Of a stretch of DNA of 64,000 bases, positions 1 to 64,000 are shown piece by piece. The stretch is from a virus, in the IMG/VR virus record IMGVR_UViG_3300033402_000312. One strand, written 5' to 3'. Each line of letters starts with the position of its first letter. Within the stretch, counting starts at the first letter, position 1. The translations under genes were made by a program, and so were the position numbers. The notes below the pieces were generated by a model. That model was not told the DNA's origin. It saw only the letters and a list, made by a program, of their open reading frames with translations, and did not search any database.

Positions 1-13
1 ATTAACGCCAGCA

Positions 14-421
14 TTGGCAGATAGTAGAAACTTATCAATGCTTGGGGTGGGGGCTGATAAATACTTGCGTACGCTTCCAAGCCTCAAAACCTACTATATT
101 ACGTGGGACATTGCGGCACAAATGACCAAATTGGTTGGTGTCGTTGATGGGGTAGTGGTTTTTCAAGCCGAGGGCATACCCTATGAATTCAGATCAAAGT
201 CTGGGGGAGAAGTATTGAACGAGGTGCTTTTTGTTCGGAAGATCATGTACGAGATTTTTAGGGACGTGGACACCACGAAAGAGACCTGTATTATGGTTCC
301 CCGCATGAACTCCGTTTTGATCGTAGGTGATGTAGGTGGAGAAAGTTTGAAAAGTAGCTTTGAGAGGTTAAAAGTACAGTATCCCATGCTGAGCCTGACA
401 GAAGGTCCCAGAACTGTTTGA
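14..421 (+). CDS. hypothetical protein
   Basis: 135-aa ORF in a lower-GC stretch next to an HNH endonuclease gene; no recognisable motif. Confidence 0.35.
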   Translation: MADSRNLSMLGVGADKYLRTLPSLKTYYITWDIAAQMTKLVGVVDGVVVFQAEGIPYEFRSKSGGEVLNEVLFVRKIMYEIFRDVDTTKETCIMVPRMNSVLIVGDVGGESLKSSFERLKVQYPMLSLTEGPRTV

Positions 422-481
422 AATTAGATGTATGTGCAAAACCAATAAAAAACTTGACTACGAAACCCATAAATAGATGAG

Positions 482-1306
482 GTGTTTATGGGTAAAGCGT
501 TAGAGTTATCGGGAAAGGTCTTTGGTAAGCTCCTTGTAATTGAGAGGGCTAAAACCCGTCTTGGGTCAAATTGGCAGTGGGTGTGCCGTTGCGAGTGCGG
601 AAAGGAAAAAACGATCTCGGGGTCAAACTTGGTTTCTAGCAACTCTACCAGTTGTGGCTGTTCTCACATTCAGCACGGCCATAGCAAACGGGGTGATGGA
701 GGCAAGAGTCCTGAGTATACTGTATGGCATGGGTTGATTGGAATATGTTACTGCCCCACTGATGAACAGTTCCATAACTATGGAGCTAAGGGAATAAAAG
801 TTTGCACTCGTTGGCGCAACTCGTTCCCTAATTTCCTACAGGATATGGGCGCAAAACCTCTGCACCACACGCTTAGTAGGAAAGACCCCGCAAAAGGGTT
901 TAATCCCGACAACTGCTTTTGGAAGGAAGGATGGTTCAGACCGTTTGAGTCGATGTACCATCGTGCCAAACGAGAGACAGAAGAACGGAAATCCCGTGGA
1001 CACAAATTTGAACTGACCTACAAGGAGTTTTTGGAGTTTACTTGTATAAGCGCCTGCCATTATTGTGGGTTTGATGTTGGTTGGAAAGACTGTGCTAAAG
1101 CCCCTTACAACTTGGATAGGAAAGACAATGAAGGAAATTATACCAAGGACAACTGCGTGGTCTGCTGCTTTGAATGCAACGCCACTAAAGGGTCGCGGTT
1201 CACTTACGAAGAAATGCTCATCATAGGGGCAGCGGTACGAGAAGTAAAACTGGCTAGGAAGGCGAAGTACCCCATGCTACAATTGGTCGAGGGAGTGCGT
1301 GCGTAG
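482..1306 (+). CDS. HNH homing endonuclease
   Basis: C-terminal HNH core CHYCGF...NLDRKDNEGNYTKDNCVVCCFECNATKG; N-terminal CxxC pairs; phage HNH-associated motif YGAKGIKVCTRWRNSF; AT-richer than flanks. Confidence 0.8.
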   Translation: MFMGKALELSGKVFGKLLVIERAKTRLGSNWQWVCRCECGKEKTISGSNLVSSNSTSCGCSHIQHGHSKRGDGGKSPEYTVWHGLIGICYCPTDEQFHNYGAKGIKVCTRWRNSFPNFLQDMGAKPLHHTLSRKDPAKGFNPDNCFWKEGWFRPFESMYHRAKRETEERKSRGHKFELTYKEFLEFTCISACHYCGFDVGWKDCAKAPYNLDRKDNEGNYTKDNCVVCCFECNATKGSRFTYEEMLIIGAAVREVKLARKAKYPMLQLVEGVRA

Positions 1307-1322
1307 GATATGCTGCTGGGGT

Positions 1323-1475
1323 ATGCGTCTCGGTTATATTGACAGGGAAACTGTGCCGTGCGACAAGCCTGCACGATGCCACATCGAATGGTCTGATGGT
1401 ACGGTCTCGTGGTGTTGCGCCGAACACTATGACCTTGTAATGGCGGAACTGGCGCGTTCTAGGGCGAACCGATGA
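1323..1475 (+). CDS. small Cys-rich protein (50 aa), paralog of next ORF
   Basis: ATG 1323, stop TGA 1473-1475 overlapping next ATG (ATGA); shares motif VPC[DG]KPA..I.W......CC/YC..HYD with ORF 1472..1669. Confidence 0.35.
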   Translation: MRLGYIDRETVPCDKPARCHIEWSDGTVSWCCAEHYDLVMAELARSRANR

Positions 1476-1669
1476 GGCACACTTGCCAGTGGCGGGTGGC
1501 GGACGAACAAACCGGACGGGAGGTGCCGTGCGGCAAGCCAGCCGTGGCGCACATCACGTGGCTTGGATCGAAGCCGTACACCTACTATTATTGTGCGCTC
1601 CATTACGACAAGCGCCTCAAGGAAATAGGCGGGCGCAAGGACGTGCTGGAAGCGAGCGGAGTGCGATGA
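1472..1669 (+). CDS. small Cys-rich protein (65 aa)
   Basis: ORF track; paralogous to 1323..1475; stop overlaps start of the flap nuclease (ATGA at 1666). Confidence 0.4.
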   Translation: MRHTCQWRVADEQTGREVPCGKPAVAHITWLGSKPYTYYYCALHYDKRLKEIGGRKDVLEASGVR

Positions 1670-2649
1670 AAAGAGTCTTCCTGCTTGACGTGATGTCGCA
1701 GGTGTACCGCGCCTACCACGCGGCTGCGCATCAGCCCATCCAGATGTCCACCAAGGCCGGTTTCCCCACGGGCGCGACCTACATCTTCGCCAGGATGCTC
1801 AAGCGGCTGTTCGAGGAGCACAAGCCCGAGTACATCATCGCCTGCATGGAGGGCGGCGGAACGACCAACCGCGAGAAGCTGTACCCCGAGTACAAGGCGA
1901 ACCGCAAGGGCGGAACACCGAGCGAGCTTCAGCGCCAGTTCCCGTACATCAACGGTTTGATCGACGCTTACGGCCTGAAGCGCATCGGCGTGGAAGGCTA
2001 CGAGGCGGACGACATCATCGGCACGTTGGCCCGGCAATTCTACGAGAGCGACCTAGAGAACCAGATTTTCATCGTGACAGGCGACAAGGACATGTTCCAG
2101 CTTGTCAACGACCGCACCTTTGTCGTGAACCCGATGAAGGGCATCTTCGCTGATTCCGCCAAGGTAGAGGCGATAGTGGGCGTGCCCCCGGAACGGGTCA
2201 CCGACGTGATGGCGCTGCGTGGCGACTCCGTGGACAATGTTCCAGGCGCTCCGGGCATCGGGGACAAAGGCTCCGTACAGATCATCAGGGAGTTCGGGTC
2301 GCTCATCGCCGCTCTTGACAGGGCCGGCGAAGTGAAGCGCAAGAGCTACCGCGAGTCGCTCCAGAACAATCGTGCGCAGATCGAGCTTAGCTACAAGCTG
2401 GTCACCATCGACCGTGACGCACTTTTTGGCGTAGGCGAGTTGGGCTTCTATGCATTCAGTAGCCCCGACGAGGAGGCGCTGAGGAAAATTTACGTCGAGC
2501 TTGAGTTTGCCTCCCTGCTGGGCAAGGAGTCGCTGGCAGCGGTTGAGGATTTTGCCGAGATCGTGCAGCCTGAGGCACCATCTGTGGTCGATACCCGGAC
2601 TACGATGACCGAGGAGCAGGCGGACAAGCTGATCGACAGCTTGTTCTAG
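1666..2649 (+). CDS. 5'-3' exonuclease / flap endonuclease (Pol I N-terminal-like)
   Basis: Internal ATG at 1666 of ORF 1483..2649 (MKRVFLLD...); motifs EADDIIG, VTGDKD, GDSVDNVPGAPGIGDKG typical of FEN/T5-D15 family. Confidence 0.85.
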   Translation: MKRVFLLDVMSQVYRAYHAAAHQPIQMSTKAGFPTGATYIFARMLKRLFEEHKPEYIIACMEGGGTTNREKLYPEYKANRKGGTPSELQRQFPYINGLIDAYGLKRIGVEGYEADDIIGTLARQFYESDLENQIFIVTGDKDMFQLVNDRTFVVNPMKGIFADSAKVEAIVGVPPERVTDVMALRGDSVDNVPGAPGIGDKGSVQIIREFGSLIAALDRAGEVKRKSYRESLQNNRAQIELSYKLVTIDRDALFGVGELGFYAFSSPDEEALRKIYVELEFASLLGKESLAAVEDFAEIVQPEAPSVVDTRTTMTEEQADKLIDSLF

Positions 2650-2658
2650 GAGGATTTC

Positions 2659-2970
2659 ATGGATTGCAACCGAAGCACTGGACGTACGACAAGGATGTTG
2701 CGAGAGGCTGTTCGTTTGGCCGAGGTCGAGAACAGAGCGGTGTACGTTATAGCGGGCAACAACGAGCAGGCGAGGAGTTTTGCAAATAGGGTCCCTAAAG
2801 GGTTAGGTATTCAGTTCGAGACCGTGCAAACGCTGCCCGAGTTCGATTGGGAAACCCTGAGCCTTCCCGGCGCACATCTGAATTGCGTAGTTTTGGTGGA
2901 CCACTACGCCATAGAATCTAAGTTCGGTCATATTCTTAAGGAACTTCATCGCTACGATGAAACCCGTTGA
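2659..2970 (+). CDS. hypothetical protein
   Basis: 103-aa ORF, RBS-like GGAGGA upstream. Confidence 0.45.
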   Translation: MDCNRSTGRTTRMLREAVRLAEVENRAVYVIAGNNEQARSFANRVPKGLGIQFETVQTLPEFDWETLSLPGAHLNCVVLVDHYAIESKFGHILKELHRYDETR

Positions 2971-3385
2971 CCCAAGCCCGACGCCGTGGGATTTCGGAAC
3001 GTGGGGATTCTACTGCGATGCCTGCGAGAGATTCTTCGATTTGGTCGAGGACGGAAAAGTGCTGACCCACGAGGGCAACACTTGCACCCGTTACCACAGT
3101 TGCGGGGCAGAAGCCCGATACATCGGGTATGACCATTCAAGGACTCTTCGACCCGACGAACCGTGCAGCCACCCCGGCTGCCTGTCGCATGTGAGCCATC
3201 CATGCGAGGGCTGCGGTCGCATCGCCGGGCGGTATAAATACGAACCCTGCACCGGCTGCGCCGACCCGCACACATGGAGTCCACCCGACGAGGAGGGCAT
3301 CAACAAGGGCTACCATCATCGGCTGAGGAGTTTTCACGCTCCGGTTTCTCGCTGGATAAAATGTCTGCATTTTGACGAAAAATAG
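2957..3385 (+). CDS. Cys/His-rich hypothetical protein
   Basis: 142-aa ORF with many CxxC/HxC pairs; overlaps previous stop. Confidence 0.45.
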   Translation: MKPVDPSPTPWDFGTWGFYCDACERFFDLVEDGKVLTHEGNTCTRYHSCGAEARYIGYDHSRTLRPDEPCSHPGCLSHVSHPCEGCGRIAGRYKYEPCTGCADPHTWSPPDEEGINKGYHHRLRSFHAPVSRWIKCLHFDEK

Positions 3386-3388
3386 TTC

Positions 3389-3417
3389 TTGACAGTTTTC
3401 TGGCTACGCAGTATCAT
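3389..3417 (+). promoter_or_regulatory. sigma70-type promoter P1 (TTGACA-17-TATCAT) upstream of tRNA array 1
   Basis: TTGACA 3389-3394, 17-nt spacer, TATCAT 3412-3417; extended -35 region CTTGACAGTTTTCTG shared with promoter at 11099. Confidence 0.7.
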
Positions 3418-3432
3418 CTTAGAGAGTCAACC

Positions 3433-3507
3433 ATGAATCGCCTTGCCCTATCCCTGACCTTGTATAGCCTGCTTAGCGGGCTGCACGGCGGTGCGTTCAT
3501 CGGGTAA
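3433..3507 (+). CDS. putative leader peptide (24 aa, MNRLALSLTLYSLLSGLHGGAFIG) of tRNA array 1
   Basis: ATG ~16 nt downstream of the -10 element; 7 Leu codons using CUU, CUA, CUG, UUG; one UAU (Tyr); UCC/AGC (Ser). Codons match anticodons of downstream tRNAs. Confidence 0.45.
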   Translation: MNRLALSLTLYSLLSGLHGGAFIG

Positions 3508-3535
3508 GACGAGATTCAAGCCCGGATTCGAACAA

Positions 3536-3566
3536 GCCGCCGAGGTCAGGCGGCTTTCGTGTTTTA
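3536..3566 (+). terminator. terminator-like hairpin (candidate attenuator) between leader ORF and tRNA-Tyr
   Basis: GCCGCC-GAGGTCA-GGCGGC followed by TTTCGTGTTTTAT; leader codons 18-21 (ACGGCGGTG) can alternatively pair with the 5' arm. Confidence 0.5.
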
Positions 3567-3578
3567 TGGGCAAAAATC

Positions 3579-3666
3579 GGGGTAGATGGCACAATGGCGT
3601 GCCAGCAGACTGTAAATCTGCCGTCCCTTGCGGACACGGTAGGTCCGATCCCTACCTACCCCACCA
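3579..3666 (+). tRNA. tRNA-Tyr(GTA), class II
   Basis: Acceptor GGGGTAG/CTACCCC+A+CCA; anticodon arm GCAGA-CTGTAAA-TCTGC; long variable arm; T arm GTAGG-TCCGATC-CCTAC. Confidence 0.75.
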
Positions 3667-3684
3667 AGCTTTGGAGCATCAAAC

Positions 3685-3912
3685 ATGCAAGTGGTTCAGA
3701 CGCACCTGGTGAGGAAGACGGAGCACGGAGAAGTCCACACGATATGCTGGCTCGACGTAAAGCCGAACGTGAAGGTTGGCTCCGTGGTGTCCTTGGAAGA
3801 CTCGCCCGGCGAGTGGTGGACTGTGCTGTCCCAAGGCTTCGTGCAGGATTCCTCGCTGATCAACCGGAAATGGGGCCTAGACCTGCCGAAGTCGCAGCGC
3901 CTCGAAAGGTAA
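3685..3912 (+). CDS. hypothetical protein
   Basis: 75-aa ORF with balanced composition directly after tRNA-Tyr; preferred over ORF 3594..4169, which overlaps the tRNA. Confidence 0.4.
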   Translation: MQVVQTHLVRKTEHGEVHTICWLDVKPNVKVGSVVSLEDSPGEWWTVLSQGFVQDSSLINRKWGLDLPKSQRLER

Positions 3913-4170
3913 TCGAATCCGGCAGGGTCACGGAGTGCAGGCACTGCGGCACGAGGCACCCCACGTGGGCGAACGGCACGATTTGTTTCATGGCTTTCTT
4001 CTACATTTGGGAGCGCGACCTGCTCCACATGGCGAAGCAGGACGCAGGATGGAGGTCGGTGGCGCACAAGTTGGGGTTCATGGACGCTAAGATCGATGCG
4101 CCGTGGGCTTTCCCAGATGAAGGACGCTATATAGCGTACAGGCGGATAAAAGACGGTGAGTTTTTGTAAC

Positions 4171-4259
4171 GCGAGCGTGGCGGAATCGGCAGACGCGCAA
4201 CGTTGAGAACGTTGTGGGGTTTTTATCCCGTAGGAGTTCGAGTCTCCTCGTTCGCACCA
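4171..4259 (+). tRNA. tRNA-Leu(GAG), class II
   Basis: Acceptor GCGAGCG/CGTTCGC+A+CCA; D arm TGGCGGAATCGGCAGACGC; anticodon loop TTGAGAA; long variable arm; T loop GGAGTTCGAGTCTCC. Confidence 0.8.
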
Positions 4260-4335
4260 GATTTAAGTTGGGGCGGTGTTTGGCACGGATGCTTTATACA
4301 AGAGTAAACCCCGTGCCGTTGATGTCCCCCACTTT

Positions 4336-4422
4336 GCGCGGGTGGTGGAATTGGCAGACACGCGGGCCTCAGAAGCCCGTGGGGTAAAACCCGTGGAGGT
4401 TCAAATCCTCTTCCGCGCACCA
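4336..4422 (+). tRNA. tRNA-Leu(CAG), class II
   Basis: GCGCGGG...CCGCGC+A+CCA; anticodon arm CGGGC-CTCAGAA-GCCCG; variable arm hairpin; T loop GAGGTTCAAATCCTC. Confidence 0.8.
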
Positions 4423-4457
4423 AGATTCGGGCGGCTTCTGGGTCGCTCCCAGAAGTA

Positions 4458-4548
4458 GGAGATGTGGCGGAATTGGCAGACGCAGCGCCCTTGAACGGCT
4501 CTGAGTCTATTAAGACGGCTCGTGCGGGTTCGACTCCCGCCGTCTCCG
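4458..4548 (+). tRNA. tRNA-Ser(TGA), class II, Leu-type D arm, G73, no encoded CCA
   Basis: Acceptor GGAGATG/CGTCTCC+G; D arm identical to Leu genes (TGGCGGAATTGGCAGACGC); anticodon loop CTTGAAC with one C-T mismatch in the stem; long variable arm; T arm GCGGG-TTCGACT-CCCGC. Confidence 0.6.
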
Positions 4549-4571
4549 TCGCCCGGACGTATTAAGGTGAC

Positions 4572-4940
4572 ATGGCCAAGTTCGAAGATCATTGCCGCGA
4601 CTGCGAGCGCATCCTTGGGGGCAGGCGCGAGGATGTGAACCGCTGGATGGACGAGCTTTTTCGCCAGCATGGCCCAAGGCACCGCAAGTTTCGGCATTGC
4701 TGGCACGGCGTGTGCGAGGCAAGGAAGATTTTCGGAGCGGAGGGCGCGAAAGCGGCAATCATCCACATCGTTCGGGATTGCGGCGCTGTGCCCGACCAGC
4801 GCGTCTACGACGAAACGCAGCTTGGCATCGTGCTCGCGCCGGAGCATGCGACAGGCAGCGCGGACAACGCGGCGTTCGAAAAGTTTAGGATTGCCGTGGA
4901 AGAGGACTTTAAGAAAGCGGTTACGAAGGGGTGTTTGTAA
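4572..4940 (+). CDS. hypothetical protein
   Basis: 122-aa ORF between tRNA genes; protein-like composition; RBS-like AAGGTG upstream. Confidence 0.55.
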   Translation: MAKFEDHCRDCERILGGRREDVNRWMDELFRQHGPRHRKFRHCWHGVCEARKIFGAEGAKAAIIHIVRDCGAVPDQRVYDETQLGIVLAPEHATGSADNAAFEKFRIAVEEDFKKAVTKGCL

Positions 4941-5060
4941 GTGATCTGGAGAAAGATCAACGAATTTTGTTTTCGTCGTTATGGGACGCACCAGCAAGAC
5001 TGCTGGCCCATATACGCCCGGATAGTTTATGCGGTACTGACCTATCTGGTGTAGCAAAAT

Positions 5061-5147
5061 GCGGCTATGGCGGAACTGGCAGACGCACTAGCTTGAGGTG
5101 CTAGCGGTAGCGATACCGTGGAGGTTCGAGTCCTCTTAGCCGCACCA
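5061..5147 (+). tRNA. tRNA-Leu(GAG) second copy, class II
   Basis: GCGGCTA...TAGCCGC+A+CCA; anticodon arm CTAGC-TTGAGGT-GCTAG; T loop GAGGTTCGAGTCCTC. Confidence 0.75.
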
Positions 5148-5155
5148 AATTTGGG

Positions 5156-5228
5156 GGAATAGCATTGTGGAATGCGCCCCGGTTCCAAACCGGGGAGAAG
5201 GCGGTCCGACTCCGCTTCTATTTCGGCA
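5156..5228 (+). tRNA. tRNA-Trp(CCA)-like candidate, possibly degenerate
   Basis: Clean anticodon stem-loop CCCGG-TTCCAAA-CCGGG resembling E. coli tRNA-Trp; T arm GGCGG-TCCGACT-CCGCT; acceptor pairing imperfect. Confidence 0.3.
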
Positions 5229-5430
5229 GTTGCGTTGTTCCCGAGCTTGGCGTCCAAAAGCTGTCATGGAAAGACAGCCTGCCCGGCTTCGCGGTGAGCA
5301 GAGGGCGATACTTCCCCCACAAGTGAGGAAGCTCCGGCATGTTGCTGGTTCGACTCCAGCGCTGTAGCGAAGGGCAAGCCGTGTAGACGGCGCGATTCGC
5401 GGTCGAGACATGCCGACTTCCGCTAGATTT

Positions 5431-5515
5431 GCGACCGTGGCGGAACTGGCAGACGCGCATGGCTTAGAACCATGTGGAGCAGTCCGTGGGGGTTCGACTC
5501 CCTCCGGTCGCACCA
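5431..5515 (+). tRNA. tRNA-Leu(TAG), class II
   Basis: GCGACCG...CGGTCGC+A+CCA; anticodon arm CATGG-CTTAGAA-CCATG; T loop GGGGGTTCGACTCCCTC. Confidence 0.8.
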
Positions 5516-5520
5516 AGATT

Positions 5521-5606
5521 GCCGGGCTGGCGGAATTGGCAGACGCACTCGCCTCAAAAGCGAGCGGTTAACAGCCATGAGGGTTCGACTCCCTCGCCCG
5601 GTACCA
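5521..5606 (+). tRNA. tRNA-Leu(CAA), class II
   Basis: GCCGGGC...GCCCGGT+A+CCA; anticodon arm CTCGC-CTCAAAA-GCGAG; T loop GAGGGTTCGACTCCCTC. Confidence 0.8.
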
Positions 5607-5659
5607 AAATTAAAAGTTGGCATCATCTTTTTGTGGTAGTATTCGGGTAGGAGACTGCC

Positions 5660-5983
5660 ATGAAACCCACGAAAGTTTTAGCTTCAATCCTTCTGATCCT
5701 CTTCCTTGCTGCGCTGGCGGCGGCAGCCCAGAACTATACGGCGTTCTCGGTTGTGGGCGTGCAGCAGACCGCGCCCAATGTCTACACGGCGACGGTCAAT
5801 ACTGTTGTCAAGAACCCGACGAACACGATCCCCCCGGACGGCACCGTGCTGACCATCGCCACAGCGAACTGCACCCACGTGCCCGGCAGGAGCGGCGAGA
5901 ACGCCATCGTGTCGAACGGGCCGCTGGGGCGTGCTCTGTTGTTCGCGAACGGGCCGTCCTGCGCGATCACGGGCATAAAGTAA
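5660..5983 (+). CDS. secreted protein (signal peptide)
   Basis: RBS AGGAG 9 nt upstream; N-terminal MKPTKVLASILLILFLAALAAAAQ signal peptide; Thr/Asn/Val-rich mature part. Confidence 0.65.
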   Translation: MKPTKVLASILLILFLAALAAAAQNYTAFSVVGVQQTAPNVYTATVNTVVKNPTNTIPPDGTVLTIATANCTHVPGRSGENAIVSNGPLGRALLFANGPSCAITGIK

Positions 5984-6267
5984 GCTTGTAAACCCCCCTG
6001 TTTCAAGGTCTTACGGCTGGACGAAACTGCATCCCTGCCTGTATACTGTTGGTATGAGGACACCACAAAGACGAACCGTTGCGGGTGGAATTCCTCCGTC
6101 ACGGTGAGGGTCGTTGTCGAAGTCGGCAGCATGCCCGGCGACTTTTATAAGCCGGGGAGCGTGCGGACAGTCAACGCCTGTAACCTGTACAAGCGCCGTG
6201 CCAGCCCCGAGCGGAAATTCGCTCGAAAATAGTCCATCGTCGGGCACGGAAAGGGCATCAAATAGGT

Positions 6268-6606
6268 ATGGAAAAGCATCTCTACGAAATCCTTGTCCCC
6301 ACCGTGCGGAACGACGGCAGACCGATACACACGAGATTCCACAGGATTTGGGACAGGAAGGTCGAGGCGATCAGCAACGGGTTGACCATCCTCACGCCCG
6401 GCAAGGGCACGTGGGTCCACGAAGGCACGTCCATTCGCGAGCGCATGATCCCCGTGCGGATCATGTGCACGCGGGAGCAGATCGACCAGATCATCGACCT
6501 GACGCTTGAGTATTATTACGACCAACTCGCAGTCATGGCTTACAGGGTGAGCGACGAGATAATCCTGAAGCACCGGGCGGCGGCGAAAGGCGGGAAGAAT
6601 GTCTAG
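6268..6606 (+). CDS. hypothetical protein
   Basis: 112-aa ORF, protein-like composition. Confidence 0.55.
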   Translation: MEKHLYEILVPTVRNDGRPIHTRFHRIWDRKVEAISNGLTILTPGKGTWVHEGTSIRERMIPVRIMCTREQIDQIIDLTLEYYYDQLAVMAYRVSDEIILKHRAAAKGGKNV

Positions 6607-6713
6607 GCGGGGGGAGGGTCTCGGCATCTTCGGGGCGCTTGCAGTCGTGCTCATCCTCTTGGGCTTGATCGCGCTGCTTGCGAACTGCCTCGGCATTTTG
6701 CCCAGCCACTGAT

Positions 6714-6920
6714 ATGTCCAAATCTCCGAAGGCTAAACAACCTGAGTACAATCATTGGGACGAATTTGTGAAGTTCGTCAAGGCGCAAGCCATCCTGTCC
6801 AAAGAATTCCGGGAACAACTCATCCTCAAAATGGGCGGGGGGATGCAAGACGCCCATGAGCGCGGTATCCTAGAGGGAAAGCGTCGGGCTAAATTGGAAC
6901 TCGAAAGAAAAACCAAATGA
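6714..6920 (+). CDS. hypothetical small protein
   Basis: Internal ATG 6714 of ORF 6678..6920; stop overlaps next start (ATGA). Confidence 0.35.
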   Translation: MSKSPKAKQPEYNHWDEFVKFVKAQAILSKEFREQLILKMGGGMQDAHERGILEGKRRAKLELERKTK

Positions 6921-7264
6921 GAATCTTGATCGCTGATGACGAAAACAGTTTGCGCGAATTGCTTGCAGATTTTTTGATCGCTAAGGGTCATGAGGTCGTC
7001 TCCGCGAAAGACGGAGCGGAGGCACTCCGCATTTTCCTCAACGACGAGGGCGAATTCGACTATGTCATAACCGACTATCAGATGCCGCGCAAGAACGGCG
7101 TCGTGCTCATCATGGACATCCGCAAAGCAGTTCCGGGCCAGAAGTGCATCCTCGTCACCGGCGATCCGCCGCAACTCTCTAAGGCCGTCCGCGAGGACGC
7201 GGGCGAATTTCCCGTCTTGCGTAAGCCTTACGACCGCACGGAACTCTTAGGACTGCTCAAATAA
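6917..7264 (+). CDS. stand-alone response-regulator receiver (CheY-like REC) domain protein
   Basis: REC hallmarks: ADDE acidic pair, phospho-acceptor Asp in VITDYQMP, Thr in ILVTG, Lys in LRKPY; no output domain. Confidence 0.8.
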   Translation: MRILIADDENSLRELLADFLIAKGHEVVSAKDGAEALRIFLNDEGEFDYVITDYQMPRKNGVVLIMDIRKAVPGQKCILVTGDPPQLSKAVREDAGEFPVLRKPYDRTELLGLLK

Positions 7265-7324
7265 CCCTCTTCAGTTCCCTAGCTAAACGGCCGTAATTCC
7301 AAAATCCACCCCCTCGGGGTATTA

Positions 7325-8347
7325 TTGGGATATATGGCGAAACCCTATGGGAACCCTGTCGCGTGTGACGAGGCAGAGACTCCGAAGAGACAAACTGTTT
7401 CGGTTGGTGACGATCAAGACCAAGCGTACTACCATTGGTCAAAGCGCAACGGCCTCTACCGCCCCGTGGGGCACACGCAGGACGCCATCCCGGCTGGCAT
7501 CTACGAGATCGACAACGACAACTCCGGCTGGTTCCTGTCCAAGGTGAAGTTCCCGTCCGACACCCTGCTCCGGCTGCCGGGCATGCCCATCGACTACATC
7601 CTCAGCCAGATCGACACCTTCTGGATGCGGGAGGAGCTTTTCAAGCAGACCGGGCTTCTGCACAAGCGCGGCATCCTGATGTACGGCCCGGCGGGATGCG
7701 GCAAAACTTCGATCATCAGGCTTCTGTGCGACGACGTCGTCAACAAGCGCGACGGCATCGTCATCATGGTGACAAACTGCCGCCTCGCCGAGACCGCCCT
7801 CGGCGGAGTCCGCCAGATCGAGTCCCGCCGCCCGATCCTGACCATCATCGAGGACATCGAGACGTTCATGGGGTCGAGCGACGAGTCGTCCTCAGCCCGT
7901 GCGCTCCTGGCTCTCCTCGACGGCGAGACCCAGATCGACCACGTCGTCCACCTCGCGACGACCAACAAGCCCGACGTGCTGGAAGACCGCATCTCCAAGC
8001 GCCCCGGACGGTTCGACCTTGTCATCGGCCTGAACCACCCGGTCGCAGACGCCCGCAAGGCGTACCTTGTCAACCTCCTGCAAGACCATGTGCCCGCAGA
8101 GGAGCTAGAAGTCATGGTCAGCGAGACGGAAGGTCTCGGGCTTGCCCACCTGCGCGAGCTAGTCGCGGCGTCGTACTGCCTCGGCCTCGACCGCAAGGAA
8201 ACCCTCGCCCGCTTGAAGACGAACTTCAAGAAGAAGCTCAAATCCATCGAAGGCAGGGGCAACGTCATGGGCTTCACGGTCAACTTTCCAGAAGAGGCGG
8301 AAGACGGAAGGTTGAAGCTCGATGACAGCGGTGATTCCCATGCCTGA
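7325..8347 (+). CDS. classical AAA ATPase (N-domain + AAA module)
   Basis: Walker A GILMYGPAGCGKTS; Walker B ILTIIEDIE; second region of homology ATTNKPDVLEDRISKRPGRFD (R-x-G-R-F-D). Confidence 0.85.
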   Translation: MGYMAKPYGNPVACDEAETPKRQTVSVGDDQDQAYYHWSKRNGLYRPVGHTQDAIPAGIYEIDNDNSGWFLSKVKFPSDTLLRLPGMPIDYILSQIDTFWMREELFKQTGLLHKRGILMYGPAGCGKTSIIRLLCDDVVNKRDGIVIMVTNCRLAETALGGVRQIESRRPILTIIEDIETFMGSSDESSSARALLALLDGETQIDHVVHLATTNKPDVLEDRISKRPGRFDLVIGLNHPVADARKAYLVNLLQDHVPAEELEVMVSETEGLGLAHLRELVAASYCLGLDRKETLARLKTNFKKKLKSIEGRGNVMGFTVNFPEEAEDGRLKLDDSGDSHA

Positions 8348-9395
8348 TACAAGTGAGTTCACACTGCTCTATGAGCGCTTGGATTCGGCAGACTCAGACC
8401 AAGGCCTATCGTATCCGAAAAATCCGCCTCGCGCACAGTCTGACGAAAAGGTCGCATCCGTGGATGGCACCCAGCTTCTTTCGTCCATGACGAAAAACCA
8501 GTGGGCGGTGCTGCCCGACGACACGTTCACTGCCATCGGCGCTACGGTCTCGCACCTGCCCCCGGCGATCTACACGCTTTCCTCGGACGGCGGCGGCGTG
8601 GTCTACTACAATAAGACGAAAGTCCTCACGGACAAGCTCATCGAACTGGACGACAGCGCTGCCATACGGGTCATCGCGGGGATCGAGACGTTCTGGGAGT
8701 CCAAGGCAAAGTTCGACCGCTTTGGCATCCTGTTCAAGCGCGGCATCCTCTTGTGGGGCCCTGCGGGATCGGGCAAGACAGCCACGGTCAACATGCTGAT
8801 GAACGACCTCGTGGGGCGCGGCGGCATGGTCGTCATCGTGCAAAAACCTTCAGTCGCCATCAAGGGACTCCATGATCTTCGCCGCATCGAGCCAGACCGC
8901 CCCATCATCATCGTTTTGGAAGACATCGAGGAGATGATCGACAACCACGGCGAGCACGGATTGTTGGGCCTGCTTGACGGGGAGCACCAAGTCTCCAACG
9001 TGGTCGTGCTGGCGACGACCAACTTCCCGGAACGCCTCGGCGAGCGCATCATCAACCGCCCCAGCCGCTTTGACGAGATCATCCTCGTGGACATGCCGTC
9101 CGCCAAAGCCCGCTACCGCTACCTGAAGCACGTGCTGAAGGACACCGTGCCGGAGGAGGAGCTTCAGCAGTGGGTCGAGGCGACGGACAAGCTGTCCATC
9201 GCGCACTTGCGCGAATTGATCGTCGCCACGCAATGCCTCGGCCGCCCGTATGCCGAGGTCGTGGACAGGCTGAAGCGGATGAGGATCAAGCCAAACAGCG
9301 ACAAGCTCCGCAAGGCGGAGCCGGGCTTTGACAGCCCGAACGCAGCGGAAGCGGGGAACGCGATTCGCGCAGCGCAGCAAGCAGCGGGGGGATAG
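8322..9395 (+). CDS. classical AAA ATPase, paralog of previous
   Basis: Walker A GILLWGPAGSGKTA; Walker B IIIVLEDIEE; SRH ATTNFPERLGERIINRPSRFD; 26-nt overlap with upstream AAA gene. Confidence 0.85.
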   Translation: MTAVIPMPDTSEFTLLYERLDSADSDQGLSYPKNPPRAQSDEKVASVDGTQLLSSMTKNQWAVLPDDTFTAIGATVSHLPPAIYTLSSDGGGVVYYNKTKVLTDKLIELDDSAAIRVIAGIETFWESKAKFDRFGILFKRGILLWGPAGSGKTATVNMLMNDLVGRGGMVVIVQKPSVAIKGLHDLRRIEPDRPIIIVLEDIEEMIDNHGEHGLLGLLDGEHQVSNVVVLATTNFPERLGERIINRPSRFDEIILVDMPSAKARYRYLKHVLKDTVPEEELQQWVEATDKLSIAHLRELIVATQCLGRPYAEVVDRLKRMRIKPNSDKLRKAEPGFDSPNAAEAGNAIRAAQQAAGG

Positions 9396-9401
9396 AGTCA
9401 A

Positions 9402-9746
9402 ATGGGACTCGATTTTGTCGGCTCAGACGCAAACTGGTCTTACACTGGCTTCAATCGGTTTCGGACGATGCTTGCAAAGGAAGTCGGCATCGACTTGGAC
9501 AGCATGGAAGGGTTCGGCGGTAGCGTTAAGTGGTCTACGCTGCCGAAAGACCCGATCCATTTCCTTCTCAACCACTCGGATTGCGACGGCCACATAACGG
9601 CGAAGCGGTGCGCAAAGATAGCGCCGCGACTGTTGGAGCTTGTGGCAAAGTGGCCCGACGATATTTATGACAAGACCCAAGCGCTACTTCTAGCCGAAGG
9701 GATGAAGGCATGCGCCCAAAAGGGGAAACCCTTGGAGTTTTGCTAG
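9402..9746 (+). CDS. hypothetical protein
   Basis: 114-aa ORF. Confidence 0.45.
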   Translation: MGLDFVGSDANWSYTGFNRFRTMLAKEVGIDLDSMEGFGGSVKWSTLPKDPIHFLLNHSDCDGHITAKRCAKIAPRLLELVAKWPDDIYDKTQALLLAEGMKACAQKGKPLEFC

Positions 9747-9747
9747 C

Positions 9748-10278
9748 ATGGAACGGATCGACCATTTCGCTTACGAGCATGACTTTTTGTCGAACTTCTA
9801 TCCTGTGGCGATTGTCATGGAGGGCGCTGAGTATGGTTCTGTCGAGCACGCATACCAAGCCGCCAAGGTCCTCAATCCTGAGAAGCGCCGCATCCTCACG
9901 CTGGACTTCAACCCGAACCTGACAGCCGGGCAAGCCAAGAAGGTGGGGCGAAACCTTGACTTGCGCGACGATTGGGACGAAGTCAAGGCTCTGATCATGC
10001 GCGAACTCCTGTTCCAAAAGTTTGGGAATCCCGCCTTAAGAGCTAGGCTGCTAGCCACAGGCACCGCCGAACTGGTTGAAGGAAATTATTGGGAAGACCG
10101 CCATTGGGGCGTGTGCTACGGCGGATTGCCGACTGGATTTGATGGACGCAAGTGTAAAAAATGGCCGCACGATCCAGCGGGCGACAACAAGCTGGGACAA
10201 TTGCTGATGGAAATCCGCTTTGAACTTCTTTCTCAGAAGGAATCATGGGGAAGCTCAAACTGGACAAAAACACCTTAG
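9748..10278 (+). CDS. NADAR domain protein (YbiA-like ADP-ribose N-glycosidase family)
   Basis: Motifs FLSNFYP, SVEHAYQAAK, DW..VK..M..LL.KF, LLATG.AELVEG...D..WG, N.LGQLLMEIR align to YbiA/DUF1768. Confidence 0.8.
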   Translation: MERIDHFAYEHDFLSNFYPVAIVMEGAEYGSVEHAYQAAKVLNPEKRRILTLDFNPNLTAGQAKKVGRNLDLRDDWDEVKALIMRELLFQKFGNPALRARLLATGTAELVEGNYWEDRHWGVCYGGLPTGFDGRKCKKWPHDPAGDNKLGQLLMEIRFELLSQKESWGSSNWTKTP

Positions 10279-10517
10279 TTGCTGCGTGCAAAGCCGTTTG
10301 CGTTTTTTGTAAAGAGGGCGTTCCGTACAACGCCGAAAAAGAGCAACATGCAAACCTTTACCATTGTAAGGCTTGGACGATTCGATCTCTGTTTTTGAAA
10401 GCCGAGTCCAGACGCGAGTTCAAGCGCCGCGAAATTGGGGATGAAGCCGTTGACTACCAAGCCGAGCAAGCGGTCGAAAAAACTGGCGATAGCGTTGAGC
10501 GAGCTTTGCACGTATGA
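10245..10517 (+). CDS. hypothetical Cys-containing small protein
   Basis: 90-aa ORF overlapping NADAR 3' end. Confidence 0.35.
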   Translation: MGKLKLDKNTLVAACKAVCVFCKEGVPYNAEKEQHANLYHCKAWTIRSLFLKAESRREFKRREIGDEAVDYQAEQAVEKTGDSVERALHV

Positions 10518-10665
10518 TGAGATGGCCGCTTACGTTCTCGCTTTGCTTGCGGCAGAGCGGGAGCGGGCTTTCAAAGACATCTACGAGTTCGCACTGAGCC
10601 GCCACGGCAAGGGCGGCTATGTCCATTACAGTGAGCTAGAAGCCCTCAAGGAGCCAAGATCATGA
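10435..10665 (+). CDS. hypothetical protein (start uncertain)
   Basis: 76-aa ORF; real start may be internal ATG ~10528 (MAAYVLALL...). Confidence 0.3.
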   Translation: MGMKPLTTKPSKRSKKLAIALSELCTYDEMAAYVLALLAAERERAFKDIYEFALSRHGKGGYVHYSELEALKEPRS

Positions 10666-11102
10666 AAGATATTTGGGTCTGTAAAATCGGCGAAACGGAA
10701 AGAGACAATCTTCCAGATGGGGCTGATTTTCCCATGAGGTTGGTTGTTGCCGAGGCTTATCGACAAATTACGGGACACGATCCAGATTTTTTCTGGTTGG
10801 GGCGGGGAATTGACCGAAGCCGAGCGAATTGTAGCAAACGAGAAGCGGGGAAAGCCATGAGCGACGTCGGCATGACGGAGTTCGAGAGGTTCGCCATGGA
10901 TCACAACGAGCATGCGCACTGCGCTGGGTGCGGGGGCTGCATGCTCGACCCGCGCATCAAGGAATTGCAGGCAGCCCCCGTTTGGTGTATGGGCTGCGTC
11001 AAGGCCATCCATGCCAAGATGCCTGTCGGTGCCCCGCGCCCGTGGGCAGGCGGGGTGATGTTCTGCAACCCCGGAAATTTCTTCTTGAAAATAACCTCTT
11101 GA
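10662..11102 (+). CDS. hypothetical protein
   Basis: 146-aa ORF, ATGA overlap with upstream ORF; Cys/His cluster HCAGCGGCM. Confidence 0.5.
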   Translation: MKDIWVCKIGETERDNLPDGADFPMRLVVAEAYRQITGHDPDFFWLGRGIDRSRANCSKREAGKAMSDVGMTEFERFAMDHNEHAHCAGCGGCMLDPRIKELQAAPVWCMGCVKAIHAKMPVGAPRPWAGGVMFCNPGNFFLKITS

Positions 11103-11127
11103 CAGTTTTCTGTTTTCCTGGTACTAT
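11099..11127 (+). promoter_or_regulatory. sigma70-type promoter P2 (TTGACA-17-TACTAT) upstream of tRNA array 2
   Basis: TTGACA 11099-11104, 17-nt spacer, TACTAT 11122-11127; same extended motif CTTGACAGTTTTCTG as P1. Confidence 0.7.
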
Positions 11128-11174
11128 ATGTGAGTACATGCGGCGGTCTTTGCCGCTATAGGTGCTGCCTTCAA

Positions 11175-11246
11175 ATGAACACGATGCGACCATTTCCGGG
11201 TTTTCGACCGTGCATGCCCAGCATGCGCGGGGTCGCAGGTCTCTGA
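11175..11246 (+). CDS. putative leader peptide (23 aa, MNTMRPFPGFRPCMPSMRGVAGL) of tRNA array 2
   Basis: 4 Pro codons (CCA, CCG, CCG, CCC) and 4 AUG matching downstream Pro(UGG), Pro(CGG) x2, Pro(GGG) and CAU tRNAs; 2 UUU; weak RBS. Confidence 0.4.
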   Translation: MNTMRPFPGFRPCMPSMRGVAGL

Positions 11247-11292
11247 CTGACGGAGACAGCCCCGCGCTGCACGGCGTCGGGGCTTTGTGGGC
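11226..11292 (+). terminator. alternative-hairpin region: CGCGGGG / AGCCCCGCG / CGGGGCT + TTTGTGGG (candidate attenuator)
   Basis: AGCCCCGCG (11258-11266) can pair either with upstream CGCGGGG (11226-11232, inside leader ORF) or with downstream CGGGGCT (11278-11284), which is followed by a T-rich tract. Confidence 0.4.
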
Positions 11293-11359
11293 TGTGAAAT
11301 TCCCAACAAAGAAGATGTTTTAGCCGCCCCCGACAGGTTGTGATGTGTTTGTGATGTGT

Positions 11360-11447
11360 CGGAGCGTAGGCGGGTAAATGGAAGCCCTCCTGCTTTGGAA
11401 GCAGGTGCCTGCGGGCCTTGGGAGTTCGAGTCTCCTCGCTCCGACCA
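11360..11447 (+). tRNA. class II-type tRNA with UGG anticodon and tRNA-Pro acceptor identity (C1:G72, A73)
   Basis: CGGAGCG...CGCTCCG+A+CCA; anticodon arm CCTGC-TTTGGAA-GCAGG; variable-arm hairpin GCC-TGCG-GGC; T arm GGAG-TTCGAGT-CTCC; 88 nt. Confidence 0.55.
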
Positions 11448-11472
11448 AGTTTCATTCGCGAATAGCGAATGT

Positions 11473-11551
11473 CAGGGCGTAGCTCAGTCTGGTTTAGAGT
11501 ACTCGCGTCGGAAGCGAGGGGTCGTGAGTTCGAATCTCACCGCCCTGACCA
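11473..11551 (+). tRNA. tRNA-Pro(CGG)-like (A37)
   Basis: CAGGGCG...CGCCCTG+A+CCA (C1:G72, A73); D arm GCTC-AGTCTGGTTTA-GAGT; anticodon arm CTCGC-GTCGGAA-GCGAG; T arm GTGAG-TTCGAAT-CTCAC. Confidence 0.65.
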
Positions 11552-11563
11552 GTATTATGATAA

Positions 11564-11902
11564 ATGATTGAATCAGAACGAGTTTTTCGTCGTGCCCGGC
11601 AACGAAAGTGGTATCGTGAACGTGGACGTGCCAAACAGATTAAGAAGGCAACCGCCCGAAAGAAGCGGATCATTGCTTGGTATCGAGCGTACAAAAGTAC
11701 GTTGAAATGCTCTCGGTGCTCGGAGAGGCGTTCAGCCGCCTTGGATCACCATCACCGGGACCCAAAAATGAAGGAGTTTAACATTGCCTTTGCTGTAGGG
11801 AATGGTTACTCCATTAAACGGTTGCTAAAAGAAATCGCGAAATGCGATGTCTTGTGCGCTAATTGCCACAGAGTTGAAGAGGCTGAAAGGCGCAAAGTTT
11901 AG
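11564..11902 (+). CDS. HNH homing endonuclease (inside tRNA array)
   Basis: HNH core LDHHHRDPKMKEFN...CDVLCANCHR; basic N-terminus; inserted between two tRNA-Pro genes. Confidence 0.75.
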   Translation: MIESERVFRRARQRKWYRERGRAKQIKKATARKKRIIAWYRAYKSTLKCSRCSERRSAALDHHHRDPKMKEFNIAFAVGNGYSIKRLLKEIAKCDVLCANCHRVEEAERRKV

Positions 11903-11907
11903 GTTTT

Positions 11908-11984
11908 CGGGTTGTAGCGCAGCCTGGTAGCGCGTACGCTTGGGGTGCGTAAGGTCGCGGGTCCGAATCCCGCCAACCCGACCA
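11908..11984 (+). tRNA. tRNA-Pro(GGG)
   Basis: CGGGTTG TAGCGCAGCCTGGTAGCGC...CAACCCG+A+CCA; anticodon arm TACGC-TTGGGGT-GCGTA; matches E. coli proL architecture. Confidence 0.8.
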
Positions 11985-12112
11985 AGTTCAGGCTGAAGTA
12001 GGTACATCGGTAACTACAGGCAGCCGAGAGACAGTCCGAGTCCCGCTGAGCGTCCCGCCGAGCCTACGCGCACCAATCGGTCAAGCGTACAGGGACGAGC
12101 AGCAGCGAGTTT

Positions 12113-12184
12113 TGCGGGGAAGTGAATAGGATCACGAGAGCCTCATAAGCTCTAAATCCGGTTCGAGTCCGGCGTCCGCAACCA
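12113..12184 (+). tRNA. tRNA-Met(CAT)-like, short D loop, imperfect T stem
   Basis: TGCGGGG...GTCCGCA+A+CCA; D arm GTGA-ATAGGA-TCAC; anticodon arm AGAGC-CTCATAA-GCTCT; T region CCGG-TTCGAGT-CCGG; 72 nt. Confidence 0.45.
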
Positions 12185-12333
12185 ATTTGAGGGCTAAATA
12201 TCGGTTGCCCGAGTGCGGAACATGGTTTCGAAAGTGTAAAAAGCAGATGCGCTTAGCCATGGCGGCTCCTAGTGCGTAAAGGGCGGACACGCCCGAGGCA
12301 AAACTGCCTCGCATACCGAAGAGCCACAATTTT

Positions 12334-12936
12334 ATGGAACAGTACCCAGAGATACCCGGCGCGAAGAAGGCTCCCCTCGGGGAGAGGTGCATCGCGTTCT
12401 ACAAGTACGACGGCTCCAACCTCCGGTGGGAATGGAGCAAGAAGCGCGGCTGGCACAAGTTCGGCACGCGGACGGAGCTTTTCGCCCCGGAGCACCCGCT
12501 GTGGGGGCAGGCACTCCCCCTTTGGCGCGGGATCGCGCACGACGTCAAGGATCGCATTTACGCGAGCGACTGGCGGTTCCGCAACATACAGCGGATCACG
12601 GCGTTCACCGAGTTCTTCGGGCCTTCGAGCTTCGCCGGGACGCATGACGAGAAGGAGCCGAAGGAGCTTAGGCTCATCGACGTCTGGCTGTACAAGCACG
12701 GCAGGATGCCGCCCCGGTGGTTCGTGGACACGTTCAGCGACGCGTCGTACGCGGCGCAGGTGGTCTACGAGGGCAACCTGAGCACGGAGTTCATCCGCGA
12801 CGTGCGGGCGGGGAAGTACCCGGTGTGGGAAGGCGTCGTGGCGAAGGGCGACGACTGGATGGCGAAGATCAAGACCGAGGCGTACATGCTGAAGCTCAAG
12901 GAGGTCTTCGGCCTGGACTGGGAAGGGTTCGCGTAA
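12334..12936 (+). CDS. minimal ATP-dependent RNA/DNA ligase-like nucleotidyltransferase (Rnl2-type NTase domain only)
   Basis: Motif I KYDGSN (K24), motif III FTEFFG, motif IV WEGVVAKGD, motif V AKIKTEAY; ~200 aa, no C-terminal domain. Confidence 0.65.
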   Translation: MEQYPEIPGAKKAPLGERCIAFYKYDGSNLRWEWSKKRGWHKFGTRTELFAPEHPLWGQALPLWRGIAHDVKDRIYASDWRFRNIQRITAFTEFFGPSSFAGTHDEKEPKELRLIDVWLYKHGRMPPRWFVDTFSDASYAAQVVYEGNLSTEFIRDVRAGKYPVWEGVVAKGDDWMAKIKTEAYMLKLKEVFGLDWEGFA

Positions 12937-12940
12937 TAAA

Positions 12941-13017
12941 CGGGGCGTAGCGCAGCCTGGTAGCGCGTCTGCTTCGGGAGCAGAAGGCCGTTGGTTCGAA
13001 TCCAATCGCCCCGACCA
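12941..13017 (+). tRNA. tRNA-Pro(CGG)
   Basis: CGGGGCG TAGCGCAGCCTGGTAGCGC...CGCCCCG+A+CCA; anticodon arm TCTGC-TTCGGGA-GCAGA, identical loop to E. coli proK. Confidence 0.85.
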
Positions 13018-13041
13018 ATATTATGCATAGCGAGGTGCATT

Positions 13042-13702
13042 ATGATTCTGGAAATAAGAGCGGCGGAAGGCGGCGAGGACGCGAGGCTCCTCGTCGAGGA
13101 CCAGACGACGATCTACGCCCGCGTGGCGTCGCGGAGGGGTCTTTGAGTTCGAGGTCGTGGAGCAGCGCCAGGGCTTCGCGGTCCTGAGGATCACGGGGCC
13201 GGGCGCGAAGGAGGCGTTCGCGAATGAGTCGGGAGGTCATCGCTGGCAGAGGGTCCCGCCGACTGAGAAGCGCGGCAGGGTGCAGACCTCGACGGTCACC
13301 GTCGCGGTGTTCGACGAACCCGAGGCTTCGGAGTTCAAGGTCAGAGACGCCGACCTCGCATGGGAGACCATGCGGAGCGGGGGCAAGGGCGGGCAGAACG
13401 TGAACAAGGTCGAGACTGCCGTCCGGCTGACCCACAGGCCGACCGGGCTGACAGTGCGGTGCGAGTCCGAGCGGTCGCAGTCGCGCAACAGGCAGACAGC
13501 GCTCGCCACCCTGACCGCCCGGCTGGCTGCGGCGCGGCGGGAGCAGCAGCAGGACGCGCAGGCGACCGACCGGAGGCGGCAGATCGGCACGGGGCAGCGC
13601 GGGGACAAGCGCCGGACGATCCGCGAAAGGGACGGGGTCGTGACAGACCACGTCCTGAACCGGAAATGGCGATACGCGGACTATGTGCGCGGGCTGTGGT
13701 AA
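13042..13702 (+). CDS. N-terminally truncated class I peptide-chain release factor homolog (domains 2-4) with programmed +1 frameshift at 13141-13146
   Basis: Frame 1: ATG 13042 (RBS GAGGTG), [34 protein letters not shown] then CTT TGA; frame 2 continues [13 protein letters not shown]...[28 protein letters not shown]...[38 protein letters not shown] (PxT-like PPT and GGQ motifs, RF1-like); GGAGG 3 nt upstream of CUU UGA as in prfB. Confidence 0.7.
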
Positions 13703-13712
13703 GATAGCTTAT

Positions 13713-13788
13713 GGCGGTGTAGCTCAGTTGGAGAGCGCGGGTCTCATAAACCCGAGGTCGCTGGTTCGTTCCCCAGCCACCGCTACCA
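13713..13788 (+). tRNA. tRNA with CAT anticodon (Met elongator or Ile2/lysidine type)
   Basis: GGCGGTG TAGCTCAGTTGGAGAGC...CACCGCT+A+CCA; anticodon arm CGGGT-CTCATAA-ACCCG; T arm GGTCGCTGGTTCGTTCCCCAGC resembles ileX. Confidence 0.75.
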
Positions 13789-13804
13789 AATTTGGGGAAG
13801 AAAT

Positions 13805-13966
13805 ATGTCTCATCCTGTAGTTTTTGATTGTCCACACTGTGGTCGGAGTTTAGAAGCATCATCAGAAACAGTAGTTCGCTGTCCACATTGTAGGGTAGCC
13901 ATCGATATTCTGACAGACGGAGTGAAGATAGACCCATTTGCAGAAAAATTTCATATTGGCGAGTGA
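13805..13966 (+). CDS. small zinc-ribbon protein (53 aa)
   Basis: ATG 13805; two CPHC pairs (FDCPHCGRS...VRCPHCRVA); start of an AT-rich island containing the next HNH gene. Confidence 0.4.
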   Translation: MSHPVVFDCPHCGRSLEASSETVVRCPHCRVAIDILTDGVKIDPFAEKFHIGE

Positions 13967-13999
13967 GGTCTAGTACTACAGTCAGTGTGACTAAGTTAC

Positions 14000-14548
14000 T
14001 TGACTTTCAAGAAGCATAAGTGGAGAATACCACTTATGCGACAAACAGTTTCAGTCACATGCAATTTTTGTGGCAATCAACTAGATAAACTTGCGAAGTC
14101 CGTAAAATGGGCGAGAGCTAACGGGCAAAAAAATTTTTACTGTAACATGGTCTGTATGCAGTCTGGCCGAACCTTAGGTCGGGTAAAACCGGGTACGGCT
14201 TTGCGTAGTCTTTTATGTCGGTATAAACAGACTGCAAGACGGAGAAAAGTTTCGTTTACGTTAACGGACACTGAATTTGGGAGCTTGGTTACCCAGTCAT
14301 GCTACTATTGCGGCGATGCTCCAGCACAAGTAGCAAGAGCCAAATCTGGCGAGACCTTAAAGTATAACGGGATAGACCGGGTTAATAACTTGTTCGGGTA
14401 TTCTACTGACAACAGCGTGAGTTGTTGCGGTACATGCAATCGTTGGAAATCATCCATGTCATCGGAGGATTTCTTGGCTCAAATCAGGAAAATTTTTGAG
14501 AGGACAACTATGGTCACCAACCTTAGCAAGACCGCCCATACGGCGTAA
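14000..14548 (+). CDS. HNH homing endonuclease
   Basis: CYYCGDAP...YNGIDRVNNLFGYSTDNSVSCCGTCNRWKS HNH core; N-terminal CxxC; low-GC island. Confidence 0.8.
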   Translation: MTFKKHKWRIPLMRQTVSVTCNFCGNQLDKLAKSVKWARANGQKNFYCNMVCMQSGRTLGRVKPGTALRSLLCRYKQTARRRKVSFTLTDTEFGSLVTQSCYYCGDAPAQVARAKSGETLKYNGIDRVNNLFGYSTDNSVSCCGTCNRWKSSMSSEDFLAQIRKIFERTTMVTNLSKTAHTA

Positions 14549-14577
14549 CGTGTGGGCCGGTCACAAGGAGAACCAAA

Positions 14578-15240
14578 ATGTTGTCAAGGACTAAAAAGGC
14601 GGCTGCGCTGTACTTCGAGCCGCTCAAGAAACTGCTGGCTGCTGTGCGGTCGGTGGTGCAGTTCCGTGTGAAGCGCTGGCATGTCGCCATGCGCGGGTGG
14701 AATGAGAAAGACGTTCGCGTCCTGATCTGCCTTGAAGACTCGATCTGGTACTGGGTCGTGTTGGAGTGGCTGTTCTGGGACGTCCAGACGCATGTCTGCC
14801 ACTGCATGGACTGCGTCAAGCTCCCGAAGTTCGTCCGCAACTGGAAGCGGCACTGGGACAAGGACGATCCCGAGTACTTCGCCACGTGGGAGGACTGGTA
14901 CGGCGACAGCTTTCACTCGATCTGGCACTGCCATGTGTGCGATCCCTTGCTTCAGTGGGTGTGGAGGCACAAGGATTTCCACAAGGCGTGGCCGCAGTGG
15001 GAACTGACGTTCGACGAAGCCCGCAAGACCTTCGCGCACGACCCGAAAATCTACGAGTGGGCTGAGAAGGAACTTGCGGAGCACAAGCAGTACGACGCCG
15101 AGAAGCTCGACGAGATTCGCAAGTCCTACAAGGCTGGCGGCCTGACCCGCGAGCAGGCGCTTGAAAAGCTGGGGTGGCACTTCGGGGGCGAGAATCTTGA
15201 AATTCTGCTTGACGAAAAAGAAGGACTAACAGTATCTTAA
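14578..15240 (+). CDS. hypothetical Trp/His/Cys-rich protein
   Basis: RBS AAGGAG 8 nt upstream; 220-aa ORF. Confidence 0.6.
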   Translation: MLSRTKKAAALYFEPLKKLLAAVRSVVQFRVKRWHVAMRGWNEKDVRVLICLEDSIWYWVVLEWLFWDVQTHVCHCMDCVKLPKFVRNWKRHWDKDDPEYFATWEDWYGDSFHSIWHCHVCDPLLQWVWRHKDFHKAWPQWELTFDEARKTFAHDPKIYEWAEKELAEHKQYDAEKLDEIRKSYKAGGLTREQALEKLGWHFGGENLEILLDEKEGLTVS

Positions 15241-15485
15241 TAGATGCACGTGGGACCCCGACCGACCTGACGAGGCAGCTTGTACGAGAGGTGGCGGGCA
15301 GTGCGCATCAACCTGGCACCGAGGCTCATAACGACTGAACAGCCGGAGCCGATGACAACGGGGTCCCACAACTTTTTCAGTCCCAGCCCTGCCTGACTGG
15401 GTGGTTGCGGGGGAGATGTTCCAGCCCATACGATGACTGGATGGCGGGGACGCAATGTTTGGCGGAGACGACTAAATTTTTCTGA

Positions 15486-15562
15486 TGCGGGGTGGAGCAG
15501 TCTGGTAGCTCGCAACGCTCATAACGTTGAGGTCGCCGGTTCAAATCCGGCCCCCGCTTCCA
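15486..15562 (+). tRNA. initiator-like tRNA-Met(CAT)
   Basis: Body nearly identical to E. coli tRNA-fMet (TGGAGCAGTCTGGTAGCTC, GGTCGCCGGTTCAAATCCGGCCCCCGC); unpaired 1:72 (T/T); CCA encoded; anticodon stem CAACG/CGTTG lacks the three G:C pairs. Confidence 0.75.
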
Positions 15563-15578
15563 GTTTATAGCCCGAGGG

Positions 15579-15818
15579 GTGGAACCTGAGACGGCAATTC
15601 CGCCCCTCCATTCTTTGAAAGGGCGCATGGGACAGACTTCGTCAAGCTCCAAAACGACAGCCACCGAACTGGCGAAGATGCTGATGGAGCACCCCGACTG
15701 GGAAGTCGAGGTCGAGGGTTACGCTTGGTTCGGGATGAACGAGCCTACGAAGTATACGTCGTCGCCCGAAGTGGACGAACTGCCCGAGCAGAAAAAGTTT
15801 CTCATCTACACAGTCTGA
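15579..15818 (+). CDS. hypothetical small protein (start may be 15627)
   Basis: 79-aa ORF directly after tRNA; acidic C-terminal half. Confidence 0.35.
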   Translation: MEPETAIPPLHSLKGRMGQTSSSSKTTATELAKMLMEHPDWEVEVEGYAWFGMNEPTKYTSSPEVDELPEQKKFLIYTV

Positions 15819-16090
15819 GTTCAACGCCCGTAGGCTTTGAGCCGAGATGCAGAAGGGCTGGCAGAGCCATACGACCTGATGCAGGACGGGAAAGCTCTGC
15901 AAGTAATTTGTGAAGAGATTCTGCAAATGAGGCGGCATCTCATTTGCAGGGGAGCCGGAGCAAATGCGCGAGGACATGCCTCACCAGCGCGTTCAGACGG
16001 ACACCGGACCGGGTGAAAGCCGTGGCAAGACTGTTTGAGTCTCCGGCGCAAGCTTCGCAGCGGTGTAATGTACGGATACTTCACATAAAC

Positions 16091-16119
16091 CAGTAGGTTG
16101 TGGGTTCGAATCCCACCTT
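16091..16119 (+). tRNA. tRNA 3' fragment (variable loop + T arm + acceptor 3' strand)
   Basis: GGTTGTGGGTTCGAATCCCACCTTCCGAG has perfect T arm GTGGG-TTCGAAT-CCCAC but no matching 5' half upstream. Confidence 0.4.
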
Positions 16120-16669
16120 CCGAGAAATCGGATGTAGCTCAACTGGAAGAGCAACAGGTCAGAAAAATTCCGTGCAGCTTTTTGTTCCCTGCGATTTCAA
16201 GACTGATTTTTTCGTGCCGAGCCGCCCGTGCGTGGCCACGCTAAGGCGCGGGAGAATCCATAAGGTGGCTGTTGTACAGGCCCGCTCGTACGAAGGGCGA
16301 TCTTTCTAGCTAGAGGTTCGTACGAGCGAATACATTTCGGTGCTTCAAGCCGTTCTCGGACGTAAACCGAGTGGAGCGGAACCTCGCACGTTTCCCGGTT
16401 CGTCAAAAACCGGGTGGATTTCTATGACGAAAGCGACCGCGTGCAGCCTCGTTGCTTATGCCTCGGCGTTCGCTGCTGGCGCGACTTTCTGGTACGGAAC
16501 CTTGGCGTCGAAGCCCAAGTTCTATTATCTCGCGGTAGCGTTCTTCTTGTTTGCCGCGAAGTTCCGTTTTCTGGCTTCCGCGCATCTAAAAGGAAAGATT
16601 CAATGAAGCTGACGTCCCAACTCGACTCGTTTAGCGGCCCCTCCGGGGGCCTGCGGTAACGTGTGTCAA

Positions 16670-16745
16670 GGGGACGTAGCTGATGCGGTCTTAGCGCCTG
16701 CCTGAAGAGCAGGAGATGTTGGTTCGACTCCGACCGTCCCCGCCA
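16670..16745 (+). tRNA. tRNA-Phe(GAA)
   Basis: GGGGACG...CGTCCCC+G+CCA; anticodon arm CCTGC-CTGAAGA-GCAGG; T arm GTTGG-TTCGACT-CCGAC. Confidence 0.8.
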
Positions 16746-16786
16746 AACTTCCTCCTTCCTTCTTGTCCTCCAAGTATTAGTCATGG

Positions 16787-19700
16787 ATGGACGAACTTAC
16801 CCCGCAGCAAGAGCAGCCAGCCAAGAAGACGCGAAAGCCCAGAGCGCCTAAGGCCGAGAAGCCGAAGAAGGAAAAGCCTGCCCGCGACATCCGAAGTGTG
16901 TTCCGCGAAAAGCTGGCAAGCATCACCGTCGAGGGCATCAAGAAGCCTTGGATGTCCGAGAAGGTGTTCCGCCTCATCACGACGGCAGAGGAGCTTGAAG
17001 CTTGGGTAGACAGCATCCTGGCCGACGCGTCCCGGCACCACGCATGGGCGGGCATCACCTGTCCCGTCATTGCGGTTGACACCGAGACGACCAGCCTCGA
17101 CACGCGCATCTTCACCGACATCAAGCAGGACGGGAACGGCAATTGGTATCTGGTCTACGAGGTCAAGACCGAGATCGCCGGGGTCTGCCTCTCCGCTGAC
17201 GGCATCGAAGGACTTTACATCCCGATCAACCACGAGAGGGGCGTGAACGTTCCCCGCGCCGACGCGGCGCGGATTCTCCAGAGGCTCTTCGACCGATCTC
17301 ACCTGGTCTTCTACAACGGCAAATTCGACCGCGAGGTCATGAAGATCACGCTGGGCATAAGCTTCCGTGGCTACCCGCACTTCGAGGACGTGCAGGTCTT
17401 GAACTACATCAACGACCCGAAGGCCGATTTCGGCGACAAGGCGAGCTTCCAAGGCGGTGCCGAGGGGCTGAAGAAGCTTTCCGAGAGGGTGCTGGGCATC
17501 GAGCAGATCGAGATCGACGAGATCGCGAAAGTCCGCTGCCAAGTCTGGAACCCCGTCACGCAGAAGAACACGCTGAAGCAGAAAGTCGTCCCGTTCACCT
17601 GGGTTCCCCCTGACATCGCGCTGTGGTACGCGGCGGCGGACGCGATCTGCACGTGGCTCCTGTGGGACCGCATGAAGGGGCTTGCCCGCAGCCGGAAGCT
17701 CGTCCACCGCATCGACCACGAGCTTGTCGATTCGCTCGCGTACGTCGAGCGCCAGCGCTTCCTCGTGGACGTTGACCGCCAGCGCCGCACCGCCCGCTGG
17801 CACGGGCGCACGCTCGCGGCGCTGAAGGACAAGCTCTCGAAGCTCGCTGAGGCGGCGGGCTGGACGCAGGAATTCAACCCCGGCTCGACGAAGCAGCTTG
17901 GCGAGCTTCTGTTCAAGGTCATGGGCTTCAAGCCGTACCGCACGACCGATGGCGGCGCGGCGTCCACCGACAAGGAGACCCTGACGGAGCTTGCGAAAGA
18001 TCACCCGGACAACGAGTTCATCGTTGCCCTGAAGGATTTCCGCGAGCTTGCGGCGCTTCACCCGGACAACCTGCGCTACGATCCGAAAGACAACTCCGCG
18101 AGGATATACCTCAAGCAGAACGTCGTCGCCGGGGGACGCCTATCCGGGGGCGGCGGGGAGTTCGAGAAGGACGGCGGGTTGGAATGGAACCCGCAGGGCG
18201 TCAAGAAGCTGGAGAAGGAGGACTTCTGGCGCGTGTACGGCAACGTGCTGGAGCCGGACTCCGTGCCGGAGTATGAGGTTGAGGAGCACGACGAGAGCGA
18301 GCTTCACCCGTCCTGCTTTGTCGAGGAGAAGGGCGTCAAGACTAAGGCCCCCGGCATCATCAAGAACCATATCGGTCTCTACCAAGACTACGCGATCTGC
18401 CTTGTGCCGGGCTGCAAGACCTGCAAGGACAAGTTCGGAATCCTGATCGAGGACACGTCGCTCGACGCGAACCAAGTTATCAACCTGCGCGTGCTCATGA
18501 CCGCGCCTCCGGGATGGACGTTCTTCAGCATCGACTACTCGAACATCGAGATGCGTGCGATGGCCAACCTGTCCGGCGAGCCGAAGTATGTCCAGGAGTT
18601 CCTGACGGGAAGCGGCGACTTCCACGACCTGACCGCGAAGAACATCTTCCCGCAGTACAGCGACCCGACGTCGAAGGACTACAAGTCCAAGACCTTGCGC
18701 GGCATCGCCAAGATCATCAACTTCGCCATCAACTACGGCGGCACGGCGCACGCCATCTACAGGAACCTCATCAAGAAAGACCCGACCATGACCATGAAAA
18801 AGGCGGAGGAGCTTGTCGAGAAGTACTGGGCGGGCGTGCCGAAGTTCAAGGAGTGGTGCGACGTCAAGCAGGCGCGGGCACGCAACGATTTCGTCACCGA
18901 AACAGCGACTGGGCGCGTGCTCGACTTCAAGTCGGCGATGGAGCAGGAGCACATCCGCGTGCCAACTTCCCAGGAGAAGGCGCTCCTGAGAAAGTACTAC
19001 GACTACAAGCGCGAAGCCAAGGCTGCGCTGGAGCGGGGCGACGAGGACGTTGCCGCATCGTACAAGAACGCGGCGGACAGGCTGTGGAAGAACCCGGAAA
19101 CGGGCGTCCGCAACGCCATTGAGTACAACCAGTTCATCAGCAAGGCGCAGCGCGTCGCAGTCAACACCCCGGTGCAGGGGCTGTGCGGCGACTTCATGCG
19201 CATCTCGATCAACCGCATCAAGAAGTGGGTCGAGAAGGACCCGGACGTCCAAAAAGTGTTCCGCTTCCACTGCTCCGTCCACGACGAGATCGACGTGTCG
19301 ATCAAGAACGAGTATGTGCCGTTCGTCCTGCCGCGCCTCACGCGCTGGATGAAGCTGCGCAAGTACCACGAGAGCATGCAGTGGCCTGTTCCCATCGAAT
19401 GCGACGCAGAGTACGGTCGTAGCTGGGACGTGGACTGGAGCATCAACAAGGTGGGATACACGTACATCGACGGCCTTGAGACCTACGCGCCGGATGCGTT
19501 CAGCACGACCACGGTCAACAACCTGTACAAATTCATTGCCTCCGGCGACGAGGAGAAACGCGAGAAGGCGAAGGGCTACCTCCAGAACGTCCTCCACCCC
19601 CGCGCTTTCGAATCCGCGAAACTTCTGTTCAAGGCGCAGGACAGGAAGGAAATCCAGCAGCAGCTTGTCGCCGTGCTCCAGCTTCACGAGTACTGGACTA

Positions 19701-19987
19701 TCGACCATGTGCCGGACGGCGACGAGAACGACAAGACCCTTGAGACGCTCGCGCAGTACGAGCAGCGCGTGGGCATCAGCGCACGCGACCCGCTCTGCCC
19801 GGAGTTCGGTTACATGGGGCCGATCCCGCTCGACAACCCGAACGTGATCCGCCCGGAGCCTAACCTGCTCGAAGGCGGTGAGGTTACGCCCACGGAAACC
19901 TCGGAACCGGAAACAGAAGAAACTTTTGAGGTTGAAGACCCCCCGCAGACCTCTCAGGAATTCCTGACGCATAAAGTAGGAGCTTAG
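16787..19987 (+). CDS. polA: DNA polymerase, family A (3'-5' exonuclease + polymerase)
   Basis: Exo motifs DTETTSLD, YNGKFD, YAAADA; Pol motif A IDYSNIEMRAMANL, motif B RGIAKIINFAINYGG, motif C SVHDEIDV; 1066 aa with insertions. Confidence 0.95.
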   Translation: MDELTPQQEQPAKKTRKPRAPKAEKPKKEKPARDIRSVFREKLASITVEGIKKPWMSEKVFRLITTAEELEAWVDSILADASRHHAWAGITCPVIAVDTETTSLDTRIFTDIKQDGNGNWYLVYEVKTEIAGVCLSADGIEGLYIPINHERGVNVPRADAARILQRLFDRSHLVFYNGKFDREVMKITLGISFRGYPHFEDVQVLNYINDPKADFGDKASFQGGAEGLKKLSERVLGIEQIEIDEIAKVRCQVWNPVTQKNTLKQKVVPFTWVPPDIALWYAAADAICTWLLWDRMKGLARSRKLVHRIDHELVDSLAYVERQRFLVDVDRQRRTARWHGRTLAALKDKLSKLAEAAGWTQEFNPGSTKQLGELLFKVMGFKPYRTTDGGAASTDKETLTELAKDHPDNEFIVALKDFRELAALHPDNLRYDPKDNSARIYLKQNVVAGGRLSGGGGEFEKDGGLEWNPQGVKKLEKEDFWRVYGNVLEPDSVPEYEVEEHDESELHPSCFVEEKGVKTKAPGIIKNHIGLYQDYAICLVPGCKTCKDKFGILIEDTSLDANQVINLRVLMTAPPGWTFFSIDYSNIEMRAMANLSGEPKYVQEFLTGSGDFHDLTAKNIFPQYSDPTSKDYKSKTLRGIAKIINFAINYGGTAHAIYRNLIKKDPTMTMKKAEELVEKYWAGVPKFKEWCDVKQARARNDFVTETATGRVLDFKSAMEQEHIRVPTSQEKALLRKYYDYKREAKAALERGDEDVAASYKNAADRLWKNPETGVRNAIEYNQFISKAQRVAVNTPVQGLCGDFMRISINRIKKWVEKDPDVQKVFRFHCSVHDEIDVSIKNEYVPFVLPRLTRWMKLRKYHESMQWPVPIECDAEYGRSWDVDWSINKVGYTYIDGLETYAPDAFSTTTVNNLYKFIASGDEEKREKAKGYLQNVLHPRAFESAKLLFKAQDRKEIQQQLVAVLQLHEYWTIDHVPDGDENDKTLETLAQYEQRVGISARDPLCPEFGYMGPIPLDNPNVIRPEPNLLEGGEVTPTETSEPETEETFEVEDPPQTSQEFLTHKVGA

Positions 19988-19988
19988 G

Positions 19989-20789
19989 ATGCCGGACAAC
20001 AAGCACAAGCGCTGCCCACAGTGCGGCGGCGAAATCGACTACTTCGGATCATGCCGCAGGTGCGGACGCGAGTGGTCTGAGACCCTTGAGGACGACGAGC
20101 TTGCCGAGGGCAAGCCCGAAGGGCAACAGCACCCTGCCGAGGTCAAGCCGCCTGCCAAGACACCGCGCAAGAGGAACCGCTTCACCAAGTCCTCCAAGGC
20201 TGCCGCCCCGGATGACAAGTACTCCCCTTGGCGGATCGACGCCTTGAACGACGATGACACCGAGATTACCAAGAAGCGTTCGTTGATGCGGCTGGATTCC
20301 CGCAAGACCTACAATGCCATGGGTTTATCCCTGAGGGCACACGAGGCGGAGAAAGCCGCCCTGCTATGGCTTACAAGGTTGTGGGAGTTCCTGTCGGAAG
20401 AGGAGCAGGCAGCGCTCACCCCGGCCCTTGAGCACCTGAAGCGCAGCTTCGCGGGCGTCAGGCTCGTGGCGCAATCGAAGGTCAACGAGGCGGCGCGGAT
20501 GGAAATCGAGATGGACAAGGAGCACAAAGCGGCGCGGTCAGCCCGCTTGCGGCTCATGGGCGAGGAAGCCGAGAAGCGGAAAGAGGCGGCAACCAAGCAG
20601 ATCACTCCGGGCGAGGACACGGAAGGAATGAACGTTCCCGATCTCGCGGTCATCGACCCAAAGGCTTTGGAGGGTCTTTCCCAGGAAGAGCTTTTGGAGC
20701 TTGCGAAGGCGAAGCTCGCCAACCTTGACCAAGAGAAGGCTTTGCGGAAGCGCAGCGAAACGCCGACCGACGACACCCCGGACGAATAA
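19989..20789 (+). CDS. hypothetical protein with N-terminal zinc ribbon
   Basis: CPQCGG...CRRCG at N-terminus; charged/coiled-coil-like C-terminal half; 1-nt gap after polA. Confidence 0.55.
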   Translation: MPDNKHKRCPQCGGEIDYFGSCRRCGREWSETLEDDELAEGKPEGQQHPAEVKPPAKTPRKRNRFTKSSKAAAPDDKYSPWRIDALNDDDTEITKKRSLMRLDSRKTYNAMGLSLRAHEAEKAALLWLTRLWEFLSEEEQAALTPALEHLKRSFAGVRLVAQSKVNEAARMEIEMDKEHKAARSARLRLMGEEAEKRKEAATKQITPGEDTEGMNVPDLAVIDPKALEGLSQEELLELAKAKLANLDQEKALRKRSETPTDDTPDE

Positions 20790-20827
20790 AGCTGGCTATC
20801 CGACAGCATTTATAGGGATAAAGAAGC

Positions 20828-23461
20828 ATGGCAGACGAGAAGAAGCCCCCTAAGCGTGCCCGCAACGGCAGCGTTTCGGTCGGCAAGACCACTGAAATCC
20901 GCAAGGTAGCCACGGATGCTGGCGGCAGGGAATACGCCTCGGCGGGCCGCTATACCACGTTCGACGGGAAGAACATCCGCGACGACGTGGCTTACCGCAA
21001 CAAGCTCCGCTCCCTGCGCGGGCTTGCCGACAGCTTCCTCGGGGGCGACGAGACCTTCCAGTCCGGCAAGATGGCTGCCGGGATATTCGGCGACGGCGGT
21101 CTCGGGTTCGCGGACATCGCCGACTCCAACAACATCGGATACTACTCGTACGAATTCCCCGTCGATGCGCTTGAACTCCCCGCCTCGCGTGCCGAGGAAC
21201 TCCGGTTCTACCGGCTTGCTTACGACCGCGACCCAATCGTAGGTCGCGCCATCGACCTGCACACCGAGCTTCCCCTGTCCAAGATGGAGCTTAGCAAACC
21301 CAAGTCTTCCAGTGAGGAGTACGCCGACTTCGTCTTTGACGAGTATCAGCGCGTCGTGCAGAACACGAAGCTGTTCCAAGTCCTGATCGATGCCGTCCGC
21401 GAGTACTGGACAATCGGCGAGACTTTCATCTTTGTCGAGAAGCCCGCCGACATCGAGCCTTGCAAGGAAGCCCTGAAGCAGATAGAGAAAGGCAAGAAGG
21501 GGGATGCGTCTGAGCCGGGCAAGGAGTCTGAATTCAATACCCCGCTGGGCGGCACGTCCGACCGGGTCATCGAATACCTCGAACCGGCGAAGCGCTCCTC
21601 GTGGGCGAAGCGGCGCGGAACCGAGATCGACGCGATGAAGGAGGCTGGGCTGAATTTCGACTTCGACGAGGACGTTGGCAAGGTCGCGGCGGACATCAAG
21701 GAGAAGCGTGCCTCGCTGAACGCGAAAACGCGCAAGTACGCGAAGATTGCGGGCGTGCCTGCGAAGAAGCTGGCAAAGCTCATCATCGTTGCGGACTCGG
21801 GCACTTACGGCTGGGGCGATGCCATCAAGAATGCGGCGCTCGCGAAGGCGGCGCTCGCGAAGCTCATCGGCCGCATCGACGTTGACGATTCGCTCAACGC
21901 CCCGATACAGCAGACCGCAGGGTTCGAAAAGACCGCGCAGCCGCCCGGAGTCACTGACCCCGGCGCTGCCGCTCCCGCTGCCCCCGCTGGTGCTGCCGGT
22001 GCTGCCGGTGCCGGTGCTGGTGCTCCTCCAGGTGCTGAGGGTGTCGCGCCGGGCGAACCGGGCGCTGAAGGCGTTGCTGCTCCGGGCGAAGGCGCTCCCT
22101 TGGGCGATGCCGGGCTTGGCGACATCGAGGGCGGCGGCGGTGCTGGCATGCCTATGGGCGGAGGGGGAGGCGCGGGCATCCCGGCAGACATGGCAGGCGA
22201 TGCGCAAAACGCCATCGCGGCGGGCGCGTCCATCACTGCGCAGCGCGAACTGATGGAGCTAAAGCATTTGCTCAGCCTGCTCGAAAAGAAGAAGGAACTG
22301 CTCGAAGAGTTGAAGGAAATCCGCGAGAAAAAGCGGGAGGAGCTTGAGCTTTTCTCGCATGTGACCAACAAGGACTACGACGGCCCGACCAAGATTCAAA
22401 TCCTGCCCCCGGAGCAGATGGAAATCGCAAACGAAGGGCAGATGGAGGACGGCCCGACGATCTACTACAAGCCGCCCGAGGAGCAGAAGCAGGCTTACCT
22501 CGAAGACCCGGACGTGCCAGCCGAGGTCAAGGAAAAAATCCAGACAGAAGGCAAGATTCCGCTCAACCAAGACCCGATGAAGGGCAGCTACGTGATCCAC
22601 CTCGCCCGCAAGAAGAGCGGCTACGAGCTTCACGGGCGCTCGATACTCCAGCGCTGCATCCGCACGGTCATCTACCGCGAGAAGCTGCGGCAGGTGCAGT
22701 CCACGCTGGCATCGCGCAACATGACGCCGAAGACCATGGTTATCGCACCGGGCATCCCGACATCCGAGGTCATGGCGCTCCGGGCCCACATCGACGAGGC
22801 AAAGGCAGACCCGGACTACTCCGTCGTGCTCAACTATGAGGCACGGTGGGACGAGATCGGCTCCGAAGGACGCCTGCTTGTGCTCGACGGCGAGTACCAG
22901 CATACCAATTCCGACCTTGCAATCGGCCTCGGTCTGTCCCCTGAAATCCTGATCGGCGAGGGTCTTTACTCAGGAAACAAAATACAACTGCAAATCCTTG
23001 AGGTTTCGTATGTGCAGTTCAGGGATTTGCTCACGGGCGTCATAGAGGACAAATTCTTCAAGCCGATTGCAATGGAACGCGGCTTCTACGAGATCGACAA
23101 ATACGGCCGCCCGCGCTGGATTTTCCCGAAAGTCTCGTTTAGCCGCATGGCCCTGCGCGACAGCGGAGACCTTTACGATATGCTCTTTAATTTGTACAGT
23201 AAAGGGAGTCTCCCGGTTGACATCATCCTTGAGTTCCTTAACGTCGATCCTGAGGACGCCAAGCGCAAGCTGGAGGACAACCTCTTCACGGTGCAGGACA
23301 GCAAATTTAATGAAATGCTTTCAAATATCTACGGAAGCGTCGGCGAGTGGATGATGGCGAACACCGATCTCGGGAAGCGTCTTGTGAAGGGTCTCACTTT
23401 GAACGAAGTCGATCACGCTGAGGACTCTGAAGGTCCAGAGGGTTCAGGCGAGGGTGTATAA
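20828..23461 (+). CDS. putative portal/head structural protein with Ala/Gly/Pro low-complexity insertion
   Basis: 877-aa ORF; N-terminal third has portal-like segments (ELRFYRLAYDRDPIVGRAIDLHTELPLSK); residues ~365-460 low complexity. Confidence 0.45.
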   Translation: MADEKKPPKRARNGSVSVGKTTEIRKVATDAGGREYASAGRYTTFDGKNIRDDVAYRNKLRSLRGLADSFLGGDETFQSGKMAAGIFGDGGLGFADIADSNNIGYYSYEFPVDALELPASRAEELRFYRLAYDRDPIVGRAIDLHTELPLSKMELSKPKSSSEEYADFVFDEYQRVVQNTKLFQVLIDAVREYWTIGETFIFVEKPADIEPCKEALKQIEKGKKGDASEPGKESEFNTPLGGTSDRVIEYLEPAKRSSWAKRRGTEIDAMKEAGLNFDFDEDVGKVAADIKEKRASLNAKTRKYAKIAGVPAKKLAKLIIVADSGTYGWGDAIKNAALAKAALAKLIGRIDVDDSLNAPIQQTAGFEKTAQPPGVTDPGAAAPAAPAGAAGAAGAGAGAPPGAEGVAPGEPGAEGVAAPGEGAPLGDAGLGDIEGGGGAGMPMGGGGGAGIPADMAGDAQNAIAAGASITAQRELMELKHLLSLLEKKKELLEELKEIREKKREELELFSHVTNKDYDGPTKIQILPPEQMEIANEGQMEDGPTIYYKPPEEQKQAYLEDPDVPAEVKEKIQTEGKIPLNQDPMKGSYVIHLARKKSGYELHGRSILQRCIRTVIYREKLRQVQSTLASRNMTPKTMVIAPGIPTSEVMALRAHIDEAKADPDYSVVLNYEARWDEIGSEGRLLVLDGEYQHTNSDLAIGLGLSPEILIGEGLYSGNKIQLQILEVSYVQFRDLLTGVIEDKFFKPIAMERGFYEIDKYGRPRWIFPKVSFSRMALRDSGDLYDMLFNLYSKGSLPVDIILEFLNVDPEDAKRKLEDNLFTVQDSKFNEMLSNIYGSVGEWMMANTDLGKRLVKGLTLNEVDHAEDSEGPEGSGEGV

Positions 23462-23468
23462 TAGCTAG

Positions 23469-24038
23469 ATGAGAAATCACACTCTTAAAGGTCAACGTTT
23501 TGGCAAGCTACTTGTTCTACGACGTGCTAGTCGAAACAAATTCGGGAAAATTCTTTGGTTATGCCAATGTGACTGCGGTCGTCGCAAGCGCGTTCTAGGC
23601 GCAAATTTATGGATAAAGGGTGGCAAGCCACATCAAGGCAGTTGTGGCTGTGAGCAGGGACTACGACCAACTGGACGGGTGCCAGCTTACAAATATCTTA
23701 TGACGGACTACCGAGGTTCCGCCAAAGCTAACAATCGTTCTTTTGAACTTACCGATGAAGTTTTTTCCAAACTGGTGACTTCCCCTTGCGACTACTGTGG
23801 TCGATTGCCAGAACGAACATTGCCGCCAAGCAGAACACGCAAGTATGCAAACTATGCCACATTCCGCTGGAATGGCATCGACCGGATTGACAGCGCCAAG
23901 GGCTACGTCGAGGACAACGTGGTGCCGTGCTGCAAGCCCTGCAACGAACTTAAGTCCAACAAAAGCCGCGACAAGTTCCTGCGGCTAGTCGAGACGATCT
24001 ACCGCTGGCAGAACCGCCAGCGTGCGGCTTCGGCTTAG
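23469..24038 (+). CDS. HNH homing endonuclease
   Basis: CDYCGRLP...WNGIDRIDSAKGYVEDNVVPCCKPCNELKSNKS; N-terminal CxxC pairs; low-GC island. Confidence 0.8.
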   Translation: MRNHTLKGQRFGKLLVLRRASRNKFGKILWLCQCDCGRRKRVLGANLWIKGGKPHQGSCGCEQGLRPTGRVPAYKYLMTDYRGSAKANNRSFELTDEVFSKLVTSPCDYCGRLPERTLPPSRTRKYANYATFRWNGIDRIDSAKGYVEDNVVPCCKPCNELKSNKSRDKFLRLVETIYRWQNRQRAASA

Positions 24039-24355
24039 TAATCCTTTCCTGTTCCCACATTCCGAAGGAAAAAAGCATCGCTTTCGATCTCGTCCCGAAG
24101 CTCTTTCAGCAGCGCCTCGTCCGGCTGCCGCATGACGAACAAGCCGCCGACCTCTTTGCCTGGCGCACGCTGGATTGAGACCGCGTATCCGGTAACCTTG
24201 CCGTCCTTCTTTGTGGGTCCGATGTTGAGCGCCAGCATGCCCAGTAGGGATTCAGGCGGGTTGAACGACAGCATCCACGGTTCGTCAAGCACCTTGAACC
24301 CGGAGTCGCGGAAGCCTAGCTTTTCAAGTCCCGCGACGAATTCTTCGATTTGCAT
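24035..24355 (-). CDS. hypothetical protein
   Basis: 106-aa minus-strand ORF; the 25-nt repeat lies ~70 nt upstream. Confidence 0.5.
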   Translation of the reverse strand: MQIEEFVAGLEKLGFRDSGFKVLDEPWMLSFNPPESLLGMLALNIGPTKKDGKVTGYAVSIQRAPGKEVGGLFVMRQPDEALLKELRDEIESDAFFLRNVGTGKDY

Positions 24356-24425
24356 GACCTTTCCTCTCCTTTCCAGTCAAATCACCTCTCGTCCAGTCCA
24401 TTCCTATCCCCTCGACTCCAGCCGC

Positions 24426-24450
24426 CAACCCCTTGAAAAAGCTGATTTTG
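24426..24450. repeat. 25-nt direct repeat copy 1 (CAACCCCTTGAAAAAGCTGATTTTG)
   Basis: Identical 25-mer also at 25767-25791; lies upstream (minus sense) of gene 24035..24355. Confidence 0.8.
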
Positions 24451-24458
24451 AGTCAAGC

Positions 24459-25712
24459 TTAGAGAACGCCGGTCTTGAAGCGGACAAGCATAATTTTGCT
24501 CGTGCCAAGCTTTCCGAAGGCAGCCCGTAGCGGTCCGCAGAAGTGGTTCACAGCGATTCCTGCCAGCAGCAAGGACATCCAGTAGATGGGATAGCGGTAG
24601 CGCACGTCAAATTGCACCACGTAATACACCAATGGATACAGAGTCAACGCTGTGCCTAGCAGCAAGGCTGCCCTCCTGTTGTCCCTGTAGAGCAGCCACA
24701 AGCCAAAAACCGATAGGGCAGTGACCAGCCACGGGCAGTAGCGTAGGACGCCCTCCGGTCGGGTAAGCGGGTCGGGTGTCGGGAACCAGAACAGCCTTAT
24801 TCTTTTGAGTGTGAGAAGCGAAAATCGGGAGGGATTTGCTTCAATCCACGCGACGGCTAGCTTCTTTCTGCTCTGGAAATAGTTGTATTCCCCCGCCTGA
24901 GCCAAATCCCTTGCGATGCGGGCATTCAAATTCGGGTGGTATTTCATGTGGCTGCCGTTGGTCATGTTCTCGTTGAAGGAAGGGGCCGCGTCAGCGTTGT
25001 TGGAAACGTACAGTTCCAACCCGAATCCGTCGCGTATGAAAATAAATTCGCCGAATTGGCGGTAATTGCGCACCAACCACGGGGTTATCACCAGTGCGGC
25101 AAGCCCGCCGACGAGAACAATTCGGCGCACCATTTGAGGATGCCCATACAGCCAAATGAATGACCAAGGCAGAAGCAACAGCGAGAAGGCTGGCTGGGTG
25201 AAAATAAGCAGCCCCAATGAAAGCCCCAGAAACACCGCCCGCTTGGTTGTGGGCTTGTAAGTCAATTGTGCAAATACCGCAACGCTGAGAAGGGTCGCTA
25301 GAAACACTTCCCAGTTCGTGTCTACATGCAGGTGCAGGCCCACGACGCCAAGGAAGGCTGCGACGATTCCCGGATACAGCCCAAAGCCCATCTTGTGCGA
25401 TGTCAGGGGCAGCAGCCCAAGGGCTACAGCTATGAACAGGAAATTCACGAGCCACATTATCCACAAGGTTGAGGACGTATCCCCGCAAAGCCGGATGACA
25501 GACGCATACAAAGCCGGGTACACGGGGGATACAAACGCGGTTGGACGACCGGACGGAGCGGAAACGGTGCCGTTGTGCAGCAACGACATCACCCCATCCA
25601 TTACTTCGCCGCCGCGATAGGACAAATTGGGGAGCGGAGAGCCTGGGTTAACCACCAACAGAATGAAGCACGCCAGAATGACGGTGATCGTTACCTTGGT
25701 CGTTTGTCCCAT
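24459..25712 (-). CDS. polytopic membrane protein, GT-C-type glycosyltransferase-like
   Basis: 417 aa, ~10 predicted TM segments, acidic motif in first extracytoplasmic loop; size and topology like GT87/GT39-type lipid-linked sugar transferases. Confidence 0.55.
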   Translation of the reverse strand: MGQTTKVTITVILACFILLVVNPGSPLPNLSYRGGEVMDGVMSLLHNGTVSAPSGRPTAFVSPVYPALYASVIRLCGDTSSTLWIMWLVNFLFIAVALGLLPLTSHKMGFGLYPGIVAAFLGVVGLHLHVDTNWEVFLATLLSVAVFAQLTYKPTTKRAVFLGLSLGLLIFTQPAFSLLLLPWSFIWLYGHPQMVRRIVLVGGLAALVITPWLVRNYRQFGEFIFIRDGFGLELYVSNNADAAPSFNENMTNGSHMKYHPNLNARIARDLAQAGEYNYFQSRKKLAVAWIEANPSRFSLLTLKRIRLFWFPTPDPLTRPEGVLRYCPWLVTALSVFGLWLLYRDNRRAALLLGTALTLYPLVYYVVQFDVRYRYPIYWMSLLLAGIAVNHFCGPLRAAFGKLGTSKIMLVRFKTGVL

Positions 25713-25766
25713 AGTTCTCCCCTACAGCCAAAGTATACAGCCGCCGCCCCCGTTTTGGTTACCCGT

Positions 25767-25791
25767 CAACCCCTTGAAAAAGCTGATTTTG
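25767..25791. repeat. 25-nt direct repeat copy 2
   Basis: Identical to 24426-24450; 55-79 nt upstream (minus sense) of the membrane protein start. Confidence 0.8.
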
Positions 25792-25855
25792 GGGTATTTA
25801 GTAGCGGGCTTCCGATTTTCCGGCTTTTAAGCTCTAATTTGAGGGTACAAAACTC

Positions 25856-26587
25856 ATGGCAATAAACAACGGCACCAAGATCACGAGCATCATGGTATCC
25901 GCCGCCAACGGCGACACTTACGGCGACGCGGAGCGTCAGCTTTTCCGTGGCATCCAAACGCTTGTCATGCCCAACGTCATCAGCATGGCGCTGAGCACGC
26001 CCCCGCTCTCCCCGACTTTCGGTCAGGCTTACGTAGTGGCATCATCCCCGAGCGGCGCATGGGCTGGCCAAGCGAACAACATCACGGCATGGGCTATCGA
26101 TTCGCAGAGCGGTCCGCCGGTCACCACCGGCGCGTGGGAATTCTACGCCCCGCAGGCTGGCTGGGTGGTCTTTGACCAAACCACCAGCGCCTTCTGGGCA
26201 TGGAGCGGCTCGGCATGGGTTCTGTACAAGTCGGCACCCAAATCCCCTTCGGGAATCGTCACGGCAACCTCGACGACCACCCTCAGCCCCCTCTCGAACA
26301 GCAGCTTCCGCATCAACCTCAACAACGTCGCCACCGTCAGCCTTGTCATCAACAACGGCGGATACGACGGTCAGGAGATCACAGTCGAGTTTGTGCAGGG
26401 CGGTACGGTCGGATCGGCGGTGACGTTCGCCGCCAACATTCATGGCGCGGGCTTTCTCGTCACGGGAAGCAGCGCCTTTTCTGCGGCTCCCAGCACTGCC
26501 TTGAACTCCGTCTCCGTCCAACGCTACACATGGGACGCTGGCAACACGATTTGGTACGCGCTATCAACCGGCGTATCGGGTCAATAA
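25856..26587 (+). CDS. structural (tail fiber-like) protein
   Basis: 243 aa, Thr/Ser/Gly/Ala-rich with aromatic residues; precedes the giant protein gene. Confidence 0.5.
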   Translation: MAINNGTKITSIMVSAANGDTYGDAERQLFRGIQTLVMPNVISMALSTPPLSPTFGQAYVVASSPSGAWAGQANNITAWAIDSQSGPPVTTGAWEFYAPQAGWVVFDQTTSAFWAWSGSAWVLYKSAPKSPSGIVTATSTTTLSPLSNSSFRINLNNVATVSLVINNGGYDGQEITVEFVQGGTVGSAVTFAANIHGAGFLVTGSSAFSAAPSTALNSVSVQRYTWDAGNTIWYALSTGVSGQ

Positions 26588-26614
26588 TCCGAAACATATC
26601 TTCAACTTGCTGAA

Positions 26615-26653
26615 GAGGCGACACTTGCGCCGTGCCGCCTTTTCTTGTCTTTG
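26615..26653 (+). terminator. possible rho-independent terminator
   Basis: GC hairpin GGCG...CGCC/CCGCC followed by TTTTCTTGTCTTT after the 25856..26587 stop. Confidence 0.3.
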
Positions 26654-26680
26654 GCGAGCCTTTAGTAGGGGAATGACGCC

Positions 26681-29600
26681 TTGATCACCGCATTGGACAC
26701 TGTCTCGTGGTCATCCGAACTGGTTACAGGCAATGCCGAGTTCATTGAAGTCACATCGCCCGGCTCGCCGCCCGGCTCCGGCCCGAGCATCTTTGTCATT
26801 TCCAATGTCCGCAACGACAGCGCCGGGTTCGGCTTGGACTTCGGAGCCACCTTCGGCAGCCAGTTCAGCTTCGAGGTTTTGCAATCGGCCCCGTTTCCCC
26901 CGGCTCCCGGCCCCGGCTCCGGTTTCAACGTCACCGCATCGTACACTTTCCCGCAGCCGAACTACACTTTTGACCCGGTAGCCGCCTACGACGCGACGGG
27001 CGTCAACCCGGTGATCCACATCATCGGCACCCGCAACACGCCCACGGGGAAGATTTCGTCGAGCAGCCAATACAGCGACGTCATCAAGTTCACATACGAC
27101 ACGGTCGCGCAAACCCTGGCGGGGCCGATTGTCCTGAGTTCCGGCACGCGCATCCGCAGTCCCTACGACATCGCTGTTCTCCCGAACGGAAACCAGATCG
27201 TGGCCATGTCGCTCGCGGAGCCGATGATCCAGGGCGCTAACCCGGTTGTCTTCGTCTCGGTAGAAAGCAATGTCGCAACGCTCATCCTCAACGGGGACAT
27301 CACCCCGTTCGTCCCCGGTCAATGGGTGCTGCTGAACGGGTTCTCCAACGCCACGTTCCTGAACGGGCAAGTTGTGCGGGTCACCTCGGCGGCCGCAGGC
27401 GAGTTCAGTTTCGCCTTCCAGCTTCCGGTGCCCGGCTCGCCGCCCGGCAGCTACAACGAGCCGGAGCCTGTCGGCCCAGTCACGGCTTACGCCCAGCCAA
27501 TCGGCGACAGCGTGCTTGCCTTGGAACTTGACGTCGGCAGCGCCGTTGCGCAAGGGTATGGCTACAACTTCGGCGAGAGCTTCGGCAGCAACGAGGTGGT
27601 GCCAGCCTCCGCGACCATCATCGACAGTTCGCCTGCGCGTTCCGGGAACGCCTTCGACGGCATCTCGCTCGTGGGCAACGGGGGCATCGTCGAGCTTTAC
27701 TACCAAGCGCACCCGAAGGTTGTCACGTTCCAAGACCAGGTTTTCACGATCAACTTCACGAGCTTCGGGGCTACGAGTCCGACGCCCGCTTGGTCGCTGC
27801 CCGCAGTCCCGATCACGGCATTCACGGCGCGGTACTCCGACAGCAGGCTCACGGTGCTCGCCGATGCGGGCAACAACCGCTACCTTTCCCAGACTTACTG
27901 GAGCCAGTCCAACCACCCCTACGGCATTCTCGGCAATGCCCTCCTTGGATACAAGCCGTCCGGCGACCCTTGGGTTTTCTCCTCGGCCCTTGGGACATTC
28001 ATGGGCGGTTCCATTGTCCAAAGCACCCTCGCGGTCGCTCAAGGCGGCATGGTCAACCTCGTGTACCTGCTCCAGCCCTTCGACCAGGTCGCCAATCCTC
28101 CGTCCACGGTTGCGGCTGCGTACCCGCTGCGAGTCGCCACGGTGACCACAAGCCCCCCGACTCTCGACCTCACGAACGTGCCGGGCTTCTACAACAACGC
28201 GAACTTCACGTGGCTGCGCGGCACCAAGTCTGTGGTTGACAACGAGTCGATTTGGGCTGTCGTGGGTGAGCGCGAAGCCTTGACGACCGTAACGGGGGAA
28301 GCTCAAACAGTCCCGGCTCTTCCCGCGCCATCCATTGTCCGGGTTGACAACTACTCCGGGTACTTTGAGAATGTCATGGTAACGTACGCGCTGACCGGCG
28401 TCCCGCTGGTGGAGGTTGCGACCTCCCCCGCGCAAGGGCAATACGCCGTCGAGCCTTCGACCGGGGAGTATTCGTTCAACAGGGCGGACGCGGGGTCGCC
28501 GGTTGCGATCAGCTACAGCTACGTCTCTGGCATCCAGCCAGTCTACGCGAGCGCGTTCATCGTCCCCCCGGTCGCGGCTCTTGCGCCCTCGCCCGCGACA
28601 GTGTATCGCAGCGGCACATTCTATTCGACCGACACTGCAACCATCACCAAGATTAGCCTCAGCGAAAGCAGCCTCACGGTCACTTGCAACAACGACTTCC
28701 AAGCGGGGGAGCAGGTAGCCATGTACGGCATCGGCACCGTGGCGTTCCTGAACGGCATCACGCTGACTGTCGCGAGCGCGACGCCAGCCCAGTTCACCGC
28801 CTATTTCTCCCCGCAGCTTGCGGCAACAATCAAGCTGCTGAGCGGACTGAGCTTCGGCTTCGGCTTCAATTTCGGCAGCAACTTCAGCGTCTACAGCAAG
28901 CCGGACACGGGCGTCGCCGCCAACCTCAGAGCCGGGGCGCTCACGTTTTCCGCTGCGGGATCGACTGACGCCTCCGGCAATGCGTTGGAATTCTTCTGGT
29001 CGGAGAACGACCCAGACCTCGTGGATGTCACGCTCCAGACGAACAGCAGCCAAGCCACCCTCAACGTGGCAAGAAAAGCCGGGCCGACCTCGCGCAACTT
29101 CGATGTGGGCGTCGCGATTGTTGACCTGGAAGTAGACCTTGTCACCCAGATACACCCCGCCCTGCTGGTTTCGAACGCGACAGTCGTGGGGTTCGACACC
29201 ATCACGCTCGCTTTCGCGCCTCCGGGCGGCGCAGGCTTTGGCTCTGCGTTCGGCGCACACTTCGGCTTGCCGGTTCCGTCAGGCGCGGTTGTCCCCGTGG
29301 CGGGCGAGCAAGCTATGATGTACGGCATGGTGCTGACTGCGCCGCAAGCTCCGACGCTGGGTCAGGTGCCCGGAGGCTCGCTGCCAGCACAGAATAACCT
29401 GTCCGTGATCGTTACCTACGTGAATAACGCGGGCGAAACGGTCGGAAGCAGCAATTCCATCCTCAGCGTGGGCGCGAACAGCCTGCTGACCGTGAATTCT
29501 CCGGGCGGCAACGGCACGGCGACGGCGTACAACGTGTATGTCGGGACTCCGGGCAGCGAAACGCTGCAAACGCTGACGCCGCAGCCCCTCGGCTCGACGT

Positions 29601-32239
29601 TCATCGAACCGACCTCGGGGCTGATCGCGTCGTTTACGACGCCGCCCTTGACAAGCACGGCGTCGGAGGTGGTTCTCAACGATGAGGTGCTCACGCTCAC
29701 GAGCGTCACCCCGACCACAATGAACGCCCCTTTCACAACTGCCGGGACGTTCGGCATCGACTTCGGTCACAATTTCAACGGCAACTATTCGGCATCGCTC
29801 ACGGGCTTTGTTATCGCGCAATTCCAATTTGCCGTCGCCGACGTCACTGTGCCCCAGAACGTCGCGCCTGCCATCGTCTTCCCCGCCCCGCTGTGGAGCG
29901 CCGGAAATATGCTGGGCGTCGCAGCGGTCACTGCGACCTCGGTGCTGCCCGTCCCCGGCTCGCCTCCGACGTCGTCGAATGTGCTTACGGTTACGTGCGC
30001 GAACTCCTTCATCGCGGGCGAAACGGTGACCTTGAACGGCACGGTCGAAGCCTTCCTGAACGGGCAGCCCCTCACGGTCATCTCGGCATCCCCAACCCAG
30101 TTCACTGCGAATTTTGCCGCCGCTCCCTACACGAACGTAGCCGACACAGGCACGGCGACGCTGGAGCTTGCCCGCAACACGCAGATCACCATCACGCCGA
30201 CGCCGAACGCAGCCGACCCCACTACCCAATTCCCCGTCGTGTACACCGGAATCTACGACCCGGACGACACAGTCAGCTATCTGTGGACGCAGACGGGAGG
30301 CACTGCCGTCACGGTTGTCGGCGGCGACGGCAATCCGTCCTTCTCGTTCCTCACGAACGGCGTCAACGTCAATGGCGAAGCCTTGACATTCAGCCTGACC
30401 GCAAGCGACGGCGTCAATTCCCCGGTCACGTCGAGCTTCACCGTCAATGTCGCGGCGTACAATTTCGCAAGCACGAACGACACGAGGCAACTGTCGCGCT
30501 CCGTCTGGGGCCAAACGGCTACTGTCAGCAACGTGGTGGTTGCCTCGGGCGTCGCGACCATAACGGCAAACAACGGCTTCCTTGCGGGGGAGCCTGTCAG
30601 GTTTTCGAGCCTCGCGAATGCGACATTCCTAAACAATGTCGTCGGCTTCTTTGTCGCATCGGCCGACGCGTCCCAGTTCACGTTCTCAACCACGTTGCCG
30701 GACTACCCGTCCACAGCGGACAGCGGCACCGCCTACGCCACGATGCCGATCTCGCAGCGCAACCTGCCTCAGGTCTGGTTGCCGCTGGACATTTCCATCC
30801 TCTTCAGCGACCTGGCCAGCGTAAAGCGCGTGTCCGTCACTGACGGCAGCGACCGCTACATCGTGATCTCGCCCTACAGCGTGCTCGTGTACGGCGTGTT
30901 TCCGTCCGCCAACCCGGTGGCGGTGCTCCTGCGCAAGCTCCTGACGCCGAATCGCACGGTCATACTCGACGCCGTTCATACCGAGCAGGACTACACGCTG
31001 GTGCTGGACGCCAGCGGCAACATCTTCCGCTACTCGACCGCGCCGCTGATTGACACGGACAACCCGGACACCGCGCTGATCCTGTCGGACATCACGTCCA
31101 TCAGTTTCACAGACACCGACCTTGACGGCGACGTGAAGATCATGACGACGCAAAGCTTCGCCAACAACCGCATCGTGGTGCTCTCGGGCGAGCAGGGGGC
31201 GGTGCTGCTGCAACTCAACACCACGACGCTTGCGGTGCAGGGGGTGCTCGAATTCCTGACCGCCGACAGCCTTCTTTACGGAGCGGACGGAATTCAGTTT
31301 GTGCGCTGGGTCAACATGGACAACCTGCATACCGGGCGGGTGCTCCTTGGTTCCGTGGTGTACAACTCTGCGAATGTCACGCAAGTCGCCATCGCCAACA
31401 ACGCCTTGACGCTCACGGGTGCCAACGATTTCGTCGTCGGCGACGAGATTGTGCTGTCGGGCATGCAGAACGCGACGTTCCTCAACGGCGTCGCCGTCAA
31501 AGCGGTCAGCGCCACGGCTGCCCAGTTCACGGCGTCGTTTGAGTATCCGGGAAACTACGGCCCCGTTGCCGAAGCCACAGGCTTCGCCGAGGCGCAGACT
31601 TCCGGCACGACCTACGAGACGCTTGTGGACTTGTCTCAGGGGCAAATCATCGGCACATGGGACAAGAGCAAGCTCCGCAACCAGTTCGTGCAGACGGGCG
31701 AAATCCTGTTCACGCCGGACACGACATATTCCGGCGTCCCGACCCCGCCAGTGCTGTTGCAGCCGTCTTCCGTTGTCCAGAACGGGAAGACCTATGTCAC
31801 CCTTGCCTGGCAGCAGGAACGCCCAGACCTCATCACCTCGTATATCGTCGGCTTCGCCATCGGAACCCGAGTTTTCGGCGTGGTGCCGGTTTCTGCCCCG
31901 TACACGTTCCAAATCCCCGTCCTATTCACCTTCACGGCGGACGAGGGGGTCGTGGACACAACCACCAGCACGCCGCTTGTCTCCGTGTCGGGCACCCCGC
32001 AGGCGGGGCAGTACACAGTCGCCCCGACCGGGCTGTACACGTTCAACGCAGCGCAGGCGGGGCATGCCATAGCCGTTTCCATCCGCCAATCCTTCAACGC
32101 CTTGCAGAATGTGGGAAGCGGCGCTACGCAGTCGATCACCGTGCTTCTCGCCGCTGGGCAGACGTACTTCTTCGAGGTTCAGGCCTTCGGTCTCGACGGT
32201 CGAAGCGGACAGTCTAATATCCAATCCATCAGTATTTAG
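26681..32239 (+). CDS. giant structural protein (1852 aa) with five dispersed ~40-aa repeat modules
   Basis: TTG start; repeat F..G(E/Q).V.L.G..NATFLNG....V.SA...QFT..F occurs 5 times; C-terminal FN3-like region. Confidence 0.7.
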   Translation: MITALDTVSWSSELVTGNAEFIEVTSPGSPPGSGPSIFVISNVRNDSAGFGLDFGATFGSQFSFEVLQSAPFPPAPGPGSGFNVTASYTFPQPNYTFDPVAAYDATGVNPVIHIIGTRNTPTGKISSSSQYSDVIKFTYDTVAQTLAGPIVLSSGTRIRSPYDIAVLPNGNQIVAMSLAEPMIQGANPVVFVSVESNVATLILNGDITPFVPGQWVLLNGFSNATFLNGQVVRVTSAAAGEFSFAFQLPVPGSPPGSYNEPEPVGPVTAYAQPIGDSVLALELDVGSAVAQGYGYNFGESFGSNEVVPASATIIDSSPARSGNAFDGISLVGNGGIVELYYQAHPKVVTFQDQVFTINFTSFGATSPTPAWSLPAVPITAFTARYSDSRLTVLADAGNNRYLSQTYWSQSNHPYGILGNALLGYKPSGDPWVFSSALGTFMGGSIVQSTLAVAQGGMVNLVYLLQPFDQVANPPSTVAAAYPLRVATVTTSPPTLDLTNVPGFYNNANFTWLRGTKSVVDNESIWAVVGEREALTTVTGEAQTVPALPAPSIVRVDNYSGYFENVMVTYALTGVPLVEVATSPAQGQYAVEPSTGEYSFNRADAGSPVAISYSYVSGIQPVYASAFIVPPVAALAPSPATVYRSGTFYSTDTATITKISLSESSLTVTCNNDFQAGEQVAMYGIGTVAFLNGITLTVASATPAQFTAYFSPQLAATIKLLSGLSFGFGFNFGSNFSVYSKPDTGVAANLRAGALTFSAAGSTDASGNALEFFWSENDPDLVDVTLQTNSSQATLNVARKAGPTSRNFDVGVAIVDLEVDLVTQIHPALLVSNATVVGFDTITLAFAPPGGAGFGSAFGAHFGLPVPSGAVVPVAGEQAMMYGMVLTAPQAPTLGQVPGGSLPAQNNLSVIVTYVNNAGETVGSSNSILSVGANSLLTVNSPGGNGTATAYNVYVGTPGSETLQTLTPQPLGSTFIEPTSGLIASFTTPPLTSTASEVVLNDEVLTLTSVTPTTMNAPFTTAGTFGIDFGHNFNGNYSASLTGFVIAQFQFAVADVTVPQNVAPAIVFPAPLWSAGNMLGVAAVTATSVLPVPGSPPTSSNVLTVTCANSFIAGETVTLNGTVEAFLNGQPLTVISASPTQFTANFAAAPYTNVADTGTATLELARNTQITITPTPNAADPTTQFPVVYTGIYDPDDTVSYLWTQTGGTAVTVVGGDGNPSFSFLTNGVNVNGEALTFSLTASDGVNSPVTSSFTVNVAAYNFASTNDTRQLSRSVWGQTATVSNVVVASGVATITANNGFLAGEPVRFSSLANATFLNNVVGFFVASADASQFTFSTTLPDYPSTADSGTAYATMPISQRNLPQVWLPLDISILFSDLASVKRVSVTDGSDRYIVISPYSVLVYGVFPSANPVAVLLRKLLTPNRTVILDAVHTEQDYTLVLDASGNIFRYSTAPLIDTDNPDTALILSDITSISFTDTDLDGDVKIMTTQSFANNRIVVLSGEQGAVLLQLNTTTLAVQGVLEFLTADSLLYGADGIQFVRWVNMDNLHTGRVLLGSVVYNSANVTQVAIANNALTLTGANDFVVGDEIVLSGMQNATFLNGVAVKAVSATAAQFTASFEYPGNYGPVAEATGFAEAQTSGTTYETLVDLSQGQIIGTWDKSKLRNQFVQTGEILFTPDTTYSGVPTPPVLLQPSSVVQNGKTYVTLAWQQERPDLITSYIVGFAIGTRVFGVVPVSAPYTFQIPVLFTFTADEGVVDTTTSTPLVSVSGTPQAGQYTVAPTGLYTFNAAQAGHAIAVSIRQSFNALQNVGSGATQSITVLLAAGQTYFFEVQAFGLDGRSGQSNIQSISI

Positions 32240-32244
32240 TTAAG

Positions 32245-33264
32245 ATGCTCGTTAGCAAAAAGGACCTGCTTTCGCCGCTCAAATCCCTTGCTGCTTTCGA
32301 CCACAAGGGAGCGCCGTACGTCGGCGTCCAACTTGTGGAGAAGCACAAGCCCATGTTCCTGCGGTCGAACAATGACGGCATCATCCAGTCCAAGGAATAC
32401 GGGCTGTTCCCCACCACTTTCGTATCCCTCAGCCACCTGATCAACGTCCTCCGCAACTGCCCTGAGGACAGCATCGAGCTTAGCGTAAACGAGCGCGGGA
32501 TCATGCGCATGTACGGCACGAGCGAGGTCGGCTCGAACACCGAAACCAACGTCCACACCGTGAGCGAAAAGCAGGCGGGGATGAAGACGCACGACATCGG
32601 GATGCGCATGGTGACCTTGGACACACGGACGTTCGCCGGGTTCGACATCGACAAGCTTGCGCTGGTGTCCGAGCCTGTGCTCGCGCACGGCAAGCTCATG
32701 CTGGCGACCAACAGGGGTGCGGTCGTGATGTGGAGGAACGAGCTTTTCGCCAGCCAGCCCATGAACCTCAGCCCGAGGGAGCCTTTCCTCCGCATGATCT
32801 GCGGGCAGGACGGCGTGGACGAGCTTTCGCTCACCAAGAACGGCTACTGGGGCGCGGGGATCGGCGACCTCGTGACCTACACCAAAGGGCACATCCTCGG
32901 GCGGCAGCTTTTCGACAGCTACAACCAGCCCGGCGTCGAGGCTGCGCAGCTTCCCGCCGAGCGCCTGCTGACCTGCCTGCACGCAGCCGTGGGGCTGCTC
33001 GACGAGCAGGAGATCATCGAAATCGACCCCAAGCTGGGCGTCATCGCAAGGGGCACATTCGGCGAAAACCGCAACTCCCTCGGGGAAACCGGAAACTGGA
33101 GCCGCTTCAGTCTGCAAGCTAAGACCGCCAAGGTAGTCATAGATGCTCTCTCGCAAGCAGCCGGAGACTGTGCTACACTGGAGCTTACATCAACCGGATC
33201 GGGGCCAACCCCCACAATGAGGCTGGTTCGCGGCTCGTTAAGCGTAAACTTTCGGTCATTTTGA
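32245..33264 (+). CDS. putative DNA sliding clamp (DnaN/gp45-like)
   Basis: N-terminus MLVSKKDLLSPLKSLAAF resembles clamp N-termini; 339 aa; a clamp loader is present at 42961. Confidence 0.4.
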   Translation: MLVSKKDLLSPLKSLAAFDHKGAPYVGVQLVEKHKPMFLRSNNDGIIQSKEYGLFPTTFVSLSHLINVLRNCPEDSIELSVNERGIMRMYGTSEVGSNTETNVHTVSEKQAGMKTHDIGMRMVTLDTRTFAGFDIDKLALVSEPVLAHGKLMLATNRGAVVMWRNELFASQPMNLSPREPFLRMICGQDGVDELSLTKNGYWGAGIGDLVTYTKGHILGRQLFDSYNQPGVEAAQLPAERLLTCLHAAVGLLDEQEIIEIDPKLGVIARGTFGENRNSLGETGNWSRFSLQAKTAKVVIDALSQAAGDCATLELTSTGSGPTPTMRLVRGSLSVNFRSF

Positions 33265-33295
33265 AATTTCCATCCGCGTACGGAGAACAAGGACG

Positions 33296-33631
33296 ATGAC
33301 CAATGCGACTGAAATCTATCAAGCACATACACTCGTGCCGCCCATCCCGAGGGAATATCCTTGTACTGTGACTTGCAGATGCAAATGCGGTGCCGAAATT
33401 AAAGCCATTTCATTTGAGGCGTTGCAGTTCATTTTTGCGCTTCACCAAATTACCGAGACGCAAAAGGAAGTGTTGACGATGGTGGTGAAGCACACGCCCG
33501 AACTTTACCAAAAAACGGACCACGGTTATTGGATTGTGTGCGGGTGCGGGGCACATATCGAAGCCGGAAAAGACGGAAACGATTGGTCAAAGTGGCGCAA
33601 CCACATTCTCAGCTTGGGTGAGATGGCGTAA
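33296..33631 (+). CDS. hypothetical Cys-rich protein
   Basis: 111-aa ORF with several Cys/His. Confidence 0.45.
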   Translation: MTNATEIYQAHTLVPPIPREYPCTVTCRCKCGAEIKAISFEALQFIFALHQITETQKEVLTMVVKHTPELYQKTDHGYWIVCGCGAHIEAGKDGNDWSKWRNHILSLGEMA

Positions 33632-33669
33632 TTCGTCGCAGGTAGATTACAAGAGAAGGGATAAACCAA

Positions 33670-33996
33670 ATGCAGCAAGTCACAGACGATACGTTCCAGC
33701 AGGAAGTCCTCGCCTCGGAAATCCCGGTGCTTGTCGATTTCCATGCCGACTGGTGCAACCCGTGCCGCGCCGCCGCGCCCGCCATCGAAGCCCTTGCCGA
33801 GGAGTACGCGGGCAGGGTCAAGGTCGTCAAGGTTGACGTAGACAAAGACAGCAAGCACGCCATGGAGCACGGTGTGCGCGGCATACCTAACTTCATTGTT
33901 TTCAAGGGCGGACAGCGTGCGGCCCAGTTCGTGGGCTGGCATGACAAGGTCGTTGGCGACATTCGTGCAGCTTTGGACGCCGCGCTGGCATCTTAA
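33670..33996 (+). CDS. trx: thioredoxin
   Basis: Active site WCNPC; DTFQQEVL...VLVDFHADWC...KVDVD...GIPNFIVFKGG thioredoxin fold signature; 108 aa. Confidence 0.9.
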   Translation: MQQVTDDTFQQEVLASEIPVLVDFHADWCNPCRAAAPAIEALAEEYAGRVKVVKVDVDKDSKHAMEHGVRGIPNFIVFKGGQRAAQFVGWHDKVVGDIRAALDAALAS

Positions 33997-34068
33997 AGTA
34001 TAGGATGCTGTAAAGATTTTGCCCTCCGGGCGGTTATATACAGTGGAGCCAAGAGGAGGCTCCCGCTT

Positions 34069-34740
34069 ATGCTGGCATTCTTCGACGGGTTGCTCGCCGT
34101 GGGAACCATTTGGTTCTGGCTTTTCGCTTTCGCGGTCGTCGCTGTCATCACCGCGTTGGTGGAGAACGACGAAGGTGCCTGGGCTACGTTGGTCTTCGTC
34201 GGCACTGTTCTCTCCCTTCAATTCTTTTCCAAGATTCCCATCCTCAACTACATGAAGCGAAATCCTGGGCACACCTTGGTGTACGTGGGCATCTATTTTG
34301 CGATTGGCATCGCTTGGACGCTAGTCAAGTGGTATTTCTTCGTCCATAACCAAATCGTGAAGTACAACGAGTTCAAGCGTGCTTTCCTGAAGGGGAAGGG
34401 AGCCGACACATTGACTCCGGCTCTTGCTGCCGAACTGGCAGACGAAGCAACGCGCCTCAGCGGTTACGACCGCAATGTTGCCGCAGCACCAGACCCGGCT
34501 AACCACAAGAGCGATTTGACCCGGTGGGGTACTTACTGGCCTTTTTCGATGATCGGTACCGCGCTCAACGACATCATCCGCAAGGCTTGGGAATATGTCT
34601 ACGAAATACTGCAAACAACCTATCAGCGGATGTCCAAGGCGGTCTTCAAGACGGCGGAAGCCGACTTCAAGATGGCGCAGGAATATAAAGCCCAGCAGGC
34701 AGCCACAGGTCGTTCCATCCCTCGTCGCGACCGAGACTGA
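34069..34740 (+). CDS. membrane protein
   Basis: Four hydrophobic helices in N-terminal 120 aa; charged C-terminal tail. Confidence 0.55.
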   Translation: MLAFFDGLLAVGTIWFWLFAFAVVAVITALVENDEGAWATLVFVGTVLSLQFFSKIPILNYMKRNPGHTLVYVGIYFAIGIAWTLVKWYFFVHNQIVKYNEFKRAFLKGKGADTLTPALAAELADEATRLSGYDRNVAAAPDPANHKSDLTRWGTYWPFSMIGTALNDIIRKAWEYVYEILQTTYQRMSKAVFKTAEADFKMAQEYKAQQAATGRSIPRRDRD

Positions 34741-34767
34741 TCCTAGCGAATCAGTAGTTTAGGGGGT

Positions 34768-35073
34768 TTGGTGACAGACTGGCTCAAGCGGTTCCGAACG
34801 TTCATCGGTTGGGACATAAACCTTCAGATGCGCCCGAACGAGGCCAAGGTCACGCTTCAGTACCTCGACCGTCTCGAACACCTGTGCATGCCGAATCCCT
34901 CGGAGGGCGAGGCGACCAAGGCCCGCTCGCATTTCCTGCTCCGGCACTATTCCGGCAAGCGCGAAATCCTTTGGGCGAACACCGAGACGCGGGAGCTTGC
35001 CCCCCTGTCCTTTTTGGCTTCCTACAGGGGACATCCCGAACGCTATCCCGATCTCGAAATAGGCAGCCGATAG
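34768..35073 (+). CDS. hypothetical protein
   Basis: 101-aa ORF. Confidence 0.4.
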   Translation: MVTDWLKRFRTFIGWDINLQMRPNEAKVTLQYLDRLEHLCMPNPSEGEATKARSHFLLRHYSGKREILWANTETRELAPLSFLASYRGHPERYPDLEIGSR

Positions 35074-35102
35074 AGTATTAGGCTCATGGAGGTACCATCC
35101 CT

Positions 35103-35333
35103 ATGAGCATGGACGAAGCAGGCAGCGGAATCCCGCTGGAAACGCCCGAAGCCAAGAAGAAGAACACCCGCAGCCGATCTGCCAAAGTGCGCAAGCACCT
35201 CGTGACGAGCGCCTACAGACAAGACATCGCTGCCAAGCTGGACACGCTTTACGCGGCGGGGCACACTATCCTCGCTATCGTACCCTCCGGGGATGTCCGG
35301 GGCTTCGAAGTCATCAGCTACTCGGAGGAGTAA
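35103..35333 (+). CDS. hypothetical protein
   Basis: 76-aa ORF; RBS-like GGAGG upstream. Confidence 0.4.
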   Translation: MSMDEAGSGIPLETPEAKKKNTRSRSAKVRKHLVTSAYRQDIAAKLDTLYAAGHTILAIVPSGDVRGFEVISYSEE

Positions 35334-35335
35334 CC

Positions 35336-35995
35336 GTGGATCAGGCACTCGTTTCCCGGCTAGGGAGAGTGCATGCCACGGTCTCATCTATTGCCCAGCG
35401 GCTTGAGTACGAAACCGCGACCGTCGCACGCCTGTCAGCCCGCATCAAGCAGCTTGAGGAAGAAAAAACCGAGTTGGTGAAGTGCGTGGGCACCATCGAC
35501 CGCTGCGTCCAGATCGTGTCCGCGAACGGCATCGGGAAGATTGAAGGCGTCGTGTCGGACGGTCTGCACCGGGTCTTCGGGAATGATCAGCTTGACCTCT
35601 TCATCGAGAAGAAGGAGACCGCGAGGGGCAACACCTACCGCTTGCTCGGGCGCGACGGCGAGACCGTGGGCAGCCTCATGGACTCGTTCGGCGGCGGCGT
35701 GCAGAACGTGGTTGCTTTCCTGCTGCGCATCATCATGATCAAGCGTTTTCGGCTTGCGCCTTTCATCGCTCTCGACGAGCAATTCTCGAATGTGTCTTCC
35801 GAGTACCAGCCCAAGGTGTCGGAAATGCTGAAGGTGCTGTCCAAGATGGGCTTCACGATCTTCGCCATATCGCACCAACCCACCATCACTTCCGCTGCCG
35901 ACACGACATACGAAGTGGTGGTTGACGAGGGCTTTCCGCCCGTCCTGCGTAAGGTGAGCAGTGAACGATCCATTGATCAGCAAAGTCAAACTTAA
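35336..35995 (+). CDS. SMC/SbcC/RecN-type ABC ATPase C-terminal half (coiled coil + signature + Walker B + H-loop), no Walker A
   Basis: Coiled-coil N-terminus; signature-like SFGGGVQNVVAFLL, Walker B FIALDEQFSNVS, H-loop FAISHQP; no P-loop in this ORF or its neighbours. Confidence 0.55.
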   Translation: MDQALVSRLGRVHATVSSIAQRLEYETATVARLSARIKQLEEEKTELVKCVGTIDRCVQIVSANGIGKIEGVVSDGLHRVFGNDQLDLFIEKKETARGNTYRLLGRDGETVGSLMDSFGGGVQNVVAFLLRIIMIKRFRLAPFIALDEQFSNVSSEYQPKVSEMLKVLSKMGFTIFAISHQPTITSAADTTYEVVVDEGFPPVLRKVSSERSIDQQSQT

Positions 35996-36401
35996 GGCGC
36001 TGGAGGAGATCATTGCGGCGGCGCGTGAAACAATCCACCGGCACAGGCGTCGGTTTCTCCAGCGCAATCTGCGCCCTTGCCCGCAGAACTGCAAGGGTGC
36101 TACCATGCTGGGATACAAGGTTATCGGCTGCGTGAACTGCGGAAGCCCGAACGGGGAGAGGTGTATTAAAGAGGACAAGTTTGTTCCTTTGTTCACGAAG
36201 GAAGAGCTTGCGAAGCAGTTTGCCGACCAGCTTCGGGACCCGGAAATCCTTCTTCGCGAATACCGGGACGTGACTGTCTTCCTGTGGGTTTTGGGGGCTT
36301 TCAATAAACAGGAACAGCAGGTAAACAAAGAGATTATTGCTGGCATAGAGGGCCACAAGAGTGCCAAGCAAGAGAACAGCCGCAACACAAGCCAGAAGTA
36401 G
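35961..36401 (+). CDS. hypothetical protein with CxxC pairs
   Basis: 146-aa ORF overlapping upstream gene by 35 nt. Confidence 0.4.
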   Translation: MNDPLISKVKLKALEEIIAAARETIHRHRRRFLQRNLRPCPQNCKGATMLGYKVIGCVNCGSPNGERCIKEDKFVPLFTKEELAKQFADQLRDPEILLREYRDVTVFLWVLGAFNKQEQQVNKEIIAGIEGHKSAKQENSRNTSQK

Positions 36402-36435
36402 CCGCTTTTTCCAATAAAACCCAGTATCTAGTCGT

Positions 36436-36771
36436 GTGGGCGACGCCGAACTCATTCGGGAGCTTACTGAGGCCGTTCGCAGCGACCCGGTTGCGCCTGT
36501 CTTAGAGCAGAAATTCGACCCCACCGATCCTGTGGCAATCGAGATCATGCTGTACGAGGCGGACTTCGCCGTCGAAAGCTATATGGAAAAGTGGAAAAGC
36601 TTTCGCGACAGGTTTTCCGACCCGTCCGTGTACGACGCCTTCGTTCTCGACTACCAGATGAGGGTGCGCAAGGACTTGAAGGCGATAATCGCCACCGCGC
36701 AGCAGTTCATAGCCGATGCGGTTGAAGGCGAAGAAAAAGACGAAGATGACGAGGAGGCCTATGAAGAATAA
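36436..36771 (+). CDS. hypothetical acidic protein
   Basis: 111-aa ORF, Asp/Glu-rich tail. Confidence 0.45.
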   Translation: MGDAELIRELTEAVRSDPVAPVLEQKFDPTDPVAIEIMLYEADFAVESYMEKWKSFRDRFSDPSVYDAFVLDYQMRVRKDLKAIIATAQQFIADAVEGEEKDEDDEEAYEE

Positions 36772-36970
36772 AAAACAGGAGCTAGAACGCATCAAGCTGG
36801 CTTACCTCATCAAAAAGTACGGCGAACCGATTGGTGTTGATGGTGAGGTAGCGTATCGAATTAAGTTCCCGGCGTCCGAGGTGTTCAAACTGGCAACTAA
36901 AAAAATCACTGTGATGCCAGCAGACGAGCCGCCATCCATGAGTTATGTCATGTTGGAGGAAGACACGTGA
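36761..36970 (+). CDS. hypothetical small protein
   Basis: Internal ATG 36761 overlapping previous stop. Confidence 0.35.
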   Translation: MKNKKQELERIKLAYLIKKYGEPIGVDGEVAYRIKFPASEVFKLATKKITVMPADEPPSMSYVMLEEDT

Positions 36971-37305
36971 GAGACAGGACGAAGCGGACGCTTACGGTGG
37001 TCATCGAAAACGTGACTGAGGCGCAGGAGATCGCCCTGAACGATCTGTTCGCCACATGGCAGAGCCTCGGCGGGCTTGGGTCCTCCCGCTGGACGGCGTT
37101 CTACGCCGATGGCGACGGCGACTTCAGACCGAAGATCACGGTCAACGGCGAGAAGGCCAAGTTCACAGACCTGCTCCCGCGAAAATTGATGTGGGAGTCG
37201 GACTCCGTGGTCGCTGGCTCCTTCGAACGCAACGACAACGCATACAAGATCGACTTCGACTGGGTCGGGTGGAAGCTTCAGGAGAAGGAAGATGCCGAAA
37301 ACTGA
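36967..37305 (+). CDS. hypothetical protein
   Basis: 112-aa ORF; ATGA overlap. Confidence 0.45.
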   Translation: MRDRTKRTLTVVIENVTEAQEIALNDLFATWQSLGGLGSSRWTAFYADGDGDFRPKITVNGEKAKFTDLLPRKLMWESDSVVAGSFERNDNAYKIDFDWVGWKLQEKEDAEN

Positions 37306-37996
37306 TGGGATTGTTTACCGAATTACGAACATTCGCAACGGTAAAGTGTACGTCGGTAAGACGAACGGGACGATTGCCCGTCGCTGGACAAGACATGTTG
37401 CAGAGGCGAAGAGAGGAACGAACACGCGTCTCTATAACGCCATGCGCAAATACGGTGTGCAGGCGTTCGAAATCAGCCCTATCGAAACGGTCTTGTTTAG
37501 CGGATTGTCTGACGCGGAGCGTGAATGGATTCAAAAACTTAAGTCCCGTGATCCAAAGCTTGGTTACAACATTACGCCGGGCGGGGACGGTGCCGGAGTC
37601 GGACCTGACAACCCGAATTACGGCAAACCTGGACCCAACCGTGGGCGAAAATTTCCACCGGAATTTGGGCAGAAGATTAGCCAAGCAAAGAAGGGCACCA
37701 AGGTCTCTGAACAAGCGCGGCAGAACATCATCAGGGGATTGACAGGGCGAATACCAACGGAGGCAACACGTCAGAAATTAGCCCAAGGAAAACGGGGCGC
37801 TCTCAATCCAAGCTGGAAAAAGCCTCATTCTGCGGCGTGGAAGAGGCAAAACAGCGAAAGATTTAGGGACAGAGTTTGGATTAGCTTGGGCACATCGGAG
37901 ACCAAACGAGTGAAGTCTTCGGAGTTGCAAGAATACTTTGAAAAAGGTTGGATACAAGGGCGATGGAATCGAAGAGCACGCATGCAGTCGAGATAG
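37292..37996 (+). CDS. GIY-YIG homing endonuclease with NUMOD-like repeats
   Basis: GIVYRITNIRNGKVYVGKT (GIY...YVG), R and E catalytic positions; repeated GKPGPNRGRKFPPE / KKGTKVSEQARQN motifs; low-GC island. Confidence 0.8.
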   Translation: MPKTDGIVYRITNIRNGKVYVGKTNGTIARRWTRHVAEAKRGTNTRLYNAMRKYGVQAFEISPIETVLFSGLSDAEREWIQKLKSRDPKLGYNITPGGDGAGVGPDNPNYGKPGPNRGRKFPPEFGQKISQAKKGTKVSEQARQNIIRGLTGRIPTEATRQKLAQGKRGALNPSWKKPHSAAWKRQNSERFRDRVWISLGTSETKRVKSSELQEYFEKGWIQGRWNRRARMQSR

Positions 37997-39180
37997 TTCC
38001 CGTGGTGTTGGAGCGGCACCCCAACGCAGACAGCCTCAGCGTTGTTCGTGTCTGGAACTTCACTGTGGTGGTGCGGACAGAAGATTGGATCGGTGTAGAG
38101 AAAGCGGCCTATGTGCCTCCTGACAATATTTTGCCCGACAAGCCCGAGTACCGCTTCCTGAAGAACACGTCCGTCCTCCGCAAGGAGCGCGAGGAATTGG
38201 AGACCAAGCAAGTCTTGGCTGGAGACCCGAGGTGCGGCAACCCGCATTGGGAGCTTCTCAGAGACTATGCCCCGGAAGAGTACGCCCAAAAGCTGGCCGC
38301 CATCGAAGCCAAGATCGACGCGAATACCAAGCACCTTCGCATCACCGTGAAGAAGCTGCGCGGCATCGTCTCGATGGGCATGCTGCTGCCAGCGCCGGAA
38401 GGCTCACAGATTGGCGACGACGTGGCGGGGCAGCTTGGCGTTACGCACTACGAGCCGCCGTCCATGGAAGAGATCGGGGGCCGCAGGCAGCACGCCGGGG
38501 ACGACGTCGCCCCCGCCCCGCCGATGATCTACGCTCCCGCGTACGACGTGGAGTCCATCTACAAGTATGCGGACTGCTTCGAGGCGGGCGAGCCTGTGTA
38601 CGTGTCCGAGAAGATTCACGGCCAAAACGGGCGTTTCGTGGCGACCGACAACGGCAACGAGACGGTCGAGGAGCACCCCGAAACCGGATACTGGAAATGG
38701 TCTACTCCCGTGACTCTGCACGCTGGCTCCCGCACTGAGTGGAAAAAGAAGGAGGGAGGCTCCAACTGGTGGAAGGTGCAGGAGCAAAACCCGTGGATCG
38801 AGAAGTGGTGCTACGACAACCAGGACTGCGTCCTCTACGGCGAGGTCTTCGGCTGGGTGCAGGCGCTCAAGTACGGCGCGAAGCCGGGGCAACTTTTCTT
38901 CCGCGCCTTCGACGTCGTGGAGGGCACGGAGTTCTGGGACGCCGAGAGGTTCCTCGCCGAGATTCCTAAGGACTGGCGTGTGCCGTGCCTCGGGGTCATG
39001 CCATTCGACTTCGAGGGATTGCAGGCTTTGGCGGACGGGACGTCCTTGGTGCCGGGTGCCGCCAACCAGATGCGAGAGGGGATCGTGATCAAGCCGCTCA
39101 AGGAGCGCAAACACTGGAAGCTGGGGCGCGTTGTCTTAAAATTGGTCTCGAATGAGTACCTAGAAAAGTCAAATCGATGA
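37948..39180 (+). CDS. ATP-dependent RNA ligase (Rnl2/RnlB-like) with N-terminal extension
   Basis: Motif I KIHGQNGRF, motif III LYGEVFG, motif IV REGIVIKP, motif V WKLGRVVLKLV. Confidence 0.8.
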   Translation: MDTRAMESKSTHAVEIVPVVLERHPNADSLSVVRVWNFTVVVRTEDWIGVEKAAYVPPDNILPDKPEYRFLKNTSVLRKEREELETKQVLAGDPRCGNPHWELLRDYAPEEYAQKLAAIEAKIDANTKHLRITVKKLRGIVSMGMLLPAPEGSQIGDDVAGQLGVTHYEPPSMEEIGGRRQHAGDDVAPAPPMIYAPAYDVESIYKYADCFEAGEPVYVSEKIHGQNGRFVATDNGNETVEEHPETGYWKWSTPVTLHAGSRTEWKKKEGGSNWWKVQEQNPWIEKWCYDNQDCVLYGEVFGWVQALKYGAKPGQLFFRAFDVVEGTEFWDAERFLAEIPKDWRVPCLGVMPFDFEGLQALADGTSLVPGAANQMREGIVIKPLKERKHWKLGRVVLKLVSNEYLEKSNR

Positions 39181-39560
39181 GGACAGAGGGTATTAACATG
39201 AAGAGCCAAACAGCCATGGAGCAGGAATCGTTTTCGAGGCTTCGCGACGCGGTGAAGAGCCTGTACTACTCCGCATATTGGACACCTGACCGCCCGGTGG
39301 ATGCGGAAAAGCTTTGGACGGATGTCCGCGATGCGGCAGGATTCACTGAGGGGAATTCGCCGAAGGCCATCCCGTTCGACGGCATCCGAGCAACCTACTC
39401 CGTGGATCGCTTGCGGCAGATGGGGTGCCTCGCCAGCACCAAAAAGGGCAGGTTGTTCGGGACCGCCGAGACCCGCGCCCTCCTCCTGCTGTACGGGCAG
39501 GAGTTGCAGGACAGGCTCGACGCCGCCGTTCGCCAACTCCTTGAGGAGAAGCTGGGCTAA
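39177..39560 (+). CDS. hypothetical protein
   Basis: 127-aa ORF, ATGA overlap. Confidence 0.45.
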   Translation: MRTEGINMKSQTAMEQESFSRLRDAVKSLYYSAYWTPDRPVDAEKLWTDVRDAAGFTEGNSPKAIPFDGIRATYSVDRLRQMGCLASTKKGRLFGTAETRALLLLYGQELQDRLDAAVRQLLEEKLG

Positions 39561-39778
39561 TGCCGGGCGAAAATAAGCCGGAGCCGAGGATAATCCTGTT
39601 CATTCAGGATCACGCGGGGAATCACAACTTTGAAGAAGAATGCTTCATGCGGGATGTGGCTAAGGCTGAATTTGAAAGAATCCGCAAGGCTGGCGGCTAT
39701 TGGACAAAAGACGGCGATGACGACATCTTCGTGCCGTGGCATTGCGTGGACTACGCTCGCATCAAAGAGAAACGGTAA
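39560..39778 (+). CDS. hypothetical protein
   Basis: 72-aa ORF. Confidence 0.4.
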   Translation: MPGENKPEPRIILFIQDHAGNHNFEEECFMRDVAKAEFERIRKAGGYWTKDGDDDIFVPWHCVDYARIKEKR

Positions 39779-40060
39779 ATGCCTGACCTGCGCTCAATCG
39801 CGAACCAGTACCACCGCGCCGCCAACCGGATAGCCGCCCGCGCAGACCGCGTCGGTGAACTGACCGAGAACCAGCGCCGCGCCATCGAGTCGTTCCGCGA
39901 CTGCGCGGCCAAGGTCGAGGCGCTCATTCGCCCCGAGGATTCACTCCCGAAGGATGCCATAATTACGACAAACATTATTGAAAACCTTACTCCCCAGAAA
40001 AAAGTCAAGACCCGCGACAAAGCGGCAACCCCACAGGAGCTTTTGGAGAAAGCACAATGA
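39779..40060 (+). CDS. hypothetical protein
   Basis: 93-aa ORF. Confidence 0.4.
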   Translation: MPDLRSIANQYHRAANRIAARADRVGELTENQRRAIESFRDCAAKVEALIRPEDSLPKDAIITTNIIENLTPQKKVKTRDKAATPQELLEKAQ

Positions 40061-40419
40061 TCAACAAGGAAGACGACCCCACAAACGAACTGGACGCTGT
40101 GACCACCGAGCACTTGGAGGTCACCGGCGAGGACGACGGAGAGTTAACCGAGGAGCTTGCCGACACGGCGGTCATCGAGCAGCTTTTGGACACGTTCGTC
40201 GGGGAAGTGGGCGACATACTCGATCTTGCAGTCGAGGTGTCGATGGAAGGGAACCCTGTGCGCACTCACCTAGACCTCGTTACTGCAAGGCAGGACATTG
40301 TCGAGTTGGCTCAGGAACTGAAGCAAGAACTCATTTCCAAGGTTGCTGTCCGTGCGGAAGAAATAGCCGAGCAGGGCCTTAACCTGCGCAAGCAGGTAAT
40401 CGAAGAACAGGAGAGCTAA
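40057..40419 (+). CDS. hypothetical acidic protein
   Basis: 120-aa Asp/Glu-rich ORF. Confidence 0.45.
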   Translation: MINKEDDPTNELDAVTTEHLEVTGEDDGELTEELADTAVIEQLLDTFVGEVGDILDLAVEVSMEGNPVRTHLDLVTARQDIVELAQELKQELISKVAVRAEEIAEQGLNLRKQVIEEQES

Positions 40420-41609
40420 TGTTCGCACGCGGCTCATGGGCTATCTTCGGCATCAAAGCAGACTCCGAGACGGCTTTCGCCAGTAGCCTCGACGACTCCT
40501 ACAAAGTGAGCCAGTCCTTGGCTGCCCAGAAAGCCAAGGACGACAGCGTCCCGACCTATGGCATCAACCCCTACGAGTACCCGCGTTTTGACGAAAGCCG
40601 CCTGGATTTAGGCGTCACCGCCGACGAATTCAGGCTGGGCGACCACGTATACGGGTTCTGGTTCTGCCTCAATGGCTTCGAGGACGTCACCGACCCCAAG
40701 TCCAAGCAGGAGGGACTCGCCTATGCCAACATGGGCAAGCCCTTCAAGTTCCTCAAGAAAGAGGAAAAGGCGCATGTGGATTCGCTTGTCGCAGCAAGCG
40801 CGGTGGCGTCGCGCAAGCAGTTTCCCGTCCTGATCGACTTCGCCGAGGAGCGCGTGTACGCGGAGACCACCAAAGCCGAGGAGATTGGCGACCTGCGCAG
40901 GCTCCTTGAGGTCATGGGCGCGACGCCCTACAACCTGACGTGGAACTTCGGGAGCGCCGACTGGCCCTTCCGGTTCCTCGCCAAGGTGAACGAGGGGAAC
41001 AGGTACCACAAGCAGATGAAAGACCGCGCCGACGAGCTTAGCCGCTTCCATGCGAACGAGGTCGAGAAGCTGGAGGACAAGATGGTCGAGTCCATCGTCT
41101 CCGGCTACTTCGCCATGTCCGAGCTTGAGACAGGGCAGTGGGCGGGGCTGTCCACCCCGGCGAAGATCAGGCTGTTCGGAACGTCAGACCCATCGGCGGA
41201 GTCCGCCGTGAGCACCGCGTTCACGCTGCTTGAGCTTGTGGGCACCGCGACCGTCGCGGCGTCTGCGGTCGTCTTCCAGAGCCTCGACTCGAAGTTCAGC
41301 AAGAAGGGCGAGGAGAAACAATACCGCACCGACCTGTTCGCCATCGACATCAACGACAAGGTCAACATCTCCGACGCCGGGGCTGCGGCGCTGCGCGGCT
41401 TCGACCTGCCGCAGTACAAGAAGGACATGAAGCGGCTTGCCAAAAGCGGCGAGGTGCCCATCAGGGTCTACTGGTTTGACTGGCTCGTCGCCATGAAAGA
41501 AGCAATCCGCCTCTTTGCCGACAACATCACTGAGACGCTGCATGTGGACAAGAAGCTGGGGCTGAAAGCCTATGAGGCGGAAATCGAGGAAAAAGCGGTG
41601 AAAGTCTGA
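40419..41609 (+). CDS. hypothetical protein
   Basis: 396-aa ORF, protein-like; no motif recognised. Confidence 0.55.
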   Translation: MFARGSWAIFGIKADSETAFASSLDDSYKVSQSLAAQKAKDDSVPTYGINPYEYPRFDESRLDLGVTADEFRLGDHVYGFWFCLNGFEDVTDPKSKQEGLAYANMGKPFKFLKKEEKAHVDSLVAASAVASRKQFPVLIDFAEERVYAETTKAEEIGDLRRLLEVMGATPYNLTWNFGSADWPFRFLAKVNEGNRYHKQMKDRADELSRFHANEVEKLEDKMVESIVSGYFAMSELETGQWAGLSTPAKIRLFGTSDPSAESAVSTAFTLLELVGTATVAASAVVFQSLDSKFSKKGEEKQYRTDLFAIDINDKVNISDAGAAALRGFDLPQYKKDMKRLAKSGEVPIRVYWFDWLVAMKEAIRLFADNITETLHVDKKLGLKAYEAEIEEKAVKV

Positions 41610-41626
41610 AAGGAAGGTAGTCAATT

Positions 41627-41827
41627 ATGGAGAGTCTGATGATCAAGGCGTTTAACACGTGGTACGACAACCTGCAAGAGCCTACCCGCTTTTTGACGGC
41701 GATGGCACTGATCATGGCGGGCATCGTGCCCCTCAGTCTCGGCTACGGTCCCTTGCAGTTCGCGGCGGCGGTCTACCTCGCCACGCTCCTCTTTGTCCGA
41801 ATAAGAGGAAAGTATGGGACTGTTTAA
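41627..41827 (+). CDS. small membrane protein
   Basis: 66 aa; RBS AGGAAGG upstream; one TM helix. Confidence 0.35.
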   Translation: MESLMIKAFNTWYDNLQEPTRFLTAMALIMAGIVPLSLGYGPLQFAAAVYLATLLFVRIRGKYGTV

Positions 41828-42026
41828 GTGGCTGGGAATCCACGAGCATGAATGGTCTCCGTGGAAAACGGTGGCTAAGGGAGACATTCACTTCGGGCTA
41901 CCTCCTCTCATCCAAATATTCACTAAAGACCCGCGTTGGTACGTTGGGGGAGAAATGAAGAAGCAAGAGCGGACGTGCAGAACATGCGGTCTGTCGGAAG
42001 TCAAGACCGAAAAGATGTACTACTGA
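41814..42026 (+). CDS. hypothetical protein
   Basis: 70-aa ORF. Confidence 0.35.
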   Translation: MGLFKWLGIHEHEWSPWKTVAKGDIHFGLPPLIQIFTKDPRWYVGGEMKKQERTCRTCGLSEVKTEKMYY

Positions 42027-42220
42027 TGAGCGAAACACTGAACCTGATCGCGGGCCACAAGTGGTATGTGCGATTCAACCACGACCATAGCCGGTTAGAA
42101 TTCATCCCGCTTCAAACAACAGACGGTTACATGTTCACGGAAAAAGAATTGCGCACGCTGGGCGAAATGGGCTATTCAATTCCCGTGCCGCCTAAAGAGG
42201 GGTTGAATGAGGAAGTTTAA
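42026..42220 (+). CDS. hypothetical protein
   Basis: ATG 42026 overlapping previous stop (TGATG); 64 aa. Confidence 0.35.
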   Translation: MSETLNLIAGHKWYVRFNHDHSRLEFIPLQTTDGYMFTEKELRTLGEMGYSIPVPPKEGLNEEV

Positions 42221-42385
42221 GAAAAACCAGGTAGTCAACGGTCCGGCGGGTCTCGGTATTGTTCAAAAGAGATTAAAGGGCCCTTCCGACGATGACACCC
42301 GTTATTTCGTGGGTCTTGGCATGTGCGGGATATGGGCGCACTGGAGCAAGATTCGACCTCTCACGAAGAAACAGATTGGATAACT

Positions 42386-42820
42386 ATGCCGCAGCTTGAG
42401 GTAGCGACAATCGTGATGAAGGATGCGGTCAACGTCCTGATCGGGAAGCAGAAGGACGGCCCGGACGCCGGGAAATGGGTGATTCCCAGCGGCCTCATCC
42501 GGGAGGGCGAGCGCATGATCGAAACGTGCGAGCGCGTGTCCATCGAGGAGACGGGAATCGTGGTGAAGCCCAAGCAAGTCCTTTTCCTGTCCGAGGTGCT
42601 CAAGCCGGAGCACCGCACGGCGGTGTTCTGCTTTGCCGACTACGTGAGCGGCGAGCCTTCGCCCGGCGCGTCCCTGACCGAGGTCAAGTTCGTAGACCCG
42701 AGAACCCTCGGCGACTACCAGAAGGAAGGCATGGCGGAGCTTACGGAGGATGCCTTCTTCAAGTTCAGCATGGTCCTCAGAGGGCAAGCGGCGGCGTCCC
42801 CAACATCCGGCATAGTTTAA
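42386..42820 (+). CDS. Nudix hydrolase
   Basis: Nudix box GKWVIPSGLIREGERMIETCERVSIEETGI (G-x5-E-x7-REUxEExGU). Confidence 0.75.
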   Translation: MPQLEVATIVMKDAVNVLIGKQKDGPDAGKWVIPSGLIREGERMIETCERVSIEETGIVVKPKQVLFLSEVLKPEHRTAVFCFADYVSGEPSPGASLTEVKFVDPRTLGDYQKEGMAELTEDAFFKFSMVLRGQAAASPTSGIV

Positions 42821-42960
42821 TTGGAAACTGAGTATTAGGTGTTATCGCGTTCCACCTTTCCTTGCTGCAAGATTTGTCAGAGAGCAAAGATGGCGATGCC
42901 TTATTCTGAGTTTGTATCCTATCTTCATCGGGTTAAGGACTTTGCGGGGATTCCTGCCTT

Positions 42961-44094
42961 ATGAATTTAATTGCACAACGACCTACATCTTGGGGTGGCA
43001 TTGTCGGCCAGCAACGAGCCATAACAGTACTTCAAGCGGCTTTGCGCAACCAAAGATTTTTGACTAGGGGCATTATTTTACACGGACCAGTTGGGGTCGG
43101 AAAAACTACTGCGGCGTATATTTATAGTAAAGCCCTCATGTGCACCGGGGAGAACTTTCTTGGCTGCGGGGAATGCCCCTCTTGCCTGCTTATCCAGAGC
43201 GACGGCATAGACAAGCACCCGGACTTCATCGAAATCGACGGCGCGGTCAAGCCCGGCGTGGAGGGCGCACGCGAGACCATCGAGTCCACGCTCACGCTTC
43301 CCGTCCTCGGCAAGCGTCGCGTGACCATCGTTGACGAAGCGCACTGGCTGAGCGCCGAGGCTTGGAGCGCCTACCTCAAGACGCTGGAGTCCGGCGAGAC
43401 CGATTCCATCTTCCTGTTCGTGTCGCAGGACTACGGCAAGATTCAGAACAGCATCCGCACCCGGTGCATCCGCATCGCCTTCGAGCGCGTGGGCCAAGAC
43501 GTGCTTGTCGGGCATCTTGCGAACGTCGCCGCCAGGAACGGGATCGCCTGCGACCTGGACGCCCTGAAGCTCATCGCCCGCGCTTCCAAAGGGATCGTGC
43601 GCGATGCGGTGCAGCACCTCAACACGTGCGGGGCGCTGGGCGTCAGGGTGGACGCCGGGGTCGTGCGGCAAGTGATCGATACGACGCTGGACGACCTGTG
43701 CGAGAAGCTCCTTCAGACGATAGCGGCACGGGAACAAGTAGAGGCGATGAGGCTGGCTGACGAGCTTGTCCGCAAGGACATGCCGGGCAGGGCTGCCGAG
43801 CGCATGCTGTCTTTGTACAGCCGGGCGATCTACACCGAAGACCCGCAGCTTCGCAAGATATACCTCGGGCTGCCGGACGTCAGCGCTGTCGCTGGGGTGC
43901 TGGTCAAATGGGCTGCCGTGCAGCACGCCCCGGCTGACATCGTGACCATAATCGTGTACGAGTTGCTCAAAACCCAAAATGCCGTTAGGGCGCTTCCCGT
44001 GGAATCCTCCCGTAATAAGCCCCAGCGGCCGGGCCAAGATGCGCCCACACGCCCGAGATCGCCTCTAGAAGCCATGCTGGACGAGGCGGTATAA
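42961..44094 (+). CDS. clamp-loader ATPase subunit (DnaX/RFC-like)
   Basis: Walker A ILHGPVGVGKTT, Zn module CGECPSC, Walker B TIVDEAH, SRC-like motif TRCIRIAF. Confidence 0.75.
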   Translation: MNLIAQRPTSWGGIVGQQRAITVLQAALRNQRFLTRGIILHGPVGVGKTTAAYIYSKALMCTGENFLGCGECPSCLLIQSDGIDKHPDFIEIDGAVKPGVEGARETIESTLTLPVLGKRRVTIVDEAHWLSAEAWSAYLKTLESGETDSIFLFVSQDYGKIQNSIRTRCIRIAFERVGQDVLVGHLANVAARNGIACDLDALKLIARASKGIVRDAVQHLNTCGALGVRVDAGVVRQVIDTTLDDLCEKLLQTIAAREQVEAMRLADELVRKDMPGRAAERMLSLYSRAIYTEDPQLRKIYLGLPDVSAVAGVLVKWAAVQHAPADIVTIIVYELLKTQNAVRALPVESSRNKPQRPGQDAPTRPRSPLEAMLDEAV

Positions 44095-44162
44095 GCAGTA
44101 TTAAGGGTAAGGACGACAGCGCTAGGAGCGGGTTGCAACCGAAGACGTAAAGCAAGGCGACG

Positions 44163-44678
44163 GTGCCCTCGGCGGGCTTCGGCTTGTATCTCAACCAAGG
44201 ATACAAGCCAATGGCATCCGAGAACTACCTGAAGTACCGCCAAAATTTTCCCCAAAACAACACGTTCACCGGCATTCGCGGGGCACCTGAAACCGAATTT
44301 TCCAATTTTTTCGTCCAAGGCATGGCTAACCGCATGGCGGTCAGCTATCATAAATACGGGCCCGTGTCTGAGGCTTACCCCGAGAAAGTGGATGCTATCG
44401 AGAGCCTCAAAACCCGGCTCAAGCTGTACTTGGAAGGCGGCGAGATCAAGGGGCAGAAGATCGCGCCAGGCAACACTGAGTACCTAATAGACGCGGCGAA
44501 CTTCGCTATGATCGAGTTTATGCACCCAAAGCACCCTAAGGCATTCTTCAAGGTTACCGACAGCGACGGCTCACCAGGTCGAGTCTGGAATGATGGAAAC
44601 ATCTCCGAGGCCGGACACGGGAAAAGGCAAGCCGAAGTGGCGGTGCAGAACTTTTATTCCAAGCGAGGGCAGGAATGA
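44163..44678 (+). CDS. hypothetical protein
   Basis: 171-aa ORF (start may be 44211). Confidence 0.45.
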   Translation: MPSAGFGLYLNQGYKPMASENYLKYRQNFPQNNTFTGIRGAPETEFSNFFVQGMANRMAVSYHKYGPVSEAYPEKVDAIESLKTRLKLYLEGGEIKGQKIAPGNTEYLIDAANFAMIEFMHPKHPKAFFKVTDSDGSPGRVWNDGNISEAGHGKRQAEVAVQNFYSKRGQE

Positions 44679-45238
44679 AAACGCCCATCGACCAGCAGGC
44701 AATCATCCTTTCAATGGCGGACTGCTTCACCCGCGACGAGAAAGCGGTCTATTGCAGCAGCGAGCTTACCACAGGCATCCGCCTGTACACTGCCTGCTTG
44801 GACAATGGTGTCACTGACCGCTACGCCCTGGCGGACAAGCTGGGCAAGAACTGGCTGCGGGACAATGTTTTCAAAGTGAATGAGGAAGCTGCCGACAGGT
44901 TCGCTGACGAAATTCAACGGAAGCGCCAGCACATCACCATCTCACCTGCCGCCCTGTTCGTTCCTGAATGGGGACAGCATAACTATCTATCGTTTTGGGA
45001 TAAGCTCATCAAAACGCGCATCACCGAGGTTCACTTCAACGAGAACTGGCAATACAGCAACGGCTGCGCGTTTGAATACGCAGCGGCGAGGCAAGCCGGT
45101 TTGGCAGCCTACGATCATGATGGGCAAGCGCTAGACACGGCGAAAGCTTCGCAAATGATCCGCCAAGCGATTGACTTCCTCGCGGCTAAAGGGATCAACA
45201 CCCGCAAGCTTGAGGAACACCGCAACCAAATCAAGTAA
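44675..45238 (+). CDS. hypothetical protein
   Basis: 187-aa ORF, ATGA overlap. Confidence 0.45.
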   Translation: MKTPIDQQAIILSMADCFTRDEKAVYCSSELTTGIRLYTACLDNGVTDRYALADKLGKNWLRDNVFKVNEEAADRFADEIQRKRQHITISPAALFVPEWGQHNYLSFWDKLIKTRITEVHFNENWQYSNGCAFEYAAARQAGLAAYDHDGQALDTAKASQMIRQAIDFLAAKGINTRKLEEHRNQIK

Positions 45239-45452
45239 GGCCGACTGGGTACCCTTAGGTTTCGGGGTACCTTTATTCCTGTTCAACACCACCATGCACT
45301 TCCAGCGTTTTTGGCTGGGGGATTTTCTGACAGGCGTATTTTCCCCACAAATAGAGCATTTTCCTACTCTGCTAGTTTCGTTCACATCGGAGATTTCGTG
45401 ATGTTCCATGCTTGTATTGTATCAGAAAGGGTACCCGCAGTATTAGGGTACC

Positions 45453-46769
45453 ATGGTTTTAGAGTACGGGTCTGTCGAAAAGCTCCAAGGCATGAATTGG
45501 CACATGTTGGAGCTGCGGTCGGAGAAAACCATAGAAAGCACCATGCGCCGGGTGGGAAAGCAGATTCCCGGCATCTTCCGGCACGACCCCATTGAGATTT
45601 TCATTCCTGTTGTTAAGCGTGACCTCGATGTGTTTGAGCTTAGCACCGGCCCTTATGTTTTTGTGCGCAGCAGCAACTTTTCAGCCTTGCTTAGGTTGAA
45701 GTCGATCACCGGATGCGTTTCGTTGGTCACAGAGGGGGACACCAACCGGCCCAACAAGGTGATTTCCGTGGAAGACTCCTATGTTCAAAGCCTGATCCAA
45801 CAAGCCGAGGAGGGGCACAGAAAAAGTGCTGTTGGCATAGAAGTCGGAAGTTTTGTCCGTATTCTGAATGGGGAAACCAGGGACTTTTGCGGGCATGTAG
45901 AAATACTGGGCGACGGCAAGGCGGTGGTCCGCATTACGCTTCGCACCAAATCAATCCTGCTCGAAACTCCCGTGCGGAACCTCCTGAACCTTTCCCACAC
46001 CCCCAAGGAGCAGCGCGTCTATTACTACAGTCCGCTTGTCAATGATCTGTTCCACGACAATCCCGAGACCGCGACGGCGATGGTGGAGGAAGATTTGCAC
46101 CTTGACGAGGCAATCCCGGTGCCGGAGCAGGCTGAGCCGCAACCGATTGAGGGACTGAAAAAGCATTCGCGCCAGCGCACCGTCACCGCGCTGGTCAAAA
46201 AGCTTATCTTGATCGAGAGGATGCATACCCCTCTGGAGATCGCGAAAGAAGTCGTCCATGCATTGCACGGCAAGGAGATTAAAGCCCCGAAGAACCTGTT
46301 CATCGTTTACTGCATTATCAAAGACCGCCTGCGGCAGGACTATTTCAACAGAATCGACCCGAGCCTTTCTAACTACCGTGAAATCATCAAGAAATACGGA
46401 AAGGAATACAAGTTCAGCGCCCAGCAGATCGCCAAGATCGACCCCAACCTTGACATCCCCGTGCAGACCATAGAGGTGTGCAAGGATGGTCGTAGCCGTG
46501 AGGCTCGTCAAAAGTCCCAGACAAAAATTCAGCCATCATCGGAGGTTAAGAAGCTGGCAGCGAAGGGCAAGCCAGAAAAGGGCAGAAAGAAAAAGACCCC
46601 CTGCGACCGATGTGGGGAATGCTTCCATGAACGCAAGCAGCACAGGCTGTCCCCGAAAGGCGCATGGATGCGCTGCACGGGGGTCTCAAACCGAGCGATT
46701 CATTCGTGGATCAAGGAAAAAACCGACGCCCCGTGTTGGTGCAAGCGTTTCAAAGAGAAGGAAAAATAG
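45453..46769 (+). CDS. NusG/Spt5-like protein (NGN + KOW) with Lys-rich Zn-binding C-terminal extension
   Basis: KOW-like GSFVRILNGETRDFCGHVEILGDGKAVVRI; N-terminal NGN-like pattern; C-terminal CDRCGEC...CTG; lower-GC region. Confidence 0.5.
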   Translation: MVLEYGSVEKLQGMNWHMLELRSEKTIESTMRRVGKQIPGIFRHDPIEIFIPVVKRDLDVFELSTGPYVFVRSSNFSALLRLKSITGCVSLVTEGDTNRPNKVISVEDSYVQSLIQQAEEGHRKSAVGIEVGSFVRILNGETRDFCGHVEILGDGKAVVRITLRTKSILLETPVRNLLNLSHTPKEQRVYYYSPLVNDLFHDNPETATAMVEEDLHLDEAIPVPEQAEPQPIEGLKKHSRQRTVTALVKKLILIERMHTPLEIAKEVVHALHGKEIKAPKNLFIVYCIIKDRLRQDYFNRIDPSLSNYREIIKKYGKEYKFSAQQIAKIDPNLDIPVQTIEVCKDGRSREARQKSQTKIQPSSEVKKLAAKGKPEKGRKKKTPCDRCGECFHERKQHRLSPKGAWMRCTGVSNRAIHSWIKEKTDAPCWCKRFKEKEK

Positions 46770-46841
46770 GGCTTTCTAGCCCTAGAGCAGTAATGTGCAT
46801 TGTGCCAGCAATCTTGGTATTAAATCAACGGAGGAAGGAAA

Positions 46842-47171
46842 ATGAAGGTAATTTTTTTGCTGGATAACTCGGAATACGTCGAGGTCGCGCCGGACAAGCT
46901 GCAAATCAGGCAGATTCAGCCGGGTCAGTCCGCCCTTGGCATGGAGGTCACGGTGCCCGTCCGCAAGGAGGACGGCACGCCTGACAAGAACGAGGACGGC
47001 AGCCCCAAGACGCAGACCGGATTCCGCCCGTTCATAAATTACGCGGTCAATCTGTCAGTCCCTGCGCCTGTTGCGGCAGCACCAGCACCGGCAGCGGCTC
47101 AAGCGCAGGAGCAGCCCACCGCTGAGAAGCCCAAAGGCAAGGCCAGGGCCGCAAAGCGCCGCGTAAACTGA
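46842..47171 (+). CDS. hypothetical protein
   Basis: RBS GGAGGAAGG; 109 aa with Ala/Pro tail. Confidence 0.45.
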   Translation: MKVIFLLDNSEYVEVAPDKLQIRQIQPGQSALGMEVTVPVRKEDGTPDKNEDGSPKTQTGFRPFINYAVNLSVPAPVAAAPAPAAAQAQEQPTAEKPKGKARAAKRRVN

Positions 47172-47182
47172 TCGGGGGCTAA

Positions 47183-47416
47183 GTGCTTAACGAGACGTGT
47201 TGGCACAAAACCTTCTCGAACGGCCGTGTGGTTCTCGTTGAGTGGCATGATACAGCATGCCGGTGCTCATACTGCACCGACTTGTGTGGCTCAGGGACGC
47301 GGCTGCGCAACGGCTTTAACGCCCCAGATTTGAGGGTTTGGAATTCGTGGCGTGTCGTGAAGCTGGGGCGCTTGTACGTCCGCTGGACTGGGAAAAGTCT
47401 GCAAAGCGCTGCATAA
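47183..47416 (+). CDS. hypothetical protein
   Basis: 77-aa ORF. Confidence 0.3.
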   Translation: MLNETCWHKTFSNGRVVLVEWHDTACRCSYCTDLCGSGTRLRNGFNAPDLRVWNSWRVVKLGRLYVRWTGKSLQSAA

Positions 47417-47512
47417 ATTGGTTGAAGGCTAAGTGCTTGTAGCCTATGCACTTGACCCTCAACTGGGGTGGATGTTGCGCTACGTGCTTCTATACCGAAA
47501 CGGGAAAACTGA

Positions 47513-48142
47513 TTGAGGTTGCCTATGAAATTGACCAAAAGTTCCGTCCATCGTTTGCAGCTTAACAAAGACTGCGGTTGCCGGGCGATCAAAGAGTTCG
47601 AAGACGCACGTTACACAAAAGCTTTAGGGGAAGGCACGGTTGTCCTTTGTGAAAAGCACAACGCCAAAGCCAAGGACACTAAAGAAATACTTAGCGAAAT
47701 GCTCTTAGAGACGCTGGATTTACAGGCCGAGGCGGCGGGCAAGACGGCTGTTGTCCAACGCGAATTCGCACCCACGTCCTTGTCCGGCGTCACGGGGGAG
47801 CAGATCACTTCCATGGGCGCTCCCGCCGTCCCCAAGACCCGCGAGAAGTGCGACCCCCTTGCGGTCCGCACAGTGGCTTTTGAACGACCGGACATGCACC
47901 GTCCCCGCAACACAAGCCCCACGGGAAACCTGAACCTTGCCCAGCACGAGGACATTTCCGATGAGGAATTGCAGGAGCAAGGCATTACCATCACCGGGGA
48001 CATTGACAGTGTTCCGCCAGACCCAAGGGTTGATGCGGCACTGGGCGATGGTCTCAAGGAACTTGAAAACGTTTTCGACGACGAGGACGCCAAAGCTGGC
48101 GGCGTGGATCGAAAATTGGTCAATATCCAAGCTGTAGATTAA
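47513..48142 (+). CDS. hypothetical protein
   Basis: 209-aa ORF. Confidence 0.45.
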   Translation: MRLPMKLTKSSVHRLQLNKDCGCRAIKEFEDARYTKALGEGTVVLCEKHNAKAKDTKEILSEMLLETLDLQAEAAGKTAVVQREFAPTSLSGVTGEQITSMGAPAVPKTREKCDPLAVRTVAFERPDMHRPRNTSPTGNLNLAQHEDISDEELQEQGITITGDIDSVPPDPRVDAALGDGLKELENVFDDEDAKAGGVDRKLVNIQAVD

Positions 48143-48447
48143 ACCGCTCTTCCCACCCGGAATTGACAAAGCTCTGCGCCTTTGCTAGCGTTGGGTCAGG
48201 GATTGTCATGAAGAATTATTACCGTGGAGTTGAAATCACCAACCAACGCGGTACAACGATCAACAGCATTACGGCGGTTGTGTCATGGATAACGGGGATC
48301 GCTTTGAAAGGGATCACATCAACCTCCACATGGATGTTTGGAATGTCTTCCCCAAGCATGGCGTAAGCGTGGGGGGTATCTGGCGTTGGTCCGACCGGGC
48401 TTGGGAAGGGGGAAAACAAACCAAGCCAAAAATAAGCGAGGCACACT

Positions 48448-48813
48448 GTGTCAGCCGACAGGAAGACGCCGAAAATTCTGAACGCGCACGCGAAGAAGAG
48501 AGCCGGGGAGAGGTACGGCCTTAACCTCAACAAGGAAGCCCGGCACGAGATCGTGCAGATGATACAGACGAACCAAGCGGAGTTCGTCGGGAAGCAGTCC
48601 AACAACCGCTCATTTTGGCGCGTCACCTACCAAGATCAGCCGCTCAACGTCGTCTACGACAAGGCGCGGAGCACTTTATGCACGGTGCTGCCGAAGGAAG
48701 CCGCCGAATTCCAGCCGGGGGTTGGCCGGAACGAGCCGGAGACCAAGGCGTTGTCGCAAACCCGCGCAAACATAACAGCCGAATTGTCGGAACTGTGGAA
48801 GGACATCGAATAG
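48448..48813 (+). CDS. hypothetical protein
   Basis: 121-aa ORF. Confidence 0.4.
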   Translation: MSADRKTPKILNAHAKKRAGERYGLNLNKEARHEIVQMIQTNQAEFVGKQSNNRSFWRVTYQDQPLNVVYDKARSTLCTVLPKEAAEFQPGVGRNEPETKALSQTRANITAELSELWKDIE

Positions 48814-48814
48814 G

Positions 48815-49309
48815 CTACCTTTCGACTTCGATGTTGTGGGCTGTGCCGTAGATGTGGGAGCTTATAGCAGCAGCCTGCGGCAACCACCAGATGTGTCTGA
48901 TCCAAGTGCGGGAGCGGTGCATTTTCTCCCCTAGCCAATAGGTTCCGAGAACCTCCGCTGCTCCCCACGGAGCCATGCTTACCAAAGTTGGGCGACGCCC
49001 GATGAAAGCCCGCATCACAGGATTGGCTTCGTATCCGCCTTCCTTGATGATTTTCTCCGTCATGATGCCGTCGCTGACTGCGGTTCCCGCATCGACCGCA
49101 GCTAGCGCCGACGCTTCCCTATCCTTGAAGGTGCCCATGTCTCTCGCCGTGCGGGCGATGGACACGAAAGGGTATCCGGCTGCGTGCAGGATTGCGTTGG
49201 GCTGCGGCTTGGGCGCATCAGGCAAATCCTGCTTGGATGGCGTATCCTGCGCCAATGCCGGAATTGCGAGCAGCAAAGTGAAAACGAGAAGAAATTTCGC
49301 GGTGGACAA
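48815..49309 (-). CDS. secreted protein (signal peptide)
   Basis: MSTAKFLLVFTLLLAIPALAQ signal peptide; 164 aa. Confidence 0.5.
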   Translation of the reverse strand: MSTAKFLLVFTLLLAIPALAQDTPSKQDLPDAPKPQPNAILHAAGYPFVSIARTARDMGTFKDREASALAAVDAGTAVSDGIMTEKIIKEGGYEANPVMRAFIGRRPTLVSMAPWGAAEVLGTYWLGEKMHRSRTWIRHIWWLPQAAAISSHIYGTAHNIEVER

Positions 49310-49347
49310 AGAACCTCCAGTGATTAGTACTCACTGGAGGGAAAAAT

Positions 49348-49563
49348 TCACTGGAGAGGGATTAGATTAGGTCGTTCCTGTTTCCTAGCCCACTCCTGAC
49401 AGTACGAACACCACTCGCCTTTCTTCACGACATTGTTCAGGCACCGCGCCGGGAAAAATCTCGGGCTAGCGCACCGCTGGCGGCGGGGTCTGCGTCGCCC
49501 GGCGTTGTAGGGCTTCTTAGGAGTCGTAATTTTCTTCCTCTTCCGGTTCGAAGGTTTCTTCAT
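49348..49563 (-). CDS. small basic protein
   Basis: 71 aa, Lys/Arg-rich. Confidence 0.3.
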   Translation of the reverse strand: MKKPSNRKRKKITTPKKPYNAGRRRPRRQRCASPRFFPARCLNNVVKKGEWCSYCQEWARKQERPNLIPLQ

Positions 49564-49855
49564 TGGCGACTTTGTTGTGCTCCAAGACAGAGCATACTTC
49601 TCGCTCCTCGAAGCGGTTGACGATGTCCAGCAAAATCGCTGTGCGCCGGGAATCCCCGACTATCCATCGGTAGATTAGCCCGGCAAGAACCAAAGCCAAA
49701 GCGAAGTCGGCGAGGGTTGCGTATTCCGTATGCCGTGCGTCGATGCCGACCAGCCGGGGGACGTAGCCCTCAGGCACGGCAAGAACGCATCCCACCAGCC
49801 AAACCGTGAGGAGCCTCGGGTAACGCTGGACGTTCATTATGAATCGTGTGAACAT
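49517..49855 (-). CDS. membrane protein
   Basis: ATG at 49855 shares one base with upstream TAA (TAATG); two hydrophobic helices. Confidence 0.4.
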   Translation of the reverse strand: MFTRFIMNVQRYPRLLTVWLVGCVLAVPEGYVPRLVGIDARHTEYATLADFALALVLAGLIYRWIVGDSRRTAILLDIVNRFEEREVCSVLEHNKVANEETFEPEEEENYDS

Positions 49856-50151
49856 TAGTTGCCTCCTATGTATTGCTGGAGCGCCCTGTCGATCTGGTTC
49901 CAGTTGATGTCGTTGGCAATCCTCTTCACTAAGAAGCCGCCCGGCGCGTCGAGTTCGCTCAAGTTCCAACCACTAATCCACTTTCCGCCCCGACCGTAGC
50001 GGTTGGCGTCAGCCCAAAAGTGGCGACCATCTAGCGTGAGGGTGCGTGCTTGCTTGCTGCCTCTCCACGGTTGCCAGTCGTAGATATGTTTCCTCGGACG
50101 GTTAACCACGTTGTTCCCTCTCGATCTCGATGCGGAACCTGTTGTAGGCAA
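49855..50151 (-). CDS. hypothetical protein
   Basis: 98-aa ORF. Confidence 0.45.
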   Translation of the reverse strand: MPTTGSASRSRGNNVVNRPRKHIYDWQPWRGSKQARTLTLDGRHFWADANRYGRGGKWISGWNLSELDAPGGFLVKRIANDINWNQIDRALQQYIGGN

Positions 50152-50983
50152 TGTTGAACGCAGCTTTCTCGTCCAGTTCGCCGTCTTGGTAGTAGTTCTC
50201 GGGGGCTTCGGCTTTGTACTCGGCGATGCGTGCGCGAATCATGGCGTCGAGTTCGCCGACATTCCGTGCCGCAACCGGAACAGTCGGGTTGATCTTGCTT
50301 TCCTGCTCGGAGAACCATTTCCAATCCTCGGCTGTGAAGCCAGCTTCCCCGGACAGGGCTAAAAATTTCGCGTCGCCAGCGTTGTCGTTCTGGTCGCGGA
50401 ATGCTTTCATTCGCATGAATTTGGTTTGCGCCGGGACGCCGTTGGCTTTCGGCTGGCGGGCGGAGCCATCGAAATTCAAGCCGCGCTGGGGTGCAACCGT
50501 GCCGGTGGCGGCTGCCAGGGGCACCGCAGCCATGCCGATTCTGCCGATGCACTCGGGGCCAAAGCCGGAGGCGATGGACTCGGGCACGGTCAGCTTGCGA
50601 CCGCAGCGACCGCACCTGCCTTCGTGCCAGACTTCGAAGCCGTTGATGCGGTTCGCGGCAAGCGAGTTCAGGACGTAGGTGAAGCCGAGAACGGAGGGGG
50701 CGTCCCTGCCGACGCGGGAGGACTTGGGAGTCCAGATGAACTGGTTGTTGCGCACGATGCCGATGTAGACGAAGCTGCGGGAGTTGTCGGGGCCGTTGAG
50801 CAGCTTCACGAACCACGTGGGCGCGGCGGCGGGGTCGCGCTTCTCGGCCCCGACGATCTTGTAGGTGTAGCGGTTGCCGCTCTTGAGGCTTCGAAAAGTG
50901 ACCGTCGCTTTCCCGGCGAGGATGAACGCCAAGGCTGCCTTGGGGTCTGCGATCTGTCCCTGCGTCATTGTCCGTTCCCCCAA
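50102..50983 (-). CDS. hypothetical protein
   Basis: 293-aa ORF (start possibly 50968); CGRCGRK zinc-ribbon-like pair. Confidence 0.55.
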   Translation of the reverse strand: MGERTMTQGQIADPKAALAFILAGKATVTFRSLKSGNRYTYKIVGAEKRDPAAAPTWFVKLLNGPDNSRSFVYIGIVRNNQFIWTPKSSRVGRDAPSVLGFTYVLNSLAANRINGFEVWHEGRCGRCGRKLTVPESIASGFGPECIGRIGMAAVPLAAATGTVAPQRGLNFDGSARQPKANGVPAQTKFMRMKAFRDQNDNAGDAKFLALSGEAGFTAEDWKWFSEQESKINPTVPVAARNVGELDAMIRARIAEYKAEAPENYYQDGELDEKAAFNIAYNRFRIEIEREQRG

Positions 50984-51339
50984 TTTTTAGGGGAGGGCAC
51001 GTGGCTCTCTGGCAAAATTCCTATCGGTCTCGTTGTGATGATGGCTGGCGTCAGCTTTTCGATCAGGCTCGCCGTGCTTGTGCCGTAGGCCAAGTCAGTG
51101 GACTTTCGCTCATGCTTCTTGCGGTTCACGGCTTTTTTGTGCATGACACCCATGCCGTAGCGGTAATCGCAAGTGGGGACGATCCTCCACCCCTTGTCGT
51201 TTATGAAGATCATGACCTCGCTAATGTGCTTGTGTATGAAAACGCGGGTGGGCGTGCTTTTGAAGCAATCGGACAGTATCTTGTTTTCTACCCAGCCACT
51301 ATCGGTAAGAACCTCTTCGACGGCGGGACGGTTGTACAT
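50965..51339 (-). CDS. hypothetical protein
   Basis: Internal ATG 51339 with RBS GGAGGG 5 nt upstream on the minus strand. Confidence 0.45.
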   Translation of the reverse strand: MYNRPAVEEVLTDSGWVENKILSDCFKSTPTRVFIHKHISEVMIFINDKGWRIVPTCDYRYGMGVMHKKAVNRKKHERKSTDLAYGTSTASLIEKLTPAIITTRPIGILPESHVPSPKNWGNGQ

Positions 51340-51451
51340 TGTTCCCTCCAACCGTAGTATACAGCGGGGCACCGGAAAACGTCCAGTTGCATGCCCATTG
51401 GTATCAACAAGTTAGGGCGATCCGAGTCGGTAAGGCGCATCTCGGCATCCT

Positions 51452-52180
51452 ATGAGTATGAGGTTTCTTGCAATCTTGCTGCTTTTGTGCGTGCCTTTCT
51501 CGGCGGCAGCCAGCGTGCGCGGGAAACAACACGGGAAGCGCAAGCACAAGCCCGTGGCGGACGACCGCGTGTTCATGGGCACGCCCGACAGCCTGATCCT
51601 CCAGAACGAGGCAATCGACGCGATGCGCCTGCCGCGCATCCGCGACGACAGGCAGCTTCGGTTGCTCGTCGCCGAGGGTGCGCTTGTTCCAGTCACGCGA
51701 AACCAGTATGTTGCGATTTCCTGCAAGCTGGAAGCCAAGCGCCGCTACGTCAAGCCGTTCGTCGATGAGTTCCTTCAGGAACTCGGGCGGGAATATTTTG
51801 CGCAGTTCGGCAAGCCGGTACAGGTCAACTCCGCTGTCCGAACGATGAGGACGCAGATGAAGCTGCTCCGCATAAACCGCAACGCTGCCCCGGATCACGG
51901 CGAGAAAGCGAGCGCACACCTCGCGGGCGTCGCGGTGGATTTGCAGCGCCGGGGCTTGACGCCGGAACAGATCAGATTCATCCAGCAGAGGCTCTTGCCC
52001 CTCGTACAGGCCAAAATGCTTATTGTTGAGGAGGAAATTAAGCAGCCCTGCTTTCATATCGTGGTGACCGGGAATTATTCGCTCTTGCTTCCGCCTGACT
52101 TGCCGTTGAACATGCAGCCGCTTGGTTCACAATTAACCCAACTGGAGACGTTGGATGGAAACAATCCAAGCTATCCCTGA
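51452..52180 (+). CDS. secreted M15-family-like peptidase (candidate cell-wall hydrolase)
   Basis: Signal peptide MSMRFLAILLLLCVPFSAAAS; SAHLAGVAVDL matches the S-x-H-x-x-G-x-A-x-D zinc-binding motif of VanY/M15 peptidases. Confidence 0.5.
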   Translation: MSMRFLAILLLLCVPFSAAASVRGKQHGKRKHKPVADDRVFMGTPDSLILQNEAIDAMRLPRIRDDRQLRLLVAEGALVPVTRNQYVAISCKLEAKRRYVKPFVDEFLQELGREYFAQFGKPVQVNSAVRTMRTQMKLLRINRNAAPDHGEKASAHLAGVAVDLQRRGLTPEQIRFIQQRLLPLVQAKMLIVEEEIKQPCFHIVVTGNYSLLLPPDLPLNMQPLGSQLTQLETLDGNNPSYP

Positions 52181-52607
52181 GGACCATGTCTGGTCGGGGG
52201 CGGAGATTCAGGAACTGCTCGACACCCGTGTCCGGTACCGAGACTGGAAATTTGTCGTGCAGGAGGAGTACGCGCAGCGCGACGGTGTCATGGACATCGA
52301 CCTCCACCTACGCGCCGAATGGACGGCACCGTGCAGCACAGCCGGGCAGCCGGAGAAGCAGCAATCCCGCTGGTGGCGGCTGTCGAAGCATATGCGCAAA
52401 AATGAGATCATCAACACCGCCTTTGCGTGCATCAAAATGGCAGAGGAGCACGAGATGCGGGAAGGCTTCAAGTACCTGCGCGAGGGCGTCTGGACGATGC
52501 CCTACAACAGCCACATCGACATGGACGAGCTTGCCGCCGCCTCGCTGCACTGCGACGTGCGCACCGACAGCCGCCCGGATGTGCCGAAAAACCAGAGGAG
52601 AGACTAG
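52155..52607 (+). CDS. hypothetical protein
   Basis: 150-aa ORF. Confidence 0.4.
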   Translation: METIQAIPEDHVWSGAEIQELLDTRVRYRDWKFVVQEEYAQRDGVMDIDLHLRAEWTAPCSTAGQPEKQQSRWWRLSKHMRKNEIINTAFACIKMAEEHEMREGFKYLREGVWTMPYNSHIDMDELAAASLHCDVRTDSRPDVPKNQRRD

Positions 52608-52723
52608 ACTGACATGCGGGCGGAATTCTTGCTATGGTGGGCGACACTTCAGGTGTGGGAGAGATGGGCAGTGGTAGTCATTATCGTCGGCATCGTTTTC
52701 ATTCTGACGAAGAGGAGAGACTG

Positions 52724-53182
52724 ATGCTGTTCACCCATAAGGAACAGGTAGCGTACGGCACGAAGCTTGTCGCCGTGGCCGGGAAATGGGCGGAAGCAAA
52801 GGGCTTCGAATTGAAAAAATCCGTATACGCCAAAACTTTCGCGGCGGCTGTTTCCGCCGTGCAGGACGGCGGGCCGGATATGCTCACCTTCGACGAGATG
52901 AGGGAGCTTATCAACAAGCTTGCGGAGGCGACACTTGCGCTGAGGATGGCCGAGCAGGTGTACGACATCCCCATCGCGGTGACTGTGCTGGACGGCAAGG
53001 TCTACGGCGCGTACACCGGCACTTGGCAACCTTATGAGCTTGCGACGTACGATCCGGCAGTCGCGGCGCTCGCGATAGAGATGGGGCTGTTCCAGCCGGA
53101 GCGCGACGGCGAGATCGGCGGCAAACCCGTGAAATGGTGGACGAACCGATACCGATATGCCGAGCTAGGAGGGGAAACATAA
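52724..53182 (+). CDS. hypothetical protein
   Basis: Internal ATG 52724 with RBS GAGGAG upstream. Confidence 0.4.
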   Translation: MLFTHKEQVAYGTKLVAVAGKWAEAKGFELKKSVYAKTFAAAVSAVQDGGPDMLTFDEMRELINKLAEATLALRMAEQVYDIPIAVTVLDGKVYGAYTGTWQPYELATYDPAVAALAIEMGLFQPERDGEIGGKPVKWWTNRYRYAELGGET

Positions 53183-53508
53183 TGAGCGGGTTTCGAGTCA
53201 GCTTTGAGTTCAGCGAATTTGTGACGTCTGCGCTGCTGATCACAGTCGCGGCATGCACGGTGGGCTACTTCTATACGCACCGAGCACCGACCGAGATCGT
53301 CAAGGAATCGACCGTGAAGGTGGAGACCCAGTATATCCCCACGCCAGAGGCAAAAGTCAGGGTCAACATCCACGTCGTGTACCCGAAGCCCGAGCCGAAG
53401 CCGAACGTCGAGCCGCTGCCCCAGCCGCAATCGCAGTTGCGACCCAAGCTCTGGGACAATGACACCCTGGCGGATTATTTCCAGCGGAATCCGTCTCACC
53501 TTTTCTAA
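53182..53508 (+). CDS. membrane-anchored protein (spanin/holin-like candidate)
   Basis: RBS AGGAGG; N-terminal TM helix then Pro/Lys/Glu-rich periplasmic region. Confidence 0.4.
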   Translation: MSGFRVSFEFSEFVTSALLITVAACTVGYFYTHRAPTEIVKESTVKVETQYIPTPEAKVRVNIHVVYPKPEPKPNVEPLPQPQSQLRPKLWDNDTLADYFQRNPSHLF

Positions 53509-53535
53509 CAGCCGAATCTTCCGCCTTCCCTTCCC

Positions 53536-53778
53536 TTGAGTAGGCAGGGGAGCGGCATGTCGTCCAGAACCATCCACCAGATCAACTCCGAGTGCGAGGT
53601 GCTCGTAGAGCGCATCAACAGAAACCGCGTACTCGTCCGCATTGTTGAAAAGGACCCCGAGTTGCCCAACCCGACTGACTTAGCCGTGGAAGGCGACCTT
53701 GCGCACATACTGAATGCCTTCTCTTCTTGCGCCCTAGTATTGTCCAATATCAATGAGTTTCTTGAGGAATCCAATTAG
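53536..53778 (+). CDS. hypothetical protein
   Basis: 80-aa ORF. Confidence 0.35.
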   Translation: MSRQGSGMSSRTIHQINSECEVLVERINRNRVLVRIVEKDPELPNPTDLAVEGDLAHILNAFSSCALVLSNINEFLEESN

Positions 53779-53802
53779 TGGGTAACACAACTCAAATCAT
53801 AC

Positions 53803-54084
53803 TTGAGAAGGCACCGTAAAAAACGAATGAGGCAGCCCAGCATCTACCGATGCTTCTACTGCGACCGAGCCTTAAGCCGCGCCAAAAAGACCCGCGATCA
53901 TTTACAGCCCAAAAGCAGGAACGGCAGCAGCCATTCCCACAACATCGTGGATTGCTGCCGCCAGTGCAACCTGCTCAAGGGCTGCTTGACTCTGGAGGAG
54001 TTCCGCGTGGTGATCGCGTACCGACGCGGGATCATAGACAACCCGAAATTCAAGTTTCCTGGCGAACTTAAACAGACTGGGTAG
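53803..54084 (+). CDS. HNH endonuclease (small)
   Basis: YRCFYCDRALS...DHLQPKSRNGSSHSHNIVDCCRQCNLLKG. Confidence 0.7.
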   Translation: MRRHRKKRMRQPSIYRCFYCDRALSRAKKTRDHLQPKSRNGSSHSHNIVDCCRQCNLLKGCLTLEEFRVVIAYRRGIIDNPKFKFPGELKQTG

Positions 54085-54115
54085 CTGGCGGCGAAGACTT
54101 GCTTACCGTGTTTCC

Positions 54116-56125
54116 TTATTCCGCCGTGCAGTACGACCCGGCGAAGATCGTCAGCGTGCCTGTGCCGACGCCCTTGGCGTTGACGGCCACCGTCCCCGCA
54201 GTCGAGCCGTTGGTGATCGACGCGATGTATTGCCCAGTGAAGATCGTGGTGGCTGTCGCATTGGCTACGCCTGTCGTTGGAATCTGCACCGCGTAGGCGG
54301 TGCCGTTCAAAGCCAGGCTGTTGGAGGCCGTCGCCGACGTCCACCAGTTGAACAACTGCGTGATGTTGGTCGGGGTGCCGGGGCCGGTCACTTCGAGGAT
54401 TATGCCGTCCGTGGTCGCGGACACGGAATACGCTATCTCGCAGCGGACGTGCAGCGTCTGCTGGATTCCTACCTGGAACTGCCACGGGTGGAGGGACGAC
54501 GCCGTTTCCGTGACGGGGGTGAAGCCCGTGGTGGCGTTCGTGTAGCTGCCTGACAAGGTCACTGTGGGGGGCGAGGGGTACACTATTCCCTGCCCAAAAT
54601 ACGCCGTCGGCATGCGCCCGAACAAGTGCGTGTAGAGTTGCTTGAACAGCAGCCAGCCCCCCAAGTCCGAGGGGTGCTGGTTGTCCGAACCCAGCAGCCC
54701 GTAGGCCTGGTTCATCATCTGGGTCGCCGCGACGTTCTGCGCGTTGAAGTTCGGGTACCCGCTGGTGATGCCCGCGCCGACGAAAAGGTCGCCCATGACC
54801 AGCACGTCCCAGCCCGCCGCCTGGGAATACACCAGTTCTTCCTGCTGGATGGCCGTGTACGGGGCCGGTGTCGCGGAGTTTTGGAACGGGGGCGGAATCC
54901 ACATCAGGACGCTGCCGCCGAGGCGCTGGATGTTCGTGGCGATGATTTGTAGGCTGGCCATGACTTGCGCGGGGGTCTGCGGGCCGTTGGCTGCTTGGCA
55001 GTCATTCTCCCCGACCTCAAGGATGCCCAGCGCGATCTGTCCGGGGAGGAGGTTGACCCAGCCCTGCCCGGTGGCCCCGGCGAAGAAGGGGTTGTCGATG
55101 GCCGCTTCGCCGAAGTTGTCCACCGCGATGCCCGAGGTGCCCAGGGTGGTGATGGCTTCGTAGCCGCCGAGGTAGGAACTGGCTCCGGTCGCCGTCAATG
55201 TCAAAGTGCTGTTGACCAAGCCCCCGGTCTGCGTCAGCGTGCCTGAGCCGGTGGCAATCGTGAACGACTGGGACATCTGGTACGTCCCAGCGCCGCCGAC
55301 CGTTCCAGTCAACTGCTGGAGGATCGTCGTGCCAGCGGGCACGCTCGTCCCGGAGAGGGTACCCCCTATGCCGAATGTGCCCGTGGCGACGGTGGTGACC
55401 GTCAGGGTCGTGCTGGACGTAGACCATGCGGAAGCCGTCGCGGTGGTCACTGTGGCGTCCGAGAAGTTCTGCACCGCCCCTTGGGTCACGCTGGCGGTCG
55501 TGCCGCAGGCTGTCCCGACGACCGTTCCGCCGATTGTGACCGTCCATCCGGTGTTCGACGTGGTTTGGACGCAGTAGACGTTGACCGATACGTACGGCTG
55601 ACCGACCGCGATGGTGAGCACGCCGCCGCTGGTGATCGTCAGGGTGGCGTCTCCGTTGTAAGCGAACCCGGTCTGCTGCGGGCCGAAAATGCTCGATTGT
55701 GAAACGGTGCCGGAGGTGAGCGTGTAGCCGCCCTCGCCGCCGTCCACCGTGGTGGACGAGACCAGCCGGAACGGGATGCGGAACCCCGTCGAGTACTGGG
55801 TGTACTGCTTGCCTAGCTCCTGCCGCAGGGCGATGAAGGGGGAGTTCTGCGGGTTGTAAGCGCCGTACGTGCAGGGGGTGATCTGGTAGCAGGCGAGGAT
55901 CGAGTCGCCGAAGCTGACGATGCGGATGATCTGGTTCTGCGACTGACGGAGGGCCGCGTAGAACGCGTCCAGCGAGTTGCCGTTGGTGTTCGTGAACGGG
56001 GATTTCCCTGACGTGGAGGGGTTGTACTGCGCCTGCACCCCGGACGGGAACACGACAAAGGCTAGCGTCAGCGCCAACGCCAGCAATAGTGTTGGCGCTC
56101 CTAGTGCAATTAGTCTCTTGAGCAT
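54116..56125 (-). CDS. tail-associated SGNH/GDSL hydrolase domain protein
   Basis: N-terminal hydrophobic segment; GDSL block IVSFGDSILA; later blocks EVGENDCQ and DNQHPSD (DxxH); Thr/Gly-rich beta-repeat middle. Confidence 0.65.
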   Translation of the reverse strand: MLKRLIALGAPTLLLALALTLAFVVFPSGVQAQYNPSTSGKSPFTNTNGNSLDAFYAALRQSQNQIIRIVSFGDSILACYQITPCTYGAYNPQNSPFIALRQELGKQYTQYSTGFRIPFRLVSSTTVDGGEGGYTLTSGTVSQSSIFGPQQTGFAYNGDATLTITSGGVLTIAVGQPYVSVNVYCVQTTSNTGWTVTIGGTVVGTACGTTASVTQGAVQNFSDATVTTATASAWSTSSTTLTVTTVATGTFGIGGTLSGTSVPAGTTILQQLTGTVGGAGTYQMSQSFTIATGSGTLTQTGGLVNSTLTLTATGASSYLGGYEAITTLGTSGIAVDNFGEAAIDNPFFAGATGQGWVNLLPGQIALGILEVGENDCQAANGPQTPAQVMASLQIIATNIQRLGGSVLMWIPPPFQNSATPAPYTAIQQEELVYSQAAGWDVLVMGDLFVGAGITSGYPNFNAQNVAATQMMNQAYGLLGSDNQHPSDLGGWLLFKQLYTHLFGRMPTAYFGQGIVYPSPPTVTLSGSYTNATTGFTPVTETASSLHPWQFQVGIQQTLHVRCEIAYSVSATTDGIILEVTGPGTPTNITQLFNWWTSATASNSLALNGTAYAVQIPTTGVANATATTIFTGQYIASITNGSTAGTVAVNAKGVGTGTLTIFAGSYCTAE

Positions 56126-56136
56126 TTTGCCCCCGG

Positions 56137-56799
56137 TTACAGGATCGCCGAGCTTAGCTCAGCCCACGTGAGGGACGCTGCGATGGACGCGTCGCCGACA
56201 GTGCCGCCCGTCAAGCCGTAGATACCGACGTAGGAACCCGGAGGGACAATGAGTGCTCCGCCAATGTCATCCTTCACCGAGCAGATAGTCACAACACCAG
56301 TAGTGTTTGTCAATGCCTGCGAGATGGAGCAGATGTAGCGGTACGGAACGGCAGTGTTTGAAAACGATGCGGAGACCGAGGTCTTCCCCGTAGGCGATGC
56401 CGCAGTCCCGACGAAGACGTTGGAATAGGCGGCAAGAGGCGTGGTGAACGTTTGGGTCGCGCCCATCACCGCTCCGGCGAGATAGAAAGACAACTGCTGC
56501 GTGGCGGCGGTCTGCGCTTCGATTGTCAGCACCAAGTCCAGAAGGACGAGGTTCTTGCCCGAGTTGTTGGGATTGGCGAGCGTGAGCGTTGCGCCACCAG
56601 CGGCGAGGGCGATAGCCGCTGTGGAAGCAGTCTGGCATGCGATGAATACGTTGCCGCGTACGGACTGCTCGTAGTATCGTCCATTCAATGCGCTGACAAC
56701 CACGTCGCCGTAGTTGGATTGCCGAACCGGGATGCCCGGAGCGCCTGTTGCGACGGGTCCGGTCTGACCAATTTGCCCTGTTACCTGTTGCTGTGCCAT
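56137..56799 (-). CDS. structural protein, paralog A (220 aa)
   Basis: ~85% identical to adjacent 56820..57482 product; Thr/Ala/Gly-rich. Confidence 0.55.
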   Translation of the reverse strand: MAQQQVTGQIGQTGPVATGAPGIPVRQSNYGDVVVSALNGRYYEQSVRGNVFIACQTASTAAIALAAGGATLTLANPNNSGKNLVLLDLVLTIEAQTAATQQLSFYLAGAVMGATQTFTTPLAAYSNVFVGTAASPTGKTSVSASFSNTAVPYRYICSISQALTNTTGVVTICSVKDDIGGALIVPPGSYVGIYGLTGGTVGDASIAASLTWAELSSAIL

Positions 56800-56819
56800 A
56801 AAATTCTCCTAGCCCTCGA

Positions 56820-57482
56820 TTACAGGATTGCCGAGCTTAGCTCAGCCCATGTCAGGGACGCCGCAATGGTTGCGTCAGCGATAGTAGTGCCTGTTAGACC
56901 ATAAATGCCCACGTACGAACCCGGAGGAACTATGACCGCCCCACCGATGTCGTCTTTCACCGAGCAGATGGTTACGACGCCCGTGGTTGCGGTCGCAGCC
57001 TGCGAGATGGAGCAGATGTAGCGGATCGGAACGGCGGTACCGCTGAAGGTGGTGGAGACTGCCGGGACTCCGGTCGGAGATGCTGCTGTTCCGACTATGA
57101 GGTTGGAGTACGGCGTAAGTTTGGTGGTGTATGTCTGAGTTGCGCCCATCACTGCCCCAGCAAGGTAGAAAGACACTTGCTGTGTGTTGGCGGTCTGCGC
57201 TTCGATGGTCAGTACCAAATCCAGAAGGACAAGGTTCTTGCCAGAGTTGTTGGGATTACTGAGTGTGAACGTGGCTCCGCCCGTGGTGAGGGCGATAGCT
57301 GTCGTACCTGCGGTTTGGCATGCAACGAATACGTTGCCGCGAACCGACTGCTCGTAGTAGCGACCGTTAAGCTCGCTGATGATTAGGTCGCCGTAGTTGG
57401 ACTGCCGAACCGGGATGCCCGGCGCTCCGCTTGCGACTGGACCCGTCTGCCCGATCTGACCCGTTACCTGCTGCTGTGCCAT
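56820..57482 (-). CDS. structural protein, paralog B (220 aa)
   Basis: Tandem duplicate of 56137..56799. Confidence 0.55.
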   Translation of the reverse strand: MAQQQVTGQIGQTGPVASGAPGIPVRQSNYGDLIISELNGRYYEQSVRGNVFVACQTAGTTAIALTTGGATFTLSNPNNSGKNLVLLDLVLTIEAQTANTQQVSFYLAGAVMGATQTYTTKLTPYSNLIVGTAASPTGVPAVSTTFSGTAVPIRYICSISQAATATTGVVTICSVKDDIGGAVIVPPGSYVGIYGLTGTTIADATIAASLTWAELSSAIL

Positions 57483-57550
57483 AGTGTCTCCCTGATGCTC
57501 CTATAATTGCCCTCAAAAGTTGGTCTTTTAAGGGGTGTTGCGAAAGCCGT

Positions 57551-59113
57551 TTAGTACCCCAGCCACGTCACCGTCTGCCCCGTCGCCACCGCTATCACGT
57601 AGACGACGTTCGAGTTGGCTACCTGAAGCGTCACCGCCGCCCCGGCTGGAAGCTCCAGCCCCGTCGCGGTGGTGACCCCCGGCCCTCCGACAAAGATGGT
57701 GGCGGTGTTGGTGCTTTTCGCTTCCACTGAGATGCCTCTTGTCAGGAAGTTCGAGGGCAGGGCAGCCGCCGTGGCGAGCACAGCTTGCTGCCCTGTGACC
57801 AGCGGGTTGCCGCTGGGCATTGCGCTGGTGTTGAGGGCGTTTCCCCCGCGTCCGGGGACAGCCGACGAACCCAGCGGGGCGTCTCCCGCCACAATCTGGA
57901 CGGCGTACGCTCCGTCGTACCATTGGTCGATGTCGGCTTCGATGTCGTCGCGAATCTGGTTGAGGAGGTCTTCAGCTTGGCGGTCGCTGACAAGCTGGCT
58001 GGAGTAAACGGTTGATCCGTCGAGGTTGGCGGGATAGGCTGCACCGCCATAAACGCCGCCGCCGACTTCGATTTGAGGCGGTACCGGGCTTCCGGGGAAC
58101 TGGCTGCTTTGCGTGTTGACGTTGAGCCAGTAGGTTGGCGCAAGGAACTCCGACCCGATGGGGTTGCCCGCGCCGTCAGCAACACGGACGTTTCCCCCTA
58201 CGACGACGGTGTTGAGGGCGTTCCCCGCCAGTCCGGGCACATACGTCGAACCCAACGGGGCGGTGCCCGCCTGTATCTGCACGGCGTACGCTCCGTCGTA
58301 CCACTGGTCTACGTCCTGCTCTTGGTTGGCTTGAATGTCGCTGAGGATGCCCTGCGTCTTCGGGTCGCTGACAAGCTGGTTGGCGAGATAGGACGACCCG
58401 TCCATGTTGATGGGATAAGCCATGCCAGCGTAGGTGCCGTAGTCGATGGCGGGAACGGTGCCGCTGACGTTGACGCTAACTGTGCCGCTCACCGCGATGG
58501 GAGAGGAGTTTTGTACGTGGACGTTCAGCCCCGTCGTCGCGGGGCTTCCCTCCGATGTGCTGCCGATCTCGTTCCCGATGCTGTCCGTGACGATGGCCGC
58601 GACGGTGGGGGAGGGTTCGATGTTCGCGGCGCTCAGGATGATGTTGACGTTCACCGTTCCGCTCACGTAGGTCGTGCACACTGCGCGGAACTGCGTCGTG
58701 CCGTAGACGCCGAAATCGTACTCCACTGTCTGGTTGGCTGTCAGGGTGACGATGCTGGTTTGGACAGGTGCGCCCCCGCTCGTCCCGTACGCAGTAGTCC
58801 AGACGGAGCCGTCCTGCGTGTACTGGAACGCCACGACGGTGCCCGCCCCGTAGGTTCCGCTCAGGACAACCGACGCCACGCCCATCCCGGTCGTGGAGAC
58901 GGTCACGGTGCTGCCCGCGCCCGACTGGGTCGTGAGCGTCCCCGTGGTAGCCGCTAATTCTGCGATAAAGGAATCGGCGTTGACCCCGATGACAACCTGC
59001 CCCGTGGCGGGCGTGCCCCACGCGCTGGGCGTGCCGAGGTTCACGCCGTCCCACTGCGCTATGTTGTTGTTGGCGACGACCGTGAATCCGCCGAATGGGT
59101 TCTGAACAGGCAC
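57551..59113 (-). CDS. tail fiber-like protein with internal duplication
   Basis: 520 aa; two copies of ...QLVSD...DQWYDGAYAVQI.AG.APLGS..VPG.GGNALNT... Confidence 0.6.
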   Translation of the reverse strand: MPVQNPFGGFTVVANNNIAQWDGVNLGTPSAWGTPATGQVVIGVNADSFIAELAATTGTLTTQSGAGSTVTVSTTGMGVASVVLSGTYGAGTVVAFQYTQDGSVWTTAYGTSGGAPVQTSIVTLTANQTVEYDFGVYGTTQFRAVCTTYVSGTVNVNIILSAANIEPSPTVAAIVTDSIGNEIGSTSEGSPATTGLNVHVQNSSPIAVSGTVSVNVSGTVPAIDYGTYAGMAYPINMDGSSYLANQLVSDPKTQGILSDIQANQEQDVDQWYDGAYAVQIQAGTAPLGSTYVPGLAGNALNTVVVGGNVRVADGAGNPIGSEFLAPTYWLNVNTQSSQFPGSPVPPQIEVGGGVYGGAAYPANLDGSTVYSSQLVSDRQAEDLLNQIRDDIEADIDQWYDGAYAVQIVAGDAPLGSSAVPGRGGNALNTSAMPSGNPLVTGQQAVLATAAALPSNFLTRGISVEAKSTNTATIFVGGPGVTTATGLELPAGAAVTLQVANSNVVYVIAVATGQTVTWLGY

Positions 59114-59144
59114 GTTAGTTTACCCCTTGTAGTACAATAAACGA

Positions 59145-59687
59145 ATGAAGGAAATTCCTCTCACCAAAGGTTATATTGCCCTTGTTGACGATGCTGATTT
59201 CGAGCGGGTTGTAGCCGCTGGGCCATGGACGGCAGCTAAACGCATAGGACACGGTGCTCGCACTGTCTATGCTCAAAGGCACACTCTTGGTACGAAAGGA
59301 AGAAAGACCATTTATCTTCATCGTTTCATTCTTGAACTTCCCATCGCACGATTTCCCAAAGTTGATCATTGGAACCATAACGGATTGGATTGCCGAAGGC
59401 GCAATTTGCGAATCACTAATGATTTCGGAAACCAGCACAATCGACAAAAGTGCCTGAGCATTGAAGGGCGACCTACCACATCCAAATTTAAGGGTGTGTC
59501 GTGGTGGAAAAGCAATCGAGCTTGGGTAGCTCGTATTGCAGACGGTAAAGGCGGACGAATTTTTCTCGGCAACTTTTCTTGTGAAGAAACTGCCGCTCAT
59601 GCTTACGATGCTAAAGCTGTCGAATTGTTTGGTGAGTTTGCCCACCTTAATTTTCCTCATCACTGGAACTCCTGCACCCCAAGGTAG
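59145..59687 (+). CDS. HNH homing endonuclease with AP2-like DNA-binding domain
   Basis: HRFILE...VDHWNHNGLDCRRRNLRITN...NQHN HNH core; C-terminal KGVSWWKSNRAWVARI...GNFSCEETAAHAYD AP2-like; low GC; 3' end overlaps the end of the convergent giant gene. Confidence 0.75.
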   Translation: MKEIPLTKGYIALVDDADFERVVAAGPWTAAKRIGHGARTVYAQRHTLGTKGRKTIYLHRFILELPIARFPKVDHWNHNGLDCRRRNLRITNDFGNQHNRQKCLSIEGRPTTSKFKGVSWWKSNRAWVARIADGKGGRIFLGNFSCEETAAHAYDAKAVELFGEFAHLNFPHHWNSCTPR

Positions 59688-62600
59688 CCGCCCTGCGCCG
59701 CGTTGGTGCTGATGGCGTTGATCGCGGCGGTCGTGAAGTCGAACGAATCCATCCAGAACGTCCCCCCCGGCCCCAGCGTCGCCCCGCTGTAGAGCACGGC
59801 GGCGTTCGCCCCGAACGCGAGGCTGATCGTCTCGAAGCTCATGTTCACGAGGTTGCAGCCCTTCCTCAGCGGGTTCGAGGCGAGCACCGGGGTGGAGCTT
59901 GTACTTATGGAGACGATAGCCGGGGCGTTCCCCGCCGCAGCATACGGCGCTGACGCTGCGGCGACCTTGAGGTTGCCCGAAACGTCCATTTGCAGCGGTC
60001 CCCAGTTCCCCGAGGACGGCGAGGCGTAGCCGGAGGAGAGGTACTGCGCGAACGCGGCGTCGCGGACGGTTGGCACCATCCACGCCGGGGTGATGGCATC
60101 CGTGATGCGGGTCTCGGAGGACGACGAGCCGAACGAAGCGCCGCAGACGAACATCGTGTTGGTGGCGGTGGACGAGGCGTTGTTCTGGCAGTCCACTTGG
60201 TAGTTCCAGTTCGTCGTGCTGGTGTACGGCTGCGTCAGGACGTTCGGGTTCCTGAACGTGTGCATCGTCACCCACGTCTCGTCGGGCGACATCACCTCAA
60301 GGACAACGTTGCCGGTCGCCAGCCATCCGCCCCTCATGCGGAACAGGTTCTGCTTGGTGAAATCAATCGCGATTGGCGTCCCGGCAGACGTGAAGGACGA
60401 GATGGAAGACCCGCCCGCGCACTGGTCGCCGTTGAAGCTGGTGATCGGGATGCCTGGACTTGTGTTGAGCGAGAAGCTGTCTTGCCCGGTTCCTGCGCGG
60501 AAGTGCGTGATGCCGAACAAGCTGTTCCCCTCGAAGCCGACGAAGAAGCCGTCGAGGGGATTGCCGCCGCTGTTGTTGTAGAACCCGATCCGCATGTACG
60601 AATTGCTTGCGCCGACCTGCGACCCCACAGCGCCGGTGACGGACGGGAATGCAACCGTGAAAATCTGGAACCACTCGAACCCGACCTGGTAATCGAGCGT
60701 CCCGACAGAAAGCAGGTTAGCGCCGGAGGAAACCGCGCCCGCCGTGCTGAGTTGGCAAGCGCCGGGGATTGCGGTGTAAGAGATCGTTCCGCTGTTAGTC
60801 AAGGTGGGCGTGATGTTCGTCGCGTCCGCCCCGAGCGAGTGGTTGACCTGCCATTGGGCGTCGCGGATTTGCACGACGGGCGTGCCGAACAAGTCGGTCT
60901 GGGACTGGATTATGCGGAGGTTGCCTTGGAGGTCGGTGGTCAGCGCGACCTGGTTGCCCTGCGCCTCGACGACAGGCTGGTTGTACGCCAGCGCGGGCAG
61001 CACGCCGACGTTCGTGGAACCCGGAGGTGCGCTGTTGCTGGTCTTGTTCCCGACGATTGGAAGCGGGTTGGACGAACCCACGCCGACGAGGTTGCCGCTG
61101 GCGATGATGCCTATCTCCGTGGCCGAGGTCGGTGCCGTGCTTCCCGTGCTTCCCACGGAGGGGTTCGTGGCGGAGATGCTGCCCGTGATCGGGAGGGGGT
61201 TGGTGGACGACACGCCGACCAAGCTACCGCCCGAGTTGAAGCCGATGTAGTCCGCGTCGGCGGGGACTGCTGAGCCGGTCGGACCGGCAGCCGCGTTGCC
61301 GGAGCTTGGGTTCACGACGTAGACGTTCAGCGCCTCTTCTGCGGGCGACCCGTAATTGGTGAACGTCATCTCCGACAGCGCGGGGTTGCTGACAACGGTT
61401 GTGCCCGAGATCGCGACAGTCCCGCTGACAACGGTTGTGCCTGAGATCGTGACTGTTCCGCTGACGGGCACCGTCGCCGTGTTCGGTGACATCGTGACGA
61501 CGAGCGAGGGGTCGCTCGCCGCAGCCGCCGTGCTCGGGTTCTTGACAACAGTGTCGTTGAAAGTCCCGCTGCCGTAGGAACTGTGCCCGAAAGCGACGTT
61601 GCGGACTACCTGGGCGTGGGTGTTCGGGTCAACAACGTCGATTAGGTCCATCAGGCGACCGACGCTGGTGTTGACTTTCAGGATCGACTGCATGCGGAAG
61701 TACGTTTGGGCAATCGGGCCATTGTCGTAGACGACGCGGTAATACTTGCGCTTGATGGGGAACGAGTAGCCCTGCCCCGTGCCCACGTCGGCCGACCCGA
61801 ACTGCCCCCAGTCTTGGTCGCCCCAGTTGGTGCCGTCCTCGCTCCACTGCACCAGGATGCCCGACGTGCCGACCAAGCCCGTGGACTGCTGGTCGCTGTC
61901 GATGCTGAGCATGAGTTGGGAATAGCCCGTCGTCGAGGTGGCAGCGCCGGTAAAGACGCTGTTGGCACCGAGGGGCGTCGTGGTGGAGTTGTTGGGGTCT
62001 GTGTAGTCGTTGCCCGACACCGGCTGCGTCGCGGGGAAGTTGGAAACCGCCACAGTCCCGCCCTCGCTGTAGACGTTCAGGGCGCTGACTGCGGGGCTTC
62101 CGACGTTCGTGTAGCTTTGTCCGGTGACGCCGACAGTCCCGCTGACCGGCTGGATTGCCTGCCAGAAGGTGCCTGTGACGGCGACGGAACCCGTGATCGT
62201 CGTGGACGCTAGGGTCACGACTTGGGAAGCCGGGAAGTTCGAGACTGCAACCGGGTTCAACAGGTAAACGTCAAGTCCTGCGACGGCCGGGCTGCCGTAG
62301 TTCGTGAAGGCAAGCTCGGACAGCGCGGCGTTGGTGACTGCCACGGCTCCGGTCACGACCGTGGTGCTGCCGGGCACGGTCTCGACGTACAGCGGGTTCC
62401 CGCTGCTCACGGCGGCACCGCCGATCTCCGTCAAGTTGACGGAGGCGTTGCTTTGGATGTTGAACGTGCCCGTGCCCGCATTGGCAGTCACGGTTCCCGA
62501 CACGACCCACGGGCTTGTGGACTGCGTGACGCCGATCTGCGTCTCGGTGAACGTCGCGGTGACCGGGTTGACGACATAGACGTTCAAGTTTTCCGTGGCA

Positions 62601-64000
62601 GGGGAGCCGTATGGAGTGAACGACATCCCCGACAAAGCCGGGTTGCTGACGACCCACGGCGACGTCGATTGCGTGACCGCGACTGTTCCCGTGACCCCCA
62701 CAGTCCACGATCCGCCTTGGTCGGCGGTGACGGTGCCGGATACAGCCCAAGGGTTCGTGACCTGCGTGACTCCTATTTGCGACTCGGTGAATGTGGCGGT
62801 GATGGGGACGCTCGCCACGACATCAACAGCCAACGCCGGGGTCGCTGGCGAGCCTGCGGACGTTACGGCGGAGGCAATGGAGGCGAGCGAAGCCTCGGCG
62901 GCGGAGTCCTTCACGACCCACGGCGACGTGGACTGCGTGACCGCGACGGGCTGCGAGACGCTTACGGTCCCGCTTACCGCTATCGGCGAAGTGTTTTGGA
63001 CGTGGATATTCAGCCCGGTCGTTGCGGGGCTGCCTTCGCTTGTCGAATTGATTTTGTTCCCGTAGCCGTCGTCGGTATAAGACGTAGCCAGCAGGTTCGC
63101 GGCGTTGCTTTGCTGCACTGTGACGGGGTTCGCAACGCTGGTCAGCGTCCCGATGTTCCATGCGCCGCCTTGGTCTGCGGTCACCGTCCCGCTGACAACC
63201 CATGGGCTTGTGCACTGGGTTACGCACGAAGAGGTCTGCGCCTCGTTCACCACGTTGACGTTGAGCGCGGGGACAGCGGGGCTGCCAGCGGTCGTTTCCA
63301 CGGCGGAAAGGATCGACTGGATTCCTGAAAGGGAAAATTCCGCCGCTGAGTCCTTTACAATCCAGGGGCTTGTCCCCTGGTCGGCAGTGACAGTCCCGCT
63401 CACAGGCAGCGTGACGCTGCATCCGACGATGGTGACGTCCGGCGAGCCTCCCCCTGAGACGACGTTGACGTTGATTACAGGCTCGGCCGGGGAGCCTGCG
63501 CTCCTGACCGTGGAGGCGATGGTTTCTAGGTAGCTTCCCGCCGCGACATCCTCGACGACCCAAGGAGAGGTGCTCTGGGTGACAGCCACGGTGCCCGTGA
63601 CGCCGAAGCTCGTGTTGCCAATTGAGCCTATCGTGTTGCTGCCCGTGGGCAGCGCGGTCTTGAGATCGACCTCGACGTAGCCGCTGCCGTCGAGCGGGCT
63701 TACTATGCTGACGTTGGCTGCCGACCCCGCTTGGTTGAGCACCACGACAGGGATAGCGGCCTGAGGCGGGCTGCCGTATTCCACGAGGGGGCTGATGACT
63801 GTGACGTCGGAGCCAGCGGAGTTGGTGACGTTGACGTTCAGGCTGCCGCCTGTGCTCGTGAGGTTGCCCCCCGCGCTGTCCTGTATCGGGTACTTGACCG
63901 GGAACGGCGGGAAATTGCTGACCGCAACGGTGCCGGAAACAGGCAGCGCGACGTCGCATGCAATGATAGTCACGTCAGAGGAGCCGCTGGTCTGGTTCAC
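59660..64000 (-). CDS. giant tail fiber-like protein, N-terminus beyond window (>1446 aa)
   Basis: ORF open to window edge; many beta-rich repeats (TATFTESQIGVTQSTSPWVVSGTVTADQGG.W). Confidence 0.7.
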   Translation of the reverse strand: MNQTSGSSDVTIIACDVALPVSGTVAVSNFPPFPVKYPIQDSAGGNLTSTGGSLNVNVTNSAGSDVTVISPLVEYGSPPQAAIPVVVLNQAGSAANVSIVSPLDGSGYVEVDLKTALPTGSNTIGSIGNTSFGVTGTVAVTQSTSPWVVEDVAAGSYLETIASTVRSAGSPAEPVINVNVVSGGGSPDVTIVGCSVTLPVSGTVTADQGTSPWIVKDSAAEFSLSGIQSILSAVETTAGSPAVPALNVNVVNEAQTSSCVTQCTSPWVVSGTVTADQGGAWNIGTLTSVANPVTVQQSNAANLLATSYTDDGYGNKINSTSEGSPATTGLNIHVQNTSPIAVSGTVSVSQPVAVTQSTSPWVVKDSAAEASLASIASAVTSAGSPATPALAVDVVASVPITATFTESQIGVTQVTNPWAVSGTVTADQGGSWTVGVTGTVAVTQSTSPWVVSNPALSGMSFTPYGSPATENLNVYVVNPVTATFTETQIGVTQSTSPWVVSGTVTANAGTGTFNIQSNASVNLTEIGGAAVSSGNPLYVETVPGSTTVVTGAVAVTNAALSELAFTNYGSPAVAGLDVYLLNPVAVSNFPASQVVTLASTTITGSVAVTGTFWQAIQPVSGTVGVTGQSYTNVGSPAVSALNVYSEGGTVAVSNFPATQPVSGNDYTDPNNSTTTPLGANSVFTGAATSTTGYSQLMLSIDSDQQSTGLVGTSGILVQWSEDGTNWGDQDWGQFGSADVGTGQGYSFPIKRKYYRVVYDNGPIAQTYFRMQSILKVNTSVGRLMDLIDVVDPNTHAQVVRNVAFGHSSYGSGTFNDTVVKNPSTAAAASDPSLVVTMSPNTATVPVSGTVTISGTTVVSGTVAISGTTVVSNPALSEMTFTNYGSPAEEALNVYVVNPSSGNAAAGPTGSAVPADADYIGFNSGGSLVGVSSTNPLPITGSISATNPSVGSTGSTAPTSATEIGIIASGNLVGVGSSNPLPIVGNKTSNSAPPGSTNVGVLPALAYNQPVVEAQGNQVALTTDLQGNLRIIQSQTDLFGTPVVQIRDAQWQVNHSLGADATNITPTLTNSGTISYTAIPGACQLSTAGAVSSGANLLSVGTLDYQVGFEWFQIFTVAFPSVTGAVGSQVGASNSYMRIGFYNNSGGNPLDGFFVGFEGNSLFGITHFRAGTGQDSFSLNTSPGIPITSFNGDQCAGGSSISSFTSAGTPIAIDFTKQNLFRMRGGWLATGNVVLEVMSPDETWVTMHTFRNPNVLTQPYTSTTNWNYQVDCQNNASSTATNTMFVCGASFGSSSSETRITDAITPAWMVPTVRDAAFAQYLSSGYASPSSGNWGPLQMDVSGNLKVAAASAPYAAAGNAPAIVSISTSSTPVLASNPLRKGCNLVNMSFETISLAFGANAAVLYSGATLGPGGTFWMDSFDFTTAAINAISTNAAQGGYLGVQEFQ

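Follow-up and report, generated by a model that had tools for sequence, protein, structure and literature searches.

A short leader reading frame and terminator ahead of a phage tRNA gene array: a probable ribosome-mediated transcription attenuator

The viral contig IMGVR_UViG_3300033402_000312 comes from a large uncultured phage. A stretch of 64,000 nucleotides (the window) was analysed, and it contains a short open reading frame and a hairpin between a strong promoter and an array of tRNA genes. Phage tRNAs are usually regarded as constitutive codon-usage helpers or as decoys against tRNA-targeting defences, and the locus raises the question of whether translation of the short frame controls the genes behind it. 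The evidence, which is computational throughout, indicates that the leader 1 region is probably a ribosome-mediated transcription attenuator ahead of the array. The coordinates of this locus and of a second one in the window are given in Table 1.

Table 1. Features of the two leader regions and their tRNA arrays in the window.
Feature	Position	Strand	Basis
Sigma-70-type promoter, TTGACA-17-TATCAT	3389..3417	+	11/12 consensus positions; -35/-10 kept in homologues
Weak Shine-Dalgarno-like GAGAG	3422..3426	+	6 nt 5' of ATG, read from sequence
Leader 1 ORF, 24 codons, MNRLALSLTLYSLLSGLHGGAFIG	3433..3507	+	ORF list; frame open in homologues
Regulatory codon block CTT, CTA, CTG, TTG, TAT, CTG, CTT (codons 4-14)	3442..3474	+	
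ORF-internal hairpin AGCCUGC-uua-GCGGGCU, possible RNA polymerase pause hairpin	3466..3482	+	Fold, compensatory changes
Antiterminator, three stacked helices	3486..3542	+	Fold and alignment A2
Intrinsic terminator: 8-bp stem, 7-nt loop, then UCGUGUUUUAU	3534..3567	+	Terminator scan; conserved
Array 1: tRNA-Tyr(GTA), Leu(GAG), Leu(CAG), Ser(TGA), Leu(GAG), Trp(CCA), Leu(TAG), Leu(CAA)	3579..5606	+	ARAGORN, Rfam, ORF list
Promoter 2, TTGACA-17-TACTAT with upstream TG	11099..11127	+	Shares the 14-nt word of promoter 1
Leader 2 ORF, MNTMRPFPGFRPCMPSMRGVAGL	11175..11246	+	ATG x4, CCA, CCG x2, CCC, TTT x2
Trp-like alternative helices of leader 2	11205..11289	+	Covariation in alignment
Array 2: Pro(TGG), Pro(CGG), Pro(GGG), Met, Pro(CGG), Met, Met, Phe(GAA)	11360..16745	+	ARAGORN

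The near-consensus promoter that a first-pass annotation had placed ahead of leader 1 was recovered, with its TTGACA at 3389–3394 and its TATCAT at 3412–3417, and was the top-scoring sigma-70-like site when positions 1–18000 of the window were scanned. The window contains exactly two copies of a 14-nt word of this promoter, CTTGACAGTTTTCT, the other copy being at 11098. Leader 1 begins 16 nt past the -10 element with the GAGAG tract upstream, as expected of the short reading frame of an attenuator. This Shine-Dalgarno-like tract is weak here and in one homologue (L009); several others have a stronger sequence at the equivalent place (GGAG, GAGGA or AAGGA). As that annotation had claimed, the 24 codons include seven for leucine (CTT twice, CTA once, CTG three times and TTG once) and one TAT. 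Of 23 codons, 8 specify leucine or tyrosine, the background being 0.112 (P = 0.0025), and leader 1 ranks first for Leu+Tyr among the 370 short ATG reading frames of 18 to 40 codons in the window. The exact coverage of leucine codons had a probability of 0.014 under draws of seven that followed the codon usage of 14 long reading frames of the window. Among the leucine codons of the phage's genes, CTA accounts for 3.5% and CTC outnumbers CTT.

The first gene of array 1, tRNA-Tyr(GTA), starts at 3579, 11 nt past the leader 1 terminator, and the tRNA genes that follow are interspersed with small reading frames. Pfam searches of the neighbouring reading frames yielded little, namely DUF6915 and an RF-1/PCRF protein. 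The array also contains a Trp-CCA gene, which was absent from the earlier account of a Leu/Tyr/Ser array; leader 1 has no matched codons for either Trp-CCA or Ser-TGA. A link between the leader UCC codon and Ser-UGA had been proposed and does not hold, since UCC is not a standard cognate of UGA. The serine codons of the leaders also do not track serine tRNAs across relatives: a serine tRNA occurs in the array of the window only, yet serine codons are found in all the leaders, and this correspondence was rejected.

Nine leader 1 sequences were compared, from the window and from eight related metagenomic phages. The frame stays open at 24–29 codons in all nine despite indels. CTA, CTG, TTG and CTT together with TAT or TAC are present in every one of the nine reading frames, and Leu-TAG, Leu-CAG, Leu-CAA, Leu-GAG and Tyr-GTA are encoded in all nine matching arrays, although these homologues share descent and neither their codon counts nor the covariation described below are independent events. 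The codon–anticodon correspondence, whose absence from related phages the first-pass annotation had named as a refutation, was therefore found in each of the nine leaders tested. One further covariation, between a TTA codon and a Leu-TAA gene, was rejected, as it was clean in L001 and contradicted by L184, in which the leader has TTA and no Leu-TAA gene is in view. BLAST comparison of the region with GenBank phages gave matches at the level of tRNAs only, so there is no close cultured relative. A scan of viral contigs with a 15-nt promoter word gave more than 100 chance matches, and besides the window only L001 had tRNAs after the word.

Outside the leucine and tyrosine codon types the residues of the leader 1 peptide vary freely, except for a conserved C-terminal GGVF(I/N)G motif. 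This motif could be read as a sign that the frame is an ordinary gene for a hydrophobic micropeptide and has a terminator of its own, in which case leaky read-through would express the array and the codon match would be a by-product of a Leu-rich peptide. Leu/Ser-rich peptides of 24 residues are common among small membrane proteins, and the equivalent short reading frame in the cultured phage phiCbK is annotated as a hypothetical protein. The C-terminal conservation, however, is one of nucleotides and falls where the antiterminator helices lie, and the residues change freely while the Leu/Tyr codon types are kept. A peptide function would also leave unexplained why rare or wobble-read codons are preferred. 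None of three leaders described below (leader 2, leader 3 and that of XM05) is hydrophobic, although each corresponds to the array behind it. A micropeptide gene is thus a most improbable explanation.

The GC hairpin that had been predicted about 30 nt past the leader stop codon is present, with a gap of 26 nt between stop codon and stem and a T tract after it. It consists of AAGCCGCC-GAGGTCA-GGCGGCTT at 3534–3556 followed by TCGTGTTTTAT, was listed first among the terminator-like sites, and has 8 pairs of which 6 are G-C. It lies before tRNA-Tyr, in the place that the terminator of an attenuator occupies before the first gene. Over the nine sequences the stem is 97% paired, the T-rich tail is always found, and the hairpins have energies between -14 and -21 kcal/mol.

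Folding of the leader 1 region, a check that had been suggested, was carried out and revealed alternative antiterminator and terminator structures. The outer helix of the antiterminator pairs CGGCGGU (3486–3492) with GCCGCCG (3536–3542) and is part of the minimum-energy fold, in which the proposed pairing of leader codons 18–21 with the 5' arm of the terminator is real. The middle helix pairs GUUC (3495–3498) with GAAC (3530–3533) and the apical helix UCGGGU (3500–3505) with GCCCGG (3520–3525). The antiterminator is mutually exclusive with the terminator and overlaps the 3' part of the reading frame, as in known attenuators. In alignment A2, 79% of the antiterminator cells are paired, compared with at most 46% when the partners are slid, and 8 pairs have changed on both sides, a number matched by 6 of 500 shuffles. 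The ORF-internal hairpin (helix 1) shows compensatory changes in 5 of its 6 outer pairs, as in L001 where it reads AGCUAC-cuuc-GUAGCU. It does not overlap the antiterminator strand, and the folds contained no 1:2 pairing that would act as an anti-antiterminator. Because of this, untranslated leader 1 RNA is predicted to fold as the antiterminator and to be read through.

The strength of this fold (z-score of -3.9 for the region), the weak Shine-Dalgarno tract of the window and the prediction of an antiterminator without translation are all features of an untranslated structured 5' leader or small RNA, with an incidental frame, acting as a constitutive partial terminator or a stabilising 5' structure. 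Such an RNA would not be expected to keep its frame open despite indels in all nine leader 1 sequences and in 23 of 23 sequences of leader 2, nor to hold its stop codon at a fixed place at or inside the loop of the apical hairpin; in the window the stop codon (3505–3507) spans the end of the 5' strand of the apical helix and the start of the loop. The amino-acid enrichment is moreover specific to each array, and chance matches to the leader 2 pattern lack both such a reading frame and tRNAs. This explanation is considered very unlikely.

The effect of a translating ribosome was examined by ribosome-masked folding, which models ribosome positions on the leader 1 homologues and is not a measurement. 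With the A site at or before the last codon of the Leu/Tyr cluster, the 5' arm of the terminator was sequestered with a probability of about 0.85–0.96 in most homologues, the values for L010 being lower (0.42–0.83 over the cluster). Two to three codons past the cluster the sequestration dropped to 0.05–0.4 in eight of the nine homologues, the sole exception being L144, which showed no switch. A ribosome placed on the stop codon itself gave intermediate values of 0.09–0.65. In these models a stall would thus free the antiterminator, and a ribosome at the end of the reading frame would block it.

The second occurrence of the promoter word lies before leader 2 and a second array, which is interspersed with reading frames and which related contigs also have, conserved in its place upstream of the DNA polymerase gene. 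Methionine, proline and phenylalanine make up 9 of 22 leader 2 codons (P = 3e-4; rank 2 of the 370), and the frame is open in each of the 23 distinct homologues that were found. The choice of codons differs between the two leaders. Over its nine sequences leader 1 contains 13 CTT versus 2 CTC, but 9 TTC versus 0 TTT, while leader 2 contains 27 TTT versus 10 TTC, but 13 CTC versus 1 CTT; the preference for U-ending codons that are read by wobble is confined to the regulated amino acids. A search of 185,579 representative genomes with the leader 2 pattern gave chance matches only, none with a comparable reading frame or tRNAs, and so provided no clue to the host.

The leader 2 RNA can be divided into segments 1 (11205–11217), 2 (11221–11235), 3 (11260–11267) and 4 (11274–11282), with a further hairpin around the stop codon at 11239–11257. 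Pairing in the alignment is 87% for helix 1:2, 98.6% for 2:3 and 93% for 3:4, and column 101 shows covariation with column 56 as well as with column 112. Leader 2 therefore has a true 1:2 pairing, unlike leader 1. In the window segment 4 is followed by a weak tail, CUUUGUG, and the U tract after hairpin 3:4 is weak or absent in many relatives. Helix 4:5 resembles a 7-bp acceptor stem, and in a short form of the element (L139, L148, L150 and L184) the 5' acceptor strand of tRNA-Pro itself constitutes segment 4. It was considered whether helix 4:5 and the U/G-rich tract downstream are the real terminator of leader 2, which would invert the logic.

These properties of leader 2, together with the position of the terminator 5' arm within the reading frame in phiCbK leader 1, also fit an RNA switch that is real but has an output other than intrinsic termination. 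It would act on the folding or processing of the tRNA precursor, through access of RNase P or RNase E, or would have the opposite polarity, with efficient translation giving read-through. At leader 1 a canonical hairpin and T tract are found in all nine sequences directly before the first gene, and the geometry of the ribosome-masked folds fits read-through induced by stalling. An output of this kind is unlikely at leader 1.

Further leaders were found in other phages. The related contig L143 has an Ala/Val/Gly/Asp/Glu/Cys leader (leader 3) before a matching tRNA array, and codon-matched leaders precede tRNA arrays in the cultured phages phiCbK, CcrRogue and XM05, the last of which samples seven amino acids. 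The enrichment of phiCbK leaders 1 and 3 is not significant taken alone. When seven leaders and seven arrays were permuted, the true pairing ranked first of 5040, which, with the first rank of leader 1 in the window, amounts to the codon enrichment characteristic of attenuator leaders. The same design recurs in uncultured jumbo phages with contigs of up to 463 kb. A coincidence, in which the terminator of an upstream gene and a random reading frame happened to lie before a tRNA array, would draw on the abundance of short reading frames in the window. It is extremely improbable in view of the rank of leader 1 among them, the six other matched leaders that parallel it, the retention of the unit in relatives with FEN proteins as low as 61% identical, and the location of the terminator downstream of the strong promoter and not upstream.

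The interpretation of leader 1 as an attenuator of the trp, leu or his type, which the first-pass annotation had put forward, is thus supported by the codon match in nine homologues, the conserved and covarying alternative helices, the modelled switch and the independent leaders. From this anatomy we infer translation of the leader, termination of transcription at the hairpin and the following direction of the switch. Host RNA polymerase would initiate at the promoter and a ribosome would translate the 24 codons. With all of the sampled charged leucine and tyrosine tRNAs plentiful, the ribosome would pass codon 14 towards the stop codon and cover the 5' strand of the antiterminator (3486–3505); the terminator would then fold and transcription would stop 11 nt before tRNA-Tyr. 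Scarcity of any single sampled species would cause a stall within codons 4–14 (at CUA, CUG, UUG, CUU or UAU), allowing the antiterminator to form first and sequester the 5' arm of the terminator, and the polymerase would continue into the Tyr and Leu tRNA genes. The new tRNAs would end the stall, closing a negative feedback loop. Such a sensor cannot separate low tRNA abundance from low charging, and the sampling of each isoacceptor by one codon suggests tRNA species, and not the amino acid, as the quantity monitored. The shortage could come from decay of host tRNAs, codon-usage mismatch or anticodon nucleases; scarcity following attack by a host anticodon nuclease, as a trigger, is speculation.

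On balance we lean towards a wider generalisation, in which large phages contain tRNA regulons that each lie behind a codon-sampler reading frame with a codon, often rare or read by wobble, for most or all of the downstream tRNA species. Each leader would act as an OR gate, any one shortage switching on the whole array and the new tRNAs shutting it off, and some variants may act on folding of the acceptor stem of the first tRNA. If this is correct, the phage senses its decoding capacity for each tRNA species separately and makes tRNAs when they are needed, and the grouping of phage tRNA genes into arrays of particular composition is accounted for. Leader-peptide attenuation would extend beyond enzyme operons to tRNA genes, by a new leader design in which one codon samples each isoacceptor and a single leader covers several amino acids. 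A simple annotation rule follows for many 'hypothetical' mini-ORFs adjoining tRNA arrays, and such leaders are potential compact sensors of single tRNA species for synthetic biology. The presence of the same layout in phiCbK, a phage of the model bacterium Caulobacter, makes the proposal directly testable.

No description of leader-peptide attenuation of tRNA genes was found in the literature or in Rfam, in agreement with the earlier statement that the mechanism is undescribed. A cmscan of 2500–6500 and 10900–11600 against Rfam at E ≤ 1 returned only the tRNA-clan families RF00005 and RF01852 and no leader or riboswitch family, the Leu_leader, Trp_leader, His_leader and Thr_leader covariance models included. 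T-box riboswitches (RF00230) likewise convert the status of a specific tRNA into a choice between antiterminator and terminator before translation-related genes; their contact with the uncharged tRNA is direct, made by a specifier codon together with the T-box motif, and they need no reading frame, whereas the phage readout would be made by a translating ribosome. The leader 1 region gave no T-box motif or RF00230 match in Rfam (E ≤ 1). As in the clusters of T4 and T5, the phage tRNA genes lie among small reading frames and homing endonucleases and have host-type promoters. The T5 annotation places promoters directly before the tRNAs with no terminator between, unlike leader 1, and contains no promoter–leader–terminator layout, so the design is not universal; we know of no codon-matched leader described for T4 or T5. 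At E. coli pheV and pheU an attenuator-like leader was considered and rejected, as the K-12 sequence has only about 100 nt from the upstream gene to the tRNA, which leaves no room.

The closest known systems are the leader-peptide attenuators. The E. coli pheM-pheST attenuator controls phenylalanyl-tRNA synthetase and is similar in that a component of the decoding apparatus is regulated by the supply of charged tRNA, but it controls a synthetase and senses a single amino acid, where the phage leaders would control tRNA genes. With the trpL, leuL, hisL, pheL, thrL and ilvL attenuators the phage elements share a promoter-proximal short reading frame rich in regulatory codons, an intrinsic terminator before the first gene and an antiterminator that uses the 5' arm of the terminator. 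Leader 2 has the full 1:2, 2:3 and 3:4 layout of the trp type, while leader 1 lacks the 1:2 anti-antiterminator of the classic biosynthesis-operon attenuators. Unlike these, the leader 1 element is encoded by a phage, and the genes behind it are eight tRNAs and small reading frames and not biosynthetic or aminoacyl-tRNA synthetase genes; the tRNA genes, in place of enzymes, as the controlled target are the respect in which it is new. Classic leaders contain a run of codons for one amino acid, whereas the phage leaders contain spread codons, one per isoacceptor and with rare and wobble-read codons included, and a single phage leader would monitor several amino acids: Leu and Tyr in leader 1, Met, Pro and Phe in leader 2, and seven in XM05.

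An earlier first-pass annotation had placed a promoter, a Leu-rich short ORF and a hairpin in front of a Leu/Tyr/Ser tRNA array, and all of these were found in the sequence by a promoter/terminator scan, the ORF list and ARAGORN. The promoter was the top promoter-like site in a scan of the first 18 kb, and the hairpin headed the list of terminator-like sites in the same scan. ARAGORN gave the order of the array as Tyr(GTA), Leu-GAG, Leu-CAG, Ser-TGA, Leu-GAG, Trp-CCA, Leu-TAG and Leu-CAA. The spacer of approximately 200 nt between tRNA-Trp and tRNA-Leu(TAG) (5225-5430) carries a T-arm-like GGTTCGACTCC; it gave only low-confidence tRNA calls with ARAGORN at relaxed thresholds and no Rfam match, and may be a degenerate tRNA. 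Odd tRNA calls occur in similar places in related uncultured phage contigs, among them '???-AG' in L144 and 'Phe-AAA' in L179.

Table. Coordinates of the putative leaders, their predicted RNA elements and the associated tRNA arrays
Feature	Position	Strand	Details
Leader-1 promoter	TTGACA 3389-3394, TATCAT 3412-3417	+	17-nt spacer; 11/12 consensus positions
Leader-1 ORF	3433-3507	+	product MNRLALSLTLYSLLSGLHGGAFIG; preceded by GAGAG tract
Leader-1 terminator hairpin	3534-3556	+	arms AAGCCGCC/GGCGGCTT, then TCGTGTTTTAT
Array 1	3579 (start of tRNA-Tyr(GTA)) to 5606	+	ARAGORN
Antiterminator, base	3486-3492 : 3536-3542	+	CGGCGGU : GCCGCCG (terminator 5' arm); from fold
Antiterminator, middle tier	3495-3498 : 3530-3533	+	GUUC : GAAC; from fold
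Antiterminator, apical tier	3500-3505 : 3520-3525	+	UCGGGU : GCCCGG; from fold
Leader-2 region	11099-11289; array to 16745	+	promoter word common to leader 1
Leader-2 ORF	11175-11246	+	product MNTMRPFPGFRPCMPSMRGVAGL; codons include ATG x4, CCA, CCG x2, CCC, TTT x2
Third leader class, contig L143	16202-16425; array to ~20200		ORF MNKIHTNSNAVCTEHGTVAAAAAVGDTVSSDGWDG after promoter, canonical terminator next
XM05 leader (L211, Erythrobacter phage, right genome end)	117-268 of reverse complement	reverse	unannotated 26-codon ORF MFTQTALHLLTQTPLYCQWQYSCSSL

The codon content of leader 1 was compared with a background of 9,535 codons from 14 long ORFs of the window. Leu and Tyr account for 8 of its 23 codons compared with 11.2% in the long ORFs (P=0.0025), and leader 1 ranked first by Leu+Tyr content among the 370 ATG ORFs of 18-40 codons in all six frames of the window. 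The long ORFs favour CTC over CTT, TTC over TTT and TAC over TAT, and CTA makes up 3.5% of their Leu codons; contrary to this usage, leader 1 contains CTT twice, CTA once and no CTC, with a single TAT for Tyr; its other Leu codons are CTG three times and TTG once. The probability that seven Leu codons at phage usage cover CTA, CTT, TTG and CTG without CTC or TTA was 0.014.

Matches to the leader-1 region in GenBank phages were at the level of the tRNAs only. Related contigs from uncultured phages, the largest 463 kb long, were found through neighbouring proteins and conserved DNA patterns, giving the whole unit in nine distinct versions (the window, L009, L001, L142, L144, L010, L179, L180 and L184), with identity of the flanking FEN-family protein down to 61%. 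The frame is open in all nine at 24-29 codons, and the promoter, ATG, terminator and T tract are kept throughout. The codon-anticodon correspondence that the first-pass annotation had set as a test in related phages was present in every leader/array pair: each leader has CTA, CTG, TTG, CTT and a Tyr codon, and each array has Leu-TAG, Leu-CAG, Leu-CAA, Leu-GAG and Tyr-GTA. A Leu-TAA gene occurs in the L001 array alone and the L001 leader has TTA; the correlation is imperfect because the L184 homologue (1459-1542) also has TTA, with no Leu-TAA gene seen in its 6.8-kb locus. The link to Ser that had also been proposed is not supported, since Ser codons are common in all versions while a Ser tRNA is found only in the array of the window. 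Leader 1 has no codon for the Trp tRNA of that array.

The leader-1 RNA was far more stably folded than its shuffled counterparts (z=-3.9), and its minimum-energy structure pairs the 5' arm of the terminator with ORF codons 18-20 rather than with the terminator 3' arm, in agreement with the pairing of late leader codons suggested from sequence. Conservation of the C-terminal peptide GGVF(I/N)G reflects conservation of the RNA, in which GGCGGUGUGUUCAxCGGGUAA makes up the 5' side of a three-tier antiterminator stem. The stop codon (3505-3507) lies across the junction of the apical 5' strand with its loop; in L184 it is displaced 9 nt into that loop. In a MAFFT alignment of the nine leader-1 sequences, pairing within the antiterminator was 79%, compared with at most 46% when the partners were slid by 1-3 columns, and eight pairs were changed on both sides, a number reached by 6 of 500 shuffles. 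Examples of compensatory change are CGGCGG/CCGCCG to CAGCGG/CCGCUG in L001 and CGGGU/GCCCG to CGAGU/ACUCG in L010. A hairpin internal to the ORF (3466-3482) covaries too (for example AGCUAC/GUAGCU in L001), and the terminator stem is near-invariant and 97% paired.

Ribosome positions were modelled by folding the nascent transcript as far as the terminator loop while a segment the size of a ribosome was held single-stranded. With the A site on any codon as far as the end of the Leu/Tyr cluster, the terminator arm was predicted to be sequestered in most homologues (P ~0.85-0.96), with lower values over the cluster in L010 (0.42-0.83). Predicted sequestration fell to 0.05-0.4 two to three codons past the cluster in 8 of 9 homologues, and the regulatory codons therefore appear to end where the ribosome starts to block the antiterminator. 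Two points weaken the model: a ribosome exactly on the stop codon gave intermediate values, and leader 1 lacks an anti-antiterminator, so that untranslated leader RNA would be expected to read through.

The 14-nt word CTTGACAGTTTTCT has exactly two copies in the window, at 3388 and at 11098, the latter heading the promoter of a second leader. The array downstream of leader 2 reads Pro-TGG, Pro-CGG, Pro-GGG, Met, Pro-CGG, Met, Met, Phe-GAA, and Met, Pro and Phe provide 9 of the 22 leader-2 codons (P=3e-4; rank 2 of 370). A pattern scan gave 23 distinct homologues, and all 22 with enough 3' DNA have a Pro tRNA downstream, at 35-135 nt in 21 and ~640 nt past the leader in L193; no such leader was found among chance matches to the pattern. 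Counts of wobble codons, which come from kin sequences and are descriptive only, were reciprocal in the two leaders (CTT 13 vs CTC 2 and TTC 9 vs TTT 0 in leader-1 versions; TTT 27 vs TTC 10 and CTC 13 vs CTT 1 in leader-2 versions), and preference for the wobble-read codon is thus confined to amino acids carried by the downstream tRNAs.

The mutually exclusive helices of leader 2 are all kept in an alignment of 18 sequences (1:2 87%, 2:3 98.6%, 3:4 93%). One column of segment 3 covaries with both of its partners, column 56 (GC 9, AU 5, GU 4) and column 112 (CG 9, UA 6, UG 1); such three-way covariation is what a trp-type switch would be expected to show. The U tract after hairpin 3:4 is weak in the window and missing in several relatives, and in a short form of the leader (L139 3203-3240, L148, L150 and L184 6661-6700) segment 4 coincides with the 5' acceptor strand of tRNA-Pro(TGG). 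This leaves the output of leader 2 less certain, and the short-form switch might gate tRNA folding or processing rather than termination. A conserved 7-bp acceptor-stem-like helix with compensatory changes (GUCGGGG/CCCCGAC, 11274-11334) surrounds a hairpin whose loop, GAAAUUCCCAAC, is also conserved. This helix, perhaps a processing signal or the remnant of a tRNA-like structure, and hairpin 3:4 compete for segment 4. The first tRNA-Pro(TGG) (11360-11447) has an extra arm and spans 88 nt, and the Rfam tRNA model matched its core only, at 24.5 bits, below the gathering score.

Several ORFs lie among the tRNA genes of the window. A 181-residue release-factor-like protein with an RF-1 domain, a PCRF fragment and a GGQ motif is encoded inside a tRNA array at 13157-13702. 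Of those at 4572-4940, 11564-11902 and 12334-12936, one encodes a DUF6915 protein, one is Cys/His-rich and HNH-like by eye with no Pfam match at E<=0.01, and one of 200 residues with no Pfam match has a K-Y-D-G motif that recalls nucleotidyl-transferase or ligase active sites.

Codon-matched short ORFs, which the first-pass annotation had suggested seeking in related phages, were found in the contig L143 and also in cultured phages, namely phiCbK and CcrRogue of Caulobacter and XM05. The L143 leader contains the full set of four GCN codons together with three GTN codons, ahead of Val, Ala, Cys, Asp, Cys, Gly, Glu, Ala, Gly, Ala, Gly, Val, Glu, Gly and Ala tRNAs. In phiCbK (NC_019405.1, 48043-51502) three promoter/short ORF/terminator units precede tRNA groups; the annotated terminators lie directly 5' of the groups, with a TTGACA promoter and short ORF before each. 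The clearest case is gp335, MFALSHNSLSTKAASPASLSLAPLATATKPSTKPTTSASHSTDHL, which precedes Pro x2, Lys x2, Leu x3 and Ser x2; these amino acids account for 23 of its 44 residues (P=1e-5), and every anticodon of the array has a matching codon in the ORF. The core QFVRQIQVVRNI precedes Phe/Val/Ile/Gln tRNAs, and a Glu/Asp leader is weakly enriched, with a terminator arm within the ORF. Two of the three phiCbK leaders gave no significant enrichment taken singly; all three are conserved in CcrRogue. The XM05 leader precedes Ser, Leu x3, Thr, His, Gln x2, Ser, Cys and Trp tRNAs and draws 20 of 25 residues, including two Cys, a Trp and a His, from the seven amino acids of the array (P=8e-7); no U tract follows the hairpin downstream of this ORF. 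When seven leaders were permuted against seven arrays, the true pairing ranked first of 5040, and the own array gave the highest enrichment for six of the seven leaders.

The original observation is thus confirmed, and comparative and structural evidence supports its interpretation as a putative attenuator, with stall-induced read-through as the best-supported reading. Under good decoding the ribosome would clear the Leu/Tyr block and occupy the 5' strand of the antiterminator, the terminator would fold and transcription would end before tRNA-Tyr. Were any sampled tRNA species short, the ribosome would stall upstream, the antiterminator would form and the array would be transcribed, the new tRNAs lifting the stall. 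Three points are inferences here: use of the ORF by ribosomes, terminator activity of the hairpin and the polarity of the switch. Such a sensor would read charged tRNA, so that abundance and charging are not separable; the design of one codon per isoacceptor argues that tRNA species are the monitored quantity, and an anticodon-nuclease scenario is plausible but speculative. The attenuator hypothesis is directly testable in phiCbK/Caulobacter.

The element gave no match to Rfam leader families or T-boxes, E. coli pheV and pheU have no comparable leader, and the T5 annotation contains no such layout. Leader-peptide attenuation of tRNA genes was not reported in the full texts searched, which include few subscription-journal papers, and an older description is possible. 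The word stems 'attenuat' and 'leader' are absent from the phiCbK genome paper, which states that Rfam gave no RNA elements besides tRNAs. In its mode of action leader 1 would resemble pheM-pheST and the leader-peptide attenuators of trp, leu, his and phe, and apart from the anti-antiterminator it shares the structural features that define this class; those systems target enzyme operons, whereas the leader-1 element does not.

Follow-up and report, generated by a model that had tools for sequence, protein, structure and literature searches.

Bcs1, the mitochondrial AAA translocase of the folded Rieske protein (PDB 6u1y, 6ukp), has relatives in viruses: BCS1-like AAA ATPases in jumbo phages have already been noted by Iyer, Anantharaman, Krishnan, Burroughs and Aravind (2021; PMC7824862), and the role proposed for these orthologs is virion assembly. 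Rec-like proteins are also on record in this setting, as many as 18% of jumbo phages being reported to carry cRec (PMC7824862, PMC9503650). In the literature we found no account of a receiver gene (REC) together with AAA genes in phages, no characterised phage Bcs1-like ATPase and no description of the REC, AAA, AAA and NADAR arrangement that is the subject of this work. The preliminary description of this DNA did not recognise the gene combination as a described system, which holds for the arrangement but not for the ATPases, BCS1-like AAA proteins having been noted in jumbo phages. It had also named homology to a well-known phage module as grounds for giving up its reading; Iyer et al. 2021 goes part of the way towards such a module, in a paper that gives no accessions for comparison.

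Gene layout of the locus

We analysed a 64-kb stretch (hereafter the window) of the ~450-kb genome represented by IMG/VR virus record IMGVR_UViG_3300033402_000312. The window is phage-like in content, with 16 tRNAs, PolA, a clamp-loader subunit and RNA ligase, and relatives were found in IMG/VR and on contigs of 447-465 kb, the latter carrying AAA1 orthologs. A nucleotide search of positions 6000-11000 against 50,697 phage records returned no match, and no promoter-like or terminator-like sites stood above chance in 5600-11400. The genes and their motifs are listed in Table 1.

Table 1. Coordinates of the genes and motifs of the locus within the window
Feature	Position	Strand	Description
ORF112	6268-6606	+	112 aa, ferredoxin-like fold (modelled)
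Small ORF 5' of REC	6714-6920	+	68 aa from ATG 6714; 80 aa from TTG 6678
REC	6917-7264	+	115 aa, stand-alone receiver; Pfam PF00072
REC active-site parts	D7-D8 6932-6943; D53 in TDYQMP 7070-7087; T81 7151-7171; K103-P104 7217-7231	+	
AAA1	7334 (ATG) or 7325 (TTG) to 8347	+	337/340 aa, soluble AAA ATPase, Bcs1-like core
AAA1 motifs	Walker A 7685-7708; Walker B IIEDIE 7844-7861; sensor-1 TTN 7955-7966; Arg fingers RPGRFD 8000-8017	+	
AAA2	8322-9395	+	357 aa, second Bcs1-like AAA ATPase, other anciently diverged subfamily
AAA2 motifs	Walker A 8757-8780; Walker B VLEDIE 8913-8930; TTN 9012-9023; RPSRFD 9057-9074	+	
ORF between AAA2 and NADAR	9402-9746	+	114 aa, or 92 aa from ATG 9468
NADAR-domain protein	9748-10278	+	176 aa; Pfam PF08719 E 6.3e-23

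The earlier observation of a receiver gene followed by two AAA genes is partly confirmed. All three ORFs are real, and the reading frames of AAA1 and AAA2 share 26 nt (8322-8347), as had been described. The translational coupling claimed for REC and AAA1 does not exist at this locus, where the two genes are 69 nt apart (60 nt if AAA1 starts at the TTG); REC instead overlaps the small ORF upstream, its ATG sharing sequence with the TGA stop of that gene (ATGA, 6917-6920). This upstream ORF has no Pfam or PHROG match, and gene callers place an ORF of 66-80 aa at the equivalent position in the related loci L009, L011 and L095. Nor do the three genes sit directly upstream of NADAR, as had been thought, for the 114-aa ORF intervenes after AAA2. 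It matches phrog_11026 (E 4.6e-10) and no Pfam family, and it is not kept across the clade of huge phages to which the locus belongs, relatives carrying other small ORFs in its place.

The ATPases have a Bcs1-like core

AAA1 and AAA2 match Pfam AAA (PF00004) with E 6.6e-13 and 2.6e-12, respectively, and both contain the motifs of the classical AAA clade, namely Walker A (GPAGCGKT in AAA1, GPAGSGKT in AAA2), an acidic Walker B, the sensor-1 Asn and two Arg fingers. GPxGxGKT, E200-D201, N234, R246 and R249 are invariant across 229 homologs. The preliminary description had given both proteins Walker A and B and an R-P-G-R-F-D second region of homology and had assigned them to the FtsH/p97/PAN clade type. 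The motifs are present, but the second region of homology reads RPGRFD only in AAA1 and RPSRFD in AAA2, the acidic residues of Walker B are ordered E-D rather than D-E (IIEDIE and VLEDIE), and fold comparison identifies Bcs1 as the nearest structural relative of the ATPase core in place of that clade type. Aligned with Bcs1 by hhalign, the family reaches a probability of 99%, with 31% identity in 118 columns.

The pore loop 1 region lacks the aromatic-hydrophobic-Gly motif in both proteins (AAA2 173-185, VQKPSVAIKGLHD; AAA1 146-158, VTNCRLAETALGG), and the family consensus of the 229 homologs is devoid of aromatics from strand beta-2 to Walker B. In the AF2 model, beta-2 (169-172) is followed by about 3 residues and then by a helix (176-189), and p97 and Afg2 can be aligned to the phage ATPases only with insertions at both pore loops. 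Truncated pore loops without an aromatic, as in Bcs1, argue against a threading unfoldase.

The ~120-aa N-domain that had been attributed to each protein resolves into a tail of poor conservation and low confidence, a small beta-domain of four strands that is conserved (about residues 60-100 of AAA2) and the usual helices that precede Walker A. Neither protein has a transmembrane segment, the highest 19-residue Kyte-Doolittle means being 1.22 (AAA1) and 1.15 (AAA2), both inside the ATPase core. Pfam BCS1_N gave no match at E <= 0.01, and full-length Bcs1 (6ukp_A) aligns over 212 residues as against 218 for the AAA-only chain.

Iyer et al. 2021 proposed a role in virion assembly for the BCS1 orthologs of jumbo phages. 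As chaperones of that type, the phage proteins would keep hold of folded proteins, or translocate them, while heads are assembled close to the membrane. The Bcs1-like fold is consistent with this role, and structural matches in BFVD include the AAA proteins of jumbo phages Atu_ph07 and pEa_SNUABM_47 as well as giant-virus BCS1 proteins, all at only 17-22% identity. Against it stand the lack of any hydrophobic segment (maximum mean 1.2), the failure to detect a Bcs1-specific domain and the position of the genes amid replication, NAD-salvage and small early-type ORFs rather than beside structural genes, and we regard this function as unlikely.

Similarity to defence ATPases is confined to short local matches over the P-loop and lid in the case of IetA/IteA (PADLOC IetA, E 4e-10; NCBIfam IteA, 28 bits against a cut-off of 510) and to a weak local match in the case of bacterial TRIP13 (PADLOC/NCBIfam). 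Because these matches are weak and local, we do not count the ATPases as members of those defence systems; the partner genes, the IetS protease and a HORMA protein with a cyclase, are absent from the vicinity.

The AAA1 and AAA2 subfamilies are anciently diverged and often occur alone

The ATPase family is large, with more than 1,100 metagenomic homologs in one search and 351 confirmed stretches in IMG/VR, and the contigs of the phages that carry it range in length between about 30 and 460 kb. AAA1 and AAA2, which are 40% identical over 285 aa and differ in their N-terminal tails, lie on opposite sides of the deepest split in a neighbour-joining tree of this family, and single-copy relatives are ~60% identical to each, compared with the 40% that AAA1 and AAA2 share with one another. 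A recent tandem duplication is thus ruled out by the tree and the identities. Either subfamily is found as a single gene in other phages, at about 80 dereplicated loci. Two AAA genes occur in only 4 of 89 dereplicated loci and REC in only 6 of 89, all of them in the one huge-phage clade. Some AAA1 orthologs are interrupted by an intein just 5' of the TTN of sensor-1, and inteins at this site point to a gene of importance for the phage.

Within the clade, AAA1 was found in all nine genomes sampled. AAA2 is absent from L097 and L098/99, which have the order REC-AAA1-NADAR, and from L101, which has AAA1-NADAR; L032 has AAA1-AAA2 without REC. The two ATPase genes overlap or abut in four of the five genomes that carry both (spacing of 2-3 nt in L011, L095 and L032), and in L009 an 80-aa ORF stands between them.

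This distribution bears on the hetero-hexameric unfoldase or remodeler that had been suggested earlier, taken here as an obligate mixed ring of AAA1 and AAA2 that would thread and unfold its substrate, as in Pex1/Pex6 or Yta10/Yta12. The 26-nt overlap and the short spacers elsewhere, the retention of all ATPase motifs in both proteins and their different N-terminal tails are what such a machine would have. Sister genomes nevertheless keep AAA1 without AAA2, each subfamily is single-copy elsewhere, the two are not recent paralogs, an ORF parts them in L009, and their pore loops are truncated and without an aromatic. Since AAA2 is absent from some sister genomes and each subfamily occurs alone elsewhere, an obligate hetero-hexameric unfoldase is not supported, and we consider it very unlikely.

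REC is a canonical receiver

REC scores 65.3 bits against Pfam Response_reg (PF00072; cut-off 30.2, E 6.6e-18) over profile positions 1-109 of 111, and its best PDB match is 3jte (E 2e-14). Among 65 orthologs (54-100% identity), every one has D53 and K103 and 64 have D8; position 7 is always acidic (D or E), and S or T occupies position 81. REC is therefore a canonical receiver and, judged by these residues, a predicted phospho-acceptor. Loss of the catalytic Asp, which the preliminary description had named as fatal to its proposal, is not seen, and its suggestion that REC could tap host phosphorelay signalling fits the retention of every catalytic residue, with which REC could accept phosphate from host donors. 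The segment from beta4-alpha4 to beta5 is likewise invariant in the 65 orthologs (G/A82-D83-P84-P85, G96, F98 and K103-P104-Y105), and positions 17, 18, 21 and 22 of helix alpha-1 vary.

A stand-alone receiver in a phage is as unusual as had been claimed: a tblastn search found canonical receivers in 55 of 50,697 catalogued phage records, and most of these are ordinary response regulators. The best NCBIfam similarities of REC include CpdR (54.5 bits against a cut-off of 180, E 1e-14), RssB (43.7 bits against 329, E 1.7e-11) and NtrC-type receivers, all far under their cut-offs, and REC is accordingly not assigned as a CpdR or RssB equivalog. No kinase gene lies near REC in the window or the fetched loci, and precomputed Pfam annotations of the 64-kb window of the ~450-kb genome and of L009, L011 and L095 contain no HisKA, HATPase_c or Hpt domain. 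ORF112 comes and goes with REC across the clade. Its candidacy as a REC partner (an Hpt protein or kinase) found no support in its model, which has a generic ferredoxin-like fold.

A different reading of REC is that it is no signalling receiver but a cRec-type enzyme that, together with NADAR, would process cyclic-phosphate or ADP-ribose derivatives. As described, cRec is Rec-like, never occurs with a histidine kinase and in jumbo phages is associated with genes for NADAR, Macro and Nudix proteins (PMC7824862, PMC9503650); here, there is no kinase close by, and NADAR lies 2.5 kb from REC with only ATPases noted between them. The published account of cRec, however, is of a divergent Rec whose site has two aspartates and is metal-independent, while REC matches the canonical Pfam model at 65 bits and, set against cRec by description only, has the full D/E-D, D, S/T and K-P set. 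In addition, the 55 tblastn matches, mostly canonical response regulators, contrast with the share of jumbo phages, up to 18%, that is reported to carry cRec. We hold a cRec-type function to be highly improbable.

The neighbourhood of REC, AAA1 and NADAR

REC lies immediately 5' of AAA1 in seven of the nine clade genomes, with either 36-69 nt or one small ORF between the two, and keeps this place despite a divergence of REC down to 54% identity. NADAR is the most stable neighbour of AAA1 in the clade, being within 5 kb in seven of eight dereplicated clade groups, and where AAA2 is absent it overlaps AAA1 directly. When all neighbours within 5 kb were clustered for 92 loci, no conserved partner gene of the ATPase family emerged; the commonest neighbour was NADAR (12 loci before dereplication). 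Single-copy members have DnaB-like helicase, gp32-like SSB, late-transcription coactivator domain, NAMPT and Nudix genes as neighbours. A scan of 185,579 species genomes yielded 23 ATPase loci, all in MAGs or metagenome bins, and none of the 23 has an adjoining REC; in L146, a REC-containing gene is found ~2 kb away on the opposite strand. An adjoining REC is also absent from the ~80 non-clade loci and from the closer MAG loci L136-L145 (33-54% identity).

If this adjacency is functional, phospho-REC may bind AAA1, and AAA2 where it is present, and thereby switch ring assembly, ATPase activity or client delivery, with a host phosphorylation signal setting the timing and NADAR possibly belonging to the same counter-defence or takeover unit. 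Besides the recurrent REC-AAA1 order, the invariant beta4-alpha4 to beta5 face and variable alpha-1 of REC would fit a conserved, phage-encoded output partner and varied phosphodonors, and the sub-threshold resemblance to CpdR, RssB and NtrC-type receivers points the same way. AAA1 nonetheless persists without REC in L101 and L032, and at the loci surveyed outside the clade the ATPases have no adjoining REC. The adjacency is confined to one clade whose genomes are broadly collinear, so it amounts to a single evolutionary observation, and a collinear sample cannot part functional linkage from shared ancestry. We therefore treat a gated remodeler of this kind as a possibility with somewhat low probability.

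A model for the three genes

The reading that we put at about even is that REC, AAA1 and AAA2 are three accessory genes, not one dedicated machine, that lie within a long run of non-structural, co-directional genes in a ~450-kb soil phage. Starting from the gene structure, motifs, fold similarity and phyletic pattern, which are direct observations, we infer the oligomeric state, the non-threading mechanism, the phosphodonor and the independence of the genes as follows. AAA1 and AAA2 would be soluble ring ATPases with a Bcs1-like core and an intact nucleotide site that includes inter-subunit Arg fingers. The small N-terminal beta-domain or the central cavity of each would bind a folded client, which nucleotide-driven ring movements, not threading, would remodel or release. 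Because each subfamily occurs alone in many phages, each ATPase could presumably act as a homo-oligomer, and AAA2 would be an optional insert between AAA1 and NADAR. REC may obtain its phosphoryl group from a histidine kinase of the host or from acetyl phosphate, and control of AAA1 by REC is possible on present sequence evidence. The tight spacing of REC and AAA1 and of AAA1 and AAA2 is the pattern of co-functioning genes and counts against their independence.

A bolder proposal, tentative and in our estimate probably wrong, is that in this clade of ~450-kb soil phages REC has come to serve as a phospho-switch that acts in trans on a soluble Bcs1-like remodeler. The block would then consist of REC-AAA1, to which AAA2 is an addition, and would be expressed along with NADAR as a partner; a signal from a host kinase or from acetyl phosphate would tell the phage when to remodel some folded protein of the host or of a defence system. 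If so, an AAA machine would for the first time be the target of a two-component output encoded by a phage, and the phage Bcs1-like family would gain its first assigned function; if REC controls AAA1, viruses would have a new route by which to couple their programme to host physiology. Independently of that outcome, a conserved receiver that is catalytically intact by sequence shows that huge phages can carry parts of two-component signalling, and a Bcs1-like ATPase that is soluble would remodel proteins without threading them, which makes it a type of machine that has not been studied in either bacteria or phages. Taken as a whole, the earlier interpretation is partly supported, and the finding is a useful annotation and lead, not a new system.

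Comparison with known systems

With Pex1/Pex6 and Yta10/Yta12 the locus shares two adjacent, diverged AAA genes that both have intact ATPase motifs, but here AAA1 occurs without AAA2 and both subfamilies are found alone. The possible role of REC recalls CpdR-ClpXP and RssB-ClpXP, in which a phosphorylation-controlled receiver acts on an AAA+ machine, and CpdR is likewise a single-domain protein; in the phage, the adjoining ATPase is Bcs1-like, not ClpX, and is a candidate partner of REC. In NtrC1 and DctD, too, a receiver governs AAA+ oligomerisation, and NtrC-type receivers are among the best matches of REC, yet those receivers are fused in cis to a sigma-54 activator AAA+ of another clade, whereas REC is encoded separately from an ATPase of the classical clade.

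Among single-AAA-domain soluble ATPases of the classical clade, Bacillus subtilis YjoB (PDB 7w42) is comparable, and a YjoB-annotated gene of Xanthomonas phage phiXF1 is the only cultured-phage match that covers most of the query (29-30% identity). YjoB differs in being longer (425 aa in the PDB entry) and in having a larger N-terminal region, the matched AAA domain starting near residue 197, and it scores below Bcs1 in structural comparison. The jumbo-phage BCS1 orthologs of PMC7824862, which can be compared by description, resemble AAA1 and AAA2 in being phage-encoded and Bcs1-like, although the gene contexts seen here do not suggest the virion assembly proposed for them.

Bcs1 itself provides the closest match. 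The phage ATPases have its unusual E-D Walker B (LLEDVD in Bcs1, within LVLLEDVD of 6u1y_A, vs VLEDIE), an equal spacing from Walker A to Walker B, no aromatic pore loop 1, the sensor-1 Asn and two Arg fingers. Unlike Bcs1, they are soluble proteins without an N-terminal transmembrane helix, their N-terminal domain is a small beta-unit of ~45 residues in place of Pfam BCS1_N, and the segment from Walker B to LDG is ~11 residues shorter. The family thus represents a Bcs1-type core without the membrane parts of Bcs1.

Gene layout and genomic context

Ahead of the alternatives weighed below, and with about even confidence, we favor a reading in which the stand-alone receiver (REC) and the 2 Bcs1-like AAA ATPases (AAA1 and AAA2) would be separate accessory functions passed on together in a collinear clade of roughly 450-kb soil phages. 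Each ATPase would be a soluble, non-threading Bcs1-like ring remodeler able to work alone, and REC would be a true phospho-acceptor, its phosphate coming from a host kinase or from acetyl phosphate.

The 26-nt overlap of AAA1 and AAA2 claimed in the preliminary description is borne out by ORF calling. The translational coupling of REC to the ATPases described there is incorrect, as a 69-nt gap lies between REC and AAA1; the REC start codon shares bases (ATGA) with the stop of the small ORF upstream. Nor does the NADAR gene directly follow AAA2, since a further ORF lies between them. Every large ORF between about 480 and 24,000 lies on the plus strand, and promoter-like and terminator-like sites between 5600 and 11400 are not above chance; co-orientation is therefore not specific to the REC and AAA genes.

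Features of the window, with sizes and strands as called
Feature	Coordinates	Strand	Size or number
Small ORF	6714 or 6678 to 6920	+	68/80 aa
REC	6917-7264	+	115 aa
AAA1	7334 (ATG) or 7325 (TTG) to 8347	+	
AAA2	8322-9395	+	
114-aa ORF	9402-9746	+	114 aa
NADAR protein	9748-10278	+	
tRNA genes	3579-16745	+	16
Truncated release-factor-like gene (PCRF + RF-1 domains)	13157-13702		
Large ORF, no Pfam domain on record	20828-23461		877 aa
Large ORF, no Pfam domain on record	26681-32239		1852 aa
Large ORF, no Pfam domain on record	59660-64000	-	>1446 aa

The window is phage-like: it encodes PolA, a 5'-3' exonuclease, a clamp-loader subunit, an RNA ligase, and the release-factor-like gene, and orthologs were found both among IMG/VR viral contigs and on 447-465 kb metagenome contigs. 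One JGI contig with the window's proteins (P0001, P0121, P0241) is 894,233 bp long; this is roughly twice 447 kb, which raises the possibility of a concatemer or duplicated assembly in place of a true genome of nearly 0.9 Mb. The tRNA genes (six Leu, four Pro, three Met(CAT), and one each of Tyr, Ser, Trp, and Phe) are clustered, with small ORFs interleaved, and a TyrRS is encoded nearby in the relative L009.

A canonical receiver

REC matches Pfam Response_reg at 65 bits (E 6.6e-18; cut-off 30), and its closest solved structures are ordinary receivers, 3jte (E 2e-14) followed by YycF, FleR, CpxR, NtrC1, and CheY. Its active site is complete (D7-D8, D53 in TDYQMP, T81, K103-P104). The 65 orthologs that the database search returned in all, about 115 aa long and 54-100% identical, belong to the same group of phages; every one retains D53 and K103 and 64 retain D8, with D or E at position 7 and S or T at position 81. 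The catalytic Asp, whose loss would have refuted the preliminary description by its own test, is therefore retained. Across these orthologs the stretch from beta-4 to beta-5 is nearly invariant (G/A-D-P-P, G96, F98, K-P-Y) and helix alpha-1 varies at several positions, a pattern that would be compatible with a conserved output partner and phosphodonors that vary. Annotations of the window and of the related loci include no kinase or Hpt domain. A cRec-type enzymatic role for REC would fit the NADAR neighborhood but not this canonical sequence, and such a role is less likely, the least probable of the alternatives considered here.

Among catalogued phages, canonical receivers are rare: they occur in 55 records out of 50,697, of which several are bacterial assemblies and not phage genomes, and where a match is annotated, it is mostly as a DNA-binding response regulator.

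Distribution and neighborhood of the ATPases

Metagenomic homologs number more than 1,100 for AAA2 and more than 700 for AAA1. Among catalogued phages, most of the query is covered only by relatives in the huge-phage records LR756500, LR756508, and LR756511, with one AAA copy apiece, and in Xanthomonas phage phiXF1. The deepest split in a neighbor-joining tree separates AAA1 from AAA2, and single-copy relatives in other phages are about 60% identical to one or the other, versus 40% between AAA1 and AAA2. These comparisons point to a separate subfamily as the source of AAA2, which is an optional addition, and indicate that neither ATPase needs the other or REC; a recent tandem duplication was rejected on the same split and identity.

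The 124 fetched loci with the AAA family (IMG/VR and metagenomes) form 89 groups at 90% identity, with two AAA genes in 4 groups and REC within 5 kb in 6, all belonging to the window's own clade. There the order is REC-AAA1-AAA2-x-NADAR in the window, L009, L011, and L095; REC-AAA1-NADAR, without AAA2, in L097 (where the AAA1 and NADAR frames overlap) and L098/99; AAA1-NADAR, without REC and AAA2, in L101, a 463-kb contig; and AAA1-AAA2 in L032 (= L100), where a 154-aa ORF takes REC's place. That ORF (L032 6343-6807) weakly matches the DnaJ central domain (CXXCXGXG zinc finger; E 1.3e-4, under the Pfam cut-off). If REC regulated AAA1, on the logic of CpdR/RssB-ClpX or of NtrC1 with its own AAA+ domain, their tight adjacency, which survived REC divergence to 54% identity, would be in keeping with such a link; this adjacency is a single evolutionary observation, however, and AAA1 persists without REC, and we regard the link as unlikely.

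Outside the clade, no conserved neighbor gene was found in the fetched loci. Recurrent neighbors are a DnaB-like helicase, a gp32-like SSB, a late-transcription coactivator domain, NAMPT, Nudix, and NADAR, which makes for replication, early, or NAD-related surroundings and not for structural modules. A virion-assembly role for the ATPases, which gains no support from this context, is less likely and in our judgment improbable. Single-copy members lie near NAMPT and a Nudix gene in 4 dereplicated groups, near NADAR in the L040 group, and near an Acb2/Tad1-hairpin protein in L013; they are often near NAD-related or counter-defence-type genes (L005, L013-L019, L021, L023, L040-L042), as raw counts.

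In a scan of 185,579 species genomes, the AAA family occurred only on MAG or bin contigs, the closest being Acidobacteriota, and none of these contigs had REC adjoining the ATPase. The closest MAG-borne relatives (L136-L139, 50-54% identity) were binned with Acidobacteriota (Acidobacteriaceae, Bryobacterales), and the AAA1 ortholog P0177 is named Candidatus Acidiferrum sp., which suggests Acidobacteriota as hosts of this huge-phage group. In some AAA1 orthologs, an intein that begins with Cys and ends with His-Asn before Thr is inserted between ...IVHLA and TTNKP, directly ahead of the sensor-1 motif (window ~7957/7958); it is about 153 aa in P0192 and about 270 aa in L103 (7875-9800), where it presumably contains a homing endonuclease.

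The ATPase core and its likeness to Bcs1

AAA1 and AAA2 both match PF00004 (E about 1e-12), and PAN, Cdc48, and FtsH models also match, far below cut-off. Invariant in an alignment of 229 homologs are GPxGxGKT, the sensor-1 Asn of TTN, both RPxRFD arginines, and LLxLLDGExQ, and Walker B always has its acids in the order E-D, not D-E. Only about 20 residues, with zero aromatics, separate beta-2 from Walker B in the family, and HMMER aligns Afg2 and p97 only by placing insertions at each of the two pore loops. In an AlphaFold2 model of AAA2 (40-sequence alignment, pLDDT 83.9, pTM 0.78), the N-terminal tail is of low confidence, residues 61-99 form a four-strand beta-unit modelled with confidence, and the AAA fold is standard, with beta-2 (169-172) passing almost directly into a helix (176-189). 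The obligate hetero-hexameric unfoldase of AAA1 and AAA2 proposed in the preliminary description is contradicted by these pore loops as well as by the phyletic pattern; it is less likely, and we consider it highly improbable.

The Bcs1 chain, retrieved from the PDB using a BCS1L segment as probe only, reads ...SLVLLEDVDAAF..., with the E-D swap of the phage family. Profile comparison of the two yields a probability of 99% with 31% identity across 118 columns, and with gaps of single residues only from Walker A to Walker B. According to a review of Bcs1 structures, critical pore-loop residues are not conserved in this protein, and a folded client is moved via concerted contraction of the heptameric ring (PMC7994207). 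AAA1 and AAA2 have no hydrophobic segment in their sequences and no Pfam match to BCS1_N; their likeness to Bcs1 lies in the ATPase core, and they fall outside the Bcs1 family proper. The best matches among predicted viral structures are AAA proteins of a crAss-like phage and of jumbo phages pEa_SNUABM_47 and Atu_ph07, along with giant-virus proteins named BCS1, and "BCS1 orthologs" were already noted in all three jumbo-phage groups, with a guessed role in membrane-proximal head assembly (Iyer et al. 2021, PMC7824862).

The components, a receiver domain and Bcs1-like AAA ATPases of phages, are of known kinds, the ATPases having been noted before and never characterised. New here are a large soluble family with the Bcs1 core, defined with its 2 ancient subfamilies, and the clade-restricted arrangement of its genes with a canonical receiver and NADAR, possibly a functional unit.

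Follow-up and report, generated by a model that had tools for sequence, protein, structure and literature searches.

What does a stand-alone NADAR-domain gene do in the genome of a huge phage? We addressed this question for one gene in the IMG/VR virus record IMGVR_UViG_3300033402_000312, analysed here as a stretch of 64,000 nucleotides (the window). The original prediction had placed a NADAR (YbiA-like) protein at 9748–10278 and read it as a likely counter to guanine ADP-ribosylating toxins of the DarT type. The domain call is correct. An open reading frame (ORF) of 176 amino acids plus stop runs exactly from an ATG at 9748 to the end of its stop codon at 10278 on the + strand, its product matches Pfam NADAR (PF08719) with 82.3 bits against a gathering cutoff of 35.1 (E = 6e-23; profile positions 9–162 of 163) and PHROG 1017 with E = 5e-38, and its modelled fold is that of YbiA and of the NADAR structure 8BAU. 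A presumptive Shine-Dalgarno-like motif, GGAG (9734–9737, + strand), lies 10 nt 5′ of the ATG within the end of the upstream gene, whose TAG stop codon (9744–9746) is separated from the NADAR ATG by one base. The start position is common to close homologues, which open with MERIDHFAYE, MDRIDHFAYE or MIRIDHFAYE, and the identical protein occurs on six contigs with places from three separate datasets (ENA, JGI and Logan). The ORF is real and encodes a NADAR-domain protein, with a match far beyond chance; from the ORF, the Pfam match, the AlphaFold2 (AF2) model and the Foldseek search, we predict a stand-alone ADP-ribosyl N-glycohydrolase.

The window is phage DNA and forms part of a huge phage. 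It encodes a portal (PHROG 16240, E = 2e-24) and a family-A DNA polymerase (PolA) with 53% and 42% identity, respectively, to those of Tunturiibacter phage Tunturi_5, as well as a virion structural protein, together with a 5′–3′ exonuclease, a clamp loader, an RNA ligase (37948–39180, about 28 kb downstream of the NADAR gene), GIY-YIG and HNH endonucleases, a NUDIX protein (42323–42820) and many ORFans. There are 16 tRNA genes in the window, 13 of them confirmed by Rfam, and the NADAR gene sits between two tRNA arrays. When the first 25 kb were compared by megablast with 50,697 phage records, no nucleotide match emerged, so the phage has no close sequenced relative in that set. Its size class follows from its relatives, two of which share the local gene order on contigs of 447,784 and 453,890 bp, and from the presence of the query protein on an 894,233-bp contig. 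Tunturi_5 is a 309-kb jumbo phage with an Acidobacteriota host; at the locus compared, the syntenic position upstream of PolA, it carries no NADAR. The phage of the window is best explained as lytic in type, and there is a weak hint that its host belongs to the Acidobacteriota.

An AF2 model built on 113 homologues reached a mean pLDDT of 95.3 and a pTM of 0.88. When it was searched against the PDB with Foldseek, only two matches were significant: Escherichia coli YbiA (2B3W; E = 9.5e-9, TM 0.70) and the NADAR of Phytophthora nicotianae (8BAU; E = 3.7e-7, TM 0.66, 26% identity over the alignment). The ADP-ribose contacts in 8BAU are E43, K50, R79, W89, R93, E125, D130 and W133 (Schuller et al. 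2023, PMC11543638). HMMER alignments with 8BAU and 2B3W, run both with the query and with its family profile, place E33, K40, R68, W76, K80, E111, D117 and W120 of the query at these positions. The codons from E33 to K40, in the motif VEHAYQAAK with the catalytic Glu and Lys, lie at 9844–9867 (+ strand), and the second active-site segment, E111-G-N-Y-W-E116-D117-R-H-W120, is encoded at 10078–10107 (+ strand). In the DarT1-associated NADAR of E. coli C7, the catalytic residues are E88, K95 and D171, the last being structurally equivalent to E125 of the Phytophthora protein (PMC11543638). Thus E33 and K40 of the query correspond to E88 and K95 in C7 and to E43 and K50 in Phytophthora, its E111 to Phytophthora E125, and its D117 and W120 to D130 and W133.

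Conservation within the family follows the same pattern. E33, K40, W76, E111 and D117 are invariant across the 113 homologues, as are N113 and W115, and W120 is more than 90% conserved. The check proposed with the original prediction, conservation of the YbiA catalytic residues, therefore came out in its favour, with all ADP-ribose-binding and catalytic residues kept. Because these known residues are all in place, the sequence carries no sign of an inactive enzyme, and the protein is best explained as catalytically competent, as far as its residues can tell.

The NADAR superfamily has been divided into stand-alone ‘NADAR’, YbiA-type, T4-type phage NADAR (AdfN) and DarG1 proteins (PMC12945103). 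The closest functionally characterized counterpart of the query that we identified is NADAR-Bas32 (bas32_0066) of Escherichia phage IrisVonRoten, a T5-like phage of the BASEL collection, with 42% identity over the whole domain (103 bits, E = 1e-33). NADAR-Bas32 neutralizes DarT1 and restores plating of DarTG1-sensitive phages (Johannesman, Carlson & LeRoux 2024, PMC11257639). Like the query, it is a stand-alone phage NADAR without an N-terminal extension, belongs to PHROG 1017, has the catalytic residues including the Glu at position 111, and has no adjacent toxin gene. The two differ in that Bas32 has a short loop (WGVCRGIGDN) and Gly at position 116, whereas the query has a 21-aa Cys/His insertion and Glu116; their phage lineages and probable host phyla are unlike, and activity has been demonstrated for Bas32 but is predicted for the query.

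Identity to E. coli YbiA is lower, at 34%, although YbiA ranks first by structure and by profile (TM 0.70, as above, and 111 bits with the family profile) and, like the query, has the signature Glu at 111 and an unextended core fold. YbiA lacks both C123 and the Cys/His loop of the query. In a rough neighbour-joining tree of 233 sequences, built without support values, the smallest clade that contains the query and Bas32 excludes YbiA. The label ‘YbiA-like’ in the original prediction holds in its broad sense, but the protein is closer to stand-alone NADARs of the Bas32 type than to E. coli YbiA itself. According to de Souza and Aravind, the YbiA family is reportedly defined by a conserved Glu, the equivalent of Phytophthora nicotianae (Pn) E125; the query has this Glu as E111, and it is invariant in its clade. 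On the E. coli chromosome, ybiA belongs to the dinG operon, which LexA controls (PMC11125620).

Two other assignments were tried and rejected. The query is not an AdfN in the strict sense: it scores 29.6 bits on PF08010, below the cutoff of 36, over residues 13–64 only, and it matches PHROG 652, the group of T4 gp30.3 (AdfN), only weakly (E = 6e-5), its own group being another one. The alignment of the query with AdfN is confined to the N-terminal 66 residues of the query (33 bits), and AdfN-type proteins have a His where the query has Glu111 (PMC11543638, PMC11257639). Like the query, AdfN is an orphan in a phage genome, and it counters DarTG1, the role proposed for the query, by taking ADP-ribose off phage DNA (PMC11257639). 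Neither is the query of DarG1 type. DarG1 proteins (E. coli C7, Geobacter lovleyi; PMC11543638) belong to the same superfamily, with the same proposed hydrolysis of guanine-N2-ADP-ribose, but have an N-terminal β1-β2-α1 extension and a catalytic Asp (D171 in C7) and are encoded beside DarT1. In the query, the FLSNFYP motif begins at residue 13, with only a short strand and a helix before the core in the AF2 model, the catalytic position is Glu111, and no DarT model matches in the window. The eukaryotic Phytophthora NADAR, onto which all ADP-ribose-contacting positions could be mapped, is a weaker match than YbiA (phmmer, 32 bits).

Beside the conserved core, the query carries a clade-specific feature at the edge of the active site. 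Alignments place C123 and a 21-aa insertion (residues 124–144), with C136 and H141, at 10114–10179 (+ strand), between WGVC123 and G145-x-N-x-LG; neither YbiA nor NADAR-Bas32 has the insertion, and AF2 models the block with pLDDT 88–91. We surveyed this loop in 138 representatives of clusters at 50% identity. Thirty of the 31 proteins with an extra loop Cys have His or Glu at position 116, which adjoins the ADP-ribose ligand D117, as against 7 of the 107 short-loop proteins (Fisher p = 1.5e-22 for the covariation of residue 116 with the loop Cys, a value not corrected for phylogeny). The loops come in several architectures (CxCxxC, CxCxxH, Cx2-3Cx4-5H and Cx12Cx4H), each of which supplies three ligands including C123, with residue 116 in addition. 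The candidate ligands are E116, C123, C136 and H141 in the query, and His116, Cys123 and two Cys/His residues in its relatives. On this pattern, the Cys/His loop and residue 116 probably form a small zinc-binding knuckle.

The same site has been extended elsewhere in the superfamily. The Phytophthora NADAR has an insertion of about 32 aa at this position, between the WG motif and GxNxLG, that is unrelated in sequence and not rich in Cys or His, and this insertion is part of an extension flanking the active site (PMC11543638). As a caveat to the covariation, that protein combines a His at the position equivalent to 116 with a loop that is not Cys-rich. In a literature search at the level of titles and abstracts, no paper concerned a metal site in NADAR, and we found no description of the loop sub-type.

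The NADAR gene has diverged far more rapidly than its syntenic neighbours. Four related phage contigs keep the order receiver-domain protein, AAA+ protein (and a further AAA+ protein) and NADAR, followed at intervals by the RF1-like gene (13157–13702 in the window) and PolA. Among related huge phages, the NADAR is 57–63% identical, far below the conserved genes around it, which are 76–81% (the two AAA+ proteins), 67–82% (a 200-aa protein), 70–81% (RF1-like) and, in the two closest backbones, L015 and L175, 87–88% (PolA) identical. Those two backbones carry a NADAR with His116 and a 17-aa loop. The window's own type, with Glu116 and a 21-aa loop, is shared with L174, whose PolA is 61% identical, and with L014. 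The NADAR allele and loop type are therefore discordant with the backbone, which shows allele swapping and mosaic evolution. GC3 of the NADAR gene is 0.62, against 0.81–0.92 for the conserved neighbours. Small ORFs flanking the gene (9402–9746, which is the upstream 114-aa gene, 10435–10665 and 10662–11102) have no counterpart in the related phage contigs and are strain-specific. A gene of host–phage conflict is expected to diverge rapidly, exchange alleles and have a variable flank; a gene of metabolic housekeeping is not.

No dedicated partner of the gene was found. Among the PADLOC and Pfam matches listed for the 76 ORFs of the window (for Pfam, the best 25 of 39 families), there is no DarT, DarG or ART (ADP-ribosyltransferase) family. 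PADLOC matches the query only as PDC-M42C, a component of a candidate system, and this is uninformative, as YbiA and Bas32 match PDC-M42C too. We also clustered the neighbours of relatives encoded at 80 IMG/VR loci and 66 cellular loci. No recurrent partner gene emerged (a toxin, NAD salvage, Macro and Nudix were sought), the maximum being 9 of 81 viral and 6 of 66 cellular loci, and on these counts we reject a toxin–antitoxin or operon model. The commonest viral neighbours are an RNA ligase, a PNK-like kinase, PTH2 and a metallophosphatase (each at 7–9 of 81 viral loci), a MoxR/VWA pair and a radical-SAM enzyme. The upstream 114-aa gene was rejected as a partner, as it has no family annotation and is missing from the related phages. 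The NADAR gene is an orphan, and its family is one of free-standing, mobile genes.

These observations bear on the proposed function. The explanation that we favour, with a probability of roughly 58%, is that the phage NADAR removes guanine-linked ADP-ribose from phage DNA and would thereby counter DarT1-like or other guanine ART toxins. A guanine-specific DNA ART of the host (DarT1 of DarTG1, a pierisin/ScARP-like enzyme or another) would place ADP-ribose on the N2 amino group of guanine in phage DNA. The NADAR would then bind the ADP-ribose moiety, contacting the pyrophosphate through K40, R68, W76, K80, D117 and W120 and gripping the distal ribose with E33 and E111, and would hydrolyse the ribose–guanine bond to yield free ADP-ribose and a replicable template. 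Because the target would be the lesion and not the toxin, the enzyme would be effective whichever toxin had made the adduct. Support comes here from the observed domain, fold, active-site conservation, phage origin, orphan status, homology to Bas32 and fast mosaic evolution; from these we infer the substrate, guanine-ADP-ribose on DNA, and the biological role. The anti-defence reading of the original prediction thus gains by homology, in a phage genome, with no adjacent toxin and with 42% identity to a NADAR known to act against DarTG1.

Published experiments provide the precedent. Anti-DarTG1 counter-defence has been demonstrated for T4 AdfN, NADAR-Bas32 and NADAR-Bas60 (PMC11257639), and guanine-ADP-ribose is removed in vitro by each of the four NADAR families tested (PMC11125620, PMC12945103). 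Johannesman et al. (2024) have already published the idea of an anti-DarT phage NADAR, of which the query would be a fairly divergent further example. Caution is warranted because NADARs vary in their in vivo specificity, which the fold does not predict. Both E. coli YbiA and the T4 NADAR show activity in vitro, yet neither relieves uninfected E. coli of DarT1 toxicity (PMC11125620). Two further points weigh against the anti-DarT reading. The validated Bas32 lacks the 21-aa Cys/His insertion, which could alter substrate preference, and the surroundings of tRNA, RF1-like and RNA-ligase genes fit an RNA-directed role equally well.

On such an RNA-directed reading, the NADAR would strip ADP-ribose from guanosine or cytidine of tRNA, rRNA or mRNA and protect phage translation from host ARTs that target RNA. 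The location between two tRNA arrays, near the RF1-like gene and some 28 kb upstream of the RNA ligase, suggests this, as do the RNA ligase, PNK-like kinase, PTH2 and metallophosphatase that recur as minor neighbours; NADAR/YbiA family members, moreover, remove cytidine-ADP-ribose and, in vitro, reverse guanosine and cytidine ADP-ribosylation on RNA (PMC11833690, PMC12945103). However, the recurrence of these neighbours is weak, reaching 11% of loci at most, and the cases are probably not independent, the gene order here is the general backbone synteny of the phage clade, no natural defence by an RNA guanine ART has been shown to be countered by a NADAR, and the validated phenotypes of phage NADARs concern DNA and DarTG1 (PMC11257639), so we regard an RNA substrate as unlikely. 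Iyer, Aravind and co-workers have proposed from contextual analysis that phage NADARs degrade N-glycosidic ADP-ribose derivatives, such as immune signals or by-products of NAD-dependent RNA repair, in place of macromolecular adducts, and have noted that NADAR co-occurs with Nudix, Macro and SLOG domains in large phages (PMC9503650). The window does contain a NUDIX gene, but it is 32 kb away and has no assigned specificity; all NADARs tested act on base-linked ADP-ribose in nucleic acids (PMC11125620, PMC12945103), and we found no experimental support in the literature examined for a small-molecule substrate, which appears distinctly improbable.

Automatic pipelines annotate the family as an N-glycosidase that destroys reactive intermediates of the riboflavin pathway, a form of metabolite damage control, and the query scores on TIGR02464 (‘riboflavin biosynthesis intermediates N-glycosidase’) exactly at its cutoff (73.7 bits for both). 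That score does not discriminate, as the validated anti-DarT Bas32 reaches 66.3 bits on the same model; because YbiA, Bas32 and the query are all accepted by TIGR02464 and PHROG 1017, neither can separate housekeeping from anti-DarT proteins. The 34% identity to YbiA, its rank as best PDB match and the YbiA-type Glu at 111 could still be taken to favour housekeeping, but E. coli YbiA itself removes ADP-ribose from G and C (PMC12945103). A phage genome with no riboflavin-pathway family among the Pfam matches listed for the window ORFs is a poor setting for this role, which also does not predict the rapid mosaic evolution of the gene, and we consider it very unlikely. Most improbable of all is that the NADAR reverses ADP-ribosylation by an ART of the phage's own, encoded elsewhere in a genome of about 450 kb or larger; such an ART could act on host nucleic acids, with those of the phage kept clean by the NADAR. 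T4-like phages express a NADAR and their own ARTs as early genes (PMC9503650), and the 64-kb window is only part of a much larger genome. Against self-immunity, no ART was found among the family matches listed for the 76 window ORFs, none is adjacent to the gene in related phages, and none recurs as a partner in the 80 viral loci.

If the anti-DarT reading is right, the gene would be another orphan, antitoxin-like phage enzyme that mends the lesion of a toxin without blocking the toxin. It would come from a huge soil phage with a probable Acidobacteriota host, far from the E. coli phages in which such counter-defence was originally demonstrated. GenBank labels phage homologues as ‘riboflavin biosynthesis protein’, ‘GTP cyclohydrolase II’ or ‘swarming motility protein’; ‘NADAR family ADP-ribosyl glycohydrolase, putative anti-DarT factor’ would be an apt annotation in their place.

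We also considered what the loop might do. A zinc knuckle at the edge of the active site could conceivably retune the enzyme away from plain guanine-ADP-ribose on ssDNA and towards another ADP-ribosylated base, a structured RNA such as tRNA, or the modified DNA of the phage, a proposal that we consider unlikely. Were it true, the swapping of 17-aa and 21-aa loops in near-identical backbones would represent adaptation to different host toxins. The covarying Cys/His loop offers a simple sequence marker for dividing the large NADAR family into sub-types. The query has 1610 database relatives at E ≤ 1e-5. The family is very common, with at least 579 matches in IMG/VR, at least 587 in species-representative genomes and 451 GenBank phage records. 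At E ≤ 1e-3, there are 12,838 cluster representatives (50% identity); with no more than 28 clusters at E ≤ 1e-30, the query belongs to a small subclade. Among the matches listed, the best cellular relatives are at most 48% identical, and the closest relatives, at 57–63%, are encoded on metagenomic contigs, several of them 330–510 kb in length.

The NADAR gene (9748-10278, plus strand, 176 aa) is much more divergent than the conserved genes around it. Across 6917-10278, compared with four related huge-phage loci of similar gene order (L014, L015, L174 and L175), NADAR proteins are 57-63% identical, whereas the products of flanking genes are 76-88% identical, and the type of NADAR loop or allele is discordant with the relatedness of the phage backbones. 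The GC3 of the NADAR gene, 0.62, also falls well under the 0.81-0.92 of its neighbours. Taken together, the excess divergence, the discordance between allele and backbone and the low GC3 suggest diversifying selection and/or allele exchange at this locus.

Comparison with homologues P0002-P0261 located a Cys/His-rich loop at NADAR residues 116-144 (10093-10179). The loop is variable in architecture, and it covaries with His or Glu at residue 116, which adjoins the ADP-ribose ligand D117 (30/31 versus 7/107 family representatives). Judging from these residue patterns, the loop is probably a zinc knuckle next to the active site; we found no description of this covarying loop in the searchable literature.

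Small ORFs flank the NADAR gene at 9402-9746, 10435-10665 and 10662-11102, and none of the three had a counterpart in the related phage contigs searched. The upstream ORF (9402-9746) encodes 114 aa assigned to PHROG 11026 (unknown function), and a single base separates its stop codon from the start codon of NADAR. These ORFs look like a variable accessory-gene slot. Further upstream lie genes for a receiver-only response regulator resembling CpdR and CheY (6917-7264) and for two paralogous classic AAA+ ATPases (7325-8347 and 8322-9395), which are PAN/Cdc48-like, share ~40% identity with each other and give weak matches to IetA and TRIP13. In related huge phages this receiver and tandem AAA+ block is kept directly before NADAR, and it could constitute a phage-encoded unfoldase with its adaptor.

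The window carries 16 tRNA genes in two arrays, at 3579-5606 and 11360-16745, comprising five Leu, four Pro, three Met and one each of Tyr, Ser, Trp and Phe; three of the 16 score under the Rfam gathering threshold, including an 88-nt tRNA-Pro(UGG) call at 11360-11447. HNH endonuclease genes (11564-11902 and 14000-14548) are interleaved with the tRNAs. Also within the second array is a 181-aa release-factor-1 fragment (13157-13702), 70-81% conserved in relatives, that matches only positions 158-319 of the prfA model; it comprises the last part of the PCRF domain, including a PPT tripeptide, plus the GGQ domain, and is devoid of the N-terminal domains. Just upstream, between tRNA genes, a 200-aa protein (12334-12936) is 67-82% conserved in relatives and is encoded at a very high GC3 (0.92); searches of Pfam, PHROGs, NCBIfam and PDB sequences gave no match to it. 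Its motif KYDGSN recalls the KxDG motif of nucleotidyl-transferases (ligases), a resemblance in sequence that we offer only as a lead.

Elsewhere in the window are a NUDIX hydrolase (42323-42820) and an RNA ligase (37948-39180; PHROG 968), and co-occurrence of NUDIX, NADAR and RNA-repair genes has been described in large phages (PMC9503650). The NUDIX enzyme could be an ADP-ribose pyrophosphatase that disposes of ADP-ribose released by NADAR.

The contig to which a database protein search assigned the NADAR protein measures 894,233 bp; those of two syntenic relatives measure 447,784 and 453,890 bp. Either the larger contig joins two copies of a ~447-kb genome head to tail as an assembly dimer, or it represents a phage genome exceeding 735,411 bp, the largest phage record among those matched. 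The closest isolated relative is Tunturi_5, a jumbo phage of Tunturiibacter (Acidobacteriota), with 42% identity in family-A DNA polymerase (PolA) and 53% in the portal protein; Acidobacteriota are the probable host phylum of this phage clade.

In the same phylum, one Bryobacterales chromosome (MAG OZ241991.1) encodes at least four dispersed paralogues of the stand-alone NADAR type described here (L105, L121, L123 and L172), each followed by small related ORFs, an unusual expansion. GenBank labels for T5-like and other phage homologues are inconsistent ('GTP cyclohydrolase II', 'riboflavin biosynthesis protein', 'swarming motility protein YbiA', 'DUF1768' and 'hypothetical'), and among the matches listed a single record, labelled 'antitoxin-like enzyme', reflects the published anti-DarT function.
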